A DNA stretch of 64,000 nucleotides, from contig CAWGTN010000002.1 of the NCBI GenBank assembly GCA_963825525.1, positions 1,536,001 through 1,600,000 of the forward strand. The letters are read 5' to 3'. A model generated the notes under the pieces. The model was not told where the DNA came from, searched no databases, and worked only from the letters and a program-made list of their open reading frames with translations. Of the stretch, positions 1 to 64,000 are shown piece by piece. Positions within the stretch are counted from its first letter, which is position 1, and each line of letters begins with the position of its first letter. The position numbers were made by a program, and so were the translations under genes. The stretch is from an uncultured Chloroflexia bacterium (GTDB taxonomy: Bacteria; Chloroflexota; Limnocylindria; QHBO01).

Positions 1-381
1 AGCCGGGGAATGCAGCAGAAGGTCGCGATCGCGCGGGCGCTGCTCACGAGCCCGACGGTGCTGCTGCTCGACGAGCCGACGACGGGCCTCGATCCGCGGT
101 CGAAGCTCGACGTGCAGGCCTTTATCGAGGAGGTGCGCGACACGCACGACGCGACGATCGTGCTGACGACGCACGACCTTGCCGAGGCGGAGCGGCTGTG
201 TGACCGGATCAGCGTCATCAACGACGGCCGCCTGGTCGCGGAGGGGACGCCCGACGAGCTGAAGACGCTGGTTGCGACCCAGCAGGGGATGCCTCCGACC
301 ATGGACAGCGTGTTCATGGCGTTCACGGGACGCAGCCTCGACGACGACCACGACGACGACAACCACGAAGACGACGAGTAG
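1..381 (+). CDS. ABC transporter ATP-binding protein, C-terminal part (5'-truncated by window)
   Basis: Signature remnant SRGMQQKVAIARAL, Walker B LLLDEPTTGLDP, H-loop TTHDL; frame open from base 1. Confidence 0.9.
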   Translation, partial: SRGMQQKVAIARALLTSPTVLLLDEPTTGLDPRSKLDVQAFIEEVRDTHDATIVLTTHDLAEAERLCDRISVINDGRLVAEGTPDELKTLVATQQGMPPTMDSVFMAFTGRSLDDDHDDDNHEDDE

Positions 382-405
382 CAGGAACGAAAGGAGGTGA
401 TTTCC

Positions 406-603
406 GTGCAGAGCAACCTGGACCTGCGTGTCGCGCTCGACTTCGTCGAGGAGCGTCAGGCGCGATTGCGCCGCACGAGCCTCCTCGTGAGCGAGCCGAC
501 GCAGAAGCGCCGCCGCGTGCGGCGTTGGATCGGCCGAAGGCTGGTGCGCTACGGCCACCGGCTGGCTGCCGAGCCGACGATGCGGCCGGTCCGAGCCCGA
601 TAA
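406..603 (+). CDS. Small Arg-rich hypothetical protein (~65 aa)
   Basis: Strong SD AAGGAGG at 391-397, 8 nt before GTG 406; fills the gap between ATPase and permease. Confidence 0.6.
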   Translation: MQSNLDLRVALDFVEERQARLRRTSLLVSEPTQKRRRVRRWIGRRLVRYGHRLAAEPTMRPVRAR

Positions 604-627
604 GGGCCGGGCCGGTCCATCGGCCCT
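603..627 (+). terminator. GC stem-loop after the small ORF (terminator or mRNA stabiliser)
   Basis: AGGGCCG (603-609) / CGGCCCT (621-627) inverted repeat; no U-tract. Confidence 0.3.
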
Positions 628-650
628 GAACGAACGAACGAACGAACGAA
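628..650 (+). repeat. (GAAC)5GAA tetranucleotide tandem repeat
   Basis: Directly visible: gaacgaacgaacgaacgaacgaa, just upstream of the permease start. Confidence 0.9.
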
Positions 651-665
651 GAAAGAGACCGAACG

Positions 666-1466
666 ATGTCGATGGCAACGCGCGAGCTGAAGGCGAGCTT
701 CGCCTTCGTCGAGCGCAACTTCAACCTGACGAAGCGTTACTGGGGCTGGGAGGTGGCGTGGCTCGTCTATTCCCTGGCGGCCGCCCTGGCGGTGGCCTTC
801 ATCGGCGTTGCCCAAAACGACACCGAGCTGCTCCAGGTGCTCGTGATCGGCACGATCTTCTGGAACTTCCTCTCGATCGTCTTCGGCTTCATCGGCGAGA
901 CGGTGACCTGGGAGCGCTGGGAGGGGACCCTGGAATACACCTTCATGGCACCCGTGCGCCGGTACACCCAGCTCATCGGGTCCACGGTCTTTGCGGTGAG
1001 CTACGCGCTCATCCAGATGGTCGTGATCCTCATCGTGATGATGCTGTTCTTCGGGCTGGAGTTCACCGGCGGCAACTTCGTGACCGCCGCGGTGTTCCTT
1101 GGCATCGGCTCACTGAGCTTCGTGGGAGTCGGCATGATGGCGGCCATCCTGCCGCTGCTCTACGTGGAGCGTGGCGACCAGATGGTGTTCCTCATCCAGT
1201 CGGTGATCCTGCTGTTCAGCGGGGTCTACTACTCGACCGACATCCTTCCCGACTGGATGCAGTTCGTCAGCCAGTTCTCGCCGGGCACCTACGTGCTCGA
1301 CGGGATCCGTGAGGGGCTCATCAAGGGCACGCCGGTAACGGAGCTGCTCCACGACGTGTGGCCGCTGCTGATCATGGCCGTGGTCCTCATCCCCCTGGGC
1401 GTCTACGTCTTCGGGATCGCGGAGCGCTACGCGAAGCGCACGGGCAAGCTGAAGAGAGTCGGATGA
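666..1466 (+). CDS. ABC-2 type transporter permease
   Basis: About 6 TM segments, ERWEGTLE motif, FSGVYY..LPDW motif. Confidence 0.9.
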   Translation: MSMATRELKASFAFVERNFNLTKRYWGWEVAWLVYSLAAALAVAFIGVAQNDTELLQVLVIGTIFWNFLSIVFGFIGETVTWERWEGTLEYTFMAPVRRYTQLIGSTVFAVSYALIQMVVILIVMMLFFGLEFTGGNFVTAAVFLGIGSLSFVGVGMMAAILPLLYVERGDQMVFLIQSVILLFSGVYYSTDILPDWMQFVSQFSPGTYVLDGIREGLIKGTPVTELLHDVWPLLIMAVVLIPLGVYVFGIAERYAKRTGKLKRVG

Positions 1467-2488
1467 TGGAGATTGACATGAAGACCGATACGGCCGCTCA
1501 CGCGGCGGACATTCCCGGCCTTGTGGTGCGACCGTACGCCGGCGAGGCCGATCTGCCCGAGGTGGCGCGCGTCCAGAGCGCGGAGTGGGCCGCCGATGGC
1601 GTGAGCGAGCGCGCGAGCGTGGACCAGCTGCGGGCGTGGTGGGGCAATCCGTCGGAGCAGTTCGACCCGGCGCGCGATGTCGACATCATCGAGATCCACG
1701 GCCGGGTCGTGGCGGTCACCCAGCGCGACTGGACCGATACCACCGATGGCGTCCGCGAGTACCGGGGCCGGGGCTGGATCGAGCCGGAGCACCGCCGCCG
1801 CGGAATCGGGACCATGCTGGTCGCCCGCAACGAGGCGGTTCGCCGCAGCCTGGCAGCGACCCACGACACCCGCCGACCGCTCGTGCTCGGCATGGGAGGC
1901 CCCGAATCCAACGTCGGGGCCCAGACCCTTGCCCGCGCGTTCGGCTACGAGCCGGAGCGCTGGTTCACCGACATGGAGCGTCCTCTGACCGGTGACCTGC
2001 CGGATGTGCCTCCGATACCCGATGGCCTCGAGGTGCGCCCGGCATCGGCGGACCAGTCGCGCCAGATCTGGGAGGCGGATCACGATGCCTTCCGCGACCA
2101 CTGGGGTGGCTGGGATCCGTCGGATGCGAGCTATCGGCGCTGGGTGGAGTCGCCGGAGTTCCAGCCCGACCTCATGCTCGTGGCGTGGGACGGTGACGAG
2201 ATCGCGGGCGCCGTGCTCAATGCGGTCTATGCCGACGAGAACGAGGAGCTGGGAATCAGTCGCGGCTGGCTCGACAGCGTCTTCACGCGACGACGGTGGC
2301 GGCGGCGCGGGCTGGCTCGCGCGCTCATCGTGCGCTCGCTCCACCTGCTGCGCGACGGTGGCCTGGCAGCGGCGGCTCTCGGCGTCGACGGCGACAATCC
2401 GTCGGGCGCTTTCGGCCTGTACGAATCGGTTGGGTTCCAGCCGACCAAGAGGTTTGTTGCCTGGCGCAAGCCGATGGAGGGTGCGTGA
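1463..2488 (+). CDS. Tandem-domain GNAT acetyltransferase (MshD-like architecture)
   Basis: Two acetyl-CoA motifs (PEHRRRGIG, RRWRRRGLARAL), LGVDGDNPSGAFGLYESVGF; ATGA overlap with permease stop. Confidence 0.85.
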   Translation: MMEIDMKTDTAAHAADIPGLVVRPYAGEADLPEVARVQSAEWAADGVSERASVDQLRAWWGNPSEQFDPARDVDIIEIHGRVVAVTQRDWTDTTDGVREYRGRGWIEPEHRRRGIGTMLVARNEAVRRSLAATHDTRRPLVLGMGGPESNVGAQTLARAFGYEPERWFTDMERPLTGDLPDVPPIPDGLEVRPASADQSRQIWEADHDAFRDHWGGWDPSDASYRRWVESPEFQPDLMLVAWDGDEIAGAVLNAVYADENEELGISRGWLDSVFTRRRWRRRGLARALIVRSLHLLRDGGLAAAALGVDGDNPSGAFGLYESVGFQPTKRFVAWRKPMEGA

Positions 2489-3483
2489 TGGATAACGAGC
2501 TGGGGATCGTGGGCCCAGACATCGCCGGGCTGGCGTTCCGTCGCTTCCGCGGGGAGGACGATCTGCCCGGGATGCTGGCGCTCCTCAATAAGGCGCATGC
2601 AGCGGACGGGGTCGACGAGGTCCTGACCCTTGACCAGCTGCGGCTGAATTACGCCACGCTCGTGAATTGCGATCCCGAGCGCGACATGTGCCTGGCGGAG
2701 GTCGATGGTGAGGTCGTGGCCTACGGCCGCGTCTTCTGGCAGGACCTCGTGGACGGCGGGCGGACGTACGAGAATTTCGGGCTGGTTCGCCCGGATTGGC
2801 GGCGCCGCGGGATCGGCGGGGCCCTCCACCGGCAGAACGAAGCCCGCCTCCGTGAGATCGCGGCCGATCACGACATCTCGCCGAAATGGCTTTCGTCCGA
2901 GGGGGTGGACGACGATGCGGGGAACGCCGCACTGCTGCTGGGCGACGGCTACCAGCCGGTCAGGTACTTCTACGACATGGTGGCGGCATCCCTGGATGGG
3001 CTGCAGCCGGTGCCGATGCCTGACGGGATCGAGCTTCGCCCGGTGTCGCGCGACCAGTATCGGGCCATCTGGGAGGCGTCGGCGGAGGCGTTCCGTGACC
3101 ATTGGGGCGAGGCCGAGTGGGCCGAGGCCGATTGGGAGCGGTTTCAGTCCGAGCCGGAGAACGCCGACCCGCGGCTGTGGCGCGTCGGCTGGGCCGGGGA
3201 TGAGGTGGCTGGCGCCGTCACGGTCACCGTGCCGGAGGAGGAGAACAGGCTGCACGAGCGCGCCCGGGTCTACGTGGCGTGGGTCTCGGTCCGTCGCGCG
3301 TGGCGCCGGCGCGGGCTGGCGCGTGCGCTCATGGCGAGCGGGCTGCTTGCTGCCCGCGACGAGGGATTCACCTCGGCGAGCCTTGGCGTCGACACCGACA
3401 GCCCGACCGGGGCCACGTCCCTCTACGAATCTCTGGGGTTCGCGCCGGAGAAGTCGTTCACCGCGTATCGCAAGGCCATGTAG
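2488..3483 (+). CDS. Tandem-domain GNAT acetyltransferase, paralog of the preceding gene
   Basis: PDWRRRGIG, RRAWRRRGLARAL, shared AFRDHWG motif; SD GGAGG; TGATG overlap. Confidence 0.85.
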   Translation: MDNELGIVGPDIAGLAFRRFRGEDDLPGMLALLNKAHAADGVDEVLTLDQLRLNYATLVNCDPERDMCLAEVDGEVVAYGRVFWQDLVDGGRTYENFGLVRPDWRRRGIGGALHRQNEARLREIAADHDISPKWLSSEGVDDDAGNAALLLGDGYQPVRYFYDMVAASLDGLQPVPMPDGIELRPVSRDQYRAIWEASAEAFRDHWGEAEWAEADWERFQSEPENADPRLWRVGWAGDEVAGAVTVTVPEEENRLHERARVYVAWVSVRRAWRRRGLARALMASGLLAARDEGFTSASLGVDTDSPTGATSLYESLGFAPEKSFTAYRKAM

Positions 3484-3584
3484 GTTCGGGCGGCGGCTCG
3501 TTGCGCGGTCGTGGGCGGCTCGTGGGCGGCGTTGTGACCAACGCTCTCCTGGTGCGCGTATGACGAGTGGTGGGCCCGCTACCT

Positions 3585-3706
3585 GACAACTGCCGGCCTG
3601 GTTCGCATTAGCGGGCGCTGCGCTCCAGGGCCGACTCAATCCGTGCTCATGCGGCGGGGTCTTAGGCACGACTGGTCGGCTAATGCGAACCAGGAGTGCA
3701 TATGGC
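3585..3706. repeat. Inverted-repeat element copy 1 (28-bp arms, 66-bp spacer)
   Basis: Left GACAACTGCCGGCCTGGTTCGCATTAGC (3585-3612), right GCTAATGCGAACCAGGAGTGCATATGGC (3679-3706); inner 16 bp are a perfect IR; related copies at 58938 and 59091. Confidence 0.9.
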
Positions 3707-3803
3707 AGGGCGCGCGCTGCCCACGCACGTGACGCGGGCCCCGCACGGCGCGCTCTGGCCCCCACTCGCCGCGCCGCCGCGCCTCAGCGAACTCCGAGCC
3801 AGC

Positions 3804-4952
3804 CTAGCCTCGCTCCGACAGCACCCGATCCCGGGTCTCGTAGTAGAAGTCGACGATCCGCTCCGTCACGCGATCCCAGCTGAACTCGGGGGCGCGGGCG
3901 CGGCCGGCCTCGCCCATCTCGTGCCGCAGCTCTGGATCTCGCGCCAGCGCGTACAGGCCGGCAGCCAGAGCCCGCGGATTCCTCGGCTCCACGAGCAACC
4001 CCTGGACGTTGCGCTCCACCACCCGTTTGAATCCGTGGATGTCGGAGGCGACGATCGGCACACCGGCGGCCATGGCTTCGAGCAGCACGATCCCGAACGA
4101 CTCCTGTCCGGTGTTCGGGGCGCAATAGATGTCGGCCGATGCGAAGTAGCGGACCTTGGCCTCGTCGTCCACGCGACCCAGGAACTCGACGTCGCGGATC
4201 CCGCGCAGCCCCACGTAGCGCTTGTACTCGCGCAGCTTCGGCCCCGCTCCCACCACCAGCAGCCGAGCGTCGACCTTGCGCTTGCGGAGCCGATGGTATG
4301 CCTTCAACAGGTGGGTGAGACCCTTGCGCTCCTCGAGGCGGCCGACGAACAGGATGTTCAACGTCCCGTCGCGCAGCTCCTCGAACGGCTCGGCCTGCGT
4401 GAAGCGGTCGAGGTCCACGCCGTTGGGAATGATCCGATATTCGCCGGGGAAGTACGTGCTGATGAAGTGGCGCGCGGCCCCGCTGACCGCGATCCGTCCA
4501 TGGAGCAGGTTGGCCAGGCCACCGGCGAAGCGCCCACCCACCCAATAGGACGGTGAGAAGCCGCCGAAGGCGTGGAACGTCGCGATGTTGACCGTCTCGG
4601 ACTGGTCGAGCACGGTCGGCGAGAGGAAGGGCACGAACGGCTCGTGGAAGTGGAGGATGTCGAACCGTTGCGCCTCGAGCACCTCGCGCGCCTGGCGCTT
4701 GAACCGCAGGCCCAGGGTCACGCGCCCGACACTGCCGTTGGCCGGCGCCGCCCACCCGGTGCCCAGGCGGATGATGTGCCCCTCGCTCTCTCGCTGTCGC
4801 CCGTACTTGCTGGTGATGATCCACACGTCGTGGCCCAGGCGTCGCATGGCCTCGTACGTGAAGCGCACGTGCTCGTTCACCCCGCCGGGGTGCGGATACC
4901 CGTACGGGCTGACGATGCCGATCTTCAACGGCGGTCGAGCCGGCGACGTCAT
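3804..4952 (-). CDS. pimA: GT4 glycosyltransferase, phosphatidyl-myo-inositol alpha-mannosyltransferase-like
   Basis: KIGIVSPY..PGGV..H, APANGSV, HFHEP, APNTGQESFGIVLLEAMAAG; pgsA/acyltransferase context. Confidence 0.8.
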   Translation of the reverse strand: MTSPARPPLKIGIVSPYGYPHPGGVNEHVRFTYEAMRRLGHDVWIITSKYGRQRESEGHIIRLGTGWAAPANGSVGRVTLGLRFKRQAREVLEAQRFDILHFHEPFVPFLSPTVLDQSETVNIATFHAFGGFSPSYWVGGRFAGGLANLLHGRIAVSGAARHFISTYFPGEYRIIPNGVDLDRFTQAEPFEELRDGTLNILFVGRLEERKGLTHLLKAYHRLRKRKVDARLLVVGAGPKLREYKRYVGLRGIRDVEFLGRVDDEAKVRYFASADIYCAPNTGQESFGIVLLEAMAAGVPIVASDIHGFKRVVERNVQGLLVEPRNPRALAAGLYALARDPELRHEMGEAGRARAPEFSWDRVTERIVDFYYETRDRVLSERG

Positions 4953-5692
4953 CGCCATTCCCCTGTGGGCCGCAGGGTATGCCGCAGGTGCCTTGCCTTG
5001 GCTCCCAGCTGGCGCCGATACACGTCGAGATTGTGCCGGTTCGACCAGAACGCGCCATCGGGCCGGGTGGTGCGCGCCTCGATGGCCGCCCGATAATCGG
5101 CCCCGCTGCTCCCCGGGAACCATGTCCACCCCGAGCCGATGCCCTCGAGAACGTGCGCATCGGAGTTCCCGACGGCCGCCAGCTCGAGGACGGTTTCGTT
5201 CAATCGGTCGCGTGCGGATCGTCTCGACCGTCCGGCGGCTGACGGGTTCATCAGCTCGATGCCATCCAGCCGATGCCGCGCGTCGCTGGCCTGCTGCGCC
5301 GCGCGCAGCGATCGGGACCCGAGAGACGGGGTGAGGGGCGCCAGCGGGTGGGCGGCGACCGCGATCCCGCCCTGGTCATGGATTCGCTCCAGGGTCTCGG
5401 GTAGTGGTCGCAGCGCCGGGATCCGATCCGTGATGAAGAGGGCCAGGACGTGGCCGCGACGGGTCGTGATCTCCTCGCCGACCACCAGCTCGAACGAATA
5501 GTTGCCCTGGGCATGGAGATCGCGCGCCCGCAGCGCGCCATCGATGCGCTCGTGGTCGGTGATGGCCACGAGGTCGAGATCGGTTCGCGCCTCGACGTGG
5601 TCGAGCACAGCCTGGACCCCGGCAGTCCCATCCGAGTACAGCGTGTGGAGGTGCATGTCGGCCTTGCCATGATCGCCGCCGGATCGTGTCAT
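4949..5692 (-). CDS. PHP-domain metal-dependent phosphoesterase
   Basis: DMHLHTLYSDG, AITDH, GEEI..GH, AAHP, GNSDAH. Confidence 0.85.
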   Translation of the reverse strand: MTRSGGDHGKADMHLHTLYSDGTAGVQAVLDHVEARTDLDLVAITDHERIDGALRARDLHAQGNYSFELVVGEEITTRRGHVLALFITDRIPALRPLPETLERIHDQGGIAVAAHPLAPLTPSLGSRSLRAAQQASDARHRLDGIELMNPSAAGRSRRSARDRLNETVLELAAVGNSDAHVLEGIGSGWTWFPGSSGADYRAAIEARTTRPDGAFWSNRHNLDVYRRQLGAKARHLRHTLRPTGEWR

Positions 5693-6570
5693 GCGTCGGC
5701 CCGCCGGAGATCGGGCCAGAACGGCTGGAACGCGCCCCACCACTGCTCCGGCGCCTCACCGATGTCGTGCTCGTATCGGGCGGCCATGAGCTTCGTCAGG
5801 GCGGCCACATCGGCCCGTCGGTCGCCGGTGGAAGGCAACGCGATCACCTCGCCATCGGCGACGAACCGTTCAGGACCCGTACGCAGGCAGCGACCGACGA
5901 TCAGGGCCGCGTGGTGGGCGATGGCCAGGACCGCCGGGCCGATCGGCACCGTGGTCGGATGCCCGAACATCGTCACCGGGAGCCCGTCACCGGCCAGGTC
6001 GCGGTCGCCGATGATCCCGACCGTGCCGCCGGCACGCAGCCGGGCGCTCAATGCGCGGCGCGCACCGCTCAGCGGCACGAGCTCGATCCTCGCCCCACCC
6101 CGCCGCGCCGCGAGAAACTCGAACAGGACGCGCGGCTCGATCTCCTCGATCGGGGCAAGGGGCCGGTGCCCGTGGGCCGCTATGAACACGCCGAACGGCT
6201 CGAAATTGCCGAGATGGGAGCTCACCAGCATCCCCGGGCCGTCGCGCAGCGCCGCCCCGAAGACCGCCCAATCCGGCACCGCGACGATCTCGTCGATGCG
6301 GTCGAGGGGATAGTGCGGCGCCCGCAGCAGCTCGAGGTAGTAGCGCGCGTGATTGCGGAACGCGGCACGCACCAGATCTCGGAATGGCCTGCCTCGCGTC
6401 GGTCGACCGGTCGCGGCACACACCCGCGCAAGATTGGCGGCCACCATCCGTCGACGGTCGGGCGCCATCCGGTACCACGCCGCGCCGAGCAGGTCAGCCA
6501 GGCGGTATGCCACGGAGGACGGCAACCAGGCAACGATGCGGTCCGCGATGCCGAGGCCGAGACGAAGCAT
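5689..6570 (-). CDS. Phosphatidylinositol mannoside / lipid A-type acyltransferase (PatA-like) 1
   Basis: HxxxxE motif SSHLGNFE, IIGDRDL, V.MFG....PIGPA.LA, PEQW. Confidence 0.8.
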   Translation of the reverse strand: MLRLGLGIADRIVAWLPSSVAYRLADLLGAAWYRMAPDRRRMVAANLARVCAATGRPTRGRPFRDLVRAAFRNHARYYLELLRAPHYPLDRIDEIVAVPDWAVFGAALRDGPGMLVSSHLGNFEPFGVFIAAHGHRPLAPIEEIEPRVLFEFLAARRGGARIELVPLSGARRALSARLRAGGTVGIIGDRDLAGDGLPVTMFGHPTTVPIGPAVLAIAHHAALIVGRCLRTGPERFVADGEVIALPSTGDRRADVAALTKLMAARYEHDIGEAPEQWWGAFQPFWPDLRRADA

Positions 6571-7589
6571 CACGCGGCGATCTTCGTCCAGTCCTCGCCG
6601 CGCCGGGCTGCCTCGAGTGCAGCTCGGGCTTCGGCTCGCTCGGCGTCGGTCTCCGGCCACACCGGGCGGAACATGTACCACTGCCCGGGATCCTCGGCGA
6701 TGACCCCGCCCAGCGCGTCGGCCAGCGCCTGGGTCGCGCGGTAGATCTCCGCCGGCTCGGTGCTCGCGCAGTGGATGAAGGGCAGGCCGCGGGCATCGAA
6801 CCGGTCGTCGCGGTCCCTCCGGCACCAGACCGGAAGCAGCGGGGCGCCGGTCTTGGCGGCCAGCGTCGCGGGCCCGATGGGGAACGTCGTCGCCTCCCCG
6901 CACAGCTCGACCGGCACGTCGCCGCGCCGGTAGCCGCCGTCGCAGAACAGGACGAGGTTGCCGTTCTCGCGCAGGACCTTGAACAGGCCGCGCAGGTTAC
7001 GCCACCCGATGACGAAGATGTTCTGGCTGGCCCGCGCCGCGGCGAGATGGTCGTAGAGCCGGCCGTACGTCGTGTCGTCGGCAACGACGTGCAGCGCCTC
7101 GCCGCTCAGCTTGAGCCCGGGTCCCAGCAGATCCATGCCGCCGATGTGGATCGTGCAGCACAGCACCCCGCGACCCTCCTTGCGCGCCTCGCCGAGGACC
7201 TCGACGTTCTCGATCCGCACGAGGTCCGCCGCGTCGTCACTCGTCAGCTCACCGAGACGCATCATGTCCACCAGGTACTTGGCGTAGTTGCGGAACGCGC
7301 GACGTGCGGCGGCCTTCACGCGCCGGTCATCGGGATCCAGGCGCATCGGCCTGGCCAGGTTCTCGTGGATCAGCTGCTGCTTGGGGCCCGAGAGGTCGTA
7401 GGCGACATTGCCGACCGCCGACGCGCCGAGCATCGCCAGCCGGCGCGGGAGGGCGTTGATGATCCGCTCTCCCGCCAGGTAGAGCCAGTACGTCAGGCGC
7501 TCACGCTTGCGCTCCGCGCTGCTGCCCTCCGGTGATCGGCTGCGGCCGATGCGACCGGCGAAGCCGGTCACGGCCCGTGCGAGATTCAT
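6570..7589 (-). CDS. PatA-like acyltransferase 2
   Basis: HIGGMD, FRNYAKY, FPIGPATLA, DPGQWYMFRPVWP. Confidence 0.8.
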   Translation of the reverse strand: MNLARAVTGFAGRIGRSRSPEGSSAERKRERLTYWLYLAGERIINALPRRLAMLGASAVGNVAYDLSGPKQQLIHENLARPMRLDPDDRRVKAAARRAFRNYAKYLVDMMRLGELTSDDAADLVRIENVEVLGEARKEGRGVLCCTIHIGGMDLLGPGLKLSGEALHVVADDTTYGRLYDHLAAARASQNIFVIGWRNLRGLFKVLRENGNLVLFCDGGYRRGDVPVELCGEATTFPIGPATLAAKTGAPLLPVWCRRDRDDRFDARGLPFIHCASTEPAEIYRATQALADALGGVIAEDPGQWYMFRPVWPETDAERAEARAALEAARRGEDWTKIAA

Positions 7590-7644
7590 GCTCGGAGGAG
7601 TATCGACGGACGGGATGACGGCCGCTCGTCGATCGGTCCCCTCC

Positions 7645-8871
7645 CTAGACCACCTCGGCTGCTGCTGCCTTCGCCTTGCCGCGCGTATTGGCCGCCGCAA
7701 GCTTCTTCGTTCGCCGCGGCGCGACCTTCTCGGTCCCGACCAGAGTCTCGTTGTCGTCGCCGCGGATGAAATCCTCGACGCGGTTGTGGGCGATGTCGTC
7801 GTGGATCTGCATCGGCGGCGACTTCATGAAATAGCTCGACGGGGCAACGAGCGTGCCGGCCAGGCCACGATCGAGCCCGAGCTTCGCGCAGCGGATGGCA
7901 TCGGTGATGACGCCGGCGCTGTTCGGGCTGTCCCAGACCTCGAGCTTGAGCTCCAGGTTCAATGGGACGTCGCCATAGGTCGTGCCCTCCATCCGGATGT
8001 GGCACCACTTGCGGTCCTTGAGCCACGGGACGTAGTCGGACGGACCGACGTGGATATCGGTGTCCGCGATCTCGTAGTCCATCATGCTCGTGACCGCGTT
8101 CGTCTTGCTGATCTTCTTCGACTCGAGGCGCTCTCGCTCGAGCATGTTCAGGAAGTCGGTGTTGCCGCCGAAGTTGAGCTGGTAGGTGCGGTCGATCTTC
8201 ACGCCGCGGTCCATGAACAGCCGTGTCAGCACGCGGTGCGTGATCGTTGCGCCGACCTGGCTCTTGATGTCGTCGCCGATGATCGGCAGGCCCGCCTCGG
8301 CAAAGCGCCGCTGCCAGTACGGCTCGCGGCCGATGAAGACCGGGATGGCGTTCACGAATGCGACGCCCGCCTGGATCGCCTGCTCGGCGTACCACTTCGT
8401 GGCCTGCTCGCTGCCGACCGGCAGGTAGCTGACCATCACATCGACCTCGCGGTCCTTGAGGATGCCGATGACGTCGGCCGTGGGCCCGGGCGCCGGCTCG
8501 ATGATCTCGGAGAGGTACTTGCCCAACCCATCGTGCGTCATGCCGCGCTCTACCGGCACGTTCAGCTGGGGAACTTCGCTGAACGTGAAGGTGTTGTTCG
8601 GCTCGACGAAGATCGCTTCGGAGAGGTCCTTGCCGACCTTGTTCTTGTCGACATCGAACGCCGCCACGAACTCGATGTCGCGGACGTGATACCCGCCCAG
8701 GTTGACGTGCATCAACCCGGGGATGAAGTCCCCGTCCTTCGCGTCGGCGTAGTGGTAGCGGCCCTGGACCAGGCTGCTGGCGCAGTTCCCGACGCCCACG
8801 ATGGCGACGCGGACCTTGCCGTCACTGGCTCGGTGTCCGTTGCTGGCGGCCTTGCCGTTTGGAGATGCCAC
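7645..8871 (-). CDS. ino1: myo-inositol-1-phosphate synthase
   Basis: [55 protein letters not shown]; start codon uncertain. Confidence 0.95.
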
Positions 8872-8878
8872 GATGCGA

Positions 8879-9553
8879 TCAGTGCTCCCTGCTGCGAAGT
8901 GTTGCGGCCTGGCTGGCGCGCCAGACATGCCAGATGCGTTGGATGACGGTCACCACCGTGAGGGTGGCGACCAGGACGAGGATGCCGATGAGGATGGGCG
9001 TGAACCCGAGTCCGGCAAGTCCGATGCCGGCGATGACGAGGACCAGGCGCTCGGTGCGAGGCGCCAGGCCGACCGTGGCCGTGACCCCGATGCCTTCGGC
9101 GCGGGCTCGCGCATAGCTGACGAGGAACGATCCGGTCAGGGCCACGATGACCGCCACCACCGGCAGGACCGGATCCTCCAGCGTGGTCAGAAACCAGGTG
9201 GCGATGCCGGCGTAGAGGACCGCTTCACCGGCGCGATCCAGCGTGGAGTCCAGGAAGCTGCCGAACGCCGTTCCGCCGCCCTGCGCGCGGGCCAGTGCGC
9301 CGTCCACGGCATCGAGCAGCGACCCGCCGGTGAGCACGGCCGCCCCGACGAGGAGCCAGCCGCCTGCCACGAGCGCGGACGCGGCAACCGTGATCAGCAG
9401 GCCGATGACCGTGATGGTGTTCGGCGTCAGGTGCAGTGCGATGGCGAGCCGGACGATCGGCGCCAGGATGCCTCGGGCAGCGTCCTTGAACCGCGCGGGC
9501 ATGACCGAAGCGCCGCGCCGCAGGTCGTGTGCGTGGTCGCGGCTACTGGACAT
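8879..9553 (-). CDS. pgsA: CDP-alcohol phosphatidyltransferase (phosphatidylinositol-phosphate synthase-like)
   Basis: [15 protein letters not shown]...[19 protein letters not shown]. Confidence 0.9.
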
Positions 9554-9905
9554 CGGCGACCGTCCCACGGGCATCCGGCGAGCCGGCGACCCCGGCTGTC
9601 CCGCCGACGAGTCGAGCCTCGGCGTCGTGCAGCTCCTCGAACGCCGCCAGTCGCAGGCGGCAGATGACCTCGCGGCCCTGACGGTCGGTATCGATGAGGC
9701 CCGCCAGGCGCAGGATGCGCAGGTGCCAGCTGATGAGCGGCTGGGACAGGCCGACGCGCGCCGAAAGCTCACGTACCGGCATGGGACCGATCTCGGCGAT
9801 CAGGCCGATGACGCGCAGGCGCGTCTCGTCGCCGAGGGCACGGTAGAGGGCCCGAAGGCGCCGGAGATCCTGTTCGGCGGCGGTCTCGGTGGGGGCAGGG
9901 ATCAC
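9543..9905 (-). CDS. ArsR/SmtB family transcriptional regulator
   Basis: ALGDETRLRVI, LSQPLISWHLRILRLAGLI..DRQGRE. Confidence 0.9.
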   Translation of the reverse strand: MIPAPTETAAEQDLRRLRALYRALGDETRLRVIGLIAEIGPMPVRELSARVGLSQPLISWHLRILRLAGLIDTDRQGREVICRLRLAAFEELHDAEARLVGGTAGVAGSPDARGTVADVQ

Positions 9906-9934
9906 GAGCAGATATTTATCAAATGCGAGTTTAT

Positions 9935-9978
9935 ATAAGCGTCGGCTTATGGTATCGGGCCGGTTCCGTGTTCGTCAA
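9935..9978 (-). promoter_or_regulatory. Sigma70-type promoter with adjacent putative ArsR operator
   Basis: Minus strand TTGACG (9978-9973)-N18-TACCAT (9954-9949); palindrome ATAAGC-GTCG-GCTTAT at 9935-9950 in an AT-rich patch. Confidence 0.6.
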
Positions 9979-10034
9979 GCCCTCTGCTAGCATCGGCGCC
10001 CGACCCATGGTCGGACGACGCAGGAGGTGCACCG

Positions 10035-10829
10035 CTGGCGAGCTCGACCCCCGATGCGCTGTGGAGCGCGTCGCCGCTCCGTGCGCTGCGCCCTGCCGCG
10101 GTGACGTGCACCGACCTGCGGCGCGGCCGCGAGATCGTTCATTGCTCGTTCTCGATCCCGGCGGGCGCCCGGATGCTCCTCGTTTCCGAACCGGAGCCGG
10201 CGGCATCGACCCTCGTGCGCGTCGTGGCGGGCCTGGCACGGATCGACGCCGGACGCATCTGGGTCGCCGGATCGAGCGATCCCACCGCGTACGGCTGGGG
10301 CCGGCGCGTCGCGTACCTTGGCCCGCGCGCCGGGCTCCACGAGTGGATGTCGCCGAATGAGCTGCTCGCGCTGGCCGGCGGGTTGCTGGGGCTGACGCCG
10401 GCCCAGGCCGCGCGCCGCTCCCACGAAGTCCTCGAGTGGACCCGGATCTCGGCGGCGATCGCCGCGCGGCCGATGCGTCGAGGTGGCGAGCCACTCCAGC
10501 AGCGAGCCGCACTCGCCGCCGCGCTGATGGGGGAACCCGAGGTGCTCCTGCTCGACGAACCGCTGCGCGCGATCGACGCGCGGGAGCGCGCGCGGCTCCT
10601 GACGCTGCCCGGGCCGCGCCTGACCATGATCCTCGCGAGTCGCTACCCGGCAAGCGAAGTCGGACTGGTGGACCGAGTCGCGTACCTGGCCGAAGGTCGG
10701 ATCCGGATGATCGCGCCGGTCGATGCGCTGAAGGACGCAGGGCTGACCCTGTCGCACCGGGGGATCGTGGCCCTCAGTGACCAGATGGGCGCCCGCGCCC
10801 CGATCCGCAAGGCAACGGCACGGGCATGA
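10035..10829 (+). CDS. ABC ATP-binding-like protein with degenerate Walker A
   Basis: Walker B LLLDEPL retained; P-loop reads SEPEPAAST; probable CTG start 7 nt after AGGAGG (10022-10027). Confidence 0.7.
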   Translation: MASSTPDALWSASPLRALRPAAVTCTDLRRGREIVHCSFSIPAGARMLLVSEPEPAASTLVRVVAGLARIDAGRIWVAGSSDPTAYGWGRRVAYLGPRAGLHEWMSPNELLALAGGLLGLTPAQAARRSHEVLEWTRISAAIAARPMRRGGEPLQQRAALAAALMGEPEVLLLDEPLRAIDARERARLLTLPGPRLTMILASRYPASEVGLVDRVAYLAEGRIRMIAPVDALKDAGLTLSHRGIVALSDQMGARAPIRKATARA

Positions 10830-11512
10830 GCCAGACCTGGCTGGTCGCACGACTGGCATTGCGCGAGCTGTGGATGAGCTTCCGACTGTTCGTGCTGCTG
10901 GCCGCGTACCTCGGGGCGGGTGTCCTGATCGCGTCGGTGCCGGGGACGGACGCCGAGACCCTGGAGCGCCTGACGCTCGCTTTCGCGGTCGCCACCGTCG
11001 TCGGCGCGGCGACGGCCGCGTGGTCGCTCAGCCACGAGCGTGAGCTTGGCCGGATCGGCTGGCTCGCGGCTCGATCGATCGAGCGGCGGCGGATCCTGAC
11101 CGGCTGGTTCGTCGCGCTCGGCGCGCTCACGGTGGGCGGTACCGTGGGAACCGCGGTTCTCGGTTGGGCGGCGGCGGGTGGCTCCGTCGAACGCGTGAGC
11201 CCGATCGCCTTCGGATGGACCATCGTGGCGGTTGCGTGCGCCGCCACGGCCCTGCTGGCACTCGGCCTGCTGGTCGGCGCCTGGCTGCCACCCCGATTGG
11301 CCAGCATCGGGGCGATCGTGGTGGGTGGCCTGGTCATCGGGGCCGGTTGGGCGGCGCCGTGGTGGCCCGCACTCCCGGTCAAGGCACTCGCCGAGCTCCC
11401 GCAGCTGGATCGGCCGATCTCCCTGGCCATGCAGGGCGCGGGGCTGATGCTGGCGGTCGCGGTGCTGTTCCTGGTGATGGCCTCGATCGTGCTTGGTCGC
11501 GCCGACCTGTGA
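10826..11512 (+). CDS. Integral membrane protein, ABC-2 permease-like
   Basis: About 6 hydrophobic segments, ERELGRIGWL, C-terminal RADL; ATGA overlap with the ATPase-like gene. Confidence 0.65.
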   Translation: MSQTWLVARLALRELWMSFRLFVLLAAYLGAGVLIASVPGTDAETLERLTLAFAVATVVGAATAAWSLSHERELGRIGWLAARSIERRRILTGWFVALGALTVGGTVGTAVLGWAAAGGSVERVSPIAFGWTIVAVACAATALLALGLLVGAWLPPRLASIGAIVVGGLVIGAGWAAPWWPALPVKALAELPQLDRPISLAMQGAGLMLAVAVLFLVMASIVLGRADL

Positions 11513-13074
11513 ACGAAGAGCCGATCCGCATCCACCCCGTCGCCGCCTGGGCGGCGCTCGTCTTCGCCAGCCTGGGGGTGCTGCTGGGCGGCGCCGAGCT
11601 CATGGTGGTGGCGATCGCACTGCCCTCCATCGTGGCCGATTTCGGCGGCTGGGCGGATCTGGCGCGGGTCAGCTGGATCGTGAACGCGTACCTGCTCGCC
11701 TACGTGGTGGCGATGCCGCTGGCCGGCCGTGGCGCCGACCTGTGGGGGGCGCGGCGCCTCTACGTTGTCGCGTTGCTCCTGTTCGTCATCGGCAGCGCCG
11801 GAGCCGGACTGTCACGCTTCGCTGGGCCGGACGGCCTGACCTGGCTCATCGTCGCTCGCGTGATCCAGGGCTTTGGCGGGGGGGCGCTGGTTCCGCTCTC
11901 GATGGCGCTGGCGAGCCACCTGTTCAGCGGCCGCGCGCGGGCCACGGCCCTGGGCGTCGAAGGCGCCGCGACGTACATCGGCATGGCGATCGGGCCGGCC
12001 TACGGGGCCTGGGTGCTGCTCAACTTCAACCTGCCGATTCCCGGGCTCGACATGGCCAGCTGGCAATGGATCTTCCTGCTGAACGTCCCGATCGGCATCG
12101 TGACCCTGCTGCTGATCTACGTGGTGGTGGGCGGCATCGAGACTCCCCGCGTGCGCGCGTCGCTCGATCTGCTCGGCGCCGCGCTGCTCACCGTGGCGCT
12201 CGTCAGCGGGATCGGCGCCGTCACCGTCTCCGGGACGAACGGGTGGCTGAGCCCAGCCGTGATCGGCGGCGTGGCGATTGCGGCGCTCAGCGGCGTGGCG
12301 TTTGCGTGGCATCAGCTCCGCGTCACCTCGCCGCTCGTCGACCTCCGGCTGTTCGTCGACCGCGCGTTCAGCTCGGCCAACGCGGTCAGCCTGCTCACCG
12401 GCTACACCCTGGCGACGGCGATCATCGGCGGGCCGGTCTTCGTGAATCGTGTCCTGTTCGGCGGGGACGTGGATGCATCGACGGTGCTCACGGCGCTGAC
12501 CCTGGCCATCGCCGGCGGGGCGTTGCTGGGCGGGCTGCTGTCCGCCTTCATCGGGGAGCGAATCGTGACGATCGTCGGCGTGCTGGCCAGTGCCGTCGGA
12601 CTGTGGCTGGCGATGAGGTGGGGGGTCGAGACAGGCGTCGGTCAGCTCACCACCGACCTCGCCATCTACGGCGTCGGCTTCGGGCTGACGGTCTCCCCGC
12701 GCGCCACGGCCGCGGTCGACGCGGCGGGTGCCGGGGCGTATGGGGTGGCCAGCGCCATGCTTCAGATCACGCGGACCATCGGCATGAGCATCGGCCTGGC
12801 GCTGCTGACCTCGATCGGACAGAACCGAATCGACGAGCTCTCGGCACTCATCGCCGACCCGATGCTGCGCGACGAGCTGGTCCAAGACCTCGGCAGGTCG
12901 GAGTTTGTCGGAGTCGACCCACGGGCGTCACTGCAGCTCGTGGACTTCCTCGAACGCTGGTCGCAGGGCCAGTCGGCTGAGGTGCTCCAGATGGTGTTCG
13001 GGATTGCGCTGGCGGTTGCGGTGGCCACGCTTCTCCCGGCCTGGTTTGTCCGTGGGCGCTCGGCCCAGCGCTAA
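11509..13074 (+). CDS. MFS transporter, DHA2/EmrB-like (14 TM)
   Basis: VAIALPSI, WIVNAYLL, GRGADLWGARR, ARVIQGFGGG, WQWIFLLNVPIG. Confidence 0.9.
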   Translation: MNEEPIRIHPVAAWAALVFASLGVLLGGAELMVVAIALPSIVADFGGWADLARVSWIVNAYLLAYVVAMPLAGRGADLWGARRLYVVALLLFVIGSAGAGLSRFAGPDGLTWLIVARVIQGFGGGALVPLSMALASHLFSGRARATALGVEGAATYIGMAIGPAYGAWVLLNFNLPIPGLDMASWQWIFLLNVPIGIVTLLLIYVVVGGIETPRVRASLDLLGAALLTVALVSGIGAVTVSGTNGWLSPAVIGGVAIAALSGVAFAWHQLRVTSPLVDLRLFVDRAFSSANAVSLLTGYTLATAIIGGPVFVNRVLFGGDVDASTVLTALTLAIAGGALLGGLLSAFIGERIVTIVGVLASAVGLWLAMRWGVETGVGQLTTDLAIYGVGFGLTVSPRATAAVDAAGAGAYGVASAMLQITRTIGMSIGLALLTSIGQNRIDELSALIADPMLRDELVQDLGRSEFVGVDPRASLQLVDFLERWSQGQSAEVLQMVFGIALAVAVATLLPAWFVRGRSAQR

Positions 13075-13772
13075 CCCGCTGGCTCCGCGATGACCACGAG
13101 CTCACCCCAGTTGCGATTGAAGCCCTGCGAGGTCTGGAGCGTCAGGCGCTCGTAGTCGGTCGACGCGGTCCACGAGGCCCCCTCGTCGCAGTTGTCGTGG
13201 ATCTGGAGGGCCAGCGGCGGGTTCGGCGGATTGTTCTGCGTCGCGTTCGGGTCGGGGCAGGCGACGTTGGGCCGGACCTCGGTGACCGTGTAGCGCAGCA
13301 CGGAGCCGTTCGACATCCGGACCAGCACCTCGGCGCCGATCTGGACGTTCCAGAGCGGCTTGAACAGCCCGTTCACGGCGTGCGCGAAGATGTAGGAGTT
13401 CGTGTTCCTGCCCGGTTGGTTGCCGGCGCTCAGGATGTATGCGGCGTCGACCGGCGGGAAGCCATCCGTCTCGGCGCTTGTCGACTGGCGAACCAGGACG
13501 TTGATGCCCACTCCGGGGATTTCGAGCTGGGTCGCCGTCACGTCAGCCGGCAGGGGATCTGGCGTCGGAGACTCGGAGGGTTCCTGCGGCGACGCCGAGG
13601 TCGATGGCGTGGGCGTCGGTGTTGCCTCGGCCACCGGGGTTGGAGTCGAGGTCGTGATCGGCGGCAGGCTCGGCGTCGCAGGCCGATCAAGGTCGAGGGT
13701 GCCGGCGATAATGAGGGCCACCCCCGCAACACCCAGGATGATCGGGAGCGCCCATGACGAAAGACGCTTCAC
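13071..13772 (-). CDS. Sortase-fold protein with Ser at the catalytic Cys position
   Basis: N-terminal TM, Pro/Thr/Ser linker, LEIPGVGI, PG..TNSYIFAH, LFKPL, LTLQTS, ELVVIAE; -10 TAGACT 6 nt before GTG (leaderless). Confidence 0.75.
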   Translation of the reverse strand: MKRLSSWALPIILGVAGVALIIAGTLDLDRPATPSLPPITTSTPTPVAEATPTPTPSTSASPQEPSESPTPDPLPADVTATQLEIPGVGINVLVRQSTSAETDGFPPVDAAYILSAGNQPGRNTNSYIFAHAVNGLFKPLWNVQIGAEVLVRMSNGSVLRYTVTEVRPNVACPDPNATQNNPPNPPLALQIHDNCDEGASWTASTDYERLTLQTSQGFNRNWGELVVIAEPAG

Positions 13773-13801
13773 CGCGCGAGTCTACCGTCCGCACCGATGA
13801 C

Positions 13802-14596
13802 GTGCTGCAGCGGGCTATCGATCTCGCGATGGCCGCGTGGGCGACGGAGCCTGCCGGACTGCTGACCGACTTCGACGGCACGCTGTCGCCGATCGTCCCC
13901 GACCCGGCGAGCGCGCGGCTGGTCGAGGGCGCGCCCGCGGCGCTGAGCCGCCTCGCGGAACGCCTGGCCGTCGTGGCCGTCGTGACCGGGCGTGCGCCGC
14001 TCGACGCGAGGCGCATGACGGGCGTCCCCGGCCTGCTCATCGCCGGCAACCATGGGACCGAGTGGCTCGAGCCGGACTCCGACGAGCCCGTCGCCTCCCC
14101 CGAGGCGGCTGCCGCGCGGGCCGGCGTGCGCGAGGTGCTGACCCGGCTGCCCGAGCTGCCCGGCGTCACGGTCGAGGACAAGGGCAGCACCGCATCGGTC
14201 CATTTCCGCAACTCGCCCGATCCCGGGAGCGCGCTGCCGGCCATCCTGGCGGCGCTCGGGGACGTGGAGCCATTGGGCCTGCGCATCGGGCACGGCCGCC
14301 AGATCGTCGAGCTGCGCGCGATCGGTCTCGGGGACAAGGGAACCGCCACGCGGGCGATCGTGGAGCGCTTCGGCCTGCGTGGCGTGGTCGTGATGGGCGA
14401 TGACGTCACCGACCTGGACATGTTCGCGGCGATCGATGAGCTTCGGGCAGCCGGTCGGTTGCGGGGAGTGATCGTCGGTGTCGGCGGCCGCGACCACGAG
14501 GTCCCCGACGAGGTGGTGGACGCCTCGGACGTGGTGCTGCCCGGTCCGGCCGAGGCCGCCGCGTTCCTGGCTGACCTGTCCCGACTCAGCGGGTGA
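13802..14596 (+). CDS. otsB: Trehalose-6-phosphate phosphatase
   Basis: HAD motifs DFDGTLSPIV, VTGR, GNHG.E, DKG.A, GDDVTDLDMF; start uncertain (13754 or 13802). Confidence 0.9.
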   Translation: MLQRAIDLAMAAWATEPAGLLTDFDGTLSPIVPDPASARLVEGAPAALSRLAERLAVVAVVTGRAPLDARRMTGVPGLLIAGNHGTEWLEPDSDEPVASPEAAAARAGVREVLTRLPELPGVTVEDKGSTASVHFRNSPDPGSALPAILAALGDVEPLGLRIGHGRQIVELRAIGLGDKGTATRAIVERFGLRGVVVMGDDVTDLDMFAAIDELRAAGRLRGVIVGVGGRDHEVPDEVVDASDVVLPGPAEAAAFLADLSRLSG

Positions 14597-16091
14597 GCTG
14601 ACCCAGATCCTCGAGCTGGGTGCGCAGCCACCAGGTGATGTCCTCGCGGACGACCCCGGCCCGCAGCTTGCCCAGTCGCCGACGCCGCTCCTCGACCGGC
14701 ATGGCGAGGGCCGTGGCGAGGGCCTCGGCGGTCCCCACCACGTCGGCCGGTGCGACGGACAGCGCGCCGTTCGCCATCTGGTCGAACGCGCCGGCCGCCT
14801 CGGACAGGACGAGCACGGCATCCCGCTCGGAGACGACCACCGCCTCCTTGGCGACGAGATTCATGCCGTCGACCAGCGGATTCACGAGGATCGCATCGGC
14901 GATCGAGAGGCCGGCCAGCGCCTGCGCGTAGTCGTTCTCATAGAAGATCTGGATCGGGCGCCATGACGCCCGGCCGAAGCGCGCGTTGATTCGGTCGACC
15001 TCGTTCTGGACCTTGCGTCCGTAGTCGCCGTACTCGCGCAGGCCGGTCCGCGATGGCACGAGAAAGGCGAGGAAGCTCACCCGGCCTCGGAGGCGCGGCT
15101 GGCGCTGCAGCAGCGCTTCGTAGGCCAGGAACCCGCGGAGGATGTTCTTGGATGGCTCGAGCCGATCGACGCGGACGATCACCTGCTCACTCGTGTTGCT
15201 CAGCAGCTGCTCTGCACGCCGGCGTGCCGCACGTGACGACGAGATTCGCTGGGTAGCCTCGACGTCAATGCTGATCGGGTAGTGACGCACGTGCGTCGTG
15301 CGTCGCCGCCTGCGGACCGTTCGCGCGGCGTAGTCGACCGTCGCGTCGGGCAGGAACGTCTCGACCATCCGCATGAAGTTGTGCGCGTAGCGCTCGGTCT
15401 GGAATCCCACGACATCGTTCCCCAGCAATCCGCTGGCGATGCCCTCCCGGATCGCCGGCGCAATGGCCATCCAGATGCTCGATGGCGGCCATGGGATGTG
15501 GGTGAAGTGGCTCAGGATCGCCTTCGGGCGTGCACGACGGATGCTCGCCGCAGCCGTGTACAGGTGGTAGTCGTGGAGCATGATCCGTGGCCGTTTGTCG
15601 CCGCGCGCCTGGGACAGCACCGCCGAGGCGAAGGCCTCATTCATGGCCAGGTAGCCGCGCTCCCACGCCCGCATGGTCGAGGCGTCGATCACGGGTCGCT
15701 CCGGAAGGTTCCACATCTGGTGCTGCAGGAACCACAGGAGCGGATTCGCGATGACGTTGTACGCCTGCTCGTAGACCGTGCGCTCCACGGTCGCGAAGCG
15801 CAGGCGAACGGAATCGTCGTCGCCCGCCGCCTGGCGAAGGAGCTTCGGCTCCTGCGCGGCCCTGCGGTCCCCGTCGCTCATGGCCGCCGCGACCCAGGTC
15901 ACCGGCACGTGGCGTCCGACCTGCCCGAGGGCGGTGACGAGTCCCCCGGACCCGCGCCGCGGACGCAACGATCCGTCGGCGGCCGAGGTGAACGTGACCG
16001 GTCCGCGGTTGGTGGCGATGATCAGCCGGCGGTCGCCGAGCAGGGCGGACGCGGCGGCTCCGAGGGCATCATCGGCCTTGGCGTCAGTCAT
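14586..16091 (-). CDS. otsA: Trehalose-6-phosphate synthase (GT20)
   Basis: NRGPV, GGLVTAL, HDYHL, HFTHIPWP, RVDRLEPSKN, DGMNLVAKE, LSEAAGA. Confidence 0.9.
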   Translation of the reverse strand: MTDAKADDALGAAASALLGDRRLIIATNRGPVTFTSAADGSLRPRRGSGGLVTALGQVGRHVPVTWVAAAMSDGDRRAAQEPKLLRQAAGDDDSVRLRFATVERTVYEQAYNVIANPLLWFLQHQMWNLPERPVIDASTMRAWERGYLAMNEAFASAVLSQARGDKRPRIMLHDYHLYTAAASIRRARPKAILSHFTHIPWPPSSIWMAIAPAIREGIASGLLGNDVVGFQTERYAHNFMRMVETFLPDATVDYAARTVRRRRRTTHVRHYPISIDVEATQRISSSRAARRRAEQLLSNTSEQVIVRVDRLEPSKNILRGFLAYEALLQRQPRLRGRVSFLAFLVPSRTGLREYGDYGRKVQNEVDRINARFGRASWRPIQIFYENDYAQALAGLSIADAILVNPLVDGMNLVAKEAVVVSERDAVLVLSEAAGAFDQMANGALSVAPADVVGTAEALATALAMPVEERRRRLGKLRAGVVREDITWWLRTQLEDLGQLTR

Positions 16092-16095
16092 CCGC

Positions 16096-17559
16096 TCAGA
16101 ATAGGCTCGACGCGGACACCTCGATCAGCTCCAGGACCCCGCCGGGGAAGAGGCCAAGGATGACCACCCCCGCCACCGAGAGCGCCAGTGCCACGGTGCC
16201 GAAGGGTGAGGTGTCGATGGGGGCGGGGTCGTCCTCCGGATCCCGCATGTACATGTAGACGATGACGCGAAGGTAGTAGAACGCGGCCATCGCGGCATTC
16301 AGGACGAGGATCACGGCAAGCCAGGCCAGCCCCGCGTCGACCGCCGCCAGCAGCACGTACAGCTTGGCGAAGAACCCGACCGTGGGTGGGATGCCGGTGA
16401 GGCTGAGCATGAGCACGCCCATCGCAGCGGCACGGGCCGGCGACCGCGACCCGAGGCCGGCGAACGAGTTCAGGCCGCCGAACCGCCGCGTGTCTCGCTG
16501 CAGCATGCCCACCACCGCGAAGGCGGCGATGTTCATCACCGCGTAGCCGAGGACGTAGAACAGCACCGACTCGATGCCCTGCGCGGCGGTCTCCGGGTCG
16601 GAGGCGTTGGCGAAGGCGGCCAGGCCCACCATGATGTAGCCGGTGTGGGCGATGCTCGAGTACGCCAGCATCCGCTTCACGTTGACCTGGGTGAGCGCGA
16701 CGACGTTCCCTACCGTCATCGTGAGCACGGTGAGCACCAGGAAGACGCCGATCCAGTCGGCGCGCAGCGGTGCGAGCGCCTCCGCGAAGACACGGACCAG
16801 GAGGGCAAAGGCCCCGAGCTTCGGGCCCACCGACAGGAATCCGGTGATCGGCGTCGGAGCGCCCTGGTAGGCATCCGGCGTCCAGTAGTGGAACGGGACC
16901 GCCGCGATCTTGAACGTGCCGCCCACGATGAGGAATCCGATGGCGATGAGCAGTGCGCCGCTCATGCGTCCCTCGAGGCCCGATGCCGCGATCTCCGCGA
17001 TGTTGGTGGTGCCGGTGAGCCCGTAGAGCCAGCTGATGCCGAACAGCACGATGGCGCTCGCGAAGCTTCCGAGCAGGAAGTACTTCAGCCCGCCCTCGTT
17101 GCTGTAGCGGTCCGTCTTGTGGAGGCCGGTGAGCAGGTAGGACGGCATCGTCATCAACTCGAGGCCAAGGAACAGGGTGATCAGGTCGGAGCTCGACGCG
17201 AGCACGAACATACCGAGCAGCGCGCTGAGCAGGATCATGTGGAACTCGCCCAGCGGGATCCTGCGCACGAGGAGGTAGGAGGGCGCGAACAGCACCGAGA
17301 TGACGCCGATGACCACCGTCGCCGCCTTGAAGAAGACGGACAGGTCGTCCACCACGTAGAAGCCGGCGTAGACGGTCTCGTTGACATCCCACACCACGAA
17401 CAGCGCGGCACCGACGAGGACGAGACCGGCCACCGTGAGCGGAGTGAGGATCCACTTGTCGGCACGCGCCAGGAACAGGTCGACCGTGATCACCGTGAGG
17501 ATGAGGACCACGAGCAGCAGCTCCGGCATGAGCGTGACGAGGTCGTCGATGTACGTCAT
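16096..17559 (-). CDS. nuoN: NADH-quinone oxidoreductase subunit N
   Basis: FKIAAVPFHYWTPDAYQGAP, KRMLAYSSIAHTGY, GIPPTVGFFAK. Confidence 0.95.
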   Translation of the reverse strand: MTYIDDLVTLMPELLLVVLILTVITVDLFLARADKWILTPLTVAGLVLVGAALFVVWDVNETVYAGFYVVDDLSVFFKAATVVIGVISVLFAPSYLLVRRIPLGEFHMILLSALLGMFVLASSSDLITLFLGLELMTMPSYLLTGLHKTDRYSNEGGLKYFLLGSFASAIVLFGISWLYGLTGTTNIAEIAASGLEGRMSGALLIAIGFLIVGGTFKIAAVPFHYWTPDAYQGAPTPITGFLSVGPKLGAFALLVRVFAEALAPLRADWIGVFLVLTVLTMTVGNVVALTQVNVKRMLAYSSIAHTGYIMVGLAAFANASDPETAAQGIESVLFYVLGYAVMNIAAFAVVGMLQRDTRRFGGLNSFAGLGSRSPARAAAMGVLMLSLTGIPPTVGFFAKLYVLLAAVDAGLAWLAVILVLNAAMAAFYYLRVIVYMYMRDPEDDPAPIDTSPFGTVALALSVAGVVILGLFPGGVLELIEVSASSLF

Positions 17560-17569
17560 GCGCAGCTCC

Positions 17570-19096
17570 TCACCACAGCGGCCCGAATGCGGTCAGGCCG
17601 GCACCACGGACTGCATCGAGGATCCGGTCGACCGGTGCCGCGATCAACTCGAGGACCGGCCCCGGATACACCCCGAGGGCCACGACCAGGATGATGAGGG
17701 GCGCCAGCGCGATCCATTCATTGCGATTGATGTCGCGCAGCGCCGGCCACGACTGGCGCATCCAGTCGGACGGCACGGTGAAGAAGACGCGCTGGAACAT
17801 CCACAGCATGTACACCGCGCTGATGATGACGACGATCATGGTCGCCGCGGCGATGAATCCATTGGCACGGAACGCCCCGAGAATCACGAGGAACTCCCCG
17901 ACGAACCCGGAAAGCCCGGGGAGCCCGATGCTGGCGAAGGTGAAGAGGCCGAACATCGCGGCATAGCGCGGGATACGGGCGTTGAGCCCGCCCATGTGGG
18001 CGATGAGCCGGTCATGGGTCTGCTCGTACAGGATCCCGACCAGCATGAACAGCGCGCCGGTGGTGATGCCGTGGCTGATCATCTGGTAGATCGCACCCTG
18101 CAGGCCCTGCTCGTTGAAGACGAACGCGCCGAGCATCACGAAGCCCATGTGACTGACGCTCGAGTACGCGACCAGCTTCTTCAGATCGGGCTGGACCATG
18201 GCGACCAGGCCGCCGTAGATGATGGCGATGATGGCGAGGCCGATGATGATCGGCGCGAAGCTGACGGCCGCGTCGGGCAGGAGCGGCAGGCTGAAGCGCA
18301 GGAACCCGTAGCCGCCGAGCTTCAGCATGACGCCGGCCAGGATGATCGAGCCGGCGGTCGGGGCCTCGACGTGCGCGTCGGGCAGCCAGGTGTGGAACGG
18401 CCACATCGGCACCTTGATCGCGAACGCCAGGAAGAAGGCGACGAAGGCCAGTGCCTGGAGCGTATCGGCGTAGGCGAATCCGCGGAGCGCCTCGTAGCTG
18501 AAGGTGAAGGGCTGGCCGCTTGCCGCGTGGGCGATGGCCACGGCCAGGATGGCGACGAGCATGAGCAGCGAGCCGACCAGGGTGTAGAGCACGAACTTCA
18601 CGGTGGCGTAGATGCGCCGTGGCCCGCCCCACACCCCGATGATCACGTACATCGGGAAGAGGCTGATCTCCCAGAAGACGTAGAACAGGAACATGTCGAG
18701 CGCCATGAAGACCCCGAGCATCCCGACCATCAGGAGCAGGAGCGCGATGTAGTACTCCTTGACCCGCTTCTGGATCGGCTCCCAGGAGTAGAAGAGGGCG
18801 ACCACGCTGAGGACGGTGGTCAGCAGCACCAGGACGACCGAGAGACCGTCCACGCCCAGCGTGTAGCGCATGCCGAAGGCCTCGATCCAGGGCAGGTCCT
18901 CCCTGAACTGGAACTCGGATGCCGCCGAGGAGGCGTCGTAGCCGAGCAGCACGAGCGAGAAGGCGAGGCTGGCCAGCGCCGCCCCGAGCGCCACCCAGCG
19001 GATGGCTCGGTGATTGGAGCTCGGAATCAGGAGGAGCAGCAGGACGCCGACGACCGGCATGAAGATGATGAGTGAGAGCACCGGCAGGCCTGTCAT
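17570..19096 (-). CDS. nuoM: NADH-quinone oxidoreductase subunit M
   Basis: LGVDGLS, FYVFWE, KVPMWPFHTWLPDAHVEAPTAGS, LPGLSGFVGE. Confidence 0.95.
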   Translation of the reverse strand: MTGLPVLSLIIFMPVVGVLLLLLIPSSNHRAIRWVALGAALASLAFSLVLLGYDASSAASEFQFREDLPWIEAFGMRYTLGVDGLSVVLVLLTTVLSVVALFYSWEPIQKRVKEYYIALLLLMVGMLGVFMALDMFLFYVFWEISLFPMYVIIGVWGGPRRIYATVKFVLYTLVGSLLMLVAILAVAIAHAASGQPFTFSYEALRGFAYADTLQALAFVAFFLAFAIKVPMWPFHTWLPDAHVEAPTAGSIILAGVMLKLGGYGFLRFSLPLLPDAAVSFAPIIIGLAIIAIIYGGLVAMVQPDLKKLVAYSSVSHMGFVMLGAFVFNEQGLQGAIYQMISHGITTGALFMLVGILYEQTHDRLIAHMGGLNARIPRYAAMFGLFTFASIGLPGLSGFVGEFLVILGAFRANGFIAAATMIVVIISAVYMLWMFQRVFFTVPSDWMRQSWPALRDINRNEWIALAPLIILVVALGVYPGPVLELIAAPVDRILDAVRGAGLTAFGPLW

Positions 19097-21288
19097 CAGC
19101 GCACCACCACCGCCAGCGCAACGAGCACGAGCACCAGGCCGGCGGCGATCCCCAGGCCATAGTTCTCGACTCGACCGGTCTGGACCTTCCGGAGCCCGCC
19201 GCCCACGGTCCGGGCCAGCCAACCGGCTCCGTTCACCGCGCCGTCGATGATCTTCACGTCGAACCACCACAGGGCGTTGCTGAGCAGGACGCCGCCGCGC
19301 GCCCAGACCAGCCCGTAGAGATCATCCACGTAGTACTTGTTCACGCTGGCCCGATACATCCCGGGCCCGAGGCCGAACGGGATGCGCTCCACGAAGCGCA
19401 CGGCCGACTCTGGTCGCTGCACGTACCAGCGATAGGCGAGCAGCACGCCGCCCACCGCGACCGCCGCCCCGATCAGCAGCAGCAGACCGCCGAGGCCGAA
19501 GAGCTCGAAGCCATGGTGCTCGCCATCCGCGATGGAACCGGCGAGGACCCCGGCATGCGACTCCTCGGCGGCATGGAAGATCTCCTCGAGCCAGCCGTGG
19601 ATCACGCCGCCCTCCGGCGGGATGCCGAGAATGAGACCCGCCAGGATGGTGGGCACGGCCAGGATCGCCAGCGGCGCGACCATGGTCGGGGCGCTCTCGT
19701 GGATGTGGTCCCAGGCCGCCTTCGGCCCGCGCCACTCGCCCCAGAACGTCATGAAGATCATGCGGAACGTGTAGAAGGCGGTCATGAAGGCGACGATGGT
19801 GCCCACGAGATAGAAGACGAGGTACCCGCGGTTGAAGGCCTCGGCCAGGATCTCGTCCTTGCTGAAGAAGCCGGAAAAGATCGGGATGCCGGCCAGCGCC
19901 AGCGAGCCGATGACCATGGTGATATAGGTCCAGCGCATCTTCGCCCGCAGGTTGCCCATGTAGCGCATGTCCTGCTCGCCGCCCGCCCCGTGGATGACGG
20001 AGCCCGAGCCCATGAACAGCAGGCCCTTGAAGAAGCCGTGGCTGACGAGATGGAAGATGGCGGCCACCCATGCGCCGATGCCGAGCGCGAAGAACATGTA
20101 CGCCAGCTGGCTGACGGTCGAGTAGGCCAGCACCTTCTTGATGTCGTTCTGGGTCAGGGCGATCGCCGCGGCAAAGATGGCGGTGAAGACGCCGATGATG
20201 GCCACCGTCCACATCGCGACCGGCGCCTCGGCAAAGATCGGGTTGGCGCGGGCGACCAGGTAGACCCCGGCGTTGACCATGGTCGCCGCGTGGATCAGCG
20301 CGCTGACCGGGGTGGGGCCCTCCATCGCGTCCGGCAGCCAGACGTGGAGCGGGAACTGGGCGCTCTTGCCCACGGCGCCGGCGAAGAGGAGCAGCGCGAT
20401 GACCGTGATCGTGGTCTCGTCGAGTGTCCCGATCCGCTCGAAGACCTCGTGGAAGCTCAGCGTCCCCAGGTTGACCCAGATCATCATGATGCCGAGCCCG
20501 AACCCGAAGTCGCCGACCCGGTTGACGATGAACGCCTTCTTGGCGGCCCCGGCGGCGGAGGGCTTCTTGTACCAGAAGCCGATCAGCGCGTAGCTGCACA
20601 GGCCGACGGCCTCCCAGCCGACGTAGAGCATCAGGAAGTTGTCGCCAAGGATCAGCAGCAGCATGCTGAACATGAAGAGGTTGAGGTAGGCGAAGAACCG
20701 CCAGAAGCCGCGGTCGCCGTCCATGTAGCCGATGGAATAGATGTGGACCAGGAATCCGACCGTGCTGACGACGAGCAGGAGCATGGCCGTCAGTGAGTCC
20801 ACCAGGAACGCGATCTCGATGGTGAAGTCGCCCGAGGCGATCCACTCGTAGATCGAGACCTCGTACTCGTTGCCACCGAACACGACGCTGGCGAACACGA
20901 TCATCGAGAAGACCCACATCAGGCCCACGACCGCGGTCGGCACGACCCACGATCGGTAGCGCGGCCGCTCGGCTCCCGGGGCCACGTGGCCGGCCTGGCC
21001 CAGGCCGTCGCTCATGTCGGACGGGATCACGCCATCGGCGCCCTCGGCGTTCGCAAGGTCATCGGCATGGCCGGCATGCGGGCTGGTGGCGCGCTGCTCT
21101 TCCTCGCTCGGGACCGGACGGAACGCAGAATCGTCGACCGCGTGGTCGTCGTGCGTCCCGTGCTCGGCATCGGCGTGTGCGTCGCCATGGCCGTGGCTCG
21201 GAACGCGGTCCAGCCTGGCTCCGGCGAGCACGGCGAACAGGAACCCGACCAGGGGCAGCGCGGGGATGAGGGCGATCAACAGCTCCAC
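19096..21288 (-). CDS. nuoL: NADH-quinone oxidoreductase subunit L, with His/acidic insertion after TM1
   Basis: GKSAQFPLHVWLPDAMEGPTPVSALIHAATMV, KKVLAYSTVSQL, HGFFKGLLF. Confidence 0.95.
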   Translation of the reverse strand: MELLIALIPALPLVGFLFAVLAGARLDRVPSHGHGDAHADAEHGTHDDHAVDDSAFRPVPSEEEQRATSPHAGHADDLANAEGADGVIPSDMSDGLGQAGHVAPGAERPRYRSWVVPTAVVGLMWVFSMIVFASVVFGGNEYEVSIYEWIASGDFTIEIAFLVDSLTAMLLLVVSTVGFLVHIYSIGYMDGDRGFWRFFAYLNLFMFSMLLLILGDNFLMLYVGWEAVGLCSYALIGFWYKKPSAAGAAKKAFIVNRVGDFGFGLGIMMIWVNLGTLSFHEVFERIGTLDETTITVIALLLFAGAVGKSAQFPLHVWLPDAMEGPTPVSALIHAATMVNAGVYLVARANPIFAEAPVAMWTVAIIGVFTAIFAAAIALTQNDIKKVLAYSTVSQLAYMFFALGIGAWVAAIFHLVSHGFFKGLLFMGSGSVIHGAGGEQDMRYMGNLRAKMRWTYITMVIGSLALAGIPIFSGFFSKDEILAEAFNRGYLVFYLVGTIVAFMTAFYTFRMIFMTFWGEWRGPKAAWDHIHESAPTMVAPLAILAVPTILAGLILGIPPEGGVIHGWLEEIFHAAEESHAGVLAGSIADGEHHGFELFGLGGLLLLIGAAVAVGGVLLAYRWYVQRPESAVRFVERIPFGLGPGMYRASVNKYYVDDLYGLVWARGGVLLSNALWWFDVKIIDGAVNGAGWLARTVGGGLRKVQTGRVENYGLGIAAGLVLVLVALAVVVR

Positions 21289-21298
21289 GGGTGTCTGC

Positions 21299-21604
21299 CT
21301 ACTCCTTCAGATCGGAGTACTGATCGACCTCGGCCGTCTGACGCGTCCGGATGATCGCAATCACCAACGCCAGGCCCACGGTCACCTCGGCTGCGGCGAC
21401 GGCCATGATCATGAGCGCGAAGACGGCGCCCGCATTCGAATCGGGTGGGAGGAAGGCGTTGAAGGCGACCAGGCTCAGGTTCACGGCGTTGAACATCAGC
21501 TCGATGCTGATGAGCATGAGGATCGCGTTGCGGCGGGCCATGAAGCCGAACGTCCCGATGCCGAACAGCATCACGGAGACGATGAGGTAGCCGGTGAGTC
21601 CCAT
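21299..21604 (-). CDS. nuoK: NADH-quinone oxidoreductase subunit K
   Basis: RRNAI..LISIELMFNAVN, AVAAAEVTVGLA. Confidence 0.95.
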   Translation of the reverse strand: MGLTGYLIVSVMLFGIGTFGFMARRNAILMLISIELMFNAVNLSLVAFNAFLPPDSNAGAVFALMIMAVAAAEVTVGLALVIAIIRTRQTAEVDQYSDLKE

Positions 21605-21606
21605 GC

Positions 21607-22116
21607 TCAGTTGGCCCGCTCGTCTTCTTCGGGACGTCGCGCCAGGTAGATGGCGCCGATGATGGCCACCAGGATCAGGAGGCTGATGATCTCGAACGGC
21701 AGCGCAAAGGTGGTGAACACCGCGTTGGCGATGGCGTCAACGGCCGCGGCGACCGGCTGCGGCAGCACGGACCAATCCGTCTGCACGACCGCCCATCCCA
21801 CGACGCCAATGAGGCCGAGCGCCACGACGGCCGCGATCGGAACCTGGCGGTGGAACGGTGCCGGCAGGTTCGCATCGCCAGCCTGGGTCAGCATGATGGC
21901 AAACAGGATGAGCACGCTGATCGCGCCCAGGTAGATGAGGACCTGGGCTGCCGCCACGATGGGGGCGCCGAGCAGCGCATACATCCCGGCCAGTGAGCCG
22001 AAGCAGATCATCATTGCCACGGCCGAATGGATGATGTTGCGCAGCGTCACCACGGCAATGCCGGCTCCCACAACGCCGATGGCGAGCAGGAAGAACAGGA
22101 CGCTGGAGATATCCAG
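21607..22116 (-). CDS. nuoJ: NADH-quinone oxidoreductase subunit J (probable CTG start)
   Basis: AAQVLIYLGAISVLILFAIML, LPFEIISLLIL; extension to CTG 22116 (9 nt after AGGAG) restores TM1 (DISSVLFFLLAIGVV). Confidence 0.9.
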   Translation of the reverse strand: MDISSVLFFLLAIGVVGAGIAVVTLRNIIHSAVAMMICFGSLAGMYALLGAPIVAAAQVLIYLGAISVLILFAIMLTQAGDANLPAPFHRQVPIAAVVALGLIGVVGWAVVQTDWSVLPQPVAAAVDAIANAVFTTFALPFEIISLLILVAIIGAIYLARRPEEDERAN

Positions 22117-22138
22117 GGTCGAATGCTCCTGAGAGAGG

Positions 22139-22183
22139 TTGAGCGCTCAAAACGGTCCCGCTCGGGGACCGCGCTCGATTCTA
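22139..22183 (-). promoter_or_regulatory. Putative internal promoter for nuoJKLMN
   Basis: Minus-strand -10 TAGAAT (22183-22178), leader hairpin at 22154-22170, 12-bp palindrome TTGAGCGCTCAA (22139-22150). Confidence 0.4.
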
Positions 22184-22272
22184 GCGCAGGCATTGCGTGG
22201 TCGCGCGCTGACCCCGTACCCTGCGCGGAACCGCCGACCCTGGCGGAGGAGTGGATGGAGGACGAGGTCACG

Positions 22273-22641
22273 ATGACGAGACGGACCGTTCCGGTACTCG
22301 CGGCGCTCGCGATCGCCCTGGCCGCATGCGGCGGCGGCGGCGGCGGAGGTGGCGCCAACGATGGCGCGGACAATCCGACCAAGGCCACGGTCGAGGCCGG
22401 TGCCGAGCGCGTTGCCTACCTGCTCGCCCCCGGACGGTACCGGATGACGATCAACGAGGACTGCGACGACTACACCATCGCGATCACCCAGGACGGCGGC
22501 GACTTCACGTACACCCTCGACAATTCGCCGATCCGTTTCGTCTTCGTGAACGACGTGCCGGCCGGCAGCTTCTTCATCGAGCAGACCAACGAGGCGTGCA
22601 CTGAGTGGAGCGTTGACCTCAGCAGAGTGAACGCCCCCTGA
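22273..22641 (+). CDS. Small lipoprotein, antisense within the nuo cluster
   Basis: MTRR + hydrophobic stretch + lipobox LAAC, poly-Gly linker, beta-rich domain with two Cys; SD GAGGT. Confidence 0.75.
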   Translation: MTRRTVPVLAALAIALAACGGGGGGGGANDGADNPTKATVEAGAERVAYLLAPGRYRMTINEDCDDYTIAITQDGGDFTYTLDNSPIRFVFVNDVPAGSFFIEQTNEACTEWSVDLSRVNAP

Positions 22642-22695
22642 TCCGACTCGGTGGTCACGCGGATGGCCCCTGAGCCGAAGATGGAACGAATTGGT

Positions 22696-22726
22696 GCGTC
22701 CGGCACGCCACACGAGTGCCGGACGC
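22696..22726. terminator. 11-bp stem-loop between convergent genes
   Basis: GCGTCCGGCAC-N9-GTGCCGGACGC. Confidence 0.5.
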
Positions 22727-22739
22727 TTCCCACGTCGGT

Positions 22740-25136
22740 CTAGCGGGTGGGGCGCTCCCGGTCGGACATCTCGAGAATGTCGAGCATCGGCAGGTCGCGC
22801 TGGTACTCGCTGAACTCGAACTCGGGGCCGCATCGCAGCGCGTCGTACGGACAGGCATCGGCGCAGATGCCACAGAAGATGCAGCGGCTGATATCGAGCT
22901 GGTAGGTCTCGAGGATGCGCGGGCGCGGCATGAGCGCGCCGACCGGGCAGGTCTCCGCGCATCGGCCACAGGAGACGCACGGCGTCTCGTTGAGTGACAC
23001 GAAGTCGGCGGTGGTGACCAGCGAGTCGAAGCCCTTGCCGATGAAGTCGTAGCAGCCGGCGCCCACGATCTCCTTGCAGACCTGGGCGCAGCGGCCGCAG
23101 TCGATGCAGCGGCTGTAGTCGCGCAGGATGAACGAATGCGTCTCGTCCCGGCCGTAGCCGTGGTTCACGCCGACGTACGGGTTGTCCTGGATCGAGCGCT
23201 CGTCGATCGCCATGTTCAGCGTCGTCTCGTACTCGATGGCCGCCTCGCGCAGGTCGCAGTGCCCGATCGCCTCGCAGGTGCACTGAAGGCATCGGCCCGC
23301 CTCGGCCATGGCCTGGTCGCCGGTGTAGCCGAACTCGTACTCGTTGAAGTTCGTGCGGCGCTCGTCGGCCTCCTGCTTGCCCATGATGGCGCGTGGTTCC
23401 TTCACGTCGTCGGTGAAGGGCACGATGGTCAGGAAGTTCGGCTGCGGCTCGGTGACGATGCGGCGCACCTGCGGGTCGTCGAGGTCATGGCCGCGCAGCC
23501 AGTAGTCCATGGCGTAGCTGGCGCGGCGTCCCTCGCCGATCGCCTCGACCACGGTGGCGGCGCCGGTCCGAACGTCGCCGGAGGCGAAGATCTTCGGGAC
23601 ATTGGTGCGGAAGATGTGCTCCTCGGCGACCAACGTGCCGCGGCGCGAGACCTCGAGGCCGGCCCGAATCTCCTCCGGCTCGGACTCGATCCATGACAGC
23701 TCGGGTCCCTGGCCGATGGCGCCGAGGACGGTGTCGCACTCGACGATGAACTCGGTGCCGGGCATCGGCTCGGGCCGACGGCGGCCCTGCGCATCGGGCT
23801 CGCCCAGCTTCATGCGCTGGAACTCGACGCCGTTCACCTTGTCATCGGCGCCGGTCACGATCCGCGTCGGTGCGGCCTGGAAGATGACGCGCGCGCCCTC
23901 CTCGATCGCCTCGTGCACCTCGTCGGCGGCGGGCATGTCCTTGAGGTCGCGGCGATAGACGAGCGTGACCTCCGCCGCGCCCTGCCGGACGCTGGTCCGG
24001 GTGCAGTCGATGGCGGTGAAGCCGCCGCCGATGACCACGACCCTCGCATTCTTCAGGCGCGGGACGGGGACGCCGCGGGTCGAGTTGTAGAGGTTCTCGA
24101 GGGCGTTGACCGTCCCATCGGCCTCTTCGCCCGGGATGCCGAGCTCGTTCGGCTTGTAGCAGCCGATGCCGACGTAGATGGCGTCGTAGTCGTCGATGAT
24201 GTCGCCCAGGTGGAAGTCACGACCGAGGCGCATGTTCGGCTTGAAGGTCGCGCCCAGCTCCCACACGTGGTTGAGCTCGCGGTCCATCCAGCCCTTGGGC
24301 AGCCGGTACTGGGGGATGCCGTAGCGCAGCATGCCGCCCTGCTCCGGGTCGGCCTCGTAGACGTCGCACTGATGGCCGCGCAGCTGGAGGTAATAGGCCG
24401 CGGTCATGCCGGCCGGTCCGGCGCCGATGATCGCCACCTTGCGACCGGTGGGCGGATCCTTCGGCCACGGAATCGGGGCAGGGGCGTCCACTTCGAGCAC
24501 CCGGTCGGCGCAGTAGCGATGCGAGTCACGGATGGCGATGGCCGTGTCGACTTCCTCACGGCGGCAGTGCGTCTCGCACGGAGCGGGACACACGCGGCCG
24601 AGGATGGCGGGGAAGGGAAGGGAGCGCTTGAGGATGCGCGTCGCCTCTTCCCAGTTGCCCAGGGTGTTCTGCTTCAGGTAGCCCGGGATATCGACGCGGG
24701 TGGGGCACTTGAACTGGCACGGGGGAAGGCAGTAGGCGTCGTGGTCGCTGAAGATGAGCTCGAGGACCATGCGACGGTTCTCGATGACCCGCTCGGAGTG
24801 GGTGGTGATGACCATCCCCTCCTCGATGGTCGTTCCGCAGCTGATGGGTGTGTCGTCGCGACCCTCGACCTCGACCGCGCAGATGCGGCAGGCGCCGTAC
24901 GGCGCGAGCTTGGGCTCGTAGCACAGGGTCGGGACGTCGATCCCCAGCACGCGACAGGCCTGGAGGATGGTCTGTCCCTCCTCGACCTGGAGCTCCTTGC
25001 CGTTGATGGTGACGCCGATCTCGCGCGTCCCGGGCACCATCGGCCAGATCGGGGTGTAATCGGCACTCGGGCCGTCACCCGCGCTGCCGTTGCCTGCCCC
25101 GTGGCCGTTCGTTCCGTTCGTCGTTCCGAAGCCCAT
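22740..25136 (-). CDS. NuoG-N-terminal Fe-S / GltD-like FAD-NAD(P)H oxidoreductase / NuoI C-half fusion
   Basis: 2Fe-2S motif CYEP..GACRIC..SC; PPCQFKCP and GRVCPAPCETHC; IIGAGPAG; GGGFTAIDC..YRR; RCLQCTC..HCDL; two CxxCxxCxxxC motifs; C-terminal YQLDISRCIFCGICADACPYDALRCGPEFE. Confidence 0.9.
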   Translation of the reverse strand: MGFGTTNGTNGHGAGNGSAGDGPSADYTPIWPMVPGTREIGVTINGKELQVEEGQTILQACRVLGIDVPTLCYEPKLAPYGACRICAVEVEGRDDTPISCGTTIEEGMVITTHSERVIENRRMVLELIFSDHDAYCLPPCQFKCPTRVDIPGYLKQNTLGNWEEATRILKRSLPFPAILGRVCPAPCETHCRREEVDTAIAIRDSHRYCADRVLEVDAPAPIPWPKDPPTGRKVAIIGAGPAGMTAAYYLQLRGHQCDVYEADPEQGGMLRYGIPQYRLPKGWMDRELNHVWELGATFKPNMRLGRDFHLGDIIDDYDAIYVGIGCYKPNELGIPGEEADGTVNALENLYNSTRGVPVPRLKNARVVVIGGGFTAIDCTRTSVRQGAAEVTLVYRRDLKDMPAADEVHEAIEEGARVIFQAAPTRIVTGADDKVNGVEFQRMKLGEPDAQGRRRPEPMPGTEFIVECDTVLGAIGQGPELSWIESEPEEIRAGLEVSRRGTLVAEEHIFRTNVPKIFASGDVRTGAATVVEAIGEGRRASYAMDYWLRGHDLDDPQVRRIVTEPQPNFLTIVPFTDDVKEPRAIMGKQEADERRTNFNEYEFGYTGDQAMAEAGRCLQCTCEAIGHCDLREAAIEYETTLNMAIDERSIQDNPYVGVNHGYGRDETHSFILRDYSRCIDCGRCAQVCKEIVGAGCYDFIGKGFDSLVTTADFVSLNETPCVSCGRCAETCPVGALMPRPRILETYQLDISRCIFCGICADACPYDALRCGPEFEFSEYQRDLPMLDILEMSDRERPTR

Positions 25137-25156
25137 CGTGTCCTATCGTAGCGAGG

Positions 25157-26521
25157 CTAAGCGCCCGCCGCCGGATCGACTCCGGCAAGAGGCTCGAGAA
25201 GAGGGTGGACGCCGTCGGTGCGGCAGGCGCCGGCCAGGCATTCGCCGCGTTCCGCGTGCGCCCGGTACTCATCGGTGAATCGATCGAGGGTGGTGAGGAT
25301 CGGTCCCGATGCGAGCCGCTCCAGCTTGCAGAGCGCCGTGTCGCTCACCTTGCGCGACAGCTCGCGCAGGAGGTTGAAGTCGTTCGGCCGCGGCGTGGCT
25401 GCGAGGATGCGATCCATGGTCTCGACCAGGCGCTTCGTGCCGATCCGGCACGGGACCGCCTTGCCGCATGCCTCCCGCGCGTTGAAGTCGATGAAGAATC
25501 GGGCGGTGTCGACCATGCAGGTGGCGCTGTCGGTGACGAGCACCGATCCGGAGCCGATGATGGCGCCCGCTTCCTCGAGCGACTCGTAGTCGAACGGCAT
25601 GTTGAGCGAGCCGGCGTCGATGGCCCCACCACCCGGACCGCCGACAAACAGCGCCTTGGTGGTGCCGGTCCCGCCGCCCGCCATTCCGAGCAGGTCGATG
25701 AGCGGTGTTCCCAGCGGCACCTCGACGAGGCCCGGGGTGCCGACGCGGCCCATGATCGTGACGAGCTTGGTGCCGTGGCTGCCTTCGCTCCCAACCGACG
25801 CGAACGCATCCGGCGAGTGGGCCATGATCCATGCCACATGCGCCAGCGTCTCGCCGTTCTGGACGACGGTCGGGGCGCCGTTCAGCCCCTTCTGGGCCGG
25901 GTACGGTGGCCTGATGAGCGGCATGCCGCGGTCGCCGGAGAGGGCGTTGATGAGCGCCGTCTCCTCGCCCGCCACGTAGGCGCCGGAGCCCTCCCACACG
26001 CTGAGCTGGACGCTGGTGTCCGTGCCCAGCACGAGGTAGCCACCCAGGTGCGCATCGGTCGCCTCCGCGATGGCGGCTTGAAGGCGCTCGATGGCGACGG
26101 TCCAGTCACGCCGCACGGCGATGATCGCCTCGCTGGCGCCGGCCGCATACGCCGCAATGACGAGTCCCTCGACGATCAGATGTGGGTTGCCCTCGGCCAG
26201 GGCGCGGTCGCCGAGTGCGCTGGGATCTGCCGCCATGAGGTTGGCGACCACCACCCTGCGATCTCCCGGGGCATCACGCGCGACCCGCCACTTCGCCGCG
26301 GTCGGGAACCCCGATCCGCCGCGACCGCGAAGTCCCGCCGCCTCGATGTCACGAATGACCTCCTCGGGCGCCAGCTTGGTGATGGCGCGCTCGAGTCCGG
26401 CGTACCCGCCGTGCTCGCGGTAGCTCGCGAGGCTGCCCGGGTCAACACGGCCGATGTCGGTCAGGAGACGCGGCTCTCCCTCGGTGAGGATCCGGATCTG
26501 TGGCGAGAGGGTGCCGGTCAT
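25157..26521 (-). CDS. nuoF: NuoF/HydB-like flavoprotein subunit, divergent
   Basis: GLRGRGGSGFPT..KW, GAYVAGEETAL, PPYPA..GL.G.PT; NADEGEPG replaced by NLMAADPS; N3 motif reads CGKAVPC..C. Confidence 0.85.
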   Translation of the reverse strand: MTGTLSPQIRILTEGEPRLLTDIGRVDPGSLASYREHGGYAGLERAITKLAPEEVIRDIEAAGLRGRGGSGFPTAAKWRVARDAPGDRRVVVANLMAADPSALGDRALAEGNPHLIVEGLVIAAYAAGASEAIIAVRRDWTVAIERLQAAIAEATDAHLGGYLVLGTDTSVQLSVWEGSGAYVAGEETALINALSGDRGMPLIRPPYPAQKGLNGAPTVVQNGETLAHVAWIMAHSPDAFASVGSEGSHGTKLVTIMGRVGTPGLVEVPLGTPLIDLLGMAGGGTGTTKALFVGGPGGGAIDAGSLNMPFDYESLEEAGAIIGSGSVLVTDSATCMVDTARFFIDFNAREACGKAVPCRIGTKRLVETMDRILAATPRPNDFNLLRELSRKVSDTALCKLERLASGPILTTLDRFTDEYRAHAERGECLAGACRTDGVHPLLEPLAGVDPAAGA

Positions 26522-27354
26522 GCTCGGTCACGACCCCCGGCCGGCGCGGCCGCCCGGCGCTCACCGACGATGTGCAGGGCCTTCTCTTCGTCGAGCGGGC
26601 CGTACACGAGGGTATCGATCCGCATGGCCGGGCTCAGCGCCCCGGCGCCGACGTCGGGTCGTGTCTCGAGCGAGAACCGGCCGTCTGCCGTCGTCTCGCC
26701 GGGCCGGATGCCGAGCTCCCGTTCGATCGCCGAGAGCAGGCGATCGCCGCCGGCGAACCGACAGGAGGCGCAGTCGCACACCGTCACCAGGTGGCCACTG
26801 GCCGGCAGCAGGCGGAATCCACCGAGTCCGGCGGCACCGAAGACCTGGGCCCAATGGATCGTCATTCGGTCGCTGATCCGGCGCAGTGCCCGCTCCGGGA
26901 GATAGCCATATCGCTCCTCGATGGCGCGGAAGATGGCAACCAGCGCCTCGGGGCGTCCGCCGAACCCGTCAATGACCTGGTCCACGAACGGCGTGTCGAT
27001 CGCCTCGTCCCAGCGCGCCGCGTTTCGCATCGGTTTGGCCTCCAGACCGGCACGTCGATAGGCGTTGGGATCCTTGCGCTCGTCATAGATCTCCGGCATG
27101 CCGTAGCGGATCCGGTTGCCGGTCGAGTCGAACCCGCTCATGTCGATGGCCTCGACCGGACAGACCTGGGCGCACTGGAAGCACACCTCGCACTTGTGCT
27201 CCCCGAACGGGTCGTAGATCAGGTCGAGACGGCCGCGCCAGCGATCGGGGATCTCGGGGCGCTGCTCCGGATACTGCCGCGTCACCTTCGGCGCGAAGAA
27301 GTTCCGCAGGGTCGTCGCCATGCCCTTCGCGATGCCGGAGCCGGGAAATGCCAT
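26518..27354 (-). CDS. NuoI N-half / NuoE-like fusion protein
   Basis: GMATTLRNFF..KVTRQYPE...RWRGR...CEVCFQCAQVCPVEAI (first NuoI half), then NuoE-like YGYLPE, VTVCDCASC, GETTADGRFSLE; SD AGGAGG. Confidence 0.85.
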   Translation of the reverse strand: MAFPGSGIAKGMATTLRNFFAPKVTRQYPEQRPEIPDRWRGRLDLIYDPFGEHKCEVCFQCAQVCPVEAIDMSGFDSTGNRIRYGMPEIYDERKDPNAYRRAGLEAKPMRNAARWDEAIDTPFVDQVIDGFGGRPEALVAIFRAIEERYGYLPERALRRISDRMTIHWAQVFGAAGLGGFRLLPASGHLVTVCDCASCRFAGGDRLLSAIERELGIRPGETTADGRFSLETRPDVGAGALSPAMRIDTLVYGPLDEEKALHIVGERRAAAPAGGRDRA

Positions 27355-27366
27355 GGGTTCGCCCTC

Positions 27367-28377
27367 CTACAGGTCGAAGACGACCACGGCGATGGCCGTG
27401 ATGAACAGGTTGACGAGGGCGAGAGGCAACAGGACCTTCCACGCCATGCCCATGAGCTGATCCACGCGCATGCGGGGCAGGGTGGCGCGCAGCCAGACCG
27501 CGATGGACACGAAGATGTAGGTCTTGAGGAAGAACCAGAAGATGCCATAGAGGGTGCCGCCGAATCCATCGAGCTGTGCCGGGAACGGCCAGGGCGCCAG
27601 CCAGCCGCCGAAGAAGAGGCTGACCAGGATGCCGCTCATGATGAACAGCGCGACGTACTCGGCGAAGAAGAAGAACCCGAAGCGCATCCCCGAGTACTCG
27701 GTGAAGGGGCCGGCCACCAGCTCCGAGTCTGCCTCGACCATATCGAACGGGGTCCGGTTCACCTCCGCCAATGAGCTGATGTAGAAGATGCCGAGGCCGA
27801 CCGGTTGCCACACCAGGAGCCAGCCATGGTCCCGCTGCCAGGCGATGAGCTCGCTGAAGTTCAGCGTGCCGGCCAGGACCACCGCCCCCACGATCGAGAG
27901 GGTGAGCGGAATCTCGTAGCTCACCATCTGGGCCGCCGCGCGCAGCCCGCCGAGGAGCGAGTACTTGTTGTAGCTCGCCCAGCCGGCCACGAGGAGCCCC
28001 ACAACCGAGAGGCCGAGCACCGCGAAGAAGTAGACGATGCCGATGTTGAAGTCGGCGGCGACGGCACCCGGCGCGAACGGGATCACGAGCATGCTCATCG
28101 CCGCGGCCATGTAGACCATCCACGGCGCGAGGGTGAACGTCCCGCGGTCCGCCTGGTCGGGCACCGTGTCCTCCTTGGCGAGGACCTTGAACCCGTGGAT
28201 CGTGCTCTGGAAGATGCCGCGCGGACCGATGCGGTTCGGTCCGAAGCGCAGGTTCATCTGGGCGATGATCTTCATCTCCATCTGGATGATGACGAACGCC
28301 GTCGGAACGGTGAGCAGCAGCAGCAGCGTCGTCGCCAGGATGAATCGGCCGAGGCCGAGAAGCAGCTCGAAGTCCAT
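27367..28377 (-). CDS. nuoH: NADH-quinone oxidoreductase subunit H
   Basis: RFGPNRIGP, NKYSLLGGLRAAAQMVSYE, NRTPFD..EADSELVAG..TEYSG, RATLPRMRVDQL. Confidence 0.95.
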   Translation of the reverse strand: MDFELLLGLGRFILATTLLLLLTVPTAFVIIQMEMKIIAQMNLRFGPNRIGPRGIFQSTIHGFKVLAKEDTVPDQADRGTFTLAPWMVYMAAAMSMLVIPFAPGAVAADFNIGIVYFFAVLGLSVVGLLVAGWASYNKYSLLGGLRAAAQMVSYEIPLTLSIVGAVVLAGTLNFSELIAWQRDHGWLLVWQPVGLGIFYISSLAEVNRTPFDMVEADSELVAGPFTEYSGMRFGFFFFAEYVALFIMSGILVSLFFGGWLAPWPFPAQLDGFGGTLYGIFWFFLKTYIFVSIAVWLRATLPRMRVDQLMGMAWKVLLPLALVNLFITAIAVVVFDL

Positions 28378-28380
28378 CGG

Positions 28381-29664
28381 CTACTTGTCCACGCCGCCCA
28401 TGACCGGGTCGAGGCTGGCCATCACCGCCATGGTGTCGGCGACCAGCCGGCCCGGCATGAGCTTCGGCAGTGCCTGGAGGCTGATGAAGCTGGGATCGCG
28501 CATCCGGAAGCGGTACGGGTTCGGGCCTCCGTCGCTGATGGCATAGACGCTGTACAGGCCGCGTGGCGACTCGACCGCGCCGTACGCGCGGCCCGGCCGT
28601 GGACGGATGATGCCGGGGACCTGGGCCTGCACCGCCCCGTGGGGCATCTTGTCGATGATCTGGTCGATGAGGTGGATGCTCTGCTTGATCTCGGCGATGC
28701 GCTGCAGGTAGCGGGAGTAGGAATCTCCGCCCTCCTGGGTGATGACGTCGAACTCGAGCTCGTTGTAGATCGAGTAGGGCTTCGCCTTGCGGACATCGAA
28801 GGGGACGCCGGATGCTCGCAGGTTCGGACCGGTGACGCCGAGACTGATGGCCTCCTGGCCGGTGAGCGTGCCCATGTTGATCGTCCGTGCTCGGAAGATC
28901 TCGTTCTCGGTGATCATGTGCTCGTTCATCTCGATGTTCTTCATGACGTTGCCGCGCCACGTGCCGAGACGGCTGAGGAACTCGTCGTTGGTGTCGAAGT
29001 TCACGCCACCCACGCGGAAGAAGTTGAAGAGCATGCGCTGGCCGCTGATGGCCGACAGCATGTCGACGATCTCGTCGCGATTGATGAACGCGTAAAGGAT
29101 CGGGGTGATGCCGCCCATGTCGAGCGCCAGGAAGCCCATCATCAGCCCGTGGCTGAAGATGCGATTCAGCTCCACGACCAGTGCGCGGATGTACTCGGCG
29201 CGCGGCGGTGCCTTGATGCCGTACAGCTTCTCGAACGCGATGGCCGGTGCATGCTCGTTGTGCATGGTCGACAGGTAGTCCATGGGGTCCACGTAGGTGA
29301 GAACGGTGGTGTACGTCGCGTTCTCGCACAGCTTCTCGATGCCGCGATGGAGGTAGCCAAGGACGGGGTCGATGTCGACGATGATCTCGCCGCGAACCTT
29401 GACCACCAGCCGCATCACGCCGTGGGTCGACGGGTGCTGCGGCCCCATGTTCACGAGCATCTCCCCCTCGTCCAGGGTGTAGACCTCGCGCTCCCGTTCC
29501 GTCTGGGGTGGTCGATCCGGGATCCCGACCTGGTCGAAGCCCGCGTACTCGCCCGCACTCGTTCGGACCGGCGTCAGGCCGGCGACCGCGCGGAGGCGTT
29601 CCTCTTCGAGCCGATCCAGCTCGATCGGGTCGGGGATTCGCGTCTCCGGATCCACGCTCGTCAT
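28381..29664 (-). CDS. nuoD: NADH-quinone oxidoreductase subunit D
   Basis: NMGPQHPSTHGVMRL, GYLHRGIEK, GPNLRASG, ESPRG, SLDPVMGGVDK. Confidence 0.95.
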   Translation of the reverse strand: MTSVDPETRIPDPIELDRLEEERLRAVAGLTPVRTSAGEYAGFDQVGIPDRPPQTEREREVYTLDEGEMLVNMGPQHPSTHGVMRLVVKVRGEIIVDIDPVLGYLHRGIEKLCENATYTTVLTYVDPMDYLSTMHNEHAPAIAFEKLYGIKAPPRAEYIRALVVELNRIFSHGLMMGFLALDMGGITPILYAFINRDEIVDMLSAISGQRMLFNFFRVGGVNFDTNDEFLSRLGTWRGNVMKNIEMNEHMITENEIFRARTINMGTLTGQEAISLGVTGPNLRASGVPFDVRKAKPYSIYNELEFDVITQEGGDSYSRYLQRIAEIKQSIHLIDQIIDKMPHGAVQAQVPGIIRPRPGRAYGAVESPRGLYSVYAISDGGPNPYRFRMRDPSFISLQALPKLMPGRLVADTMAVMASLDPVMGGVDK

Positions 29665-30254
29665 CGCGCGCCGCTCCCGTTGGAATCCGTTGGCGCTTCC
29701 GTCGCGCCCGGCGTGTCGCGGTAGCGGGAGAGGTCCCAGGTCGCGGGCCGCTCGAGCGGGTTCACGCCAGCGGCGGGAGAGTCGGCCGCGTCATCCGGCA
29801 GAAGAAAGTCACGACGCTGCGGAAAGGAGCGGTAGTCGGGGCTCATGTAGATGCGCCGAAGGTCGCGATTGCCGTCGAAGATGATGCCCATCATGTCGTA
29901 CATCTCGCGCTCGTGGAACATCGCCCCCTCCCACAGGTCGGTGATGGTGGGGATGCGCGGATCATCGCGGTCCACGTCGGCACGGATGCGGAGCCAGCCG
30001 GGATGCTTCCAGCTGAACAGGTGGTACACCACCTCGAAGCGCTCCCCGAGTCCGTAGTCGACCGCCGCGGCGTCGGCAAGCATGAAGAAGTCGAGATCGT
30101 CATCGTCGCGCAGGGTCTTGAGGACGTCATGGGCACGGGGCGCACTGACCCGGTACTCGACGGTGTCCTCGTCGGTCCACAGGTCGCGAAGGTCGTCACC
30201 GAGACGCTCGGCCAGCGCCCGGACGAGCGCGCCGGCCGCGGCGGACGTGGTCAG
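29661..30254 (-). CDS. nuoC: NADH-quinone oxidoreductase subunit C (probable CTG start)
   Basis: [38 protein letters not shown]; CTGA overlap with nuoB stop and SD GAAGGAG 7 nt upstream. Confidence 0.9.
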
Positions 30255-30910
30255 CGGACGTCTCCTTCCCAGTTGGTTCGCTGCGGGCCTCGATCCACGT
30301 ACGTGCTCCACTGGCCTCGGCGCTGCTTGACCAGCTCGTGCAGCTTCATCATTCCGTAGATCAGGCCCTCGGGGCGCGGTGGGCAGCCCGGCACGTACAC
30401 GTCGACCGGCATGACCCGATCCACGCCCTGGACCACGCTGTACGAACGCTTGAAACGGCCACCGGATGTCGTGCAGGTGCCCATGGCCACGCACCACTTG
30501 GGCTCGGGCATCTGCTCCCACAGCCGGACGAGCGGCCCGGCCATCTTCGTGGTCAGCGTGCCGGCCACGATCAACACGTCCGCCTGCCGTGGGCTGGCGC
30601 GGAACGGGAACATCCCGAATCGGTCGATGTCGTTCACGCTCGTGGCCGTGCTCATCATCTCGATGGCGCAGCAGCTGAGCCCCGACAGCAACGGCCAGAG
30701 CGAGTTGGCTCGAATGAGGTCGAGGATGTAGTCGGCCTTGGTCGGGATGACCTCGAGCAGGCCGTGGAATCCGCCCTGCGGATGCTCCTCCATCCCGAAC
30801 TCGCGCAGCAGGTCGCTGTCCGCGGCCTGGTCGGGAATGACGATCGGTCCGTTGCCGGGGGTCGACATCAGTTCGGTCGAGCTCCCGGTTGTTGGTCGGT
30901 CTACTGCCAT
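30251..30910 (-). CDS. nuoB: NADH-quinone oxidoreductase subunit B
   Basis: [44 protein letters not shown]. Confidence 0.95.
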
Positions 30911-31260
30911 CGCAGGTCCCCCTTCTTCCACGCGTACAGCTCACCGAACATGAGGATGGCCAGGAAGATGCCGATCAGGACGATCCCCTGGAACTCGAGC
31001 GACCGCACGGTGATCGCCCACAGGTATACGAAGATGATCTCCACGTCGAAGGCCACGAACAGCAGGGCGTATAGGTAAAAGGCAAGTCCGAATCGGCTCC
31101 AGGTGTCGCCGATCGTGTCCACCCCGGACTCGTACGGCAGGCCCTTCTGGGGACGCCGGCGCCGATGGGTGATCAGCCAGCTGAACAGGATCGTGCCGAA
31201 GACGAAGGTCGTCGCGGCAAACGCGAATCCGATGACGTAGAGCAGTCCGGTGTGATCCAT
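30901..31260 (-). CDS. nuoA: NADH-quinone oxidoreductase subunit A
   Basis: [31 protein letters not shown]. Confidence 0.95.
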
Positions 31261-31458
31261 CTCCACTCCGGTTGCACGCGGTGCAGTTGCGTGTCGGGCA
31301 GCGGCCCGACGCTGAGGTTCGTCGTTGGTGGAGCGGTGCGGCGCTGCGTGCACGGCCCGCTCGTTTCACAGTCTAGCAGGGGCGTTCCGCCTCGTGGCCG
31401 CACCGTTCTCGACCATTCCCGCGGTGCGCACCGATATTTCGCCGATAGTTCTGCCGGA

Positions 31459-32592
31459 TCATCGGCCCTGCCACGCGGCCGCCACGATGAGCCGCAGCCC
31501 GTCGCTGACGAGGGCGTGGCCCCCCAGCAGGAACGGGACCGAGGCATCGGCTGCCGACTCGGTCAGCTCGCGCAGCCACGGGGTCTCGACCCGCGTCACA
31601 TCTCCGAAATCGGACGCCAGGCGCTCCTCCTCCGGCGGCCACGCCGCCGCCTCCGACGACCGTCCGAGCGCCGCCATCAGCACCCGCGTATCGAGGACGA
31701 CCGCATCCCCGAGCCGCGACAGCTCGGCGATCAGCTCGCGCGGTGACGTGCGATCCATGAACGCGGCGAGCAGTGATCGTGGGGCCGAGCCGGTGTCTCG
31801 CGCCGACCGCATCCCGCGCTCCTCGATGAAGCCTCTGACGCGGCACGCCGTCTCGGTCTCGAGCTCCTTCCAGGTCGTCGCCGGGATGCGTCCGGCGACC
31901 ACCAGCTCGCCGCCGCGGTCGCGGATCACCTCGCCGATCGTCTCGAGCCGCGGGACCTCGAGGGCGCCTCCGCCGGGCAGGCGGGCCATCTCCAGGAACC
32001 CCCCGACGGATGGATCCAGCGTGCGCATCCCCGAGAGGCGCGTCGCCAGGCGCAGCAGGGCAAGGTCCAGCGTCGTGTCCACGTCGAACCGCGCCCATGC
32101 CGTGGCACCGAGATCACGCCAGCCGAAGCCGGCCTCGTTCAGTCGCCGGGGCGCCGCATTGTCGGTCTCGCACCCCGCGAGGGCGTCGAGCGCCCGCTCG
32201 AGATCTCCGGCAACCGTGAATGCATCGGCGCTGAATCGATTGTTGGCGACCACCTCACCCGGGATGGGCGACAGGAGCTGATCAAGGTCCGCATCGGGGA
32301 GCAGGGCGAGGGCGCCACCGCCGGCGTAGCCGATGGCATCCAGCGGTCCGTCCACGTTGGCCAGGGCGGCGCGAGCTGCCGCGACGTACCAGCGCCCCCA
32401 GTGAAAGCCGGACGCATCCTCAGTGTGGACCGCCGGCAAGGGAGCAACCGCCGCACCCTGCGCGCCAAGCCGTCGCGAGAGCTCCGTTGCCAGCAGCCGC
32501 CGGCCGTCGGTCGCGATGGCTGTGTGGCTTCCGAAGCGTTGATCATCCGCCGGCGTCGTGACGAGCACGAGTGGCGCGGGCCGCTCAGCCAT
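31459..32592 (-). CDS. Hypothetical protein, possible nucleotidyltransferase-like (CofC-like) fold
   Basis: Long ORF with coding-like bias; FDVDTTLDL resembles the DxDTxxDL motif; function not assignable. Confidence 0.6.
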   Translation of the reverse strand: MAERPAPLVLVTTPADDQRFGSHTAIATDGRRLLATELSRRLGAQGAAVAPLPAVHTEDASGFHWGRWYVAAARAALANVDGPLDAIGYAGGGALALLPDADLDQLLSPIPGEVVANNRFSADAFTVAGDLERALDALAGCETDNAAPRRLNEAGFGWRDLGATAWARFDVDTTLDLALLRLATRLSGMRTLDPSVGGFLEMARLPGGGALEVPRLETIGEVIRDRGGELVVAGRIPATTWKELETETACRVRGFIEERGMRSARDTGSAPRSLLAAFMDRTSPRELIAELSRLGDAVVLDTRVLMAALGRSSEAAAWPPEEERLASDFGDVTRVETPWLRELTESAADASVPFLLGGHALVSDGLRLIVAAAWQGR

Positions 32593-32635
32593 TTGAGGGA
32601 GGTCCCTCCCTTCCACCTCAACATATATCGCACCG

Positions 32636-32656
32636 GGGGGCTTGCGGCAAGCCCCC
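32636..32656. promoter_or_regulatory. Rifamycin-associated element (RAE)-like palindrome
   Basis: Perfect GGGGGCTTGC-G-GCAAGCCCCC; core GGGGCTTGCGGCAAGCCCC differs at one position from the RAE 19-mer as I recall it (GGGGCTTGCGGCAAGGCCC); 120 bp upstream of a Rox-like gene. Confidence 0.75.
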
Positions 32657-32776
32657 GCCGGTGTCGCATCATCGTGGGCCGAGTCCAGAGATCGACCGCG
32701 ATGGGAGTCACGAGATGCGAATGGTGTTGTCGAAGCGTGTGGCGCGTGAAGAGCTCGTACCGATCGGAGCCCAGCG

Positions 32777-34312
32777 GTGATCGAGCATGCGGTGCTGATC
32801 GCCGGAGGCGGTCCGACGGGACTGATGCTGGCCGGTGAGCTGGCCCTGGCGGGCGTGGACGTGGCCATCTACGAGCGGCGCGCCAACCAGGACCTTGCCG
32901 GGTCTCGCGCGGGCGGCCTTCATTCGCGAACCATCGAGATCCTCGATCAGCGTGGCATCGCCGACAGGTTCCTGTCGGAGGGACAGAAGGCCCAGGTTGC
33001 CGGATTCGGCGGCGTGCCCCTGGACATCAGCGACTTCCCGACGCGGCATGCCTACGGACTCGGGCTGTGGCAGAACCACATCGAGCGCATCCTCGCCGGC
33101 TGGGTCCACGAGCTGGGGGTGCCGATCCACTATGGCACCGACATCACCGGCCTTGCACAGGATGCCGTCGGCGTCGACGTTGCGCTGTCCGACGGCAGAA
33201 CACAGCGCGCGCAGTACCTCGTCGGATGCGACGGAGGACGGAGCCTGGTCCGCAAGGCGGCCGGCATCGACTTTCCCGGGTGGGACGCGTCGACCAGCAG
33301 CCTGATCGCCCAGGTCGAGATGGCCGACGAGCCGGAGCTGGGCATGCGCCGTGACGCGAGTGGAACCCATGCCCTGGGGAAGGTCGAGTACGAGATCATC
33401 GACGGCAAGGTTGTCTACCAGAAGGGGGGACGGGTGGGGGTCGTGCTGGCCGAGGAGACGGTCGGCGCGGCGGCGGAACCCACCTTCGACGACGTTCGCG
33501 CCAGGCTCGTCGCCGTCTACGGGACGGACTACGGGATCCACAGTCCGACCTGGATCTCCAGGTTCACCGACGCGACCCGGCAGGCCGCGGCCTACCGCAC
33601 GGGTCGGGTGCTCCTGGCGGGCGACGCGGCGCACGTCCACTCCCCGGTCGGTGGACAGGGCCTCAACACCGGCGTGCAGGATGCGGTGAACCTGGGGTGG
33701 AAGTTGGCGCAGGTCGTCCGACGGACCGCGCCGGAGGCCCTGCTCGACACCTACCATGCCGAGCGTCACCCGGTCGCTGCCCGCGTGCTGCGCACGACGA
33801 TGGCGCAGACCGCGCTGACGCGGGTCGACGATCGCACCGATGCGTTGCGAGACAGCGTGGCCGAGCTGCTGAGCATGGACGAGCCGCGGACCCGATTCGC
33901 GGCAATGATGTCCGGGCTCGACATCCACTACGACCTCGGGGACGGGCACCCGCTGCTCGGACGCCGCATGCCGGACCTCGATCTGCTCACCGACCGAGGC
34001 CCGATGCGAGCCTTCTCACTCCTGCACGATGCGCGGCCACTCCTGCTCGACCTGGGCGGGGCGGGTCCCTTCGACATCGGCCCCTGGGCGGACCGGGTTC
34101 GGCTGATCGAGGCGAGGCACGACGGCGCGTGGGAGCTGCCGGCGATCGGTTCGGTCCCGGCTCCCGCTGCGGTGGTCATCCGGCCCGACGGATACGTTGC
34201 GTGGGTTGGGCAGGGTTCGGGTCAGGTGGGGCTGGATGACGCGCTGACCACCTGGTTCGGGCCGCCGAATAGACCGCCGGCCGGGTCAGTCATCGCCGAG
34301 CAGGCGATGTAG
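32777..34312 (+). CDS. Group A FAD-dependent monooxygenase, rifampicin monooxygenase (Rox)-like
   Basis: GGGPTGLMLAGEL, YLVGCDGGRS, RVLLAGDAAHVHSPVGGQGLNTGVQDAVNLGWKLA, HPLLGRRMPDL, IRPDGYVAW. Confidence 0.85.
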   Translation: MIEHAVLIAGGGPTGLMLAGELALAGVDVAIYERRANQDLAGSRAGGLHSRTIEILDQRGIADRFLSEGQKAQVAGFGGVPLDISDFPTRHAYGLGLWQNHIERILAGWVHELGVPIHYGTDITGLAQDAVGVDVALSDGRTQRAQYLVGCDGGRSLVRKAAGIDFPGWDASTSSLIAQVEMADEPELGMRRDASGTHALGKVEYEIIDGKVVYQKGGRVGVVLAEETVGAAAEPTFDDVRARLVAVYGTDYGIHSPTWISRFTDATRQAAAYRTGRVLLAGDAAHVHSPVGGQGLNTGVQDAVNLGWKLAQVVRRTAPEALLDTYHAERHPVAARVLRTTMAQTALTRVDDRTDALRDSVAELLSMDEPRTRFAAMMSGLDIHYDLGDGHPLLGRRMPDLDLLTDRGPMRAFSLLHDARPLLLDLGGAGPFDIGPWADRVRLIEARHDGAWELPAIGSVPAPAAVVIRPDGYVAWVGQGSGQVGLDDALTTWFGPPNRPPAGSVIAEQAM

Positions 34313-34861
34313 CTGCTCAAGGTGCATCAGGTCGTGGACGCCAACGAACAGCAGCCACTCGCCGCAGCGCAGATGACCGACCAGCGGGTGGTCGAGCGGG
34401 CATGGCTCCATCTCGTGCCCTGCAATGGCCTCCGCAGAGGACGCCATCGAGCGTCGCGACTTGTTCAGGTAGATCAGCAGCAGCTCTCTCGATGCATCCG
34501 CGCGGCCGGGGATCCCCGGTCGGACGACGGGCTCCTCGGCCGGCCATTCGCGACGGGCGGCGAGGGCGGCCGCGTGAGCCATCCATCGGCGTGCCGAGGT
34601 CGTGTGTGCGAATGCTTCGGCGACATTCCAATCGCCCTCGCCGCCCGGCGCCCGCAGCTGATCGTCGCTGGTCGCCGCGAGCGCAGCACCCAGCGCCTCG
34701 GCGATCGCCTCCTGCTGCGCAAGGATGCGCCCGGCGTCACCAACGGCCACCCGTGCCCGCAGCTCCCTGCGCAGCGGTCGAAGCTGATCGGCGACACGCC
34801 AGCATGCGACCACGTCCGATGCGCTGGCTTCGAGCGTCGCGACCCAGGTCGGCGTCGTCAT
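34286..34861 (-). CDS. DinB/YfiT-like family protein
   Basis: WNVAEAFAH, HPLVG, HDLMHLEQ metal-triad His residues. Confidence 0.8.
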   Translation of the reverse strand: MTTPTWVATLEASASDVVACWRVADQLRPLRRELRARVAVGDAGRILAQQEAIAEALGAALAATSDDQLRAPGGEGDWNVAEAFAHTTSARRWMAHAAALAARREWPAEEPVVRPGIPGRADASRELLLIYLNKSRRSMASSAEAIAGHEMEPCPLDHPLVGHLRCGEWLLFVGVHDLMHLEQLHRLLGDD

Positions 34862-34897
34862 CGTGCGGCCGTCAATCCGTGGAGCGCCGCGGACCGG

Positions 34898-35227
34898 TTA
34901 CAGGCGCTCGAATCGCTCCACGGGCTGCACGAAGACCGTTGCGCCGCCCACCTCGACCTCGACCGGGTAGGGCATGTAGAACTCGCCCGGCTCCATGATG
35001 GGCGGCATGGGGTTCACGAACTGCTTTCGACTGTGGCAGTTCGCGCTGATGATCCCCAGCACGTCCTCGACCTGGTCATCCTCGACCCCCAGCACGATGG
35101 TGGCGTTGCCCTGCTTGAGGAAGCCACCGGACGAGTTGAACCGCGTTGCGCGGAACTCCTTTTCCAGGAGCGCGTCGACCAGCGTCGCGGCATCCTCGCT
35201 GTGCACGATGGCGGTGACGAGCTTCAT
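34898..35227 (-). CDS. darA: PII-like cyclic-di-AMP receptor (DarA/PstA/YaaQ)
   Basis: MKLVTAIV..ED, SSGGFLKQGNAT, VEVGGATVFV; downstream of tmk as in Bacillus. Confidence 0.9.
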   Translation of the reverse strand: MKLVTAIVHSEDAATLVDALLEKEFRATRFNSSGGFLKQGNATIVLGVEDDQVEDVLGIISANCHSRKQFVNPMPPIMEPGEFYMPYPVEVEVGGATVFVQPVERFERL

Positions 35228-35364
35228 CGGTGGTCGGCTCCTTCGTTCGGCGCGAGCCCGCGGGCGGGGGCTGATGGGCGTTGCCGATTATGGCGCAGGG
35301 GAGCACCCGAGGGCCACCCGTCGGCGACCCGAGTCCCATCTGCCGCCGCATGCATCGAGCGCGC

Positions 35365-36015
35365 TCAGCTGAGGAATCTCCGCGCGACGACGCGCGTGAT
35401 CGCCGCGTCCGCCTCCTCGACCGAGACGGAGCCATCGATGACCTCGTAGCGGTCCGGCTCCTCCGCCGCCAGGCGCAGGTAGGCGCCGCGCACCTTCTCG
35501 AAGAAGCTCACCTCCTCCGTGTCCTCGAAGCGGTTCCACTCGGAGCGTCGTCGCGTGCGTTCCAGCCCGATGTCGACCGGCACGTCGATCAGCAGGGTGA
35601 GGTCCGGCCACAGGCCGCCGGTCGCGAAGTCCTGCAGGCCGCGCATGGCCGACATGTCGTTGCCGTAGCCGGCGCCCTGGTAGGCGAGTGACGAGTCCGC
35701 GTAGCGCGCGCAGACCACCCAGTCGCCGCGCTCCAGCGCCGGGCGGATGACCCGCTCGACGTGCTGTGCGCGGCCGGCGGCGTAGAGCAATGCGTCGGCA
35801 CGGGGTTCGAGGTCGTCGCTCATGCCGCGCATGTGCAGCACGATCCGACGGACCTCCTCGCCCAGCGGCGTACCGCCCGGCTCGTGGGTCAGGACGGCGC
35901 GAATGCGATGGCCAGCCAGCCACGACACGAGGTGCCGGGCAGCGGTCGACTTCCCGCTCCCTTCAGGGCCCTCGAGGGTGATGAACCTGCCCCGGCCAGC
36001 CGATGCGTCGCTCAC
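35365..36015 (-). CDS. tmk: Thymidylate kinase
   Basis: FITLEGPEGSGKST, HEPGGT, LLYAAGRAQH, DSSLAYQGAG, PDLTLLID. Confidence 0.95.
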   Translation of the reverse strand: MSDASAGRGRFITLEGPEGSGKSTAARHLVSWLAGHRIRAVLTHEPGGTPLGEEVRRIVLHMRGMSDDLEPRADALLYAAGRAQHVERVIRPALERGDWVVCARYADSSLAYQGAGYGNDMSAMRGLQDFATGGLWPDLTLLIDVPVDIGLERTRRRSEWNRFEDTEEVSFFEKVRGAYLRLAAEEPDRYEVIDGSVSVEEADAAITRVVARRFLS

Positions 36016-36037
36016 GCGTGGAGACGAGCCGCAGCCG

Positions 36038-37867
36038 TCATCGCCAGCTCTGCCCCTCTTCGGGGATCAGCTCCACCCGGCGATTTGGCTCCGAACCCCG
36101 GGATCGGGACATCAGGGCGTTCTTCTCCGCCAACTGGTGCTGGAGGCGCCGGACGTAGGCGTTCTGCGGCGCCAGCTCCACCGGTCGACCGGACGCCTGG
36201 ACCAGCCCGATGGCCTCCGACGTCTCGCGCATGGCCGCTTCCTGCGGATCGGCCTCGAGGTCGAACAGGCTGGCCAGCATGTTCTCCATCTGCTGGGTCG
36301 TGTTCGTCTTGAGCACATAGATCGGAACGCCATGCGACTCGGCGTCGCGCAGTGCCGCCGGCTTGCGCCGGTAGTAGTTGCGGAGGGTGACGACCGCATC
36401 GGCGTCATCGAGCTCGCGAGCGACCGTCACCGGGACGCCGAGGTCCCGCACCGCCTGTTCCAGTCGCTTGCGGCTCACGCCGAATGCGAAGACGCTCATC
36501 GGCCGATGCGACCGTGTCCGGTCATTCGCCGGGCGTTGCGCTCCGATCGTCCGATCCACAGGGGCCGTCGCGTCCATCTCGTTCAGCGCCTGTTCGAGCT
36601 GCTGACGCGGATCGGGACCGGCGGGTGTGATCCCGGCGATTCGCTCACCGGGCAGCGATCGACCGGCGCGAGCGGCGTCGCCCGCACCGGGAAGCGGTCG
36701 AAGCCCGCCGCGCTCGTACCGGTTGCCGGCGGATCCGCCCCGGCCGCCGCGCCCGAAGGCCCCGAAGCCGCCCGTGGGCTCCAGCGGGGCGAAGGCGGGG
36801 TTGCCGGCGGCCGTCTCGGTGATTCGGTAGTCGTACTTCGTCATTGCCTTGAGCTCGCCCGCCTCATCGCGGTAGCGCGATTCCGGCGGAACCATGTGGC
36901 CGCGCAGGATGGCGTCCACGGTCTCGGCCACGTTGCGATGCACGATCACGTTGTCGCGCTCCACGATCTCCACCAGGACATCGAACGTGGGTGGCGCCTT
37001 GCGCTCGAGCACGGTCTTCTGCGTCCCGCGCCGGCGAGCCTCCTCGTCGCCGAGGGTGACCGGCTGGATCCCGCCGACGAGATCCGACAGGGTCGGGTTG
37101 AGCATGAGGTTGTCGAGGGTGTTGCCATGGGCCGTTCCCACCAGCTGCACGCCGCGCTCCGCGATGGTCCGTGCCGCGCCGGCCTCGAGCTCCGTCCCGA
37201 TCTCGTCGATGACGATCACCTCGGGCATGTGGTTCTCGACGGCCTCGATCATCACCGAGTGCTGCTCGGTCGGCGTGCGGACCTGCATGCGGCGTGCATC
37301 GCCGATGCCGGGGTGCGGGATGTCGCCATCGCCGGCGATCTCGTTGCTGGTATCCACCACGATGACGCGCTTGCCCAGGTCATCGGCCAGCACTCGCGCC
37401 ACCTCGCGCAGCATCGTCGTCTTGCCGACGCCGGGCCGTCCCAGGATGAGCAGCGACTGCCCGGCCTCGGTGATGTCCCGGATGATGTCGATGGTCCCGA
37501 ACACGGCCCGCCCGATGCGACAGGTCAGGCCGACGACCTTCCCCGCCCGGTTGCGGATGGCGCTGATGCGGTGCAGCGTCCGCTCGATCCCCGCCCGGTT
37601 GTCGTCCCCGAAGACGCCGATGTGATCGATGACGTGGGCGATGTCGACCTCGGTGATCTCTCGATCCAGGAGATCCTGCTCGCCCGTCGTGAAGCGGGCC
37701 TGCGGCCGGCGACCGAGGTCCATGACCACCTCGAGCAGGTCGGTGCGGTTCGCCAGGCCGCGCAGTCGATCGCAGATCTCCGGCGGCAGCGCCTCCATCA
37801 GGGCATCGAGGTCGTCGGTCGTCTCACGCCTCTCCACGTCTCGCCTCGCCTTCCGTTCGCTCGTCAT
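36038..37867 (-). CDS. Ycf45/SpoIIIAA-like AAA+ ATPase with C-terminal R3H domain
   Basis: [58 protein letters not shown]. Confidence 0.9.
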
Positions 37868-38910
37868 CGAATCGCCGGAACCATCGCCGGCTGGCGGACC
37901 TGTGCACGGACCTCGCGGACCAACAGGGTGACCCGGCCGATCGCCTCGAAGCCGGCATCCTCTGCAGCGCGCGTGCCCGCTGACTCATATGTTCGCACCG
38001 GAGCGAGGATTCCTGCAGCCGTCGCCTCGCTGCCGATACGCGATATCACCGACCGCAGGAACGCCGCGCCGTCGGCGCCGTCCCGGACGAGGAACCGCAG
38101 ATAGTGGGGCCCGGAGCGACACGCCCCGTGCTGGGCGAAGCCCGCCACCCGTTGCTCGGCCGGCAACAGCCACGCCTCCACGTCGCTGAAATGCAGGATG
38201 GGATTGAGCGACGAGCGCGGGACGATGGCCTCGTGGCCGGCCGACTCCCAGTCGGACGCCCCGTACCCCTCGATCCGGGCGATGGCCGGCGGCGTGGCGT
38301 GCGTCCACAGATCGAAGAGGTGCCAGGCGTCGGGGGCTCCGGCGTGCTGGAGCTCCTGGGCGTCGGAGGCGCGGTCGCGACCGTCGCGTGTCACCAGCCC
38401 CCTGAGCCACGACCGGGGACCGTGGGCCGGCTCGGGCGGACGCCACCAGATCTCCTCCTGGGCGTACGCCATGAAGCTCGACTGCCCGAACAGCTCGAGA
38501 TTCTCGCGCACATCGGCGCATGCGGCGTGCAGGCGTCCGATGCCATGTCCCGCCCCCGCCTCGACGACCGCCTGGAGAAGGTCATACCGAATCTCGGCCG
38601 CCATCGGCCCGTCATCGGCGTTCAGCTCGGTGATGACCCAATCGTCGCGGTGCGGTTCCTCGATCGCTCGGCAGCTGCCCACCAGCTCCCCGTCCGTCTC
38701 GGCCACGAGGTGAACAGATGGTGCGCGCAGCGGCAGCCACGATGGCATGAGGGTCGACAGGCTGATCCGCGGCGATTCCGCCGACGGGGCCGGAACCCCC
38801 AGGGTCCGACGATGCGAGTCCTCGGCCGCGTGGACGCGGCGCGATAGATCGGTGAGCGCCTGCCGGTCAGTGATGCGTGCGGGGCGGATCGTCCGCTCGA
38901 CCTGGATCAC
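37864..38910 (-). CDS. Hypothetical protein, degenerate tandem GNAT-like fold
   Basis: IRPARITD start, [19 protein letters not shown]; translationally coupled to both neighbours. Confidence 0.65.
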
Positions 38911-39518
38911 GCCGGCCGCTCCGCGCCCCTCTCGACCATCTGGACCAGGAGCCGATGGATCCTTCGGTCGTCCGTGAGCTCGGGATGGAAGGCAGTCGCG
39001 ATGACGCGCCCCTGGCGCACGGCAACGGGCGTGCCATCGGGGTCACGTGCCAGGATCTCGGCGGCGGTGCCGACGCCGGTCACGAACGGCGCGCGGATGA
39101 AGACACCGTGGAGCGGATCCGGTCCCAGCAGCGGGATATCAAGGTCCGCCTCGAACGAGTCGAGCTGCCGCCCGTACCCGTTGCGGCGAACCTCCAGATC
39201 GATCAGCGGGAAGACCGGCTCGTCGCCGTCGGCGATTCGCTCCGCCAGCAGGATCATGCCGGCACACGTGCCGAGTAGCGGAGCACCCGATCGGGCGAGC
39301 GAGGCGATGGGCTCGCGCAGGCCGTACTCGTCGATGAGCTTGCGCATGGTGGTTGACTCACCACCGGGCAGGATCAGCGCATCAAGGTCGACGAGGTCCC
39401 GAGGCAGGCGCACCTCGACGGGATCGGCGCCGACGGCGCGAATGGCCTCGACGTGTGGCCTCACGGCGCCCTGGACGGCGAGCACGCCGATGCGCGGTCG
39501 CCGAGCCTGGTGGGTCAT
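38907..39518 (-). CDS. pdxT: Pyridoxal 5'-phosphate synthase glutaminase subunit
   Basis: GVLAVQG, LPGGESTT, GTCAGMILLA, GVFIRAP, AFHPEL. Confidence 0.97.
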   Translation of the reverse strand: MTHQARRPRIGVLAVQGAVRPHVEAIRAVGADPVEVRLPRDLVDLDALILPGGESTTMRKLIDEYGLREPIASLARSGAPLLGTCAGMILLAERIADGDEPVFPLIDLEVRRNGYGRQLDSFEADLDIPLLGPDPLHGVFIRAPFVTGVGTAAEILARDPDGTPVAVRQGRVIATAFHPELTDDRRIHRLLVQMVERGAERPA

Positions 39519-39527
39519 CGTCCGTGG

Positions 39528-40418
39528 CTACCAGCCGCGAACGGCCAGCCGCTCCTCGGGCGGGATGGCACCCGATGCGGTGCCGCGCATCGGCTCACCC
39601 AATCCGGCGCTGACCTCGGCCAGGATCTCGGGATTGTCGTACTGGGTCGCGGCCTTGACGATGGCCCGCGCATAGCGCTCCGGGTTCTCGCTCTTGAAGA
39701 TGCCGGATCCGACGAAGACCGCCTGGGCGCCGAGCTGACGCATGAGGCTCGCATCGGCCGGCGTCGCGACGCCCCCGGCGCTGAAGTTCGGCACCGGAAG
39801 CTCGCCCAGCTCGGCGGTCTGCTTGACCACGTCGTACGGCGCGCGCAACTCCTTGGCCGCGGCGAACAGCTCGTCGGGACGCATGGACTGCAGCTGGCGA
39901 ATGCCCTTCTGCACCGCGCGCATGTGACGGACGGCCTCCACGATGTCGCCGGTGCCGGCCTCGCCCTTGGTTCGGATCATGGCCGCCCCTTCGCCGATGC
40001 GACGCAGCGCCTCGCCCAGGTCCCGGCAGCCGCACACGAACGGAACCGCGAAGGCGTGCTTGTCGATGTGATGTTCCTCGTCAGCCGGCGTGAGCACCTC
40101 GGACTCGTCGATGTAGTCGACCTCGAGCGCCTGGAGGATCTGGGCCTCGGCGAAGTGGCCGATCCGGCACTTGGCCATCACGGGAATGCTGACCGCCTGC
40201 TTGATCTCCTCGATCAGCTTCGGATCGCTCATGCGGGCCACCCCGCCATCACGACGGATGTCGGACGGCACGCGCTCGAGCGCCATGACCGCCACGGCAC
40301 CGGCCTCCTGCGCCACGCGAGCCTGATCGGCGGTGACGACGTCCATGATCACGCCGCCGGCGAGCATCCTTGCCAGGCCGACCTTCGTGGTCCACGTGCT
40401 TCGTTCGATGGTGGTCAT
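39528..40418 (-). CDS. pdxS: Pyridoxal 5'-phosphate synthase lyase subunit
   Basis: [48 protein letters not shown]. Confidence 0.97.
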
Positions 40419-40585
40419 GTGCTCATTCCTGTGCGACGCGCCGACCGGCACTTCGCGCCGCTCGGGTCGACCATCATTCTACTCACGAGTGGCGTTGGCG
40501 CCCACGTGGGCATCCCTCTCATGGATTCGGTGGTGGCGTGCGGCGGGATGGTTGGTATCATCGGCCGCAGGAAGGCGCTCGCACG

Positions 40586-41125
40586 ATGATCAATGCACCC
40601 GTACTGGTCCTGAACCAGAACTACGAGCCACTCAACGTCTGCGACATCAGGCGCGCATTCCGCCTGCTCGGGGCGGAGAAGGCGGAGCTGCTGGCCCGGA
40701 ATCACCAGGTGATTCACACGCCGACCATCGCCATCCCGGCGCCGTCCGTGATCCGCCTCCAGTACCACGTGAAGCGGCCGCAGCCACGGGTCAAGCTCAG
40801 CCGACGCGAGGTGTTCAGTCGCGACCGGCACACCTGCCAGTACTGCGGCGCCACGCGTCGCGACCTGACCATCGACCACGTGATGCCCAAGCATCGCGGC
40901 GGCCGGCACGAGTGGGACAACCTGGTGGCCGCCTGCCGGGCCTGCAACCACCGCAAGGGCGGCAAGACGGTGGCGGAGGCGCGGATGCAGCTCATGCGGG
41001 AGCCGCGTGCCCCGCGGGCCGACCTGCGCTACCTGTTCGGGACCTACCTGTCGGACGAGCGCAACGACGCCTGGCGTTCCTTCCTGTTCCTGGAGCCGAT
41101 TCGCACGTCCCCGGCCACGCGCTGA
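40586..41125 (+). CDS. HNH endonuclease (McrA/HNH_5 type)
   Basis: VLVLNQNYEPL, PSVIRL, RD..TCQYCG, TIDHVMP..RGG..WDNLVAAC..CNHRKG. Confidence 0.92.
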   Translation: MINAPVLVLNQNYEPLNVCDIRRAFRLLGAEKAELLARNHQVIHTPTIAIPAPSVIRLQYHVKRPQPRVKLSRREVFSRDRHTCQYCGATRRDLTIDHVMPKHRGGRHEWDNLVAACRACNHRKGGKTVAEARMQLMREPRAPRADLRYLFGTYLSDERNDAWRSFLFLEPIRTSPATR

Positions 41126-41156
41126 GACGTCGGTCGTGCCTGCTTCACGGGAGCCG

Positions 41157-42539
41157 ATGTTCCCGAACCTCCCCTTGCCCGTGGTCGACGTCCTGCGCCG
41201 GCTCTCCGGGGCGGGGCACTCCGCAGCCATCGTGGGTGGGGCGGTGCGCGATCGGCTGCTCGGCGTCGCGTCCGACGACGGCGATTGGGACGTTGCGACC
41301 TCGGCGGTCCCCGAGGCGGTTGTCGCGCTGCTGGCGGGAGCCACCTGGGACAACCGGTTCGGCACCGTCACCCTCGTCGGCCGGCCGTCGGTCGAGATCA
41401 CGTCGTTCCGGACCGAGGCCGGCTACCGCGACGCGCGACGCCCCGACGAGGTCCGCTTCGGCGCCAGCCTCGAGGAGGACCTGGCTCGCCGCGACCTGAC
41501 CGTCAACGCCATCGCCTGGGTTCCCGACGACCTGGAGTCCGGTGACGGCCACCTGGTCGACCCCTTCGGCGGGCAGTCAGACCTCGACGCGAGGCTCCTG
41601 CGGGCGGTGGGCGATCCCGAGGCCCGGTTCGCGGAGGACGCCCTCCGGCTCATCCGCACTGCCCGACTGGCCGGCCAGCTCGGCTTCGCCATCGAGGAGC
41701 GGACTGCCGCTGCCATCCGCCGGCTGGCTCCCACCGCGACGACCGTCTCGGGTGAGCGGGTCCGCGACGAGCTCCAGCGCATGCTGGACGAAACCGAGCC
41801 GTCGATCGCGCTGCGCCAGCTCGAGCGCCTGGGCCTGCTGGCGGTGATCCTGCCCGAGCTGGCTGCCCTGCGCGGCATCCCGCAGAACAAGGCGCTGCCG
41901 GGCGATGCGCTCGACCATTCGCTGCGCGCGGTCGACGCCGCGCCGCCGGGAGATCGCGCGCTGCGGTGGGCGGCCCTGCTCCACGATATCGGCAAAGCGG
42001 TGACCCTGGCGGACGGGCACTTCATCGATCACGACCGGGTCGGCGCCGAGCTGGCGGCGGCCGTCCTCGATCGGTTGCGACTGCCGCGCGCGGTGGCATC
42101 GACCGTGGTGCGCGCCATTCGGCACCACATGTACGCCTACGAGCCGGAGTGGTCGGATGCGGCCGTCCGACGCTTCATCCGGCGGGTCGGCGACGCGGAC
42201 CTGCCGCTCCTCTTCGACCTGCGTCGCGCCGATGACCTCGCCTCCGCGGCCGTAGGGCCGGGTTCGAAGCTCCAGGTCGAGCTCATGCGCCGCGTGGCGG
42301 CCGAGCTGGAGCGCGCGCCTGACCTGCTGCGGCATCGGCGGCTCGCAATCGACGGCGACGATGTGCAACGGGTGCTGGAGACCGGCCCCGGACCGACGAT
42401 CGGCGCCGTCATGGATCGGCTCGTCGAGGCTGTGATGGAGGATCCCACGCTCAACACGCGGGAGGCGTTGATCGACCTGGCGCGCCGTGTCGGGGCGGGA
42501 GCGGTGCCGGAGGGCACCGGACCGGAGGGGACGGGCTGA
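41157..42539 (+). CDS. cca: CCA tRNA nucleotidyltransferase / poly(A) polymerase family with HD domain
   Basis: VGGAVRD.LLG...DWDVAT, EITSFR, DLARRDLTVNAIA, EDALRLIR, ALLHDIGK. Confidence 0.9.
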   Translation: MFPNLPLPVVDVLRRLSGAGHSAAIVGGAVRDRLLGVASDDGDWDVATSAVPEAVVALLAGATWDNRFGTVTLVGRPSVEITSFRTEAGYRDARRPDEVRFGASLEEDLARRDLTVNAIAWVPDDLESGDGHLVDPFGGQSDLDARLLRAVGDPEARFAEDALRLIRTARLAGQLGFAIEERTAAAIRRLAPTATTVSGERVRDELQRMLDETEPSIALRQLERLGLLAVILPELAALRGIPQNKALPGDALDHSLRAVDAAPPGDRALRWAALLHDIGKAVTLADGHFIDHDRVGAELAAAVLDRLRLPRAVASTVVRAIRHHMYAYEPEWSDAAVRRFIRRVGDADLPLLFDLRRADDLASAAVGPGSKLQVELMRRVAAELERAPDLLRHRRLAIDGDDVQRVLETGPGPTIGAVMDRLVEAVMEDPTLNTREALIDLARRVGAGAVPEGTGPEGTG

Positions 42540-42636
42540 CACCTGAATGGACGCTGCTACAATCCGGCGTCCGGGCCCAATGTCCGGATCGTGCCTCATC
42601 CAACGCTGCTCACCCGAGCGGAGGGACCGTGCATCG

Positions 42637-43332
42637 ATGAACGCCACCGTGCGTCGTGCTGTCCGGCTCGAGCACCGGCTCACGCAACCGAATGCGTCGC
42701 TCGCGGATCTCGATGCCGCGGTGACGCTGGCCGTCGAGCATGACCTGGCAGCGTTGACCGTCAGCCCATGGCTGATCAAGGTGGCGAAGCGCCGGCTCGG
42801 TCGCTCTCGCGTGACGCTCGGCACCGTCGTCGGCTACCCGCACGGGGGCCAGATCCTGAGCGTGAAGGCCTTCGAGGCCTCGAAGGCCCTGGAGCAGGGC
42901 GCCACGCAGATCGACTTCGTCATGAATGGTGGCGCCCTCGCCTCCGGCGACGACGAGATGGTCTTCAACGACATGCTGGCCGTCATCGACATGGCGCACT
43001 CGGCCCTCGCCTCGGTGGGCGTCATCATCGAGGCTCAGCCCATGAGCGAGGAGCATCTGCGACGCGCGTGCCGGCTTGCGGAACGCGCCGGTGCGGACCA
43101 TGTCGTCACCAGCCCGGGCAGCGCGACGGCGCGCGGCACCGTGGCCAGGACGCGACTCCTTCGCGACAGCGTCGGCCCTCGCATCGGCGTCAAGGCCAGC
43201 GGCCGATTCCGCAACGTTGACCAGGTGCACGCGGCCGCCGCGGCGGGCGCGACTCGGGTCTCGGCGAACCTGACCGCGGCCCTGGCGCGGGTCCTCGCGG
43301 ATGCCGGCCGGCCGCTGGGCGCCGCCTCATGA
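42637..43332 (+). CDS. Deoxyribose-phosphate aldolase-like protein lacking the Schiff-base Lys
   Basis: TVVGYPHG, KAFEA..A...GA..IDFV, GVKASG; GADHVVTSPG where DeoC has GADFVKTSTG. Confidence 0.75.
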   Translation: MNATVRRAVRLEHRLTQPNASLADLDAAVTLAVEHDLAALTVSPWLIKVAKRRLGRSRVTLGTVVGYPHGGQILSVKAFEASKALEQGATQIDFVMNGGALASGDDEMVFNDMLAVIDMAHSALASVGVIIEAQPMSEEHLRRACRLAERAGADHVVTSPGSATARGTVARTRLLRDSVGPRIGVKASGRFRNVDQVHAAAAAGATRVSANLTAALARVLADAGRPLGAAS

Positions 43333-43351
43333 GAGACCGGAGGAGCGTGGA

Positions 43352-44398
43352 GTGAAGCTGCTGGTGGTCGGAGGTGCCGGATATGTGGGCTCGACCAGCG
43401 TCGAACGCTTCCTCGAGGCCGGCCATGACGTGGTCGTGTACGACAACCTGTCCAGCGGCCATCGGTCGGCGGTGCCCGACGGCGCACGGCTGGAGGTGGG
43501 GGACATCATCGACGACCGGCGTCTCGAGGCCCTGCTGCGCGACGGGGTCGATGCCGTGCTCCACTGCGCGGCACGGTCACTGGTCGGCGAGTCGATGGTC
43601 GATCCCGGCATCTACTACCGCACCAACGTCGGCGGCGGGGTGGCGCTCCTCGACGCCATGAACCGCGCCGGCGTCACGCGCCTGGTGTTCAGCTCCACCG
43701 CGGCGGTGTACGGCGAACCAAGGCGGGTGCCGATCGCCGAGGCGGATCGGACCCAGCCCATCAATCCGTACGGCGAGACCAAGGTCGCGTTCGAGGGCGC
43801 CATGCGCTGGTTCTGCGCCGCCCACGATTTCCGCGCCATCAGCCTGCGCTACTTCAACGTCGCCGGCGCCACCGAGCGCAACGGCGAGGACCATGAGCCC
43901 GAGACGCATCTCATGCCGCTCGTCCTCCGGGTGGCGGCCGGGGAGGCGACTCACGTCCAGATCCACGGCCAGGACTACCCGACGCCGGATGGCACCTGCA
44001 TCCGCGACTTCCTCCACGTGCGCGACATCGCAAACGCGCACCTCCTGGCACTCGAGGCGACGGGCGAGGGCGAGCCATCCTTCGAGGTCTACAACCTCGG
44101 TTCGGCCGCCGGCTTCAGTGTGCGAGAGGTGGTCGAGGCGGCCCGGCGCGTCACCGGACGAGCCATCCCGGCGCGGCCCGTGAAGCGGCGCACCGGCGAT
44201 CCGCCCGTGCTCGTGGCATCGTCGCGACGGGCGCGTCGTGAGCTCGGTTGGCAGCCGTCGCACTCGACCCTGGAACAGATGCTGGCCGATGCCTGGGCAT
44301 GGCGCGAGGCGAATCCCGGTGGGTACGGAGGGGAACCGGCAACGCGTGCATCCGAGGACGGAGCCGAGCCCGAGCGCGTGGTCGCGTCGGCCGGATGA
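43352..44398 (+). CDS. galE: UDP-glucose 4-epimerase
   Basis: GGAGYVGS, FSSTAAVYG, NPYGETK, LRYFNVAGA, DGTCIRDFLHV. Confidence 0.95.
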   Translation: MKLLVVGGAGYVGSTSVERFLEAGHDVVVYDNLSSGHRSAVPDGARLEVGDIIDDRRLEALLRDGVDAVLHCAARSLVGESMVDPGIYYRTNVGGGVALLDAMNRAGVTRLVFSSTAAVYGEPRRVPIAEADRTQPINPYGETKVAFEGAMRWFCAAHDFRAISLRYFNVAGATERNGEDHEPETHLMPLVLRVAAGEATHVQIHGQDYPTPDGTCIRDFLHVRDIANAHLLALEATGEGEPSFEVYNLGSAAGFSVREVVEAARRVTGRAIPARPVKRRTGDPPVLVASSRRARRELGWQPSHSTLEQMLADAWAWREANPGGYGGEPATRASEDGAEPERVVASAG

Positions 44399-44418
44399 GG
44401 CACCGGCTCGGCTGACGC

Positions 44419-44841
44419 CTAGGCCGTGGCGCAGCTGGCGCAGGTCCCGTAGAAGTCCATCCGCGCATCGTCGATCGTGAAGCCCAGGTCCGCCGCGACG
44501 CGTGCCGCCACGGGAGCGACGTACCCCTCGTCGATCTCCTCCACGCGGCCGCATCGGTCGCATGAGAGGTGGTGATGATGCTGTGGCCGGCAGGCGACAT
44601 AGGCGGACACGTGGCCGTCCAGCTCCAGCCGCCTGGCGACGCCGGCTGCCACCAGGGCCTCAACCGTCCGGAACACGGTCGCGCGGCCGATGCTGGGGCT
44701 GTCACGCCGAACGCGCTCGAAGAGCTCCTGCGCCGAGACCTGGCGTCCGAAGGCGGCGAGCGCATCGGATACGTCGAGCCGCTGTGGTGTGACACGCTCA
44801 CCGGCGGCGCGAAGCCGATCCGCGGTCGTTCGGGCGCTCAG
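44419..44841 (-). CDS. Fur/Zur family transcriptional regulator (probable CTG start)
   Basis: Extending the ORF upstream gives GERVTPQR..SAQELF..IGRATVFRT; HHHHLSCDRCG and GTCASC; CTGA overlap with ZIP stop. Confidence 0.9.
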   Translation of the reverse strand: MSARTTADRLRAAGERVTPQRLDVSDALAAFGRQVSAQELFERVRRDSPSIGRATVFRTVEALVAAGVARRLELDGHVSAYVACRPQHHHHLSCDRCGRVEEIDEGYVAPVAARVAADLGFTIDDARMDFYGTCASCATA

Positions 44842-45590
44842 TGTGCGCCGACCACGCCGGCGAAGACGCTGAAGGCGTAGATGGCCGCGACGCCCGTGAA
44901 CGTCGCCACCACGACCCAGCGCGAACGGTCGGTGCGATGCGCCTCGGGCAGGAGCTCGGCAGCGCCGATATAGAGGAAGAAGCCGGCGAACACCGCCAGC
45001 ATCCCTCCGAGCACCTCATCGGGAATCGGAAGCAGCAGTCCGACGATGACGCCGACCACGGGAGCCACCGCCACCAGCGAGACCCAGCGGTAGATCTCAC
45101 TCCTCGGGGTGCGACTGGCCAGCAGCAGGCTCACGATCCCGATGCCATCGCTGAATCGGTGCATGATCACCACCGCGGCGATCACGAGGCCGAGCCCACC
45201 GCCGATCGCCAGCCCGGCGGCAAGGGCCACGCCGTCGAGGAAGCTATGGAAGCTCATGCCCAGGCTGCCGATGAACCCGATGTGCCGATGCGTCTCATCG
45301 CCGTGGTCGAGCTCGGTGGCCGTCTCGTGGCCCACGTGGAGCGCGGTGAGCTTCTCGATGGCATAGAAGGCCAGGAAGCCGACAGCCGTGAACAGCATCG
45401 CGAGATCGAGCGAGCCACCCAGGTGCTCCACCGACTCGGGGATGAGGTCGAAGTAGGCGGCGCCGATGCGGATCCCCGCGCCCACGGCGATGATCAGCCC
45501 GACGTGATGGATGGCGCGCAGGGCGACGATGCCGCCGAGCAACGCCGAGATGAATGCGCTCGCCGAAACGAGCAGAGCGGTCAGTGCCAT
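44838..45590 (-). CDS. ZIP family metal transporter (ZupT-like)
   Basis: DLIPES, His-containing loop, HSFLDG, HRFSDG, ELLPEAH. Confidence 0.9.
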   Translation of the reverse strand: MALTALLVSASAFISALLGGIVALRAIHHVGLIIAVGAGIRIGAAYFDLIPESVEHLGGSLDLAMLFTAVGFLAFYAIEKLTALHVGHETATELDHGDETHRHIGFIGSLGMSFHSFLDGVALAAGLAIGGGLGLVIAAVVIMHRFSDGIGIVSLLLASRTPRSEIYRWVSLVAVAPVVGVIVGLLLPIPDEVLGGMLAVFAGFFLYIGAAELLPEAHRTDRSRWVVVATFTGVAAIYAFSVFAGVVGAH

Positions 45591-45591
45591 A

Positions 45592-45629
45592 CGATACTGA
45601 GTATCAGATAGGCCGCCTGACGATGTCAA
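45592..45629 (-). promoter_or_regulatory. Promoter with overlapping Fur-family 7-1-7 box
   Basis: TTGACA (45629-45624)-N18-GATACT; palindrome GATACT-N-AGTATC at 45593-45605, 2 nt before ZIP ATG. Confidence 0.7.
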
Positions 45630-45856
45630 GCGCGCCGTGCCTCGATCTGGCCGATCCCGTGGTACGATCCCGCTCGCGGCGTGACCGCCGGCTCGAATCG
45701 CGGGCCGCCCCGTGCGCCGCGCGCCGGAGCGCGCCAGCCCGCCCGGCATCCCGTCGCTGACCAGTCATCTCGCGGAGCTCCGCTTGCCCGATACCGACCC
45801 TCCCCGCGCGCGGACACGCCGCCGCCCGACTCGCCACCTCCGACGCCTCAGACTCG

Positions 45857-47056
45857 GTGGCCATCGAGGTCGCAGGCGACTCCTCGGACGCCTCAGATTT
45901 CGAGCAGGCGATCATGGCCGCCTCGCGCTCGTACCGGTTCGGCGAGATCGAGGTTCCGGCGACCATCGCCCGCGCCATCGAGAAGATGGGGTTCGTCTCG
46001 CCGACCGAGGTGCAGGCACGTTCGATTCCGCCGCTTCGGCGCGGCGAGGATCTCATCGGCCAGGCCCAGACCGGAACCGGCAAGACCGCGGCCTTCGGCA
46101 TCCCGATCGTCGAGAAGATCGACCCTTCGAGCGGCCACGTCCAGGCACTGGTCCTGACGCCGACCCGCGAGCTGTGCGTCCAGGTCACCGAGGAGATCGC
46201 GCGCATCGGCGGCTTCAGGAACATTCGAACCGTGGCGATCTACGGCGGCTCGTCGATGGACCGCCAGATCGAGGGCCTGAAGCGCGGCGCCCAGGTCGTG
46301 GTGGGGACGCCGGGACGGGTGCTGGATCTGATCCGGCGTGGAGAGCTGCGACTCGACCGGGTCCACACCGTGATCCTCGACGAGGCCGATCGGATGCTCG
46401 ACATGGGATTCATCGTCGACGTCGAGACGATCCTGGCCCGAAGCCCTCGACAGCGGCAGACCGCGTTGTTCAGCGCCACCATGCCGTACGCCATCCTTCG
46501 CATCTGCGACCGCTTCATGAAGAAGGATCCGGCGCACGTCACGGTTCGACCCGACCTCCGGACAGTCGAGACCGTGCGCCAGGTCGTGTACTTCGTGGCG
46601 GAGCAGGACAAGGTTTCGGCACTGCTGGAGCTGACCGATCAGTTCGGGTTCGATCGGCTGCTCGTCTTCCGGCACACCCAGATCGGCGTCGATCGCCTGG
46701 CCGCCACGCTCCAGCGACGCGGGAAGAACGTCGCCGGGCTGCACGGCGGCCTCTCGCAGCGAGAGCGAGACCGCACCCTGGCCGCCTTCCGCGACGGGAA
46801 GATCCAGTTCCTGATCGCCACCAACGTCGCGAGTCGCGGGCTCGACATCACGGATCTGCCGTACGTCGTCTCGTACGACATCCCCGAGGACGCCGACACC
46901 TACGTCCACCGCATCGGCCGCACCGGTCGGGCGGGGAAGGAGGGGACCGCCATCACCTTCGTGGGCGAGTGGGACCTCGATGCGTGGGAGGCCATACGCT
47001 CGGAGGTCGGGGCAGCGGTCGAAGAAGGCAAGCTCGACCTGTACGACCGGGGCTGA
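45857..47056 (+). CDS. DEAD-box RNA helicase
   Basis: AQTGTGKT, PTREL, GTPGRV, DEAD, SAT, SRGLD, YVHRIGRTGRAG. Confidence 0.95.
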   Translation: MAIEVAGDSSDASDFEQAIMAASRSYRFGEIEVPATIARAIEKMGFVSPTEVQARSIPPLRRGEDLIGQAQTGTGKTAAFGIPIVEKIDPSSGHVQALVLTPTRELCVQVTEEIARIGGFRNIRTVAIYGGSSMDRQIEGLKRGAQVVVGTPGRVLDLIRRGELRLDRVHTVILDEADRMLDMGFIVDVETILARSPRQRQTALFSATMPYAILRICDRFMKKDPAHVTVRPDLRTVETVRQVVYFVAEQDKVSALLELTDQFGFDRLLVFRHTQIGVDRLAATLQRRGKNVAGLHGGLSQRERDRTLAAFRDGKIQFLIATNVASRGLDITDLPYVVSYDIPEDADTYVHRIGRTGRAGKEGTAITFVGEWDLDAWEAIRSEVGAAVEEGKLDLYDRG

Positions 47057-47103
47057 CCCGGGGATCCCATGAACCATGGGATCGGACAGGGGCTACGCTA
47101 GGC

Positions 47104-47793
47104 ATGATGAATGAGCCGATCCTGCCGCAGCTGCCGGTCGAGGCGAACGCCGAGGTGCTGAGCGTCGAGTGGCTGTTCGAGCCGTTGTGGCCGGGAACGC
47201 GCCTGCTCGCTCACGCATCGAACGGGACGGTGAGCCTGACCGATGAGCACGGCGAGGTGGCAGGCACGGATGACGGGCTGGCCGATGCCCCGGCCGTGCT
47301 CGGCAGCGCGATCCTGGCCGACGGCGCCGTCGTCGACGGCGTGTGGACGGCGCAGCCGTTCGTCGGTGATGGGAGCCCGGCCCGCGCATGGGCCGAGACG
47401 CTCGAGGCGGAAGGCCTCGCCAGCGAGATCCCCGACCCGCTCGAGACGGAGCGGCGCCGAGCGTTCGTGGCCGTCGACCTCGTCGAGCTTGACGGCGAGG
47501 CGCTCCACGAGATCCCGTTCCAGGAGCGCCGCCGGCTGCTCGAGTCCGTGATCGACGAGGGCGTGCGCGTGCGGCTGAGCCCGGTGGTCAAGCAGCCTCT
47601 CGCCGGCTGGATGGTGGGATGGCGGGCCAACGGATTCACCCACTACCTCGCCAAGCACATGAACTCGCGCTATCACCCCGGCGAGCGGACCGAGGACTGG
47701 CTCAAGCTCTCGCTTCGAGCCGAGGCGCCGCGCAGCTTCATGGGCAGGATGATGGGAGGGCGCGGCGACCGGGTCCGCCGCGTTCGAGACTAG
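47104..47793 (+). CDS. ATP-dependent DNA ligase adenylation-domain-like protein, catalytic Lys absent
   Basis: WLFEPLWPGTR (cf. W.FE.K.DG.R), VVDG, AVDLVELDG, PFQERRRLL, AK..NSRYHPGERTEDWLK. Confidence 0.7.
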   Translation: MMNEPILPQLPVEANAEVLSVEWLFEPLWPGTRLLAHASNGTVSLTDEHGEVAGTDDGLADAPAVLGSAILADGAVVDGVWTAQPFVGDGSPARAWAETLEAEGLASEIPDPLETERRRAFVAVDLVELDGEALHEIPFQERRRLLESVIDEGVRVRLSPVVKQPLAGWMVGWRANGFTHYLAKHMNSRYHPGERTEDWLKLSLRAEAPRSFMGRMMGGRGDRVRRVRD

Positions 47794-47880
47794 GGCACCG
47801 GTCCGGTCCAGGGGCGCCTGCGTGCTACCATCGGGTCCCCCGAGCGATCGCCGCGCGACGCACACCGAGGAGGCGCCGTC

Positions 47881-49197
47881 CTGACATCCAACTCCGCCGC
47901 CGTGCCCGCATCAGCACTCGAGGCCGAGGGTCTCGCGGAGGTTCGCCGCATCGGCTCGGCCGACCTCATGGTCGGAATTCCGTCCTTCGGCAACGCCGAG
48001 ACCATCGGCTACGTGGTGCGAGCCACCACCGCCGGCATGGTCCAGTACTTCCCCGAGATGAAGCCCGTGCTCGTCAACAGCGACGGCGGATCGCCCGACG
48101 ATACGCCCCGGGTCGCGGTGAGCACCGAGAGCCCGGACTACCTCGAGAAGGTGATCCTGGTCAGCCCCAAGCACAAGCTCCAGCGCATCAGCTTCACGTA
48201 CCAGGGCACCAGCGGGAAGGGGACCGCGGTCCGGGCGCTGTTCGAGGTCGCGCGGGAGCTCAAGGTCAAGGCCATGGTCATGGTCGACTCGGATCTGCGC
48301 TCGATCGTGCCCGAATGGGTCGAGCTGCTGGCCGGCCCGATCCTGAAGGGCGGCTACGACTTCGTGGCGCCGATGTACTCGCGCTACAAGTACGACGGCA
48401 CCATCACCAACAACATCAGCTATCCGCTCACCCGAACCCTGTACGGGACGCGCATCCGGCAGCCGATCGGCGGCGACTTCGGGGTCTCGGGCGACCTCGT
48501 GAGCCGCTACCTCGAGCTCGACACCTTCGACGAGCTCACCGCGCGCTTCGGAATCGACATCTGGATGACGCATTCGGCGATCAACGAGGGATTCGCCGTC
48601 TGCCAGGCGCGGCTGGGCGCCAAGATCCACGATGCCAAGGACCCTGCCAGCGACCTTGGGCCGATGTTCCGCCAGGTGGTCGGCACGCTCTTCCGCCTGG
48701 CGGGGCATTACGAGGACCGATGGCTCCGCGTGCGCGGATCCCATCCGATCCCCGAGTACGGGTTCGAGCGCGTGGTTGCTCCCGAGGAGATCAGCGTGAA
48801 CCACGCCAAGCTCATCGACAACTTCGACCAGGCACGGCTCACGCAGAGAGACGTCTGGGCCGAGATGCTCAGCGAGGAGCAGCTCGAGCGGGTCATGGCG
48901 CTGGAGCTTCCGCCCGACACCTCGGACTTCCACTTCCCCCCCGAGCTCTGGATCCGCTGCCTGTTCGACGCGCTGGTTGCCTTCCACCGACCCGGGATTG
49001 ACCGCGAGAAGCTGCTCGCGGCGTTGACGCCGCTCTACTTCGGCCGGACGGCGGGATTCATCAGCAGCACGCTCGACATGACGACCGACCAGGCGGAACG
49101 CGTCATCGACGACCAGGCCCGCCAGTTCGAAGAGCTCAAGCCGTACCTGGTGACGCGCTGGCGGGAGATGCGGTCGGCGTCGAGCACGGCGAGCTGA
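47881..49197 (+). CDS. GT-A glycosyltransferase, glucosylglycerate synthase (Ggs)-like
   Basis: VGIPSFGNAETI, NSDGGS.D.T, GKGTA, VDSDLRSI.PEW, RYKYDGTITN, IRQPIGGDF, LYFGR; probable CTG start 7 nt after GAGGAGG. Confidence 0.8.
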   Translation: MTSNSAAVPASALEAEGLAEVRRIGSADLMVGIPSFGNAETIGYVVRATTAGMVQYFPEMKPVLVNSDGGSPDDTPRVAVSTESPDYLEKVILVSPKHKLQRISFTYQGTSGKGTAVRALFEVARELKVKAMVMVDSDLRSIVPEWVELLAGPILKGGYDFVAPMYSRYKYDGTITNNISYPLTRTLYGTRIRQPIGGDFGVSGDLVSRYLELDTFDELTARFGIDIWMTHSAINEGFAVCQARLGAKIHDAKDPASDLGPMFRQVVGTLFRLAGHYEDRWLRVRGSHPIPEYGFERVVAPEEISVNHAKLIDNFDQARLTQRDVWAEMLSEEQLERVMALELPPDTSDFHFPPELWIRCLFDALVAFHRPGIDREKLLAALTPLYFGRTAGFISSTLDMTTDQAERVIDDQARQFEELKPYLVTRWREMRSASSTAS

Positions 49198-51176
49198 TGG
49201 CCGCCGCGCGGCGCAAGACGCCCTATCGCATCCTCCTGCCGCTCGCAAATCCGCGCACGGCACGCGACCTCGTCCGCATCGGGGCGGGAGTGGCCAACGG
49301 CCGGCCCACCGAGATCACGGTGCTCGGGATCGTCGAGGTGCCGGAGGGAGTCTCCCTCAGCGAGGGCGCGACCCAGGCCCGGACCTCGCGGCGGCTGCTG
49401 CAGCGGGTGCTGGACGTCGGCGACGAGGAGGGCGTGGAGCTTCGGACCATGGTGCGCATCGGCCGCCATGCGGCTGATGGCGTGATCGAGGCGGTCGGGG
49501 AGGAGTCGAGCGATCTCGTCATCTTCGGCTGGGGCGGCCCACCGACCCACGCGCAGGTCGCACGGGCCGACGCCGAGGCGACGGAGCTGGCGCTTGCCGG
49601 ACGTCGGGCCGACCCTCGGCCGGTCTTCTCACCGACAATCGATGCCGTGGTGCGCGAGTCGCCGTGTGACATCGCGGTCGTCAAACAGCGCGGCCTGGAC
49701 AAGGTCGAGTCGATCCTGGTGCCGGTCCGCGGCGGTCCCCACGCCGAGCTGGCCATGCGCATCAGCCGTGACCTTGCGAAGCGCTTCAGCGCCAAGGTGG
49801 TGGTGTTGCACGTCGTGCCGAAGGGCATCGGCGATCGGGCAATCGAGCGTGAGCAGATCGCCGTCGATGCCTTCGTCAGGGAGCACGCCGGCACCCGTCG
49901 CGCCAGCGGCCTGATTCGCGAGGCTGCCTCGGTGCGCCAGGCCATCATCAAGGAAGCCGCGAACCATCAGCTGGTGGTGATGGGCGCATCGGCGCACCCG
50001 TCCAACGCCAGCCCGGATGGCCGATACCTGTTCGGGACGCTCGCCGAATCGGTCGCCAGCAAGGCGAAGCCGACGGTCATCGTGGTGAAGACGAAGCAGT
50101 CCGTCGGCCTGGCCACGTTCGAGGAGCTGCGCGCCAGCGAGGGAACGCTCGCTCACGCCGACGCATTCGTCGAGCGCAGCCGATCCCTTCCGACCGTGGT
50201 CGACAAGTGGTTCGCGGAGAACTCCTTCCACGCGCATGAATTCGCCGATATCCGCAAGCTCCTCGCACTGAAGGAGCGCCTTGACCTCACGATCAGCGTT
50301 GGTTTGCCCACCCTGAACGAGGAGAAGACGGTCGGGACCGTCATCAAGCGCGTCAAGGCGGCGCTGATGGAACGCGTTCCGCTGATCGACCAGCTGGTGG
50401 TGATCGACTCCGCCAGCGACGATCGCACCGTCGAGATCGCCACCGAGCTGGGCGTCCCCGTGCACCAGCATTCGAAGATCCTGCCCGAGACCGGGACGCA
50501 CCACGGCAAGGGAGAGGCGCTCTGGAAGAGCCTCCACGTCCTCGATGGCGACATCGTCGCGTGGATCGACACCGACATCAGCAACATCCAGCCGCGCTTC
50601 GTCTATGGACTGCTGGGGCCGTTGCTGGCCGAGCCGAAGATCCAGTACGTCAAGGGGTTCTACCAGCGGCCGATCAAACAGGGCGACAAGCTCCAGGCCG
50701 AGGGCGGCGGTCGTGTCACCGAGCTCATGGCCCGCCCGCTCATCAACCTGTTCTTCCCCGAGCTGTCCGGCATGATCCAGCCGCTCTCCGGCGAGTACGC
50801 CGGCCGACGCGAGCTGCTCGAGCAGCTTCCGTTCTTCACCGGCTATGCGGTCGAGATCGGGCTCCTCATCGACATCCTCGACCATGCCGGCCTGGCGGCC
50901 GTGGGGCAGGTGGATCTCGAGCGGCGCATCCACCGCAACCAGCCGCTGCCCAACCTGTCGCAGATGGCCTACGTCATCCTGCAGGGCGCGATCCGCAAGC
51001 TCGAGGAGCGACACCGGATCGAGCTGCTGACCGAGGTCGGGCGCGGAATGAAGCTGATCAACACCGGCAAGGACCAGTTCAACCTCGAGGTCCGCGAGAT
51101 CGGTGACGAGGTCCGACCGCCGATCATCTCCGTCCCCGCCTACGTGGAGCGTCGCAAGGAGCTGAAGGCGAAGTGA
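49197..51176 (+). CDS. gpgS: Tandem universal stress protein domains fused to glucosyl-3-phosphoglycerate synthase
   Basis: N-terminal RILLPLAN..VVRESPCDIAVVK, ILVPVRGGPHA; C-terminal LPTLNEE, DSASDD, GKGEALWKS, WIDTD, GGRVTEL.ARP, IQPLSGEYAGRR, RIHRNQPL. Confidence 0.85.
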   Translation: MAAARRKTPYRILLPLANPRTARDLVRIGAGVANGRPTEITVLGIVEVPEGVSLSEGATQARTSRRLLQRVLDVGDEEGVELRTMVRIGRHAADGVIEAVGEESSDLVIFGWGGPPTHAQVARADAEATELALAGRRADPRPVFSPTIDAVVRESPCDIAVVKQRGLDKVESILVPVRGGPHAELAMRISRDLAKRFSAKVVVLHVVPKGIGDRAIEREQIAVDAFVREHAGTRRASGLIREAASVRQAIIKEAANHQLVVMGASAHPSNASPDGRYLFGTLAESVASKAKPTVIVVKTKQSVGLATFEELRASEGTLAHADAFVERSRSLPTVVDKWFAENSFHAHEFADIRKLLALKERLDLTISVGLPTLNEEKTVGTVIKRVKAALMERVPLIDQLVVIDSASDDRTVEIATELGVPVHQHSKILPETGTHHGKGEALWKSLHVLDGDIVAWIDTDISNIQPRFVYGLLGPLLAEPKIQYVKGFYQRPIKQGDKLQAEGGGRVTELMARPLINLFFPELSGMIQPLSGEYAGRRELLEQLPFFTGYAVEIGLLIDILDHAGLAAVGQVDLERRIHRNQPLPNLSQMAYVILQGAIRKLEERHRIELLTEVGRGMKLINTGKDQFNLEVREIGDEVRPPIISVPAYVERRKELKAK

Positions 51177-52345
51177 GCCTCACCGTCCTCATCGCTCCGG
51201 ATTCGTTTGGGGGCGCCCTCGACTCGGTCGCCGTCACATCGGCGATCGCCGATGGCTGGGCACGAGTGCGCCCCGGCGACGAGATCCTTCGGCGGCCAAT
51301 GGCCGATGGTGGCGAGGGAACCCTGGCGGCCATAGCCGAAGCGCTGGGTGACGGCGCCGAGCGTCGGCAGGTCGAGACCACGGACCCGCTCGGCAGGCCC
51401 ATCACCGCGGACTGGCTGCTCCTCGATGATGGTCGGGGCGCCTTCGTCGAGATGGCGGCGGCCTCGGGCCTCGCGCGGCTGGCCCCGGAGGAGCGAACAC
51501 CGGCCAACGCCCTGCTGGCGTCGAGCCGTGGAACCGGCGACGTCCTGCGTGCGGCGCTCGACGCGGGGGCGCGCCAGATCACCATCGGCCTCGGCGGCTC
51601 TGCCACGACGGACGGTGGAAGTGGCCTGCTGCGCGCACTCGGTGCACGTGTACTCGACCGCAGGGGCAACGAGCTGCCCGAGGGCGGCGGCGCATTGGCG
51701 GGCCTGGACCGTGTGGAGATCGATGGCCTCGACCCGCGCCTCGCGGAGGCAACCCTGGTCGTGGCCAGCGACGTGACGAATCCCCTGTGCGGCCCGCGCG
51801 GCGCCGCGGCGACCTATGGCCCGCAGAAGGGCGCCGATGCGGATGCCGTCGCCGAGCTCGACGCGGCCCTCGCGGAATGGGGCCGTGGCATCGAGTCCGT
51901 GACCGGGAAGCTGGTGGCGGACCTGCCGGGCGCTGGTGCGGCGGGGGGAGCGACCGCCGGCCTCATCGGCTTCGCGCACGCCCGCGTTCGCCGCGGCGTG
52001 GAGGTCGTGGCGGAGCTCGTCGGGCTGGCGGAGGCCCTCGAGGCGGCCGATCTCGTGATCACCGGTGAGGGCAGGGCTGACGAGCAGACGCTCCAGGGCA
52101 AGACCGCCATGGGCGTGGCGACGCTTGCCCGTCCTCGCTCCACGCCCGTCGTCCTGCTGTGCGGCGGTCTCGGTCCGAACGCGGAGGTGCTTGACGCAGC
52201 GACCACCCTGGCGGTCGTGCAACCGGTCATCGACCGGCCGATGGACCTGGCGGAGGCGATGGCCGACACCGAGCGTCTCCTCCGGGCGGGTGCCGCTCGG
52301 CTGGCTCGGTCGGTGGGCATCGGCCTCGACCTGGCCGGTCGGTAG
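51173..52345 (+). CDS. glxK: Glycerate kinase (GlxK/GarK family)
   Basis: IAPDSFGG, PMADGGEGT, EMAAASGL, GLGGSATTDGG, YGPQKGA, GAGAAGG, ITGEG. Confidence 0.92.
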   Translation: MSLTVLIAPDSFGGALDSVAVTSAIADGWARVRPGDEILRRPMADGGEGTLAAIAEALGDGAERRQVETTDPLGRPITADWLLLDDGRGAFVEMAAASGLARLAPEERTPANALLASSRGTGDVLRAALDAGARQITIGLGGSATTDGGSGLLRALGARVLDRRGNELPEGGGALAGLDRVEIDGLDPRLAEATLVVASDVTNPLCGPRGAAATYGPQKGADADAVAELDAALAEWGRGIESVTGKLVADLPGAGAAGGATAGLIGFAHARVRRGVEVVAELVGLAEALEAADLVITGEGRADEQTLQGKTAMGVATLARPRSTPVVLLCGGLGPNAEVLDAATTLAVVQPVIDRPMDLAEAMADTERLLRAGAARLARSVGIGLDLAGR

Positions 52346-52360
52346 GCGGCGGCTCCGCTC

Positions 52361-53182
52361 ATGCCCCGCGGCCCCAGCCCGCAGAAGCGCGCCGCCGATC
52401 GGCGCAAGCGCAGGAAGATCGCCGACGTCGTGCTCGAGCGGCTGGGCGAGCGCTACGAGCAGCCGACCTGGACGGGCCCGCGCGTCGACACCGTCAGCGA
52501 GCTCATCCTCACGATCCTGTCCCAGAACACCGCCGACACGAACTCGTTCCGGGCGTTCACCGCCCTTCGTGATCGCTACGCGTCATGGGACGAGGTCCTT
52601 GCCGCCCCAACCGACGAGCTGGAGGACGTCATCCGGCCCGGCGGGCTGGCACCGACGAAGTCACGACGCATCCAGCACGTCCTGGCCGAGGTGCACGAGG
52701 AGACCGGCGGGACCTGGGACCTTGGATTTCTGGGCGAGTGGCCGCTGCTCGAGGCACGCGACTGGCTGACCTCGCTGCCGGGGATCGGGCGCAAGACGGC
52801 CGCAATCATCCTGCTGTTCAACTTCGGGCGCCCGCAGCTGCCGGTCGACACCCACGTCCACCGCGTGGCGACGCGGCTCGGGATGCTGCCACCGCGCACG
52901 CCGCTCGTCCGCGCGCATGACCTGCTGGAGGAGGTGCTCGAACCAGAGGAGATGTATCCCTTCCACGTCGAGCTCATCCGCCACGGCCGCGACACCTGCC
53001 GCGCCCCTCGGCCGATCTGTGGGCTGTGTCCCCTGACCGATATCTGCCCGTACTACGCCGATGCGATCCGCGGTCGGGTCCCGATGGCGCCTGTCCCGAA
53101 GGACCGCATCGATCCGGATGCGCCGCCTCGATTCCACGACGAGCTCATTCACGGTTGGATGCCACCCGAACGGCCCAGGTGA
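52361..53182 (+). CDS. Endonuclease III-like HhH-GPD DNA glycosylase
   Basis: ILSQNTAD, LPGIGRKTA, PVDTHVHR, FCL motif CRAPRPICGLCPLTDIC. Confidence 0.9.
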   Translation: MPRGPSPQKRAADRRKRRKIADVVLERLGERYEQPTWTGPRVDTVSELILTILSQNTADTNSFRAFTALRDRYASWDEVLAAPTDELEDVIRPGGLAPTKSRRIQHVLAEVHEETGGTWDLGFLGEWPLLEARDWLTSLPGIGRKTAAIILLFNFGRPQLPVDTHVHRVATRLGMLPPRTPLVRAHDLLEEVLEPEEMYPFHVELIRHGRDTCRAPRPICGLCPLTDICPYYADAIRGRVPMAPVPKDRIDPDAPPRFHDELIHGWMPPERPR

Positions 53183-53192
53183 GGCCGCCGAT

Positions 53193-53218
53193 GGAACCGG
53201 GGGGCGCGCGGCGGGGTA
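53193..53218 (+). promoter_or_regulatory. Putative ECF promoter (autoregulatory)
   Basis: GGAACC-N12-GCGGGGTA, 9 nt before sigma GTG; same motif and spacing at 54557-54582. Confidence 0.7.
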
Positions 53219-53227
53219 CGTGACCCA

Positions 53228-53818
53228 GTGACGAGCCGACCGCCCACGCCTCCGTCCGACTCGGAGCTGGTGATCCGTGCCCGGGAAGGTGATGAAGTGG
53301 CGTTCGGGGAGCTCGTCCGTCGCCACTCGACCGTCGCGTTCAGAGCGGCCTACCTGGTCCTGCGCGATAAGGACCAGGCCGCTGACGCCGCGCAGGAGGC
53401 CTTCATCAACGTGCACCGGGCGCTCCACCGTTTCCGCCCCGATGAGCCATTCGTGCCGTGGTTGCTGACGATCGTCGGCAACCGCGCCCGCAACCATCGG
53501 CGCGCGCAGTGGCGCCGGGCCGCCGTCTGGCGCCGTGCCGCGGCAGCCGTCGATGCCTCGGACCGGACCGCTCGGAGCGTTCCATCGCCGGAGGCCGACG
53601 TTGTTGCGGCTGAGCGGCGCTCGGTGGTGCTCGCCGCGGTCAACGATCTGCCGCCCGGGGACCGCATCGTCCTGTCGTGCCGATACTTCTCGCAGCTCGG
53701 GGAAGCGGAAACCGCGGCCCTGCTCGGGGTTCCCCCCGGGACCGTGAAGTCGCGCCTGTCCCGGGCGCGGGAGCGTCTGCGCTCCGCACTTGAGGCGAGG
53801 GGCGTGACCGATGCCTGA
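53228..53818 (+). CDS. ECF RNA polymerase sigma-70 factor
   Basis: AFGELVRRH, DAAQEAF, WLLTI..N.ARN, LGVPPGTVKSRLSRAR. Confidence 0.95.
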   Translation: MTSRPPTPPSDSELVIRAREGDEVAFGELVRRHSTVAFRAAYLVLRDKDQAADAAQEAFINVHRALHRFRPDEPFVPWLLTIVGNRARNHRRAQWRRAAVWRRAAAAVDASDRTARSVPSPEADVVAAERRSVVLAAVNDLPPGDRIVLSCRYFSQLGEAETAALLGVPPGTVKSRLSRARERLRSALEARGVTDA

Positions 53819-54554
53819 GCGCCGGACCCTCGATGACGCGACGCTCGATCGGCTGCTGTTCGACGCGGCCGAGGCCGTCGCCTGGCCCTCGACTCCGGTG
53901 CTGGATGTCCGGCCCACTTCGCGTCGTCCCCGTGCGATGTGGAGGGCCGTGGCCGCGGCGCTCGTGACGCTGCTGGTTGCCGCCGGCGCGGTTGCCGCCG
54001 CCGGTGCCCTCGGGATCGGTCCGCTGCGGATCTTCTTCGACGACAGCCTCCCGCCGGTCAACGTCCCGGACACGCCCCTCGGAACGCGGCTCGCCCTCGG
54101 CGTGCCGTCCTCGATCGGAGACCCGTCGACGAGGGTCGCCGTGCTCGTCCCGGAGCAGCTCGGGCCCCCCGACGAGGTCTACCGCACCGATGACGGATGG
54201 CGCGCGTCACTGGTCTGGGCGCCGCGCGAGGGACTGCCCGCCTCGGGCTCATCTCGGATCGGACTGCTCGCGATGTTCGTTGCCGGCAATCTCGACCCGG
54301 GCCTCGTCGACAAGATCGTGATCGAGAGCCGCGTGACGATCGAGAACGTGACGGTCCGCGGGCAACCCGGTTTTTGGATCTCCGGCGAGCCGCATGTCCT
54401 CAAGTACCTGGCCGGCGGAACGACCGGCGCCGAGCGGACTCGCCTGGTGGGGAACGCGCTGGTGTGGGAGGAGGACGGCATGGTCATCCGTCTCGAAACC
54501 GGTCTCGGTCGCGACGAGACGGTTGGCCTGGCCGAAACGATGGGTCCTCCCTGA
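53811..54554 (+). CDS. Putative membrane-anchored anti-sigma factor
   Basis: Overlaps sigma stop; short cytoplasmic N-terminus, single TM, extracellular domain ending LVWEEDGMVIRLE. Confidence 0.7.
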   Translation: MPERRTLDDATLDRLLFDAAEAVAWPSTPVLDVRPTSRRPRAMWRAVAAALVTLLVAAGAVAAAGALGIGPLRIFFDDSLPPVNVPDTPLGTRLALGVPSSIGDPSTRVAVLVPEQLGPPDEVYRTDDGWRASLVWAPREGLPASGSSRIGLLAMFVAGNLDPGLVDKIVIESRVTIENVTVRGQPGFWISGEPHVLKYLAGGTTGAERTRLVGNALVWEEDGMVIRLETGLGRDETVGLAETMGPP

Positions 54555-54556
54555 TG

Positions 54557-54582
54557 GGAACCCATGCGGTCCCAGCGGGGTA
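54557..54582 (+). promoter_or_regulatory. Putative ECF promoter for the downstream exported protein
   Basis: GGAACC-N12-GCGGGGTA. Confidence 0.7.
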
Positions 54583-54617
54583 GTCGCTACATCCGCACGT
54601 TCCAAGGAGTCCTGACC

Positions 54618-55140
54618 ATGCGCTCGATTGCTCCGCTCCCGCTCGCTCTCATCGCGCTCCTCCTCGCCGTCCCGGTCGCACTGGCCGGCAACTGGGCCGC
54701 GGTGTCGGTCGACTCATCGTCCACCGACGGGTGGGAGGTCGGGGCCCCGCACGGGCTCATCATGGGCCTGCTCCAGCACGGCGAGACGCCGGTCAATCAC
54801 GGGACGGTCGAGGTGACGCTCACGAACGAGCCACCGGGGAATCGATCACCGGCGCCGCCCGGCGCGTCGGTAACGGGCTCTGGAGCGCGACGATCGAGCT
54901 CCCGTCCCATGGCGACTGGGCGCTGGACGTCAGCCACTCGACGCTGGCAACCGAGCTCGACCGGCCGGTGACCATCGGCGTCGCGCCCGCACGTTCGACC
55001 GGCCGCGCACCCTCGCCGGCGCTGCTGACGCCGACGCCCCTCATCCGGTCGCCGCCGCCGCGCTGGTGGCGCTGGCCGGCACGGCCGGTCTCGTCCTGGC
55101 GAGGAGCCGTCCACGAGCCCGGCGGGTCCGCGTGCGCTGA
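54618..55140 (+). pseudogene. Exported, C-terminally anchored protein interrupted by two frameshifts (pseudogene or sequencing error)
   Basis: SD AAGGAG; signal peptide MRSIAPLPLALIALLLAVPVALA; continues in a second frame near 54828 (ATGESITG..WSATIELP..GDW) and a third near 55045 (VAAAALVALAGTAGLVLARSRPRARRVRVR*). Confidence 0.65.
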
Positions 55141-55207
55141 TCTGCGCCACGATACGGGTGGATGCCACCCGAGGGGTGATCGGCTAGAATCGGCCATCGT
55201 GCAGCGC

Positions 55208-55282
55208 GCCGAAGTAGCTCAGGGGTAGAGCATCGGTTTCGTAAACCGACGGTCGTGGGTTCGAATCCCACCTTCGGCTCCA
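55208..55282 (+). tRNA. tRNA-Thr (anticodon CGT)
   Basis: Acceptor GCCGAAG/CTTCGGC, D-arm GCTC..GAGC, anticodon stem TCGGT/ACCGA with loop TTCGTAA, T-loop TTCGAAT, encoded CCA; -10 TAGAAT upstream. Confidence 0.97.
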
Positions 55283-55288
55283 TCACTC

Positions 55289-56005
55289 GTGATGGGAGGA
55301 CAGGTGCCCGATCAGCATGATCAGCGCGACCGCCCCCTCGATTCCGGGCTTCCGAGACATGCACATGATGCTGAACGCGACGAGACCGGTGGGGGTCGCG
55401 ACTGGCAGGAACACACCCTGGATTTCTCCTTCGGCTCGACGAAGCCGATCCCGGCTGAGCAACTGCCCCCGGACCTCGTGGCGCGACTTCGCTCGGGCCA
55501 GCCACCGTCAGCGAAGGACATGGCACTGCTGCGCTCGGCGGCGGGTGGTGAGGCGGCCATGGCAAGCATGCTGATGGGGGCCATGGCGGCCGCCGGGGTT
55601 GTTCGACGCGAGGACATAGAACCGGGCGAGATGCACCCTGACGATGTTCCGATCCCGGCTGAGATGGCCGGCGACCCCGACGTCATGGTCGTGCCGATGG
55701 GCGGCCAGAAGTTCACGTGGAAATGGAATGGGGAGTCAGGGTCCCCCCGAGAGGCCGGGGCCCAGCCCGCGACCTACTACGAGGCCATGACCGGACGGCC
55801 CGACCCGATGCGCGGGTTCATCGTCACTGTGCGGCGCACGCTGGACATCATCACCTGGGTCATCGCGATCGGGCTCCCGGTGGGGCTCGTCGTCGCGGCC
55901 ATCGCTACGGGCCAGTCATCCGAGACGATCTTCTTCGCCGGGTTCTTCGGAGTCCTCGTGGGGCTGATGCTCAAGAAGTCCGCTCCCAGGACGCCGTTCG
56001 GCTGA
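55289..56005 (+). CDS. Hypothetical membrane protein (2 C-terminal TM)
   Basis: ORF with two C-terminal hydrophobic helices; start uncertain. Confidence 0.55.
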   Translation: MMGGQVPDQHDQRDRPLDSGLPRHAHDAERDETGGGRDWQEHTLDFSFGSTKPIPAEQLPPDLVARLRSGQPPSAKDMALLRSAAGGEAAMASMLMGAMAAAGVVRREDIEPGEMHPDDVPIPAEMAGDPDVMVVPMGGQKFTWKWNGESGSPREAGAQPATYYEAMTGRPDPMRGFIVTVRRTLDIITWVIAIGLPVGLVVAAIATGQSSETIFFAGFFGVLVGLMLKKSAPRTPFG

Positions 56006-56008
56006 GGC

Positions 56009-57050
56009 CTATCCCAAGAGGTCGGGCGTGACCTCCGCCAGGGTCGGGCAGCCGGCCAGCGCCATGGCCAGGCGAAGCTCGTCTCGAAGGATCTCGAGCA
56101 CGCGCTGGACACCGTTCGCGCCATCGGCGGCCAGCCCCCAGATCGCCGGTCGACCGACGGCCACCAGATCCGCGCCCAGCGCCAGGCCCTTGAGCACGTC
56201 GATTCCTCGTCGCACGCCGCCGTCGACCACCAGCAGTGCCCGATCCCCGACGGCAGCGGCGATCTCCGGCAAGCGCATCGGCGCCGGCAATGGCCGTGTC
56301 GAGCTGGCGGCCCCCGTGGTTGCTGACCCAGATGCCATCGCAGCCGGCGTCCACCGCCCGAACCGCGTCATCGGCTCGCAGCACGCCCTTGGCCAGCAGG
56401 GGGATCGGGCAGACCGAACGGAGCCAGTCGAGGTCGTCCCAGGTCATCGTCGGCATGATCACCAGGCCGCTGACCGGATCGAACTCCTGGTCCGGCGGCA
56501 GGTGCGCCCCGAGGCTCACCGAGAACCCGCTGCGCTTGTCCCGTTCCCGATTGCCGGGAAGCGGCAGGTCCACGGTGACCGCGATCGCACCGTAGCCGGC
56601 GGCGACCGCCCGTTCGACCAGCGCACGCGCCGCGTCCCGTTCGGCCGGCGGATAGAGCTGGAACCAGCGTGGCGCGCCGGGAGCACCTGCCGCCACGTCC
56701 TCCATCGTCCGGGACGCGATGGTCGAGAGCGTCATGAGCGCGCCGGCCGCCGCCGCACCGCGGGCAGTGGCGACCTCGGCCTCGGGATGGGCGAGGTCGT
56801 GGGATGCGGTCGGGGACACGATGATCGGGTGGGGCAGGGCCGTGCCGAAGGCCGTCGTCGAGAGATCAAGGTTCTCGACATTCACGAGGACCCTCGGTCT
56901 CAACCGCAAACGGTCCCACGCCGCGCGGCTGTCGGCGATCGAGCGCTCGTCGCCCGCGCCGCCGGCGTAGTAGCCCCATGCCCCGGGCTCGACCGCGGCC
57001 TCCGCCAGCGGCTCGAACTCGGCGACGGTGATCGGCAGCTGTTTCGTCAT
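56009..57050 (-). pseudogene. FMN-dependent alpha-hydroxy acid oxidase/dehydrogenase with a frameshift near 56273
   Basis: [36 protein letters not shown] in one frame; [28 protein letters not shown] in the next frame. Confidence 0.8.
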
Positions 57051-57084
57051 GACGGCCCGATGATGCCACTCGTCAGTCGGCACA

Positions 57085-58026
57085 ATGGCGGGCATGCAGC
57101 GAACCGCCACCATCGTCATCGGCTTCGTGGTCCTGGTCGTCCTCGGTGTCATCGCCTTCGTCATGTTCGCTGGCGGCCGCGACGCGACGCCTTCCCCTTC
57201 GCCATCGGCGTCGGCCTCATCGGTACCGAGCGCCTCGGCCGAGCCGTCGTTCAATGCCGAACTGCTCGACCGCCGCTGGACCGTCCTCTACGTCGGGACC
57301 GATCTCAACGAGCGCCGCGAGGGAGAGGGCGGCGAGCCGAACACCGACGCATTGATGCTCGTCAGCCTGTCCGCCGATGGGTCGCGGCTGACGCTCGTCT
57401 CGCTGCCGCGCGACACGGTGGATGTTCCGCTCGCCGATGGCGGGACGTGGGACGGAAAGGTGAACAGCATCTACCTTCGCGACGGGATGGAGACGCTGGT
57501 GGGAGCCATGGAGGCGACCTTCGGCGTACCGATCGATGGCCACGTCCTGCTGGACATGGACGACTTCTCTCGGCTGGTGGACGCGGTCGGGTCGATCGAG
57601 GTCTCGCCGCCCGGCCCGGTCGTCGATCCGATCGTCAACCTGGATCTGGCGGCCGGCGACCAGGAGCTGGATGGTCCGCAGACCCTCGGATACGTCCGCA
57701 CGCGGGTCGACCAGGACTACGGCCGGATGGGGCGCCAGCAGGAGGTGCTCGTGTCGCTGGTCTCGAAGTTCCTGGACCCGGCCACCGACGTCGACCTGCG
57801 CGCCGTCCTGGATTCACTCGACTCGCTCGAGACGGATCTGCCGCTCGATGACCTGCCGACGCTCCTCGAGCTCGCTCGTCGAGCCTCGACCGCCGAGGTG
57901 GAGACGCTCGTCATCCAACCTCCGCTCATCACCTTCGCCGGAGATCGAAATGACGGGCGCGGGTACGTGCTCGAAGCCGATTTCGATGCCATCCGCGACG
58001 AGGTGGGGAACCTCATCGGCGACTGA
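57085..58026 (+). CDS. LCP family (LytR/CpsA/Psr) cell-wall polymer ligase
   Basis: N-terminal TM, VLYVGTD, NTDALML, SLPRD, KVNS.Y, YVRTR..QDYGRMGRQQ. Confidence 0.9.
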   Translation: MAGMQRTATIVIGFVVLVVLGVIAFVMFAGGRDATPSPSPSASASSVPSASAEPSFNAELLDRRWTVLYVGTDLNERREGEGGEPNTDALMLVSLSADGSRLTLVSLPRDTVDVPLADGGTWDGKVNSIYLRDGMETLVGAMEATFGVPIDGHVLLDMDDFSRLVDAVGSIEVSPPGPVVDPIVNLDLAAGDQELDGPQTLGYVRTRVDQDYGRMGRQQEVLVSLVSKFLDPATDVDLRAVLDSLDSLETDLPLDDLPTLLELARRASTAEVETLVIQPPLITFAGDRNDGRGYVLEADFDAIRDEVGNLIGD

Positions 58027-58029
58027 GGG

Positions 58030-58896
58030 TCAGGCGCAGCCGATGGCGTCGGCCGCGCGCGGCCAGCGTTCGACCCGATCCGTCGTGACCACGTAGGCCG
58101 CACGATTGGCCGGGGTGAACCACAGCTCGTCGCCGGCAGCGGTTCGATATCCGGTATACGTCGCGTCCTCCGGCAGGTCGACGTCATTGGCGTATGTGTC
58201 AAGGAGTCCCCGGTCCGCGACGACCCCGGATGGATCGCGGACGTACTGCGCGTCGAGGGTGCCGTCCGCGCGTTCGATGTGGAGGAATCGAGCGGTCTGG
58301 TGCTGGCAATGCGCCCAGCCGACGATGTCGGTGAGGATTTCGCCACTGGCCTCGTGGGTCCAGACGGTCGTCGTCGGCCCGAGATCGACCCCTCCGCCCC
58401 ACTCCGCGAGCCGGCAGGCCCGCACCTCCTCGATCAGGAAGCCGGTGGCGCGTCCCGGGAGGTCCTGCGGCGAGAACACGAGCACGACCTTGACGCGGTT
58501 CTCGTTCTCGTAGACGTAAAAATGCCGATCGCCGATGGCACCGAGCTCTCGATAGCCAGCCTTGGGAGCCGTGAGCGGGAACTCGCTGGACAGCCACGAC
58601 CGGAGGGCCACGTCAGGATCGTCGGCGGGCATTCCACCGAAGGCGCCGTCCTCCGAGCGACCACCCATCGTCGAGGGCTGGCCATCGCAGTCCAGCATCC
58701 CCAATGCGCCTTCGGCAAGCGGCTGGGACTCGGCCGGGGTCGGCGCATCGCTCGCCGACGGAGAGGGGACACATGCGGCCAACAGCACTGCGGCCACCAC
58801 CGCCAGCGTCGCAAGGGTCGCGAGGCCGGTGAGGCGATGCACGGAACCCTGACGTCGGGTGGCGGCACGGTGTTGCGGCCGTTGCACGGTCATCAC
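58030..58896 (-). CDS. Hypothetical lipoprotein
   Basis: Hydrophobic segment with lipobox LAAC, several Cys; start uncertain. Confidence 0.6.
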   Translation of the reverse strand: MMTVQRPQHRAATRRQGSVHRLTGLATLATLAVVAAVLLAACVPSPSASDAPTPAESQPLAEGALGMLDCDGQPSTMGGRSEDGAFGGMPADDPDVALRSWLSSEFPLTAPKAGYRELGAIGDRHFYVYENENRVKVVLVFSPQDLPGRATGFLIEEVRACRLAEWGGGVDLGPTTTVWTHEASGEILTDIVGWAHCQHQTARFLHIERADGTLDAQYVRDPSGVVADRGLLDTYANDVDLPEDATYTGYRTAAGDELWFTPANRAAYVVTTDRVERWPRAADAIGCA

Positions 58897-58937
58897 CGCT
58901 CCACGGGGGGACAGCAGTCGCTCGGGAGTCGCTGCTT

Positions 58938-59070
58938 GACAACCGCTCGCGTGATTCGCATTAGCGGGAGCGGACGCGCTCCGATGGCACCAACAGTCGA
59001 GTTTTCACGCTCGTGGACGGGGCGCGGGCCGCGGTTTTGCCGGCTAATGCGAACCAAGCGTGCAGTTGTC
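58938..59070. repeat. Inverted-repeat element copy 2 (28-bp arms, 77-bp spacer)
   Basis: GACAACCGCTCGCGTGATTCGCATTAGC ... GCTAATGCGAACCAAGCGTGCAGTTGTC. Confidence 0.9.
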
Positions 59071-59090
59071 CAATCGACGCTCGGCAACCT

Positions 59091-59212
59091 GACAACCGCG
59101 CGTGTGATTTGCATTAGGGCGGCTGTTGGCGGGGACGACCCGGCCGCCACGCACGAATAGGCGAGCCGGATGACGGCTCGACCGGCTAACGCGAACCAGG
59201 CGCGCACATGTC
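59091..59212. repeat. Inverted-repeat element copy 3 (28-bp arms, 66-bp spacer)
   Basis: GACAACCGCGCGTGTGATTTGCATTAGG ... GCTAACGCGAACCAGGCGCGCACATGTC. Confidence 0.85.
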
Positions 59213-59291
59213 GAGTGGGTCCATTGGATCCATTGGCGCCCTCGAGCGCCACGGACCGGTGGACAACGTGGGCAAGCTCGACCGACCCAGG

Positions 59292-60017
59292 TCAGGACTC
59301 GGAGCTGTCTCCAGAGCCCTGGTCGGTATCGGCGCTGTCGCCGCCGGCACCTTCGCCGCCGGCACCCTCGCCCTCGGCGGCACCCTCGGCACCACCCTCG
59401 CCCTCGGCACCCTCGCCCTCGGCGCCCTCGGCGACGACCGGCTCTGGCTCCTCCTCAACTCGCGGCGGGACCACGGTCGAGACCAGGGTGTCGGCGTCGG
59501 TGAGGACGTGGACCAGGTCACGATTGAGGTTGAGGTCGCGCACGTGGATCGCGACGTCCAGGCTCTTGAGCACGGAGACGTCCACCGTGATCTCATGCGG
59601 AATGTCGGTCGGCAGGGCCTTGACGTGGATGCTCGAGACGTTGTGCAGGAGGGTGCCACCCGTCTCCTCGACGGCCGGTGCCACGCCCACGAACACGAGT
59701 GGTACATCGACTTCCATCTCGACCTTGAGGTTCACGAGGTAGTAGTCGACGTGGAGGGCCTGGCCGCTCAGCGGGTGACGCTGGACGCTCTTGATGAATC
59801 CGCTGGTGCTGCGGCTGGATCCGGGAAGGCGAAACTTGACGACCGATGTCTTTCCCGCCGCGCGGTACAGGACCTCGAAGGTCTTCGCGTCCACCTGGAC
59901 GTTGGTCGAATCCTCGCCCTTGCCGTAGACGACGCCCGGAACGAGGCCGCCGCGACGCAGGCGCTTGTTCGCCTTACCCTGCGCTTCACGCGCGTCGAGG
60001 GTGAGCTCCAGGTCCAT
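59292..60017 (-). CDS. rplY: 50S ribosomal protein bL25 / Ctc
   Basis: KRLRRGGLVPGVVYGKG, VQRHPL...LHVDY, VPLVFVG.AP...GG, ALPTDIP, acidic tail. Confidence 0.95.
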   Translation of the reverse strand: MDLELTLDAREAQGKANKRLRRGGLVPGVVYGKGEDSTNVQVDAKTFEVLYRAAGKTSVVKFRLPGSSRSTSGFIKSVQRHPLSGQALHVDYYLVNLKVEMEVDVPLVFVGVAPAVEETGGTLLHNVSSIHVKALPTDIPHEITVDVSVLKSLDVAIHVRDLNLNRDLVHVLTDADTLVSTVVPPRVEEEPEPVVAEGAEGEGAEGEGGAEGAAEGEGAGGEGAGGDSADTDQGSGDSSES

Positions 60018-60223
60018 CGGTCGTGGTGATCCTCTCTGTTGGTCGGGCGCCTCAGACGTCCCGATCGGGGCGGCGGGCAGCGCCGAACGTTGAAATGCGC
60101 TCTTGCGTGCGAGGCGGAATGGTACCGCGACCGCCGCCCGTGGGCAAGCCGGCGTCCCTGCACGTTGCTGGTTCTTTATCGGGCCATCACCGGCCCGTCC
60201 GCCATCGTTCCTATACTGCCGCC

Positions 60224-60922
60224 ATGCCCGGCACCATCATGATCGTCGAGGATGAACCAGCCGTCGCGCGCGGCGTGCAGGTCGCGTTGGAGCGCGAAGG
60301 CTATGCCGTCAGCGTCCAGCCCACGGGCGAGGATGCCCTGACCGCCTTCGCCGATGTCTCCCCCGACCTCGTCGTGTTGGACGTTCGCCTGCCCGGCATC
60401 GACGGTTTCGAGGTCCTCCGTCAGCTTCGACGCGAGACGCGCGCGCCCGTCTTGTTCCTGACCGCACGATCGGACGAGGTGGACAAGGTCGTCGGCCTCG
60501 AGATGGGCGCCGATGACTACCTCGTCAAGCCATTCAGTGTCCGCGAGCTGGTCAGCCGCATCAAGGCGCTGCTGCGCCGAGCCTACGGCGAGCTCGCCGA
60601 TACCGAAACCGGTCGGACGATGCGGCGCAAGAACCTCGTCATCGACCTGGAGCGCAGGCGCGTCACGCGGGATGGCGAGCGCATCGGCCTCACCACCACG
60701 GAGTTCGACCTCCTTCGTCACCTGGCGACCCGCCCGGGACGGGTGTACACGCGCGGACAGCTGCTGGAGCTCGTTCGGGATTACGACGACGCCCTGGAGC
60801 AGGACGAGCGGACCATCAACGTCCACATCAGCCACATCCGCGAGAAGATCGAGCCCGATCCCAGCCTTCCCCGCTACATCCGCACGGTGAGGGGCGTTGG
60901 CTACGCATTCGCCGAGGACTGA
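60224..60922 (+). CDS. OmpR/PhoB family response regulator
   Basis: IVEDE, VLDVRLP, LTAR, GADDYLVKPF, winged helix ending IRTVRGVGY; TATACT 6 nt before ATG (leaderless). Confidence 0.95.
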   Translation: MPGTIMIVEDEPAVARGVQVALEREGYAVSVQPTGEDALTAFADVSPDLVVLDVRLPGIDGFEVLRQLRRETRAPVLFLTARSDEVDKVVGLEMGADDYLVKPFSVRELVSRIKALLRRAYGELADTETGRTMRRKNLVIDLERRRVTRDGERIGLTTTEFDLLRHLATRPGRVYTRGQLLELVRDYDDALEQDERTINVHISHIREKIEPDPSLPRYIRTVRGVGYAFAED

Positions 60923-62468
60923 GCCCGAGCTTCCCGAGTCGCCCAGCCGGCTGCACCTGCCCAGCGGATGGACCGCCTTCTTTCAGCGCCTGAACACGCG
61001 GCTCGTCCTGGCAATCGCCTCGGTCGCCCTGGTCGGGCTGATCGTCTCGGCCCTGGCGATCAACCAGATTCTGCCGGGGTACTTCGCGGAACAGACGAAC
61101 GAGCGCCTCGGGGCGGCCGCGGTCTCGAGCGGGCTCCTCATGATCCAGACGGCGGCCGACGAGATCGCCAACAACCGGGAGGGGGTGGTGACGACGCCCG
61201 AGCTGCGCGCGCGATTCGTCGTGCAAAATTCGATCGTCTTCGCCACGCGATACATGCTGCCCGCGACGTATGCCGTCTACGACGAGTCGGGTGCGCGCGT
61301 TGCCCAGACCGGCCCCGAGGACACGGCACAGCTGGAATCGCAGGGCCTGCGCGTCGATCCGGCCACGCCCGTGAGGGCCGAGGTACCCATCGAGCTGCCG
61401 AACGGCGACAGCGTGAAATACGTCATCGAGGTCTCACGGCCGTACACGTCGCGTGCCGCCACCCTCGACCGGATCCGCTCGGCCATCGTGGGTGCCGGCG
61501 TGCTGGCCCTCGTGGCGGCGGCCGTCTTCGGTGTGGTCGCCGCCCGCCGGGTCACCGCGCCCATTCAACGCCTGCGGAGAGTTGCCAGCCGATTCGGCCA
61601 GGGAGATCTCGACGAGCGAGCGACGACGTCGGGCGTGCTGGAGGTCGACGAGCTGTCGGCCCAGTTCAACATCATGGCCGACCGACTGGCCGGAACGTTG
61701 CGAATGCTGGAGGCCGACCGCGACCGACTCCGCGAATTCGTCGCGGACGTCAGTCATGAGCTTCGAACCCCGATCGCCGCGCTGCGCATGTACAACGAGC
61801 TCCAGCGCGACGGAAAGGTCGACGAGCCGACCCGGAGCGAGTTCCTCGAGCGATCGACCGAGCAGATCGGGCGGCTGGAGTGGCTCAGCACCAACCTCCT
61901 CGACCTGTCGCGCATCGACGCGGGGATCTTCCCGCTGGATATGCGTGACGGCGACCTGCGGGACCCCGTTCAGGCGGTCGTGCAGGCGCTGAGCGAGGTG
62001 GCGGTCGCTCGCCAGATCGGCCTCACCAGCTCGGTGCCCGCCGAGCCGGTCGAGCTGCGGTTCGACCGGGAGCGGATTGTCCAGCTCATGACGAACCTCG
62101 TCGGCAACTCCCTGAAGTTCACCCACGCGGGCGGCGGCGCCTCGGTCTCGCTCCTCTCCGACCCGGAAGGCGATGTGGCCACGATCGAGGTCCGCGACAC
62201 CGGCCCGGGGATCCCGCCGGATGAGCTGCCGCGCGTCTTCGAGCGGTTCTACCGCGGGACGAACACCGGAGATGCTCGGGCGTCGGGTAGCGGCCTGGGC
62301 CTTGCCATCGTGCGCTCGATCGTGGATATGCACGGGGGTGACATCGACGTGGCAAGCGTTGCGGGAGAGGGTACGGTCTTCCGTATCACACTCCCGCGCG
62401 TGCTGGACAACGTCAACGAAACTTCACGCGGCGTGGTTCCTGCACGCAATGGACCCGAATTACCGTGA
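60897..62468 (+). CDS. HAMP-domain sensor histidine kinase
   Basis: Two TM, HAMP, SHELRTP, NLVGNSLKF, DTGPGI, GSGLGLAI; start uncertain. Confidence 0.92.
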   Translation: MATHSPRTEPELPESPSRLHLPSGWTAFFQRLNTRLVLAIASVALVGLIVSALAINQILPGYFAEQTNERLGAAAVSSGLLMIQTAADEIANNREGVVTTPELRARFVVQNSIVFATRYMLPATYAVYDESGARVAQTGPEDTAQLESQGLRVDPATPVRAEVPIELPNGDSVKYVIEVSRPYTSRAATLDRIRSAIVGAGVLALVAAAVFGVVAARRVTAPIQRLRRVASRFGQGDLDERATTSGVLEVDELSAQFNIMADRLAGTLRMLEADRDRLREFVADVSHELRTPIAALRMYNELQRDGKVDEPTRSEFLERSTEQIGRLEWLSTNLLDLSRIDAGIFPLDMRDGDLRDPVQAVVQALSEVAVARQIGLTSSVPAEPVELRFDRERIVQLMTNLVGNSLKFTHAGGGASVSLLSDPEGDVATIEVRDTGPGIPPDELPRVFERFYRGTNTGDARASGSGLGLAIVRSIVDMHGGDIDVASVAGEGTVFRITLPRVLDNVNETSRGVVPARNGPELP

Positions 62469-62514
62469 GGTTGCCCGCCCGGCGAGGCAACCCCCAGCAG
62501 GAAGACACGAACGC

Positions 62515-63795
62515 ATGACGAACGAAGATCCGACCACACAACACGATCCTGACCAGACCCAGCCCGTCGAGGTCCAGAGCTACGGGCCGCCGTCTGCACG
62601 CGATCCGTGGCGCAGCGAGCACGGTCCGACCACGAATTGGTCCAGCCGCCAGCCTCGAGCCGCGACCGCACCGGCCCGAAGCGGGCTCGCCACACTGCCC
62701 GTCGTCGCCATCGCGATCGTGGCCGGCATCGTCTCCGGGGGCCTTTCGGCGCTCGCCGTGTCGAACATGGCGCAGGAGCCGGTCTCAGCGGTGACGGACG
62801 CGACCCCGACCCCGGATGCCGACAGTGTCAGTGATGTGAGGCTCGACGAGTCGAGTGCCGTCATCGACGCCGTGAACCAGGTGGCGCCGGCGGTGGTCAC
62901 GATCCAGGCATCGGGGGGCGGCCTCCTGGGCAACGCCAGCGGAACGGGCTCCGGGTTCATCTTCGATGCGGACGGCTGGATCCTCACCAACCGCCACGTA
63001 GTCCAGGATGCCAACGAGCTGACCGTGGTGCTGAGTGACGGCCGCGAGTTCCCGGGCGAGACGTACGGCGTGGACACGCTGACCGATCTGGCGATCGTGA
63101 AGATCGACGCGACGGATCTGCCGGTCGCCGCCATTGGCAGCTCGGCGCACCTGGAGCCAGGACAGGTGGCCATCGCCATCGGCAATCCGTTCGGCTACGA
63201 CAACACGGTCACGACCGGCGTCGTCTCCGGCCTCGGACGGCAGATCACGGCCGCCGATGCGACCCAGACGAGCGCCGAGACGCTGAACAACCTCATTCAG
63301 ACCGACGCGGCCATCAACCCCGGAAACTCCGGAGGGCCGCTGGTCAACAGCGCGGGCCAGGTCATCGGCGTGAATACGGCGGTGAACCAGAATGCGCAGG
63401 GCGTTGGCTTCGCGATCCCAATCGATGTGGCCAAACCCATCCTGGAGCAGGCGCTGGCCGGACAAGAGCTGATGCGCCCGTGGATCGGCGTCTACTACGT
63501 GCCGGTCACCCCGGCGCTCGCCGCGGAACAGGATCTCTCGGTTGACCACGGTGCACTCATCGGGTCGGCGTCCGGCAGCGGCCAGGCGATCTTCCCGGGG
63601 AGCCCGGCGGAAGACGCCGGACTGCGTGCCGGCGACATCATCGTGGCGGTGGACGGGACCCAGGTCGGCAGCGACGCGGACCTGTCGACGCTGATCCTGC
63701 CGCATGCCCCCGGCGACACGATCACCCTGCGCGTCCTGCGGGACAACTCGGTGACCGAGATCGACGTCACGCTCGGGGAGCTCCCGGCGGGCTGA
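62515..63795 (+). CDS. htrA: HtrA/DegP-family serine protease with PDZ domain
   Basis: TM anchor, GSGFI, LTNRHVV, DLAIVKI, QTDAAINPGNSGGPLVN, PDZ GSPA..AGLRAGDII. Confidence 0.93.
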   Translation: MTNEDPTTQHDPDQTQPVEVQSYGPPSARDPWRSEHGPTTNWSSRQPRAATAPARSGLATLPVVAIAIVAGIVSGGLSALAVSNMAQEPVSAVTDATPTPDADSVSDVRLDESSAVIDAVNQVAPAVVTIQASGGGLLGNASGTGSGFIFDADGWILTNRHVVQDANELTVVLSDGREFPGETYGVDTLTDLAIVKIDATDLPVAAIGSSAHLEPGQVAIAIGNPFGYDNTVTTGVVSGLGRQITAADATQTSAETLNNLIQTDAAINPGNSGGPLVNSAGQVIGVNTAVNQNAQGVGFAIPIDVAKPILEQALAGQELMRPWIGVYYVPVTPALAAEQDLSVDHGALIGSASGSGQAIFPGSPAEDAGLRAGDIIVAVDGTQVGSDADLSTLILPHAPGDTITLRVLRDNSVTEIDVTLGELPAG

Positions 63796-63820
63796 GAGGG
63801 GGCCGCCAGGCTCGAGAAGG

Positions 63821-64000
63821 CTAGGGGAGGCGGCGCCGCAGAAGCGCCGCCTCCACCGTATCGAACGGTCCGCCGATCGGAGCCTGCGGCTTGCGGACCC
63901 GGACCTCCACGGCGTCGACCACGGTGGCGTCCGTGGCTGCCAGCACCGCTCGCGCGATGGCGCTGGCCAAGGCCTCGATAAGTGCGAAGGACGGTCCTTC
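63821..64000 (-). CDS. folB: Dihydroneopterin aldolase, C-terminal part (5'-truncated by window)
   Basis: Manual translation EGPSFALIEALASAIA...VEVRVRKPQAPIGG matches FolB LIE.LA / V.V.KP.AP motifs. Confidence 0.85.
   Translation of the reverse strand, partial: EGPSFALIEALASAIARAVLAATDATVVDAVEVRVRKPQAPIGGPFDTVEAALLRRRLP

What the first reader, a model, noticed from the sequence alone, without database searches (positions are those of the whole stretch)
22740..27354. Complex I with nuoI split in two and an E-F-G-type module inserted between the halves
Seen: there is no stand-alone nuoI between nuoH and nuoJ. The gene after nuoH starts with the first ~72 aa of NuoI (amphipathic helix, T.QYPE, RGR, one CxxCxxCxxxCP) and runs without a stop into a NuoE-like domain. 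Two genes later, the 798-aa protein ends with the second half of NuoI (YQLDISRCIFCGICADACPYDALRCGPEFEFS). Known: in 2x[4Fe-4S] ferredoxin folds such as NuoI, each cluster (N6a, N6b) takes three Cys from one motif and the fourth from the other. Inference: a three-gene input module was inserted in frame into the loop between the two NuoI motifs. Both N6 clusters would then be assembled across two polypeptides, clamping the input module onto the Q-module. I do not know of a described complex I with this architecture.
Basis: partly seen in the sequence, partly recalled or inferred. Interest (0 to 1): 0.95.

Follow-up and report, generated by a model that had tools for sequence, protein, structure and literature searches.

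The report
Complex I with a split NuoI
In this soil bacterium the iron-sulfur subunit NuoI of respiratory complex I is encoded as two halves, each fused to a subunit of an inserted NAD(P)H-oxidising flavoprotein module, an arrangement shared by its whole class and not found described in print.

Summary
On the minus strand lies nuoA-B-C-D-H-[NuoI N-half::NuoE-like]-[NuoF-like]-[2Fe2S/GltD/FeS::NuoI C-half]-(gap)-nuoJ-K-L-M-N. The NuoI model TIGR01971 is tiled by the two proteins (profile 1-72 and 71-112). It is not an assembly artefact. The fusion occurs in 23 of 24 same-genus genomes. Both halves are in all 48 related loci fetched, and contigs of another study bridge both junctions. In 58 of 61 near-complete genomes of the class (named Ca. 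Limnocylindria, Chloroflexota, by database labels) the two halves are the only NuoI.

The inserted module is not classical NuoEFG. Its closest solved relatives are the Stn/NfnABC (Bfu-family) transhydrogenases, and the NuoI C-half sits where StnC carries its inactive FdhF-like domain. In this lineage the E- and F-like parts are degenerate: the E-domain's 2Fe-2S site is incomplete in 49 of 49 sequences, the FMN loop is altered, and one N3 cysteine is lost. The GltD/FAD subunit is intact.

A second lineage has the same operon with a complete Bfu-type core. I found no description in print. The closest known system is Nuo-Bfu.

The parts
30901..31353 (-). nuoA (start uncertain)
   Evidence: PF00507 E 1.4e-29, residues 53-149
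30251..30931 (-). nuoB (carries cluster N2 in known complex I)
   Evidence: PF01058 E 2.6e-28; 63-78% identical to orthologues in loci L015-L022
29661..30260 (-). nuoC (start approximate)
   Evidence: PF00329 E 8.1e-37
28381..29664 (-). nuoD
   Evidence: PF00346 E 2e-83; TIGR01962 346.8 bits
27367..28377 (-). nuoH
   Evidence: PF00146 E 1e-109
27103..27354 (-). NuoI N-half (residues 1-84 of the 278-aa protein): N-terminal helix, first CxxCxxCxxxCP motif
   Evidence: TIGR01971 profile 1-72/73, 55-58 bits; Cys 55/58/61/65 kept in 49 of 49 sequences
26983..27102 (-). conserved linker (residues 85-124) between the NuoI N-half and the NuoE-like domain
   Evidence: Y90 and R93 invariant in the 45-row alignment A3
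26518..26982 (-). NuoE/BfuC-like thioredoxin-type domain without a complete 2Fe-2S site
   Evidence: PF01257 E 2.9e-25, residues 125-264; second Cys pair complete in 0 of 49 sequences
25157..26521 (-). NuoF/BfuB-like core. It lacks the N- and C-terminal Bfu cluster domains, has an altered FMN loop, and has Ala in place of the second Cys of the N3/B1 motif
   Evidence: PF01512, PF10589; best PDB hits 9bov_B, 8oh5_B, 9n5u_B, aligning query 17-436 to chain ~104-526; motif tables
24795..25025 (-). N-terminal 2Fe-2S domain of the 798-aa subunit (residues 38-114)
   Evidence: PF13510 E 4.2e-20; four Cys conserved
23487..24728 (-). GltD-type FAD/NAD(P)H domain with two 4Fe-4S sites (residues ~137-550)
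   Evidence: PF14691, PF07992; NF009454 E 5.6e-164; 4ylf_B E 4.6e-88; motifs conserved
22932..23294 (-). NuoG/HydA-type cluster region: Cys-rich stretch, then ferredoxin motifs A and B (residues ~615-735)
   Evidence: Aligns to 9bov_A and 8oh5_C up to chain ~672; motifs at residues 677 and 720
22740..22919 (-). NuoI C-half (residues 740-798, stop codon included): second CxxCxxCxxxCP motif and the NuoI C-terminal signature
   Evidence: TIGR01971 profile 71-112, E 9.9e-14 alone; 95-99% identical within the family
22273..22641 (+). opposite-strand ORF with a lipoprotein-like signal sequence, lying between the split-NuoI module and nuoJ (not part of the complex)
   Evidence: no Pfam family
21607..22071 (-). 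nuoJ (true start probably further upstream)
   Evidence: PF00499 E 5.8e-34
21299..21604 (-). nuoK
   Evidence: PF00420 E 1.8e-25
19096..21288 (-). nuoL
   Evidence: PF00361, PF00662
17570..19096 (-). nuoM (start approximate)
   Evidence: PF00361 E 9.3e-76
16096..17559 (-). nuoN
   Evidence: PF00361 E 1.3e-72

Best explanation
This is a proton-pumping complex I (NDH-1). Its electron-input module descends from an Stn/NfnABC-type (Bfu-family) flavoprotein complex whose three genes sit inside nuoI.

The N-half of NuoI (membrane-proximal helix plus the first 4Fe-4S motif) is the N-terminus of the NuoE/BfuC-like protein. The C-half (second motif plus the NuoI C-terminal signature) is the C-terminus of the GltD-containing BfuA-like protein. 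There it takes the place of the inactive FdhF-like domain of StnC.

Inferred: the two halves fold together into one 2x[4Fe-4S] NuoI domain. Each cluster takes three Cys from one chain and one from the other. This wires the cluster chain of the large subunit to N2 in NuoB and fastens the module to the Q-module.

Inferred for this lineage: NAD(P)H, most likely NADPH, is oxidised at the FAD of the GltD domain. Electrons then run through its two 4Fe-4S clusters, the NuoG-type clusters and the split NuoI (N6a/N6b) to N2 and on to quinone. The NuoE- and NuoF-like parts are mostly structural relics of a once bifurcating core.
For: Architecture and tiling are shown.

The architecture is real and conserved:
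- 575 database proteins match the fusion protein, and the best 120 are 80-90% identical over 95-100% of it.
- 23 of 24 same-genus genomes carry the fusion.
- Loci from families f3 and f4 hold the same full operon.
- Both halves are in 48 of 48 fetched loci.
- Contigs of another study span 23779-27400 and 22700-23705.

The half-pair is the sole NuoI in 58 of 61 genomes that are at least 90% complete. In family f2, nuoH is followed directly by nuoJ, while nuoB-nuoD-[I_N::E]-F-[G'::I_C] forms a second locus.

The two half-motifs are complementary. The large subunit has three ferredoxin motifs, of which A and B align to StnC's own domain. The N-half Cys are kept in 49 of 49 sequences, and the C-half Cys are invariant in alignment A4.

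Module ancestry: the best solved relatives of all three proteins are 9bov, 8oh5 and 9n5u chains A/B/C.

Degeneration of E and F:
- The E-domain's second Cys pair is complete in 0 of 49 sequences.
- The F loop that reads NADEGDPG in relatives keeps no D-E here.
- The second Cys of the N3/B1 motif is Ala in 18 of 18 f1 sequences.
- F has no C-terminal ferredoxin domain.

The large subunit G' is intact. Its 2Fe-2S, GltD Fe-S, FAD and NAD(P)H motifs are conserved. It is 57-59% identical to f3/f4 orthologues, against 40-46% for F and 37-46% for I_N::E.

From passages of PMC10482914: StnC alone carries the NADPH:methyl-viologen activity of the Stn complex, and its FdhF-like domain (from residue 683) is inactive.

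The genome also encodes PntB and an NDH-2-like protein, so a complex I that takes NADPH is physiologically possible.

Complex prediction of the two halves gave weak support: ipSAE 0.49, best of 3 controls 0.00. The mark was reached by 58 of 80 solved complexes and 2 of 110 mismatched pairs, but scores of 0.60 or under came from only 7 of those 80 and from both mismatches. The runs agree in at least 84% of contacts and the partner's pLDDT is at least 50. NuoI is a solved family, so the pass may be from memory.
Against: No structure or biochemistry exists. Trans-assembly of N6a/N6b and the entry point of electrons are both inferred, and the complex prediction is only weak.

The NuoF-like gene is kept in all 49 genomes examined. 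It retains the glycine-rich loop, the GEET stretch and three invariant N3 Cys, so it may still bind FMN and oxidise NADH. A CxxAxxC pattern could also hold a 3Fe-4S cluster (recalled chemistry).

NADPH rather than NADH at the GltD site rests on a recalled reading of the YRR motif.

This particular genome also holds a canonical nuo operon with an intact nuoI, though its nuoB, nuoD and nuoF are broken into different frames.

An opposite-strand ORF separates the module from nuoJ-N here, so co-transcription of the whole set is not assured.
Confidence: 0.6

Rival explanations
1. Dual-input or still-bifurcating complex I. The NuoF-like subunit still binds FMN and oxidises NADH, so the enzyme takes both NADH and NADPH, or acts as a quinone-linked transhydrogenase. 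The E and F changes would tune the sites rather than abolish them.
For: F is retained in 49 of 49 genomes, with three invariant N3 Cys and conserved glycine-rich and GEET stretches. The 2Fe-2S cluster of the large subunit, which in Bfu enzymes leads to the B subunit, is conserved (PMC11829005 Introduction). A sister lineage with the same operon keeps a complete core: NADEGDPG, four Cys, a C-terminal 2x[4Fe-4S] domain, and four Cys in E.
Against: In the window's family the two acidic residues of the FMN loop and one N3 ligand are replaced in 18 of 18 sequences. The E-domain cluster site is incomplete in 49 of 49. The ferredoxin-reducing C-terminal domain of BfuB is absent. The paper read defines the bifurcation site as B1-FMN-C1, and both B1 and C1 are impaired here.
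Confidence: 0.28
2. The three proteins form a separate soluble NAD(P)H oxidoreductase that merely sits in the nuo cluster. The NuoI-like ends would form a private ferredoxin domain that does not dock on NuoB/D/H.
For: A related three-gene cluster stands alone in MAGs that their records label Thermoleophilia, Gaiellales or Actinomycetota. There the large subunit continues into a TPP-type 2-oxoacid oxidoreductase beta domain, and no nuo genes are nearby. Both of its halves still score best against NuoI models.
Against: The complex would then have no NuoI in 58 of 61 genomes. The window's N-half keeps the NuoI-specific N-terminus (profile positions 1-22) that the stand-alone form lacks. In family f2 the module is encoded directly behind nuoB-nuoD.
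Confidence: 0.07
3. Artefact: misassembly, or frameshifts that create false fusions.
For: The same genome has a nuo operon with frame breaks near a contig end.
Against: The same fusions occur in hundreds of independent assemblies. Contigs of another study bridge both junctions.
Confidence: 0.01

Closest known systems
Nuo-Bfu (Schut et al. 2022, PMC9304861; passages read)
   Same: A complex-I-like quinone oxidoreductase in which a Bfu-type ABC module replaces NuoEFG as the electron input, encoded in the middle of the nuo cluster.
   Different: As described, Nuo-Bfu is a 14-subunit A-N complex of Deferribacteres, Proteobacteria, Planctomycetes and Nitrospirae. The word NuoI does not occur in that paper's main text. 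Here the module lies between nuoH and nuoJ, is fused to both halves of NuoI, carries a GltD-FAD domain, and in this lineage lacks the B3/B4 domain and the C1 site.
StnABC / NfnABC transhydrogenase (PDB 8oh5, 9bov, 9n5u; PMC10482914, PMC11829005)
   Same: All three subunits are the best solved relatives: E 6.6e-168 for the large subunit, 9.3e-126 for F, 5.8e-23 for E. The domain order is the same: 2Fe-2S, GltD, NuoG-type clusters.
   Different: Those enzymes are soluble, bifurcating and reduce ferredoxin. StnC ends in an inactive FdhF-like domain, where the window protein has the NuoI C-half. StnB's extra cluster domains are absent here.
Canonical NuoI / Nqo9 / TYKY
   Same: The two halves together cover TIGR01971 positions 1-112 and supply both CxxCxxCxxxCP motifs.
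   Different: It is not one polypeptide, and each half alone is below the family cut-off (58.4 and 51.0 bits against 113.05).
Mbx-like complexes in which a GltD-related flavoprotein replaces NuoI (Degli Esposti 2015, PMC4758237; passage read)
   Same: A GltD-type NAD(P)(H) site attached to a complex-I-like Q/P module.
   Different: As described there, the flavoprotein substitutes for NuoI, and the enzyme reduces NAD(P)+. Here NuoI is kept but split, and the core is a true nuo set with NuoD-type ends.

Membership tests
NuoI (TIGR01971) | One polypeptide scoring over the curated cut-off of 113.05 bits | tested here: not met
   The halves score 58.4 and 51.0 bits on two proteins. The only full match in the genome is elsewhere (144.5 bits).
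NuoI (TIGR01971) | Two CxxCxxCxxxCP motifs plus the NuoI-specific N- and C-terminal segments | tested here: met
   Met in trans: profile 1-73 on one protein and 71-112 on the other. NuoI models are the top hits for both.
Complex I / NDH-1 core | Subunits A, B, C, D, H, J, K, L, M and N encoded together | tested here: met
   Pfam matches for all ten.
Complex I / NDH-1 core | NADH:quinone activity with proton pumping | not testable with these tools
   No biochemistry available.
Bfu family (bifurcating BfuABC) | BfuB with FMN, B1 and the further cluster domains (B3/B4 ferredoxin domain) | tested here: not met
   F is 454 aa with no Fer4 domain. The second B1/N3 Cys is Ala and the FMN loop is altered. 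The sister clade has the domain.
Bfu family (bifurcating BfuABC) | BfuC with the C1 2Fe-2S cluster | tested here: not met
   The second Cys pair is complete in 0 of 49 sequences.
NfnABC/Stn-type BfuA | 2Fe-2S domain, inserted GltD FAD/NADPH domain, then NuoG-type clusters | tested here: met
   NF009454 covers residues 39-690, E 5.6e-164. 9bov_A and 8oh5_C align to query 39-762/763. Motifs are conserved.
NfnABC/Stn-type BfuA | C-terminal FdhF-like domain | tested here: not met
   The protein ends 798 aa long with the NuoI C-half. StnC is 1172 aa.
Nuo-Bfu (Schut 2022) | BfuABC in the place of NuoEFG in a 14-subunit A-N cluster with a separate NuoI | tested here: not met
   The module lies between nuoH and nuoJ and is fused to the NuoI halves. 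That paper's supplements could not be read.

The most novel reading that the evidence does not exclude
A core Fe-S subunit of complex I, NuoI, is built from two polypeptides, so that clusters N6a and N6b form the physical joint between the Q-module and a recruited NfnABC-type flavoprotein.

In a whole bacterial class this is the only complex I. There it has decayed from a confurcating NADH + ferredoxin (+ NADPH) input, still intact in a sister lineage with the same operon, to an NADPH-fed, FAD-dependent complex I.
Probability: 0.45. Interest if true: 0.85.

Novelty: new variant of a known kind. Interest (0 to 1): 0.72.

Why it matters
Complex I is usually taught as 14 conserved core subunits with FMN/NADH input. 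Known variants swap the input module (Fpo, NDH-1, Nuo-Bfu) but leave NuoI as one protein.

Here NuoI is split, and its two clusters would be shared between two chains. This would be a natural experiment on how the N- and Q-modules are joined.

The class concerned is abundant in soils and fresh water. Its labels are soil metagenome and Ca. Limnocylindria. For most of its members this is the only complex I.

If the entry site is the GltD-FAD domain, it would be a respiratory complex I fed by NADPH. The sister lineage with an intact Bfu core would be a candidate quinone-linked confurcating enzyme.

Automatic annotation now calls the fusion protein just 'NADH-quinone oxidoreductase subunit E'. Genome-based metabolic reconstructions may therefore score these organisms as lacking NuoI.

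Tried and rejected
- A MAFFT alignment of the two halves with the genome's intact NuoI (A5) stacked both half-motifs on the second motif of NuoI. It is useless for showing tiling, so the profile coordinates were used instead.
- The search for related loci with a diverse alignment (A2) failed for lack of a conserved stretch. A single protein was used instead.
- RNA-library contigs (X15, X17) lie on the NuoI-N and large-subunit regions at about 90-92% identity and hardly at all on the E and F parts. That pattern follows sequence conservation among relatives. It shows neither expression of this operon nor silence of E/F.
- The frame breaks in the canonical nuo operon were checked for homopolymer runs. 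The result was inconclusive, so pseudogene and sequencing error cannot be told apart.
- I considered that motifs B and C of the large subunit might pair with each other. I rejected this because A and B align as a unit to StnC and HydA-type domains and the N-half motif would then be left without a partner.
- I considered that NuoD/NuoB of the f2 five-gene locus might be a hydrogenase. I rejected this because both are 46-64% identical to the window's nuoD/nuoB and the membrane genes lie at a second locus.
- No rooted tree was built, so the order of events (complex I first, or stand-alone enzyme first) is open.
- Literature: searches found no paper describing a split NuoI. Schut 2022 Supplementary Table 1 and its supplementary figures could list such clusters.
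- Unpublished genomes: the counts include G006, and those include G180 and G372. No sequence from them was fetched or shown.


Full report
**What is there.** The window is 65-73% G+C. On its minus strand it carries nuoA, nuoB, nuoC, nuoD, nuoH, three unusual genes, a 0.67-kb gap, then nuoJ, nuoK, nuoL, nuoM and nuoN.

The three unusual genes are:
- 26518..27354, 278 aa
- 25157..26521, 454 aa, whose start overlaps the previous stop by 4 nt
- 22740..25136, 798 aa

There is no separate nuoI between nuoH and nuoJ.

The curated NuoI model TIGR01971 (121 positions) matches residues 11-83 of the 278-aa protein at profile 1-72. It matches residues 740-781 of the 798-aa protein at profile 71-112, each with E about 5e-15.

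Scanned alone, the first 100 residues give 58.4 bits and the last 68 residues give 51.0 bits. The six and seven best families respectively are all NuoI models. A generic ferredoxin family reaches only E 7.4e-6 on the tail. The sum of 109.4 bits is close to the cut-off of 113.05 for a whole NuoI. So the two ends are NuoI-specific and tile the family at one breakpoint.

**The middle of the module.** Residues 125-264 of the 278-aa protein are a NuoE-type thioredoxin-like domain (PF01257). The 454-aa protein has the NuoF FMN, SLBB and 4Fe-4S domains.

The 798-aa protein is not a classical NuoG. Its parts, in order, are:
- a 2Fe-2S domain
- an inserted GltD-type FAD/NAD(P)H domain with its own Fe-S motifs
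- a Cys-rich stretch
- two ferredoxin motifs, A at residue 677 and B at residue 720
- a third motif, C at residue 752, inside the NuoI C-half

The best solved relatives of all three proteins are chains of 9bov, 8oh5 and 9n5u. Entry 9n5u is deposited as NfnA/B/C. The papers read identify these enzymes as the Stn/NfnABC transhydrogenases of the Bfu family (PMC10482914 passages; PMC11829005 abstract and Introduction).

Motifs A and B align to StnC's own ferredoxin region. The homology fades where StnC's FdhF-like domain begins, at about chain residue 683. At that point the window protein carries the NuoI C-half instead. Motif C therefore has no partner in its own chain. The single motif on the NuoE-like protein is the natural partner.

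**It is not an artefact.**
- The fusion protein has 575 database matches. The best 120 are 80-90% identical over 95-100% of its length, and several are labelled Candidatus Limnocylindria or Chloroflexi.
- It is present full-length in 23 of 24 other genomes of the genus; the one without is 63% complete. That count includes the unpublished G006.
- In a sample of 401 genomes of the phylum, every listed match that starts at query residue 1-3 lies in families f1, f3 or f4 of the window's class, where 16 of 16, 23 of 23 and 4 of 4 genomes have a match. Listed matches outside the class begin at residue 51 or later, that is, in or just before the NuoE part. A further 207 matches were not listed. The sample includes the unpublished G180 and G372.
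- Loci of f3 and f4 have the same full operon.
- Both halves are in 48 of 48 loci fetched.
- Contigs of a different study span 23779-27400 and 22700-23705, and a contig of another spans 22777-23477, so both junctions are bridged.

**The half-pair is the normal NuoI of the class.** Among 61 genomes at least 90% complete, only 3 (G000, G436, G039) have a NuoI over the cut-off. The rest show only the N-half and C-half matches; one of them, G435, shows a single match.

In family f2 the genes are divided into two loci: nuoB-nuoD-[I_N::E]-F-[G'::I_C], and nuoA/nuoC-nuoH-nuoJ-K-L-M-N with H directly followed by J.

The window's own genome is an exception. It has a second, canonical nuoA-N operon at G000:C2:~3-18 kb with an intact nuoI. 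However, nuoF there is split over two frames, nuoD over four pieces, and nuoB over two. Whether that is decay or sequencing error I could not tell.

**State of the cofactor sites.** I compared the window with 48 other genomes by alignment column.
- The four Cys of the NuoI N-half are kept in 49 of 49 sequences. The C-half Cys are invariant in the 45-row alignment A4.
- The large subunit keeps its 2Fe-2S Cys, the GltD Fe-S Cys, the FAD glycine motif and the NAD(P)H motif followed by YRR.
- The NuoE-like domain has a complete second Cys pair in 0 of 49 sequences. In f2 and about half of f3 it lacks the first pair as well.
- In the NuoF-like protein, the loop that reads N(A/G)DEGDPG in the solved relatives and in two other lineages has lost the D-E in every class member.
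- The second Cys of the N3/B1 motif is Ala in 18 of 18 f1 sequences and Thr/Ser in 16 of 17 f3 and 3 of 3 f4 sequences, but Cys in 11 of 11 f2 sequences.
- The protein lacks the N- and C-terminal cluster domains of BfuB.

The papers read define the Bfu bifurcation site as B1-FMN-C1, with B3/B4 as the ferredoxin site. All of these are impaired or absent here.

The large subunit is also the best conserved of the three: 57-59% identical to f3/f4 orthologues, against 40-46% for F and 37-46% for I_N::E.

**Relatives in other lineages.**

1. A clade known mostly from metagenome contigs (query P0144) has 1095 database proteins at E <= 1e-30. One of them is labelled Thermoleophilia. All 7 long loci examined, of 80 loci returned, hold the identical operon nuoA-B-C-D-H-[I_N::E]-F-[G'::I_C]-J-K-L-M-N. 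The NuoI breakpoint is the same. The core, however, is complete:
   - The FMN loop is canonical in 6 of 7 sequences.
   - All four N3 Cys are present.
   - F carries a C-terminal 2x[4Fe-4S] domain.
   - All four NuoE Cys are present, and the NuoE part passes the NuoE equivalog cut-off.
2. MAGs that their records label Thermoleophilia, Gaiellales or Actinomycetota (79 loci) hold a stand-alone three-gene cluster with no nuo genes nearby. Its large subunit runs on, after motif C, into a domain that by eye resembles the TPP-binding beta subunit of 2-oxoacid:ferredoxin oxidoreductases; this was not tested with a family model. Both of its half-motifs still score best against NuoI models, but the first ~22 profile positions are missing.

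So the half-on-E plus half-on-G' pair travels as a unit through three contexts. This supports the idea that the halves work together. The window's version looks like a reduced form of an originally bifurcating-type module. The direction of these events is inference, because no rooted tree was made.

**How it most likely works.** What is shown: the genes, the tiling, the conservation, and the cofactor-site states. What is inferred:
- The two halves fold into one NuoI domain whose clusters N6a and N6b each take ligands from both chains.
- The N-terminal helix and the NuoI-specific segments dock on NuoH, NuoB and NuoD as in solved complex I (recalled from the structures).
- Electrons reach N6a from the motif-A/B clusters, about 15 residues upstream in the same chain.

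For the entry site I favour the GltD-FAD domain. StnC alone carries NADPH:methyl-viologen activity, this domain is intact, and the FMN/B1/C1 side is degraded. PntB and an NDH-2-like gene in the genome make an NADPH-fed complex I plausible.

The main rival is that the NuoF-like subunit still works, which would give a dual NADH/NADPH enzyme. It is never lost and keeps three N3 Cys.

A complex prediction of the two halves with four 4Fe-4S clusters gave weak support. The median score was 0.49 against 0.00 for the best of 3 controls. The mark was reached by 58 of 80 solved complexes and 2 of 110 mismatched pairs, but scores at or below 0.60 came from only 7 of the 80 and from both mismatches. The runs agree in at least 84% of contacts and the partner's pLDDT is at least 50. 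The calibration did not include my own alignments or riding ligands. NuoI is a solved family, so the pass may reflect memory.

**Comparison with what is known.** Complex I with a Bfu-type input (Nuo-Bfu) was proposed by Schut et al. 2022 for Deferribacteres, Proteobacteria, Planctomycetes and Nitrospirae, as a 14-subunit A-N complex. NuoI is not mentioned in that paper's main text. Degli Esposti 2015 describes mbx-like operons in which a GltD-related flavoprotein substitutes for NuoI. Moparthi and Hägerhäll 2011 mention no split NuoI in the passages found.

Eight literature searches found nothing on a split NuoI or on complex I of Limnocylindria. Supplements were closed and subscription journals are mostly not held, so prior description cannot be excluded.

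**Verdict.** This is a real, class-wide and apparently undescribed variant of complex I: NuoI split by an NfnABC/Stn-type module, with both fusions conserved. I file it as a new variant of a known kind, namely complex I with an alternative, Bfu-derived input. The split Fe-S subunit and the likely FAD/NADPH entry would surprise specialists and are directly testable. Interest 0.72.

Noticed in passing
G000:C2:~3000-18000 (outside the window): A second, canonical nuoA-N operon with an intact nuoI (144.5 bits). In it nuoF is split over two frames, nuoD over four pieces and nuoB over two. Only 3 of 61 class genomes have any intact NuoI, so this operon may be a recent acquisition in decay, or a poorly polished contig end.
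   Followed up: partly
window 22273-22641 (+): A 122-aa ORF with a lipoprotein-like signal sequence lies on the opposite strand between the split-NuoI module and nuoJ, so nuoJ-N may be a separate transcription unit here. Homologues lie at the same place in 3 same-genus loci (L106-L108). It has no Pfam family.
   Followed up: partly
window 19096-21288 (-), residues ~25-145 of NuoL: NuoL has a roughly 100-residue His/Asp-rich stretch after its first hydrophobic segment. The Pfam NuoL N-terminal domain starts only at residue 149, and orthologues of other families align from residue ~110-145.
   Followed up: no
G000:C2:1641599-1643425 (outside the window): A paralogue of the GltD-type subunit, 33% identical over residues 136-748, also with ferredoxin motifs that weakly match NuoI.
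   Followed up: no
L145, L163, L167, L177, L190, L206, L223 (metagenome contigs): A sister lineage holds the same split-NuoI operon but with a complete Bfu-type core, including a C-terminal 2x[4Fe-4S] domain on the F subunit. It is a candidate quinone-linked confurcating complex I. In L223 the F and large-subunit frames appear fused into one 1334-aa ORF.
   Followed up: partly
L083, L025, L038, L057, L064, L079 (MAGs labelled Thermoleophilia/Actinomycetota): A stand-alone [NuoI-half::NuoE]-NuoF-[GltD subunit::NuoI-half::TPP beta-like domain] cluster without nuo genes. It is apparently a 2-oxoacid oxidoreductase joined to the same module through NuoI-derived half-ferredoxins. The TPP-domain reading is by eye only.
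   Followed up: partly
L021, L022 and f2 loci L019, L020: In some class members the NuoE-like domain is truncated or lacks all four Cys, while the NuoI N-half and the linker stay conserved.
   Followed up: partly

What the first reader, a model, noticed from the sequence alone, without database searches (positions are those of the whole stretch)
22740..25136. NuoG replaced by a GltD/NfnA-like flavoprotein: candidate NADPH-oxidising complex I
Seen: a NuoG-type N-terminal [2Fe-2S] domain, followed by a full GltD-like block inserted inside the His-ligated N5-type motif (H in SDHDAYC; remaining Cys in RCLQCTCEAIGHCDL). The block has two Fe-S motifs, the FAD site GAGPAG and a second Rossmann motif GGGFTAIDC...VYRR. 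Two more [4Fe-4S] motifs follow. The molybdopterin-like C-terminal NuoG domain is absent. Known: GGG.TA.D plus YRR is typical of NADP(H)-binding GltD/SudA-family proteins, and similar fusions occur in soluble Nfn/Bfu-type complexes. Inference: the proton-pumping complex takes electrons from NADPH, or makes NADPH by reverse transport, through this second flavin.
Basis: partly seen in the sequence, partly recalled or inferred. Interest (0 to 1): 0.85.

Follow-up and report, generated by a model that had tools for sequence, protein, structure and literature searches.

The report
Complex I with spliced-in Nfn module
This gene encodes the flavin and iron-sulfur input subunit of an unusual respiratory complex I, in which a soluble-type NADPH/NADH transhydrogenase module has been spliced into the middle of the NuoI subunit gene, so the proton pump can probably burn NADPH as well as NADH.

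Summary
ORF 22740-25136 (-) encodes a 798-aa protein with a NuoG-type [2Fe-2S] domain, a GltD/NfnL-type FAD/NAD(P)H block interleaved with the His-ligated cluster motif, and a 2x[4Fe-4S] domain. It has no molybdopterin domain.

The two upstream proteins and this one are closest to the soluble transhydrogenases NfnABC/StnABC. There is no nuoI gene in the operon. The N-terminal half of NuoI is fused to the NuoE-like protein, and the C-terminal half forms the last 60 residues of this protein.

The gene order nuoABCDH-[NuoI-N::E]-F-G'-JKLMN is conserved across class Limnocylindria. In most genomes of the window's family it is the only complex I. The same order recurs in MAGs mostly labelled Thermoleophilia, with a full bifurcating-type NfnB.

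In Limnocylindria the F and E parts are trimmed: domains B2-B4 are lost, the N3 motif has three Cys, and the N1a motif is incomplete.

Best reading: a proton-pumping NAD(P)H:quinone oxidoreductase. Its outlet is the cluster branch that is a dead end in soluble Nfn. Substrate and direction are untested. I found no published description.

The parts
22740..25136 (-). G' : 798-aa NfnA/StnC-like flavo-iron-sulfur subunit ending in the C-terminal half of NuoI (the finding)
24795..25025 (-). G' residues 38-114: NuoG/HydA-type [2Fe-2S] domain (C72, C83, C86, C100)
   Evidence: Pfam Fer2_4 E 4.2e-20; Cys invariant in 38 sequences
24726..24776 (-). G' residues 121-137: first part of the His-ligated [4Fe-4S] motif (H132, C136)
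   Evidence: PF10588 model positions 1-17 of 40 only
24492..24728 (-). G' residues 137-215: GltD/DPD-type Fe-S domain. Inferred ligands are C140, C144, C183, C187, C191 and H206. H206 stands where NfnA/StnC have Lys170.
   Evidence: Pfam Fer4_20 positions 29-110; alignment to 9bov_A; Lys ligand from PMC11829005 section 11
23529..24440 (-). G' residues 233-536: FAD and NAD(P)H Rossmann folds (GAGPAG 238-243; GGGFTAIDC 370-378; VYRR 393-396; R278)
   Evidence: Pfam Pyr_redox_2 E 4.4e-28; invariant columns
23253..23363 (-). G' residues ~592-628: displaced start of the GltD Fe-S motif (C616, C619), directly followed by the rest of the His-cluster motif (C621, C627)
   Evidence: Fer4_20 model positions 1-37 at G000:C2:1559253-1559360; invariant Cys
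22932..23129 (-). G' residues 670-735: 2x[4Fe-4S] ferredoxin-like domain (C677/680/683/687 and C720/723/726/730)
   Evidence: Pfam Fer4_7, Fer4_Nqo3
22743..22919 (-). G' residues 740-798: C-terminal half of NuoI (C752, C755, C758, C762-P763)
   Evidence: TIGR01971 positions 71-112 of 121, E 5e-15; blastp to the genome's own intact NuoI; same half found alone in other family genomes
25157..26521 (-). F : 454-aa truncated NfnB/BfuB-like FMN subunit. It lacks the N-terminal thioredoxin-like domain and the C-terminal 2x[4Fe-4S] domain. The N3-type motif lacks its second Cys.
26518..27354 (-). IE : 278-aa fusion of the N-terminal half of NuoI with a NuoE/NfnC-like thioredoxin-fold domain
27106..27354 (-). 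IE residues 1-83: N-terminal half of NuoI (C55, C58, C61, C65-P66)
   Evidence: TIGR01971 positions 1-72, E 4.7e-15
26563..26982 (-). IE residues 125-264: NuoE/NfnC-like domain with C193-x-C195-xx-C198 but without the second CxxxC pair
   Evidence: Pfam 2Fe-2S_thioredx E 2.9e-25; 67 of 67 Limnocylindria loci lack CxxxC
27367..28377 (-). nuoH
   Evidence: Pfam NADHdh E 1e-109
28381..29664 (-). nuoD. The quinone-site His in HPSTHG and Tyr in PMDYL are read directly from the translation.
   Evidence: Pfam Complex1_49kDa; translation
29661..30476 (-). nuoC (start uncertain)
   Evidence: Pfam Complex1_30kDa
30251..30931 (-). nuoB (N2 cluster Cys motifs [18 protein letters not shown] present)
   Evidence: Pfam Oxidored_q6; translation
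30901..31353 (-). nuoA
   Evidence: Pfam Oxidored_q4
22273..22641 (+). Small lipoprotein-like ORF on the opposite strand between G' and nuoJ. It splits the cluster into two transcription units. No Pfam family.
21607..22071 (-). nuoJ
   Evidence: Pfam Oxidored_q3
21299..21604 (-). nuoK
   Evidence: tblastn to the second nuo operon and to relatives
19096..21288 (-). nuoL
17570..19270 (-). nuoM (true start probably near 19099)
16096..17559 (-). nuoN

Best explanation
G' is the main electron-input subunit of a distinct lineage of respiratory complex I. An NfnABC/StnABC-type three-protein module (NfnC-like E, NfnB-like F, NfnA-like G') has been inserted into nuoI between its two [4Fe-4S] motifs. 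The first NuoI half is now the N-terminus of E, and the second half is the C-terminus of G'. Each NuoI cluster needs Cys from both motifs, so the two proteins must come together on the Q-module to rebuild N6a/N6b. This also bolts the flavoprotein module to the membrane complex.

Proposed electron path (inferred):
- NADPH -> FAD -> [4Fe-4S] with 3 Cys + H206 -> second GltD-type cluster -> His-ligated cluster (H132) -> central Y-junction cluster.
- NADH -> FMN on F -> 3-Cys cluster -> [2Fe-2S] -> the same junction.
- From the junction, electrons leave through the second cluster of the ferredoxin-like domain. This is the branch that is a dead end in soluble NfnA/StnC.
- They then pass through the split NuoI clusters to N2 and quinone, driving proton pumping by NuoL/M/N.

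Shown by sequence: the domain homologies, the split of NuoI, the conserved ligands, and the synteny and distribution.

Inferred: which nucleotide is used, the direction of flow, the exit route, and whether FMN on F is still active.
For: (1) Homology. All three module proteins hit NfnABC/StnABC best in the PDB:
- G' 39-762 vs NfnA 3-699, 564 bits.
- F 20-436 vs NfnB 107-526, 424 bits. The best NuoF chains score 286 and 275 bits.
- IE 116-263 vs NfnC.

(2) Split NuoI.
- The NuoI model TIGR01971 is covered at positions 1-72 by IE residues 11-83 and at positions 71-112 by G' residues 740-781.
- blastp against the genome's own intact NuoI gives the same complementary picture.

(3) No intact NuoI elsewhere in the family.
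- Of 21 genomes of the window's family, only G000 has a NuoI match over the family cut-off, and that match lies in its extra canonical operon.
- In the others the model finds the two halves. Positions 1-67/77 are listed in 18 of the 20 other genomes, and positions 71-112 in 17 of the 20.
- G438 has in addition a 96-bit match covering positions 25-121.

(4) Synteny in Limnocylindria.
- 69 of 69 loci with at least 2.4 kb upstream have IE upstream of G'.
- In 66 of 69 it is a single fused HSP.
- F is adjacent in 64 of 69.
- nuoJ lies downstream in 58 of 80 loci. Most of the remaining 22 end too early to tell.

(5) Distribution.
- Fused IE is found in 17/17, 23/23 and 4/4 genomes of three class families.
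- It is absent from the 150 listed rows for 355 other Chloroflexota genomes.

(6) It is the only complex I in most of the family. 18 of 20 other family genomes have one nuoH match. A NuoG with a molybdopterin domain is found in 0 of 20.

(7) An independent second lineage has the same order:
- IE fused in 79/80 loci.
- nuoH upstream in 68/68.
- F downstream in 47/47.
- G' with the NuoI half in 21/21.
- nuoJ next in 21/21.

(8) The membrane-arm genes resemble that second lineage more than the paralogous canonical operon of the same genome. nuoL is 54% vs 39% identical, nuoM 52% vs 37%, and nuoH 46% vs 38%.

(9) All 26 Cys/His assigned to clusters in G' and the 4 in the NuoI half of IE are invariant. 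The Q-site His/Tyr of NuoD and the N2 motifs of NuoB are present.

(10) Experiments on the homologues.
- NADPH is oxidised at this FAD, and the FAD is not a bifurcation site (PMC10482914 passages; PMC12018979 section 5).
- The A2-A4-A5 branch is described as a dead-end remnant in soluble NfnA (PMC11829005 section 11).
Against: - No biochemical or expression data exist for this organism.
- NADPH specificity rests on homology and on a motif rule that I recall but did not test.
- The genome also encodes PntB and a candidate NDH-2. Neither an NADPH outlet nor NADH oxidation strictly requires this complex.
- In Limnocylindria the F and E cofactor sites are eroded:
  - The N3-type motif lacks its second Cys in 68 of 68 sequences.
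  - NADE is replaced by NLMA/NGYE.
  - The NuoE-type second Cys pair is missing in 67 of 67 sequences.
  - The NADH branch may therefore be weak or dead.
- In canonical complex I the His-ligated cluster hands electrons to NuoI. Here the GltD block sits at that cluster, so my exit route via the other ferredoxin-domain cluster needs a different docking geometry. I could not model that geometry with coordinates.
- Burning NADPH in respiration is physiologically unusual.
Confidence: 0.6

Rival explanations
1. NADPH-only complex I. F and E are kept as scaffolds that hold the module on the Q-module, but they no longer oxidise NADH. NADH goes to NDH-2.
For: - The second Cys of the N3-type motif is missing in 68 of 68 Limnocylindria F sequences. 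The NADE motif next to FMN is changed.
- The NuoE-type CxxxC pair is missing in 67 of 67 sequences.
- The Bfu signatures AFM and F281 are lost (motifs from PMC12018979 section 7).
- A candidate NDH-2 is present.
- All G' ligands are intact.
Against: - The Gly-rich FMN loop, GEET (including the Glu said to select NADH), RPPYP and the Arg equivalent to NfnB R303 are conserved across clades that share only about 42-47% identity.
- The [2Fe-2S] cluster of G' has as its only known role the link to F. Its four Cys are invariant.
Confidence: 0.18
2. The complex works mainly in reverse or sideways. Either proton-motive-force-driven electron flow from quinol makes NADPH, or an NADH->NADP+ / NADPH->NAD+ transhydrogenase wire (FMN-FeS-FAD) is clamped to complex I.
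For: - The module derives from reversible transhydrogenases. StnABC also shows NADPH:NAD+ activity (PMC10482914 passages).
- Both flavins share one cluster chain (inference).
Against: - The organisms encode PntB for that task.
- It is the only complex I in most of the family. The family's labels and the DNA runs holding the stretch (soil metagenomes) are consistent with aerobic heterotrophs. That lifestyle is my recollection and was not tested here.
- No low-potential donor or acceptor domain (B3/B4) is left in F.
Confidence: 0.15
3. A soluble NfnABC-like enzyme that merely lies inside a nuo gene cluster and does not bind the membrane arm.
For: - The closest solved relatives are soluble.
- In the window's clade an opposite-strand gene and a variable 154-7599 bp gap separate G' from nuoJ.
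Against: - The operon has no nuoI of its own. The two NuoI halves are parts of IE and G'.
- Only 1 of 21 family genomes has a NuoI match over the cut-off.
- The same order occurs in two phyla.
- The Fdh-like domain, which mediates tetramerisation of soluble Nfn/Stn, is absent (PMC10482914 passages).
Confidence: 0.03
4. The GltD-like flavin site serves a substrate other than NADPH, for example NADH or a redox protein.
For: GltD/NfnL-type domains occur in enzymes with various partners. NCBIfam hits include AegA, YgfK and DPD-like families, all below their cut-offs.
Against: - Best matches by far are the NADPH-oxidising NfnA/StnC.
- The GGGxTAxD...YRR...MPA stretch is invariant.
Confidence: 0.08

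Closest known systems
NfnABC / StnABC (Nfn-Bfu) electron-bifurcating transhydrogenases (PDB 9bov, 8oh5, 9n5u)
   Same: - Three subunits in the same gene order (C-like, B-like, A-like).
- G' aligns to NfnA residues 3-699. This covers the [2Fe-2S] domain, the GltD/NfnL insertion into the His-cluster motif, FAD, and the 2x[4Fe-4S] domain.
   Different: - No Fdh-like C-terminal domain or A5 cluster. NuoI halves are fused on instead.
- F lacks the thioredoxin-like and ferredoxin-like domains (B2-B4) and the Bfu signatures AFM and F281.
- The non-Cys ligand of the FAD-proximal cluster is His206, not Lys.
- The protein is encoded inside a nuo operon.
- The Thermoleophilia-type version keeps a full NfnB.
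Canonical complex I N-module and NuoI (NuoE, NuoF, NuoG, NuoI)
   Same: Same cofactor logic: flavin, [2Fe-2S], His-ligated cluster, 2x[4Fe-4S] NuoI, then N2 and quinone. The same membrane and Q-module genes are present.
   Different: - NuoG scores 103.5 bits against a cut-off of 470.
- There is no molybdopterin-like domain.
- There is a second flavin.
- NuoI is split over two proteins.
- The gene order is A-B-C-D-H-IE-F-G'-J... instead of ...D-E-F-G-H-I-J.
Predicted Nuo-Bfu (14-subunit complex I with a BfuABC module; Geobacter, Planctomycetes, Nitrospirae; PMC9304861)
   Same: A Bfu-family module replaces NuoEFG in a nuo cluster. It is proposed to be membrane-bound and proton-pumping.
   Different: - Nuo-Bfu is described as having 14 subunits A-N.
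- The main text mentions no NADPH-binding BfuA, no NuoI split, and neither Actinobacteria nor NuoI.
- Its supplements could not be read.
mbx-like operons in which a GltD-related flavoprotein replaces NuoI (Thermotoga, some proteobacteria; PMC4758237 passage)
   Same: A GltD-type NAD(P)H flavoprotein is attached to a complex-I-like membrane module at the NuoI position.
   Different: - There NuoI is substituted outright. The complex is an Mrp/Mbx-type, not a quinone-reducing 13-gene nuo operon.
- There are no NuoE/F partners and no split NuoI.

Membership tests
NuoG (TIGR01973) | Score over the curated cut-off, full-length match | tested here: not met
   103.5 bits vs cut-off 470.05; only residues 42-136 match model positions 1-95 of 606
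NuoG (TIGR01973) | N-terminal [2Fe-2S] domain with four Cys | tested here: met
   Fer2_4 38-114; C72, C83, C86, C100 invariant
NuoG (TIGR01973) | Contiguous HxxxCxxCxxxxxC motif | tested here: not met
   PF10588 matches positions 1-17 of 40 only; the rest lies about 480 residues later
NuoG (TIGR01973) | Molybdopterin-oxidoreductase-like C-terminal domain | tested here: not met
   No such Pfam hit; protein ends at 798
NfnA / StnC (BfuA of Nfn-Bfu) | [2Fe-2S] domain + GltD/NfnL block inserted in the His motif + 2x[4Fe-4S] domain, collinear alignment | tested here: met
   9bov_A E 6.6e-168, residues 39-762 to 3-699; 8oh5_C E 1.9e-153
NfnA / StnC (BfuA of Nfn-Bfu) | Fdh/NuoG-like C-terminal domain with a further [4Fe-4S] cluster | tested here: not met
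   798 aa against 1178/1172 aa; alignment ends near residue 762
NfnA / StnC (BfuA of Nfn-Bfu) | FAD-proximal cluster with 3 Cys + Lys | tested here: not met
   His206 aligns with Lys170 and is invariant; the Lys ligand is from PMC11829005 section 11
NfnA / StnC (BfuA of Nfn-Bfu) | Partner BfuB with C-terminal 2x[4Fe-4S] domain and Bfu signatures (bifurcating core) | tested here: not met
   F aligns to NfnB 107-526 of 584 only; AFM->ALG, F281->Y. Met in the Thermoleophilia-type relatives
NfnA / StnC (BfuA of Nfn-Bfu) | NADPH oxidation at the FAD | not testable with these tools
   Motifs conserved; needs an enzyme assay
NuoI (TIGR01971) | Both CxxCxxCxxxCP motifs in one polypeptide, score over cut-off 113 | tested here: not met
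   G' 55.2 bits, positions 71-112; IE 55.2 bits, positions 1-72. Together they cover the model
GltD / NADPH-glutamate synthase small subunit (TIGR01317, TIGR01318) | Score over the curated cut-off | tested here: not met
   333.6 vs 482.95 and 219.3 vs 447.7
PRK12814 (NF009454) putative NADPH-dependent glutamate synthase small subunit | Score over the curated cut-off | tested here: not met
   547.1 bits vs 916, although collinear over 39-690 / 3-631 of 657
Respiratory complex I operon (quinone-reducing) | NuoB N2 Cys motifs, NuoD quinone-site His and Tyr, NuoH and antiporter-like NuoL/M/N present | tested here: met
   Pfam hits; motifs read in the translations; assignment of the His/Tyr positions is recalled from Thermus Nqo4

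The most novel reading that the evidence does not exclude
A natural, widespread, energy-converting NADPH(+NADH):quinone oxidoreductase exists. An Nfn-type transhydrogenase was spliced into NuoI, and the 'vestigial' third branch of the Bfu Y-junction became the wire into the proton pump.

In the Thermoleophilia-type form, which keeps the complete bifurcating NfnBC core with its ferredoxin-reducing domain, the machine could couple four redox partners (NADPH, NADH, ferredoxin, quinone) to the proton gradient. That would be a membrane-bound, quinone-linked bifurcating or confurcating transhydrogenase.
Probability: 0.4. Interest if true: 0.9.

Novelty: new variant of a known kind. Interest (0 to 1): 0.8.

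Why it matters
Complex I is considered NADH-specific at a single FMN site. NADPH use has so far been obtained only by engineering (recalled, not checked here). If the reading holds, this is a natural complex I lineage with a second, NADPH-type flavin.

It appears to be the sole complex I of an abundant soil and freshwater class, and it recurs in a second phylum.

The split of NuoI is a rare, clear case of a module inserted into the middle of a cofactor-binding domain. Two [4Fe-4S] clusters must then be built across a protein-protein interface.

It gives structural biologists a defined test of how N-modules dock. It gives the electron-bifurcation field a possible function for the 'dead-end' cluster branch of NfnA/StnC.

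For genome annotation, these genes are currently named 'FAD-dependent oxidoreductase', 'formate dehydrogenase major subunit' or 'NuoE'. Pipelines that require NuoG and NuoI would therefore score these organisms as lacking complex I.

Tried and rejected
- Complex prediction on G' 655-798 with IE 1-112, using my own alignments A5 and A4. It returned 'no answer' (median 0.31, mark 0.32). I do not use it for or against binding.

- The look-up of sequencing runs and read laying.
  - Four RNA-library runs from three studies held only short contig pieces (about 140-310 nt, mostly 90-95% alike) scattered over the operon. These are relatives, not this organism.
  - Logan contigs cannot show transcription, strand or co-transcription.
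  - I draw no expression claim and no habitat claim from the small shares.

- Organism names for the other NuoI-N::NuoE fusion families (P0164, P0169, P0222, P0142). The listing of cluster members and the profile search gave no organism names. Their context remains unknown.

- The idea that the complex compensates for a missing transhydrogenase. Rejected, because PntB is present.

- The idea that the window's organism needs both operons. The canonical operon at G000:C2 ~3-18 kb is not shared:
  - A NuoG like it was found in 0 of 20 other family genomes.
  - No DNA match above 77% identity was found in the 10 other same-genus genomes.
  - It may be a recent acquisition or an assembly or binning artefact. 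I could not decide which.

- A promoter/terminator scan of 21900-22900 found no promoter-like site and one terminator-like site inside nuoJ. It was uninformative.

- Literature. Eight searches and passages or sections of seven papers found no description of a split NuoI or of an Nfn-type module in a nuo operon. Supplements are closed. The supplementary tables of PMC9304861 (Bfu clades) and PMC4453560 may list such clusters, and I could not see them.

- I did not build a rooted phylogeny of F/BfuB or of the membrane subunits. The 'reduced derivative' direction rests on domain and motif comparison only.


Full report
**What is at the coordinates.** The minus-strand ORF 22740-25136 encodes 798 residues. 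Pfam finds:
- Fer2_4 at residues 38-114.
- The first 17 of 40 positions of the NuoG His-cluster model at 121-137.
- Fer4_20 at 137-215.
- Pyr_redox_2 at 233-536.
- [4Fe-4S] dicluster models at 670-768.
- No molybdopterin domain.

A second piece of Fer4_20 (model positions 1-37) lies at residues ~592-628. The GltD-type Fe-S motif and the NuoG-type His motif are therefore interleaved at both junctions: H132-x3-C136 | C140-x3-C144-P, and C616-x2-C619 | C621-x5-C627. All Cys/His in these motifs are invariant in 38 homologues down to 59% identity.

**The operon.** On the same strand lie these genes:

| Gene | Coordinates |
|---|---|
| nuoA | 30901-31353 |
| nuoB | 30251-30931 |
| nuoC | 29661-~30476 |
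| nuoD | 28381-29664 |
| nuoH | 27367-28377 |
| 278-aa protein (IE) | 26518-27354 |
| 454-aa NuoF-like protein (F) | 25157-26521 |
| the target (G') | 22740-25136 |
| gap holding an opposite-strand lipoprotein-like ORF | ORF at 22273-22641 |
| nuoJ | 21607-22071 |
| nuoK | 21299-21604 |
| nuoL | 19096-21288 |
| nuoM | 17570-19270 |
| nuoN | 16096-17559 |

There is no nuoI gene and no separate nuoE gene.

**NuoI is split.**
- NCBIfam's NuoI model (TIGR01971, 121 positions) matches IE residues 11-83 at positions 1-72 (E 4.7e-15). It matches G' residues 740-781 at positions 71-112 (E 5e-15).
- IE residues 125-264 are a NuoE-type thioredoxin-like domain.
- blastp against the intact NuoI of the same genome's other nuo operon gives the same complementary picture. 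IE 10-70 aligns to the first Cys motif region. G' ...YQLDISRCIFCGICADACPYDAL... aligns to the second.
- It is established knowledge for 2x[4Fe-4S] ferredoxin folds (recalled) that each cluster takes three Cys from one motif and the fourth from the other.
- The two clusters equivalent to N6a/N6b can therefore form only if IE and G' associate. This is the strongest sequence-level argument that the flavoprotein module is part of the membrane complex.

**Origin of the module.** By sequence search of the PDB, all three proteins are closest to the soluble electron-bifurcating transhydrogenases: NfnABC of Caldicellulosiruptor (9bov), StnABC of Sporomusa (8oh5) and archaeal NfnABC (9n5u).
- G' 39-762 aligns to NfnA 3-699 (E 6.6e-168).
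- F 20-436 aligns to NfnB 107-526 of 584 (424 bits). The best true NuoF chains score 286 and 275 bits.
- IE 116-263 aligns to NfnC.
- The GltD insertion into the His motif is thus the normal NfnA/StnC architecture (PMC10482914 passages), not something special to this gene.

The differences are these:
- G' lacks the ~430-residue Fdh-like domain. The NuoI half starts about 20 residues after the last Cys of the ferredoxin-like domain.
- F lacks the N-terminal thioredoxin-like domain and the C-terminal 2x[4Fe-4S] domain of NfnB.
- The non-Cys ligand of the FAD-proximal cluster is Lys170 in NfnA/StnC (PMC11829005 section 11). Here it is His206, and it is invariant.

**Distribution.**
Of these, 580 encode a relative. 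The 80 best are almost all labelled Limnocylindria or Chloroflexota MAGs.
- In those loci IE lies upstream of G' in 69 of 69 with enough flank. In 66 of 69 it is a single fused HSP. F is adjacent in 64 of 69.
- nuoJ follows in 58 of 80. Most of the 22 others end too early. The G'-nuoJ gap is 154-7599 bp in the window's clade and about 250-350 bp in the 60%-identity clade.
- In a sample of 401 Chloroflexota genomes the fused IE is found in 17/17, 23/23 and 4/4 genomes of three families of the window's class. It is absent in 2 genomes of a fourth family. It is absent from the 150 listed rows for the 355 genomes of other classes.

**It is usually the only complex I.**
- G000 has a second, canonical nuoA-N operon at C2 ~3-18 kb. 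That operon is an oddity.
- A NuoG like its own is found in 0 of 20 other family genomes and in 2 of 60 other class genomes.
- The operon's DNA has no match above 77% identity in the 10 other same-genus genomes.
- 18 of 20 other family genomes have a single nuoH match.
- The NuoI model passes its cut-off in only 1 of 21 family genomes, namely G000's canonical copy. The others show the two halves.
- So in this family the split-NuoI operon must supply complex I function.

**A second lineage with an untrimmed module.**
- A full HMMER scan with IE found further full-length NuoI-N::NuoE fusions at 27-37% identity.
- For one of them, the P0145 family, metagenome contigs show the same order nuoABCDH-IE-F-G'-JKLMN. 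IE is fused in 79/80 loci. nuoH lies upstream in 68/68. F lies downstream in 47/47. G' reaches the NuoI half in 21/21. nuoJ is next in 21/21.
- In locus L106:
  - IE (253 aa) matches NuoI positions 3-66. G' (824 aa) matches NuoI positions 69-114.
  - F is a full 632-aa BfuB. It has the thioredoxin-like N-domain, the C-terminal 2x[4Fe-4S] domain, and the AFM, Phe and GGPSG signatures. It has a complete CGKCxPC motif.
  - IE has all four NuoE Cys (signatures from PMC12018979 section 7).
- Only 6 of the 120 listed relatives of that G' carry organism names. Four are Thermoleophilia, one is Actinobacteria, and one is a partial 'Deltaproteobacteria' sequence.
- The window's membrane-arm proteins are more similar to this lineage than to the canonical operon of their own genome:

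| Protein | Identity to second lineage (median) | Identity to own canonical operon |
|---|---|---|
| nuoL | 54% | 39% |
| nuoM | 52% | 37% |
| nuoH | 46% | 38% |
| nuoK | 52% | 44% |

- Module and pump therefore belong together as one operon type.

**Trimming in Limnocylindria.** Relative to that fuller form:
- All 68 Limnocylindria F sequences lack the second Cys of the N3-type motif (CGK[A/T]xPC).
- They have NLMA or NGYE in place of NADE next to the flavin.
- They have ALG for AFM and Tyr for Phe281.
- They keep the Gly-rich FMN loop, GEET, RPPYP and GGPxG.
- All 67 IE sequences lack the second CxxxC pair of the NuoE cluster. They have an extra Cys (C-x-C-xx-C) plus Asp, or one Cys, at the first lost position.
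- I read this as loss of the bifurcating apparatus, meaning the low-potential branch through C1, B3 and B4 described in PMC11829005 and PMC12018979. Whether the FMN branch still works cannot be decided from sequence.

**Mechanism proposed.**
- In NfnA and StnC electrons run FAD-A7-A6-A3-A2-A1-B1-FMN. A2 is the centre of a Y. The third arm, A4(-A5), is called a non-functional remnant (PMC11829005 section 11; PMC12018979 section 5; PMC10482914 passages).
- In G' the polypeptide continues from the A4-type motif (C720-C730) directly into the NuoI half (C752-C762).
- I therefore infer that the third arm is the outlet into N6a/N6b, N2 and quinone. NADPH (via FAD) and NADH (via FMN) would converge at the junction.
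- In canonical complex I it is the His-ligated cluster that feeds NuoI (recalled from the Thermus structure). Here that cluster is flanked by the GltD clusters, so docking must differ.
- Tethering the module by both NuoI halves may be what makes the new geometry possible, and may replace the lost NuoG C-domain interface. These steps are inference.

**What weakens it.**
- There is no assay and no expression evidence for this organism. RNA-library contigs were only short pieces from relatives.
- PntB and a candidate NDH-2 are present.
- The F and E motifs are eroded.
- The complex-prediction job gave no verdict.
- NADPH specificity rests on homology to enzymes shown to use NADPH, and on the recalled YRR rule.

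**Novelty.**
- Eight full-text searches found no description of a split NuoI or of an Nfn-type module inside a nuo operon.
- I also read in seven papers:
  - PMC11829005: outline, sections 6, 7 and 11, and passages.
  - PMC12018979: sections 5 and 7, and passages.
  - PMC10482914, PMC9304861, PMC4758237, PMC4453560 and the preprint 10.1101/2021.08.23.457424: passages.
- The nearest ideas in print:
  - The predicted 14-subunit Nuo-Bfu (PMC9304861). Its main text mentions neither NuoI nor Actinobacteria.
  - mbx-like operons in which a GltD-related flavoprotein replaces NuoI (PMC4758237).
- Supplements were closed and may hold relevant tables.
- I file this as a new variant of a known kind, a complex I with a Bfu-family input module. 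It is of high interest because of the split cofactor domain, the second flavin, the breadth of occurrence, and its status as the sole complex I of a common soil and freshwater class.

Noticed in passing
G000:C2:~3000-18000 (outside the window; locus L167): A second, canonical nuoA-N operon sits near the start of the contig. Its nuoF changes reading frame between C2:7073 and 7081. A NuoG like its own was found in 0 of 20 other family genomes, and its DNA has no match above 77% identity in the 10 other same-genus genomes. It could be a recent acquisition, a pseudogenising copy, or an assembly or binning artefact.
   Followed up: partly
window 22273-22641 (+), and the G'-nuoJ gap in loci L003-L068: A small lipoprotein-like ORF (signal peptide with a Cys after LAA, no Pfam family) lies on the opposite strand between G' and nuoJ. 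The gap is a variable-content spot of 154-7599 bp in the window's clade. It is short (about 250-350 bp) in the 60% clade and in the Thermoleophilia-type loci.
   Followed up: partly
G000:C2:1641593-1643425 (outside the window): A paralogous 666-aa ORF with a GltD-like block plus Fer4 motifs, 33% identical to G' residues 136-748. It has no [2Fe-2S] domain. Similar ~660-700-aa frames appear in most family genomes in the NuoI-model search.
   Followed up: no
loci L168-L171 (genomes G325, G317, G406, G402; sister family f4 of the class): Their single high-scoring nuoH lies in a cluster nuoA-nuoC-like-nuoH-nuoJ-K-L-M-N. It has no nuoB, nuoD, NuoI half, E, F or G' next to it. The membrane genes are 44-54% identical to the window's. 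Where their Q-module and input module are encoded was not examined.
   Followed up: no
rows for genomes G124, G205, G365, G397, G079, G261 and others; locus L036 7656-9938: In several genomes of the 60% clade, and in one close locus, the IE match lies in an open frame of about 690-765 aa. This suggests IE and F may be fused into one protein there, or that the open frames are chance ones in high-GC DNA.
   Followed up: no
proteins P0164, P0169, P0222, P0142: Four further families of full-length NuoI-N::NuoE fusions (251-280 aa, 27-37% identical to the window's). Their organisms and gene contexts are unknown. P0164 lacks the usual TxxYP start of NuoI.
   Followed up: partly
window 19096-21288 (-), nuoL residues ~30-110: NuoL carries a His/Asp-rich stretch near its N-terminus. 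Matches to the canonical operon and to the Thermoleophilia-type NuoL begin only around residue 105-150.
   Followed up: no

Follow-up and report, generated by a model that had tools for sequence, protein, structure and literature searches.

Within the window, that is, the whole 64,000-nucleotide stretch of DNA analysed here, a complex I operon contains NuoE- and NuoF-like proteins whose usual cofactor ligands are altered, and the question is what these two proteins do and where electrons enter the complex. The sequence-only reading had proposed that both may be scaffold-only subunits that have lost their cofactors, that they derive from a bifurcating HydABC-like family, and that electron input has moved to a GltD domain.

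Operon layout and the divided NuoI subunit

The gene order in the window is nuoA-B-C-D-H-[I-N::E']-F'-[G'::I-C]-J-K-L-M-N, all on the minus strand, where I-N and I-C are the two halves of NuoI and E', F' and G' are the NuoE-like, NuoF-like and GltD-NuoG-like proteins. The eleven complex I core genes (A, B, C, D, H, I, J, K, L, M and N) are all found together, NuoI being present as two halves on two polypeptides. The features are as follows.

30901..31353, minus strand: nuoA (ORF list and synteny in related loci; true start uncertain within the ORF)
30251..30931, minus strand: nuoB (Pfam Oxidored_q6, 98.8 bits)
29661..30250, minus strand: nuoC (translation and weak tblastn matches, same place in related loci; start approximate, inside a longer open frame)
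28381..29664, minus strand: nuoD (Pfam Complex1_49kDa, 280 bits)
27367..28377, minus strand: nuoH (Pfam NADHdh, 366.9 bits)
26518-27354, minus strand: whole I-N::E' ORF, NuoI first half plus NuoE-like protein (278 aa; PF01257 at residues 125-264, 89.3 bits)
27055..27354, minus strand: NuoI first half with the first C-x2-C-x2-C-x3-C-P motif, the N-terminus of the NuoE-like protein (alignments to solved NuoI)
26815..27009, minus strand: NuoE-like four-helix N-terminal domain, E' NTD (alignment to NfnC/HydC/StnA chains; kept in 11/11 aligned relatives and in family f2)
26560..26814, minus strand: NuoE-like thioredoxin-like domain, E' CTD (three Cys in loop 1; both loop-2 Cys replaced)
25157..26521, minus strand: F', a NuoF/BfuB-like protein without the BfuB N- and C-terminal cluster domains (454 aa; Pfam Complex1_51K 125.9 bits, NADH_4Fe-4S 78.8 bits, SLBB)
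26219..26242, minus strand: altered FMN/NAD loop of F', residues 94-101 (alignments to solved chains and relatives)
25448..25468, minus strand: N3/B1 motif of F' with Ala for the second Cys, residues 352-358 (alignments; 30/30 and 71/71 relatives)
22740..25136, minus strand: G', with NuoG-type [2Fe-2S] N-terminus, GltD insert (FAD, NADPH, two [4Fe-4S]), further [4Fe-4S] motifs and NuoI second half (Pfam matches; NfnA/StnC alignment)
23487..24728, minus strand: GltD-type FAD/NADPH domain of G', residues about 137-550 (Pfam Fer4_20 and Pyr_redox_2; NfnB/GltD chains, 1e-88 to 1e-70)
22743..22910, minus strand: NuoI second half with the second C-x2-C-x2-C-x3-C-P motif and C-terminal tail, the C-terminus of G' (alignments to solved NuoI)
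21607..22071, minus strand: nuoJ (Pfam Oxidored_q3, 117.4 bits)
21299..21604, minus strand: nuoK (ORF; synteny)
19096..21288, minus strand: nuoL (translation; synteny)
17570..19270, minus strand: nuoM (ORF; synteny)
16096..17559, minus strand: nuoN (ORF; synteny)

Residues 18-77 of I-N::E' align with residues 23-82 of E. coli NuoI and residues 8-76 with residues 76-144 of plant TYKY; the I-C half of G' aligns with residues 90-128 of E. coli NuoI and 86-126 of T. thermophilus Nqo9. Both halves also match the canonical NuoI of the same genome, and they cover complementary parts of solved NuoI, so that all eight NuoI Cys (two motifs for N6a and N6b) are present across two polypeptides. The first motif is invariant in 11/11 aligned relatives and, among the matches listed, has its Cys in 80/80 loci, where the motif as a whole is near-invariant; the four Cys of the second are invariant in 52/52 f1 and 5/5 f3 sequences. 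When the two halves were predicted as a complex with two [4Fe-4S] clusters, they reached a median score of 0.31 where the mark was 0.32 and controls scored 0.00, an outcome that weighs neither for nor against their association. The position of the NuoI first half, at the N-terminus of the NuoE-like protein, is a point that had been missed in the sequence-only reading. In translations read by eye, the stretches C-C, C and C-P occur in NuoB, and H-P-S-T-H-G and G-Y-L-H-R-G in NuoD; these are candidate sites for the N2 ligands and for the quinone-site His and Tyr, respectively. We infer that a three-gene Nfn/Stn-type (Bfu) transhydrogenase cassette was inserted into nuoI, its NuoE-like, NuoF-like and GltD-NuoG-like genes thereby coming to lie inside that gene.

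The layout is found in four families (f1–f4) of Ca. Limnocylindria, uncultured bacteria that are widespread in soil and fresh water. The window's gene order is present in 5/5 fetched loci of f1, its own family, and in 5/5 fetched nuo loci of f3; the tandem trio of I-N::E', F' and G' occurs in all 17 further f3 and f4 loci, and in f2 the F' gene lies beside I-N::E' and G' in 5/5 fetched loci. That f2 has only a canonical NuoF (best matches 36–42% identical) was considered and rejected, because f2 has F' and G' adjoining the I-N::E' fusion. This complex is the sole NuoD locus in 35 of the 37 f1 genomes having a match. The window's genome also encodes a canonical NuoI and a canonical NuoF, as well as PntB and an NDH-2-like gene (30.2 bits; cut-off 27.7 bits); its canonical nuo cluster shows apparent frameshifts, which may be either real or errors of assembly. 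The DNA sequencing runs listed for the sequence are soil and other metagenomes, and no RNA run was among those listed in the search for expression.

Relation to known enzymes and altered sites

The closest solved chains for all three proteins are those of NfnABC/StnABC from C. saccharolyticus, S. ovata and T. sibiricus (entries identified from PMC11829005, PMC10482914 and PMC12018979). F' scores 404–424 bits against NfnB/StnB chains and 275–286 bits against canonical NuoF/Nqo1, and residues 39–762 of G' align with NfnA/StnC chains, the shared GltD insertion included (564 bits). These scores and the shared insertion support the placement of E', F' and G' with the Bfu enzymes, and the proposed derivation from a bifurcating HydABC-like (Bfu) family is thus borne out. 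The module resembles Nfn-Bfu/StnABC (PDB 9BOV/9BP5, 8OH5/8OH9 and 9N5U/9N5V) in its three subunits, gene order, GltD insertion into a NuoG-like N-terminus and Zn (B2) ligands, but here it belongs to a membrane complex I operon. Like the Nfn/Stn-type BfuA (StnC/NfnA), G' has, inserted after its N-terminal [2Fe-2S], a GltD domain bearing two [4Fe-4S] motifs as well as the FAD and NADPH motifs. Unlike that A subunit, it ends in half of NuoI and has no C-terminal pterin-like domain (798 aa, against 963–1178 aa in the solved chains); with the chains of 1172 and 1178 aa, the aligned part stops at about their residue 700. The 26 cluster-motif Cys and the FAD/NADPH glycine motifs of G' are invariant in 52–67 f1 and 5 f3 sequences apart from one Phe (1/56), and the invariant Cys include the four of the [2Fe-2S].

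In contrast to the B subunit of Nfn-Bfu/StnABC, F' has neither the terminal cluster domains nor the A-F-M motif, and it lacks the FMN-loop Asp and one of the B1 Cys. When F' was aligned position by position with solved NfnB/StnB chains, the NuoF substitutions that had been listed from the sequence were recovered, with one correction. The NADEG(D/E)PG loop is replaced by N-L-M-A-A-D-P-S (residues 94-101), with Met for the FMN-loop Asp; A-F-M becomes A-L-G, F281 is also changed, and N-N-V-E-T becomes Q-N-G-E-T. The N3 motif C-x2-C-x2-C reads C-G-K-A-V-P-C, with Ala for its second Cys, and the distant fourth Cys is retained. The correction concerns the R.K stretch, where the loss is only half: the residue directly before P-P is still Arg, as is R303 of T. 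sibiricus NfnB (position counted on our own alignment, with PMC12018979). Neither the N-terminal B5 extension nor the C-terminal two-cluster ferredoxin domain (B3/B4) of BfuB was found in F' on alignment with long relatives, the alignment spanning residues 107–526 of a 584-aa chain, and the observation that the ferredoxin domain is missing holds. The Cys of T-C-M-V and the H...C....C tail are retained, and these are Zn (B2) ligands according to PMC12018979. This site of three Cys and one His is present in the window; among the matches listed, its His occurs in 69/70, its first Cys in 71/71 and its last Cys in 60/70 sequences, and it is lost in 3/26 relatives across families. The AlphaFold2 model of F' has a mean pLDDT of 85.3 and a pTM of 0.87.

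E' differs from the C subunit of Nfn-Bfu/StnABC in lacking the canonical C1 ligand set. Its first loop retains C-x4-C with an extra Cys within it (the CDCASC already noted from the sequence), and both Cys of the second-loop pair are replaced, the stretch reading D-V-G-A-G. The bifurcating BfuBC flavobicluster, defined by a loop Asp and A-F-M FMN pocket, a four-Cys B1 and a four-Cys C1 (PMC12018979), is therefore not found here. Compared with canonical NuoEFG (Nqo2/Nqo1/Nqo3), the folds are homologous, but the FMN loop, four-Cys N3 and four-Cys N1a are absent and the gene position is different. F' has a Tyr in the G-A-Y stretch, as does the canonical NuoF of the same genome. Nqo1 also has this Tyr.

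Nuo-Bfu, a complex of 14 subunits, has been predicted in Geobacter, Deferribacteres, Planctomycetes and Nitrospirae (Schut et al. 2022, PMC9304861). It likewise couples a Bfu-type module to the quinone and membrane modules of complex I, its genes lying midway in the nuo cluster; BfuABC is described as replacing NuoEFG, with the BfuBC core intact and NADH plus ferredoxin proposed as donors. The module here is instead of the NADPH (GltD) type; it lies after nuoH inside nuoI, which it divides in two, and its BC core is dismantled. This clade would have escaped the set of Schut et al., because membership of their BfuB set called for a ferredoxin-type domain, which F' does not have. The Mbx-like operons (Degli Esposti 2015, PMC4758237) also place a GltD-type NAD(P)H flavoprotein on a complex I-related membrane complex, at or near the place of NuoI; in those operons, however, GltD is said to substitute for NuoI in an Mbx-type (non-quinone) complex, whereas here there are two NuoI halves, an 11-subunit quinone-type core and NuoE/NuoF-like proteins. 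In the literature searched, with the supplementary clade lists of PMC9304861, which may include related sequences, standing outside it, no earlier account of this fusion, or of a complex I of NADPH type from these bacteria, was found, PMC9304861 and PMC4758237 being the closest.

Conservation and selection across relatives

The comparison covered 30 family orthologues, of which L007 and L011 come from unpublished genomes; species-level GenBank MAG loci, of which up to 80 were used, roughly 430 further species-level matches standing outside the counts; and a tabulation of 26 relatives from three families, the ligand states of f2 being left out. Values of dN/dS were calculated from 36 pairs among 9 genomes of one genus. 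The altered F' and E' states of the window recur in 30/30 family orthologues (28/28 without L007 and L011), and among the matches listed Ala stands at the second N3 Cys in 71/71 species-level GenBank MAG loci covering the site. Since orthologues and GenBank MAG loci carry the same states, the altered motifs can be taken as neither chance nor sequencing noise. In loop 1 of the NuoE-like domain, again among the species-level matches listed, three Cys are present in 80/80 loci, together with an Asp or Glu in 68/80, and the second loop-2 Cys position is Gly in 79/80.

The dN/dS was 0.088 for GltD and 0.085 for NuoI-N, 0.19 for F' and 0.30 for the E' CTD, the Rossmann domain being the lowest part of F' at 0.15. 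The sequence-only reading, which considered the canonical entry decayed or repurposed, had itself proposed dN/dS among relatives as a check; the values of 0.15–0.30 for E' and F' do not bear out decay. Because Ala occupies the N3 Cys position in 71/71 loci and the dN/dS of F' is 0.19, the altered states are best regarded as fixed. Pseudogene status for E' and F' was rejected on account of their intact frames and low dN/dS.

Retention varies among the 26 relatives. The FMN-loop Asp is kept in none and the second B1 Cys in only 3, the three remaining N3/B1 Cys are kept in all, the most degenerate protein included, and F' is full-length throughout. The E' CTD is deleted in 10/26, and the canonical C1 ligand set is found in 0/16 of the retained domains. 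In sister families the E of the N-N-V-E-T stretch becomes A or Q, and in one f4 genome the glycine-rich flavin loop of F' is lost too. Kept everywhere are NuoI-N, the E' NTD and, in F', both the fold and its three Cys. Identity between families is 57–59% for G', 42–48% for F' and 37–46% for I-N::E'. Judged from sequence, the bifurcation centre (FMN, B1 and C1) is dismantled, to a degree that differs by genus.

Electron entry and its significance

The explanation that we favour, and consider somewhat probable, is a proton-pumping complex I that receives electrons through a modified Nfn/Stn-type (Bfu) transhydrogenase, with E' and F' acting mainly as a structural bridge. NADPH would reduce the GltD FAD, from which electrons would follow the G' [4Fe-4S] chain to N6a/N6b of the reassembled NuoI and go on to N2 and quinone. 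The parent's bifurcation centre (FMN, B1 [4Fe-4S] and C1 [2Fe-2S], with the ferredoxin-binding domains) would have been taken apart; the E' NTD, F' and G' would form a protein bridge holding the NADPH module together with both NuoI halves, and the three-Cys metal sites of E' and F' (possibly [3Fe-4S] in F') would be structural or off the main path. The enzyme probably oxidises NADPH rather than NADH, because the usual flavin and iron–sulfur sites of the NuoE- and NuoF-like parts have been rebuilt or dropped; homology points to NADPH as the GltD donor, and the complex may work in either direction, by NADPH oxidation or by quinol-driven NADP+ reduction. The earlier proposal that entry has moved to the GltD domain is supported by the comparison, in which the Cys, FAD and NADPH motifs of G' are invariant while the loop Asp is never kept in F', the E' CTD is often deleted and one f4 glycine loop is lost. 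A fuller version is advanced tentatively, at rather less than even confidence: an in-frame operon insertion into nuoI, an N6a/N6b subunit made from two fusions, an NADPH-specific proton-pumping enzyme as sole complex I in much of an abundant class of uncultured soil and freshwater organisms, and a former bifurcation centre turned into a clamp, with a [3Fe-4S]-type cluster at N3 and three Cys plus a carboxylate or His at N1a/C1.

Two observations sit less easily with a bridge. In the window's family the flavin/NAD pocket of F' is largely intact: the glycine-rich loop, G-E-E-T, Arg before P-P, aromatic residue after P-P and N-x-E-T are conserved in 68–73 of 70–73 f1 sequences among the matches listed, so that F' may bind FMN and even NADH. 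G' also keeps the [2Fe-2S] that in relatives leads towards B1/FMN, which would be odd for a dead branch. Of the scaffold-only proposal, therefore, the loss of canonical ligands stands, and 'scaffold-only' is too strong in view of the three N3 Cys, the three loop Cys of E', the conserved pocket stretches and the dN/dS. The three invariant Cys at each altered site suggest remodelled metal sites under selection in F' and E' rather than empty ones, and as such sites argue for metal centres, a purely bridging role is weakened.

It has also to be considered, although we regard it as unlikely, that F' is a working flavoprotein entry, with FMN and NADH at F', or NADH at F' plus NADPH at GltD, electrons leaving through the three-Cys cluster and the G' [2Fe-2S], and the loop changes only retuning the flavin and removing bifurcation. 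The conserved pocket, the low dN/dS of the Rossmann domain, the three B1 Cys in 26/26 relatives and the invariant [2Fe-2S] Cys of G' agree with this, and an NADH site would be useful because this is the only NuoD-bearing complex in nearly all f1 genomes. However, the N-A-D loop Asp, which stabilises the semiquinone (PMC12018979), is kept in 0/26 relatives, the A-F-M motif is changed, and the NDH-2-like gene and PntB offer other NADH routes. The pocket also decays further in sister families (E to A/Q, and one f4 glycine loop destroyed) with the complex retained, so that entry at F' would not be essential to the complex.

That E' and F' are functionless relics heading for loss and held by operon inertia is improbable: they evolve faster than G' and parts are deleted in some genera, but their dN/dS of 0.15–0.30 is far from 1, F' is full-length in 26/26 relatives and stands beside I-N::E' and G' in every fetched f2 locus, the altered motifs are themselves invariant (71/71 and 80/80, among the matches listed), and the E' NTD is part of the same polypeptide as an essential half of NuoI. 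Continued bifurcation or confurcation among NADPH, a second nucleotide or ferredoxin, and quinone, as in the Nuo-Bfu complexes predicted by Schut et al. 2022 (PMC9304861), is highly improbable, since the Bfu descent of the module and its BfuB-typical Zn (B2) site (His 69/70, last Cys 60/70, among the matches listed) are set against the absence of the ferredoxin-binding C-terminal domain (B3/B4) and of B5, a C1 set incomplete in 16/16 retained domains and a domain deleted in 10/26 relatives, and changes in the A-F-M motif and F281 that are typical of bifurcating members (PMC12018979).

To our knowledge, the input modules of complex I are few: NADH through NuoEFG, F420H2 through FpoF, and ferredoxin in NDH-1. 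A GltD-type NADPH module on NuoI would, if true, be a further type of input, and a large, abundant group of soil bacteria would respire NADPH directly or make NADPH by reverse electron flow. Public annotation gives these proteins as plain NuoE/NuoF or 'SLBB domain protein', so that metabolic reconstructions of the class probably mis-assign NADH dehydrogenase. As an essential iron–sulfur subunit that has taken up inserted genes and would be put together again from two fusion proteins, NuoI is an unusual case. The clade also forms a natural series in which a bifurcation centre is dismantled stepwise with its proteins retained, the ligands and domains that remain varying by genus, and this series could help define the role of each part of the B1-FMN-C1 centre.

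Operon layout and the two halves of NuoI

The complex I operon comprises 13 genes on the minus strand of the window, running from nuoA down to nuoN, and its lower end lies at 16096.

Genes of the modified complex I operon (window coordinates)
30901-31353, minus strand: nuoA, followed by nuoB, nuoC and nuoD
27367-28377, minus strand: nuoH, upstream of the 278-aa ORF
26518-27354, minus strand: 278-aa ORF; NuoE-type thioredoxin-like [2Fe-2S] family at residues 125-264, weak 4Fe-4S matches at 52-76
25157-26521, minus strand: F', 454-aa ORF with NuoF domains (Complex1_51K, 125.9 bits; SLBB; NADH_4Fe-4S, 78.8 bits)
22740-25136, minus strand: G', 798-aa ORF with NuoG-type [2Fe-2S], GltD/dihydropyrimidine-dehydrogenase-type 4Fe-4S, pyridine-nucleotide oxidoreductase and C-terminal 4Fe-4S dicluster domains
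Ending at 16096, minus strand: nuoJ, K, L, M and N, downstream of G'

The 278-aa protein, whose NuoE-like part is termed E', begins with the N-terminal half of NuoI in its first 100 residues, where 18-77 align with E. coli NuoI 23-82 and 8-76 with plant TYKY 76-144. The C-terminal half of NuoI forms the last about 56 residues of the GltD-NuoG-like protein G', matching E. coli NuoI 90-128 and T. thermophilus Nqo9 86-126; polyferredoxins outscore NuoI at this C-terminus, but only through summed repeats. Both pieces align to complementary parts of the genome's own canonical NuoI. The C-terminal third of G' carries ligands for four C-x2-C-x2-C-x3-C motifs, two of which form the NfnA/StnC-type ferredoxin domain found in solved chains too, and by homology the last one would pair with the motif on the 278-aa protein. 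Most simply, this layout would go back to one event in which an stnABC-like operon (gene order E-like, F-like, GltD-G-like) landed within the reading frame of nuoI.

Between G' and nuoJ (22072-22739) lies an opposite-strand ORF (plus strand, 22027-22641) whose internal Met precedes a lipoprotein-like signal (a hydrophobic stretch that ends in A-A-C and is followed by a run of Gly). The length of this gap varies among other genomes of the window's family (f1 of the four Ca. Limnocylindria families f1-f4), with about 0.15 kb at the least and 5.2 kb at the most (loci L034-L038); therefore, variable inserts interrupt the operon there. In the N-terminal about 110 residues of NuoL (19096-21288), a His/Asp/Ala-rich insertion stands behind the first helix; it looks f1-specific, since tblastn matches to NuoL in f3 start only at query residues 107-120.

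Origin of the module and its ligand sites

The best solved relatives of all three proteins are chains of transhydrogenases of the bifurcating (Bfu) family. F' scores 423.7 bits against 9bov_B, 413.2 against 8oh5_B and 403.5 against 9n5u_B, compared with 285.6 bits against mycobacterial NuoF and 274.6 bits against T. thermophilus Nqo1; G' scores 563.7 (9bov_A), 515.9 (8oh5_C) and 468.7 bits (9n5u_A) over residues 39-762, a span that takes in the GltD insertion, located as in the solved chains; and the best solved relative of E' is 9bov_C (84.9 bits). These structures are described as NfnABC from C. saccharolyticus (9bov; PMC11829005), StnABC from S. ovata (8oh5; PMC10482914) and NfnABC from T. 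sibiricus (9n5u; PMC12018979). The HydABC-like origin proposed in the sequence-only reading is therefore right, and can be narrowed to the NADPH-type Nfn/Stn transhydrogenases. According to the descriptions in PMC12018979 and PMC11829005, electrons in these enzymes pass from NADPH to the FAD of the GltD domain and reach B1 and FMN by way of the clusters in subunit A, and the "flavobicluster" B1-FMN-C1, where B1 and C1 are the clusters beside FMN at the N3 and N1a positions, bifurcates to NAD and, via the C-terminal ferredoxin domain of subunit B, to ferredoxin. A second GltD-containing G'-like gene lies about 40 kb past the window (G000:C2:1641599-1643425, in the window's own genome) and shows 33% identity over G' residues 136-748.

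Residue-level alignment to the solved chains bears out most of the ligand changes first noticed in the sequence alone. In F', the FMN loop N-A-D-E-G-(D/E)-P-G has become N-L-M-A-A-D-P-S, N-N-V-E-T has become Q-N-G-E-T, and the N3/B1 motif reads C-G-K-A-V-P-C, with its distant fourth Cys retained; F' further keeps the Cys of T-C-M-V and the H...C....C tail, and it lacks a C-terminal ferredoxin domain. The supposed loss of the R.K pair holds only by half, because the Arg before P-P is kept; this is R303 in T. sibiricus NfnB, reported as an NADH phosphate contact (PMC12018979). With NfnB numbers taken from a residue count on the F'-NfnB alignment and the text of PMC12018979, D195, which is said to stabilise the flavosemiquinone (PMC12018979), is lost, A-L-G stands in place of the A-F-M motif and Tyr in place of F281, and the Zn (B2) ligands C437, H524, C529 and C534 are all retained. 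In E', both second-loop Cys are replaced, as had been claimed, and the first loop retains C-x4-C with an additional internal Cys. F' is modelled confidently by AlphaFold2 (pLDDT 85.3, pTM 0.87), with a drop in confidence over residues 181-210, which span the loops from G-E-E-T to R-P-P.

Distribution and conservation in Limnocylindria

The window's organism is placed in Chloroflexota, Candidatus Limnocylindria, by the names under which sources list near-identical proteins and loci. The order nuoA-B-C-D-H-[I-N::E']-F'-[G'::I-C]-J-K-L-M-N, in which I-N and I-C are the first and second halves of NuoI, was found in 5/5 fetched f1 loci and 5/5 fetched f3 nuo loci, and the I-N::E', F', G' trio stands in tandem in 17/17 further f3/f4 loci. 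Among 301 sampled genomes of the phylum, a match running from the NuoI half into the E domain occurs in 16/16 of f1 (window's genome included), 15/15 of f3 and 2/2 of f4. In f2, too, 5/5 genomes carry the fusion immediately upstream of F' and G', with matches at 31-32% identity from residue 6/7 to 169-185. Outside the class, the listed matches of the 86 matching genomes cover either the E part or the NuoI part only, bar four with in-frame stops. With each species represented by one genome, a scan gave 514 stretches encoding fusion relatives, and the best 80 of these belong to Limnocylindria/Chloroflexota MAGs, except four bin labels (three Steroidobacteraceae, one Binatia). A search of sequencing runs for expression listed no RNA run. 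Two f2 loci, L155 (G001:C9) and L156 (G010:C3), consist of the short cluster nuoB-nuoD-[I-N::E']-F'-G' only; no nuoH or nuoJ-N at at least 30% identity was found within 18-19 kb of either, and the f2 membrane-arm genes must be located elsewhere in the genome. The Pfam scan, which covered L155 alone, found unrelated phosphatase genes in its flanks.

F' orthologues of at least 65% identity occur in f1 only (121 genomes of the class), and a single NuoD locus, inside the modified operon, is present in 35 of the 37 f1 genomes with a NuoD match, the exceptions being the window's genome and G394; both tallies partly rest on unpublished genomes. No second NuoD or NuoF locus was found in other genomes of the window's genus. 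The window's genome has a second, canonical nuo cluster with canonical NuoE/NuoF motifs (contig C2, about 3.0-17.9 kb), in which nuoB, nuoD and nuoF each lie across two or three reading frames and nuoH-nuoN are uninterrupted; no comparable frame breaks were found in the 13 genes of the modified operon. The broken genes could reflect pseudogenisation of the canonical complex I or a local assembly error. This genome also encodes PntB (E 8e-181) and gives an NDH-2-type C-terminal domain match of 30.2 bits (cut-off 27.7).

All 40 sampled f1 genomes have an F' match at E 1e-40 or better, the copies in G003, G021, G084 and G096 being only partial or split; this tally, too, rests in part on unpublished genomes. 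In G003 (4 contigs; C2:609465-610636), F' is broken across several reading frames, which reflects either an error of assembly or an ongoing breakdown of F' in this lineage. Among 1.84 billion 50%-identity representatives, relatives of F' comprise one full-length sequence at 73%, four fragments at 71-74% and the rest at no more than 51%. The altered motifs are identical in 30/30 f1 F' orthologues, of which two belong to unpublished genomes. Among GenBank MAG loci at species level, the second N3 Cys is Ala and the other two motif Cys are kept in 71/71, and the lost FMN-loop Asp position is Met or Ile in 70/71; E' loop 1 has three Cys in 80/80, the first loop-2 Cys position is Asp (50), Glu (18) or Asn (4) out of 80, and the second is Gly in 79/80. 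Judged from these loci, the altered motifs of F' and E' are fixed states. The dN/dS values (Nei-Gojobori; 9 genomes of one genus, no unpublished genome, 36 pairs) are 0.19 for F' overall and 0.15 for its Rossmann part, 0.145 for the four-helix and 0.30 for the thioredoxin-like domain of E', compared with 0.085 for the NuoI first half and 0.088 for the GltD domain; therefore, purifying selection acts on both E' and F', with two to three times less strength than on their neighbours.

In a set of 26 F'/E' pairs (4 from f1, 20 from f3 and 2 from f4), the FMN-loop Asp occurs in 0/26 F'; the second B1 Cys position holds Cys in 3 (genera g24 and g29), Thr in 18, Ser in 1 and Ala in 4 (all f1), and the remaining three B1 Cys are kept in 26/26. 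The Zn site is missing from 3/26, and the glycine-rich flavin loop, intact in most, is unrecognisable in one f4 genome, where the G-E-E-T and N-N-V-E-T stretches are changed too. The thioredoxin-like domain of E' is present in 16/26 and deleted or turned into low-complexity sequence in 10/26; in the 16 retained domains loop 1 is always C-x-C-x2-C, and loop 2, whose canonical C-x3-C is never complete, has Cys-His (3), His (9) or Asp/Asn (4). In contrast to this graded loss, G' has kept its 26 cluster-motif Cys unchanged in 52-67 f1 and 5/5 f3 sequences, except one Phe in 1/56, and its FAD and NADPH motifs are conserved too. At locus L042 (G113), where the thioredoxin-like domain is absent, the I-N::E' gene ends in a tandem K-V-R-G-S-S low-complexity repeat that overlaps the start region of F'. 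In the f3 G' proteins (L040-L045), about 70 further residues extend beyond the NuoI second half as a C-terminal tail, which closes with a Gly/Asn/His-rich repeat not present in f1.

Proposed electron route and known systems

What is established is how the genes are arranged, what the three proteins are homologous to, which ligands they carry and how conservation differs between them; on this basis the following route may be proposed. NADPH would be oxidised at the FAD of the GltD domain; electrons would pass through the [4Fe-4S] clusters of G' to N6a/N6b of a reassembled NuoI, whose second half is covalently joined to G' about 20 residues past the last G' ferredoxin motif, and then to N2 and quinone, and the B1-FMN-C1 branch would no longer be catalytic. 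The main rival is that f1 F' still binds FMN and oxidises NADH, because most of its pocket residues are conserved within f1; we regard this as rather unlikely. The universally retained parts (NuoI first half, E' four-helix domain, F' core and G') are those that would hold the assembly together, and the contacts inherited from subunits A, B and C would keep the two NuoI halves clamped. In subunit C of the solved relatives, the four-helix domain is described as fixed and the thioredoxin-like domain as mobile (PMC12018979). The invariance of the three-Cys sites argues that metal centres probably persist in F' and E'. It has been reported that replacement of the second motif Cys in ferredoxins is a [3Fe-4S] cluster signature (PMC2946596), which by analogy may carry over to the N3 site of F'; Zn in place of clusters has precedent within the Bfu family (PMC11829005; PMC12018979).

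For Geobacter and others, Schut et al. (2022) have predicted "Nuo-Bfu" complexes, in which an intact BfuABC takes over electron input from the canonical NuoEFG module (PMC9304861), and Degli Esposti (2015) described Mbx-like operons with a GltD-related protein in place of NuoI (PMC4758237). In the literature searched, apart from the supplements of the cited papers, no prior description was found of an Nfn/Stn-type module inside a split NuoI or of its degenerate BC core, nor any account of the restriction to Limnocylindria or of the sole-complex-I status. The system can be filed as a complex I with an alternative, Bfu-derived input module.
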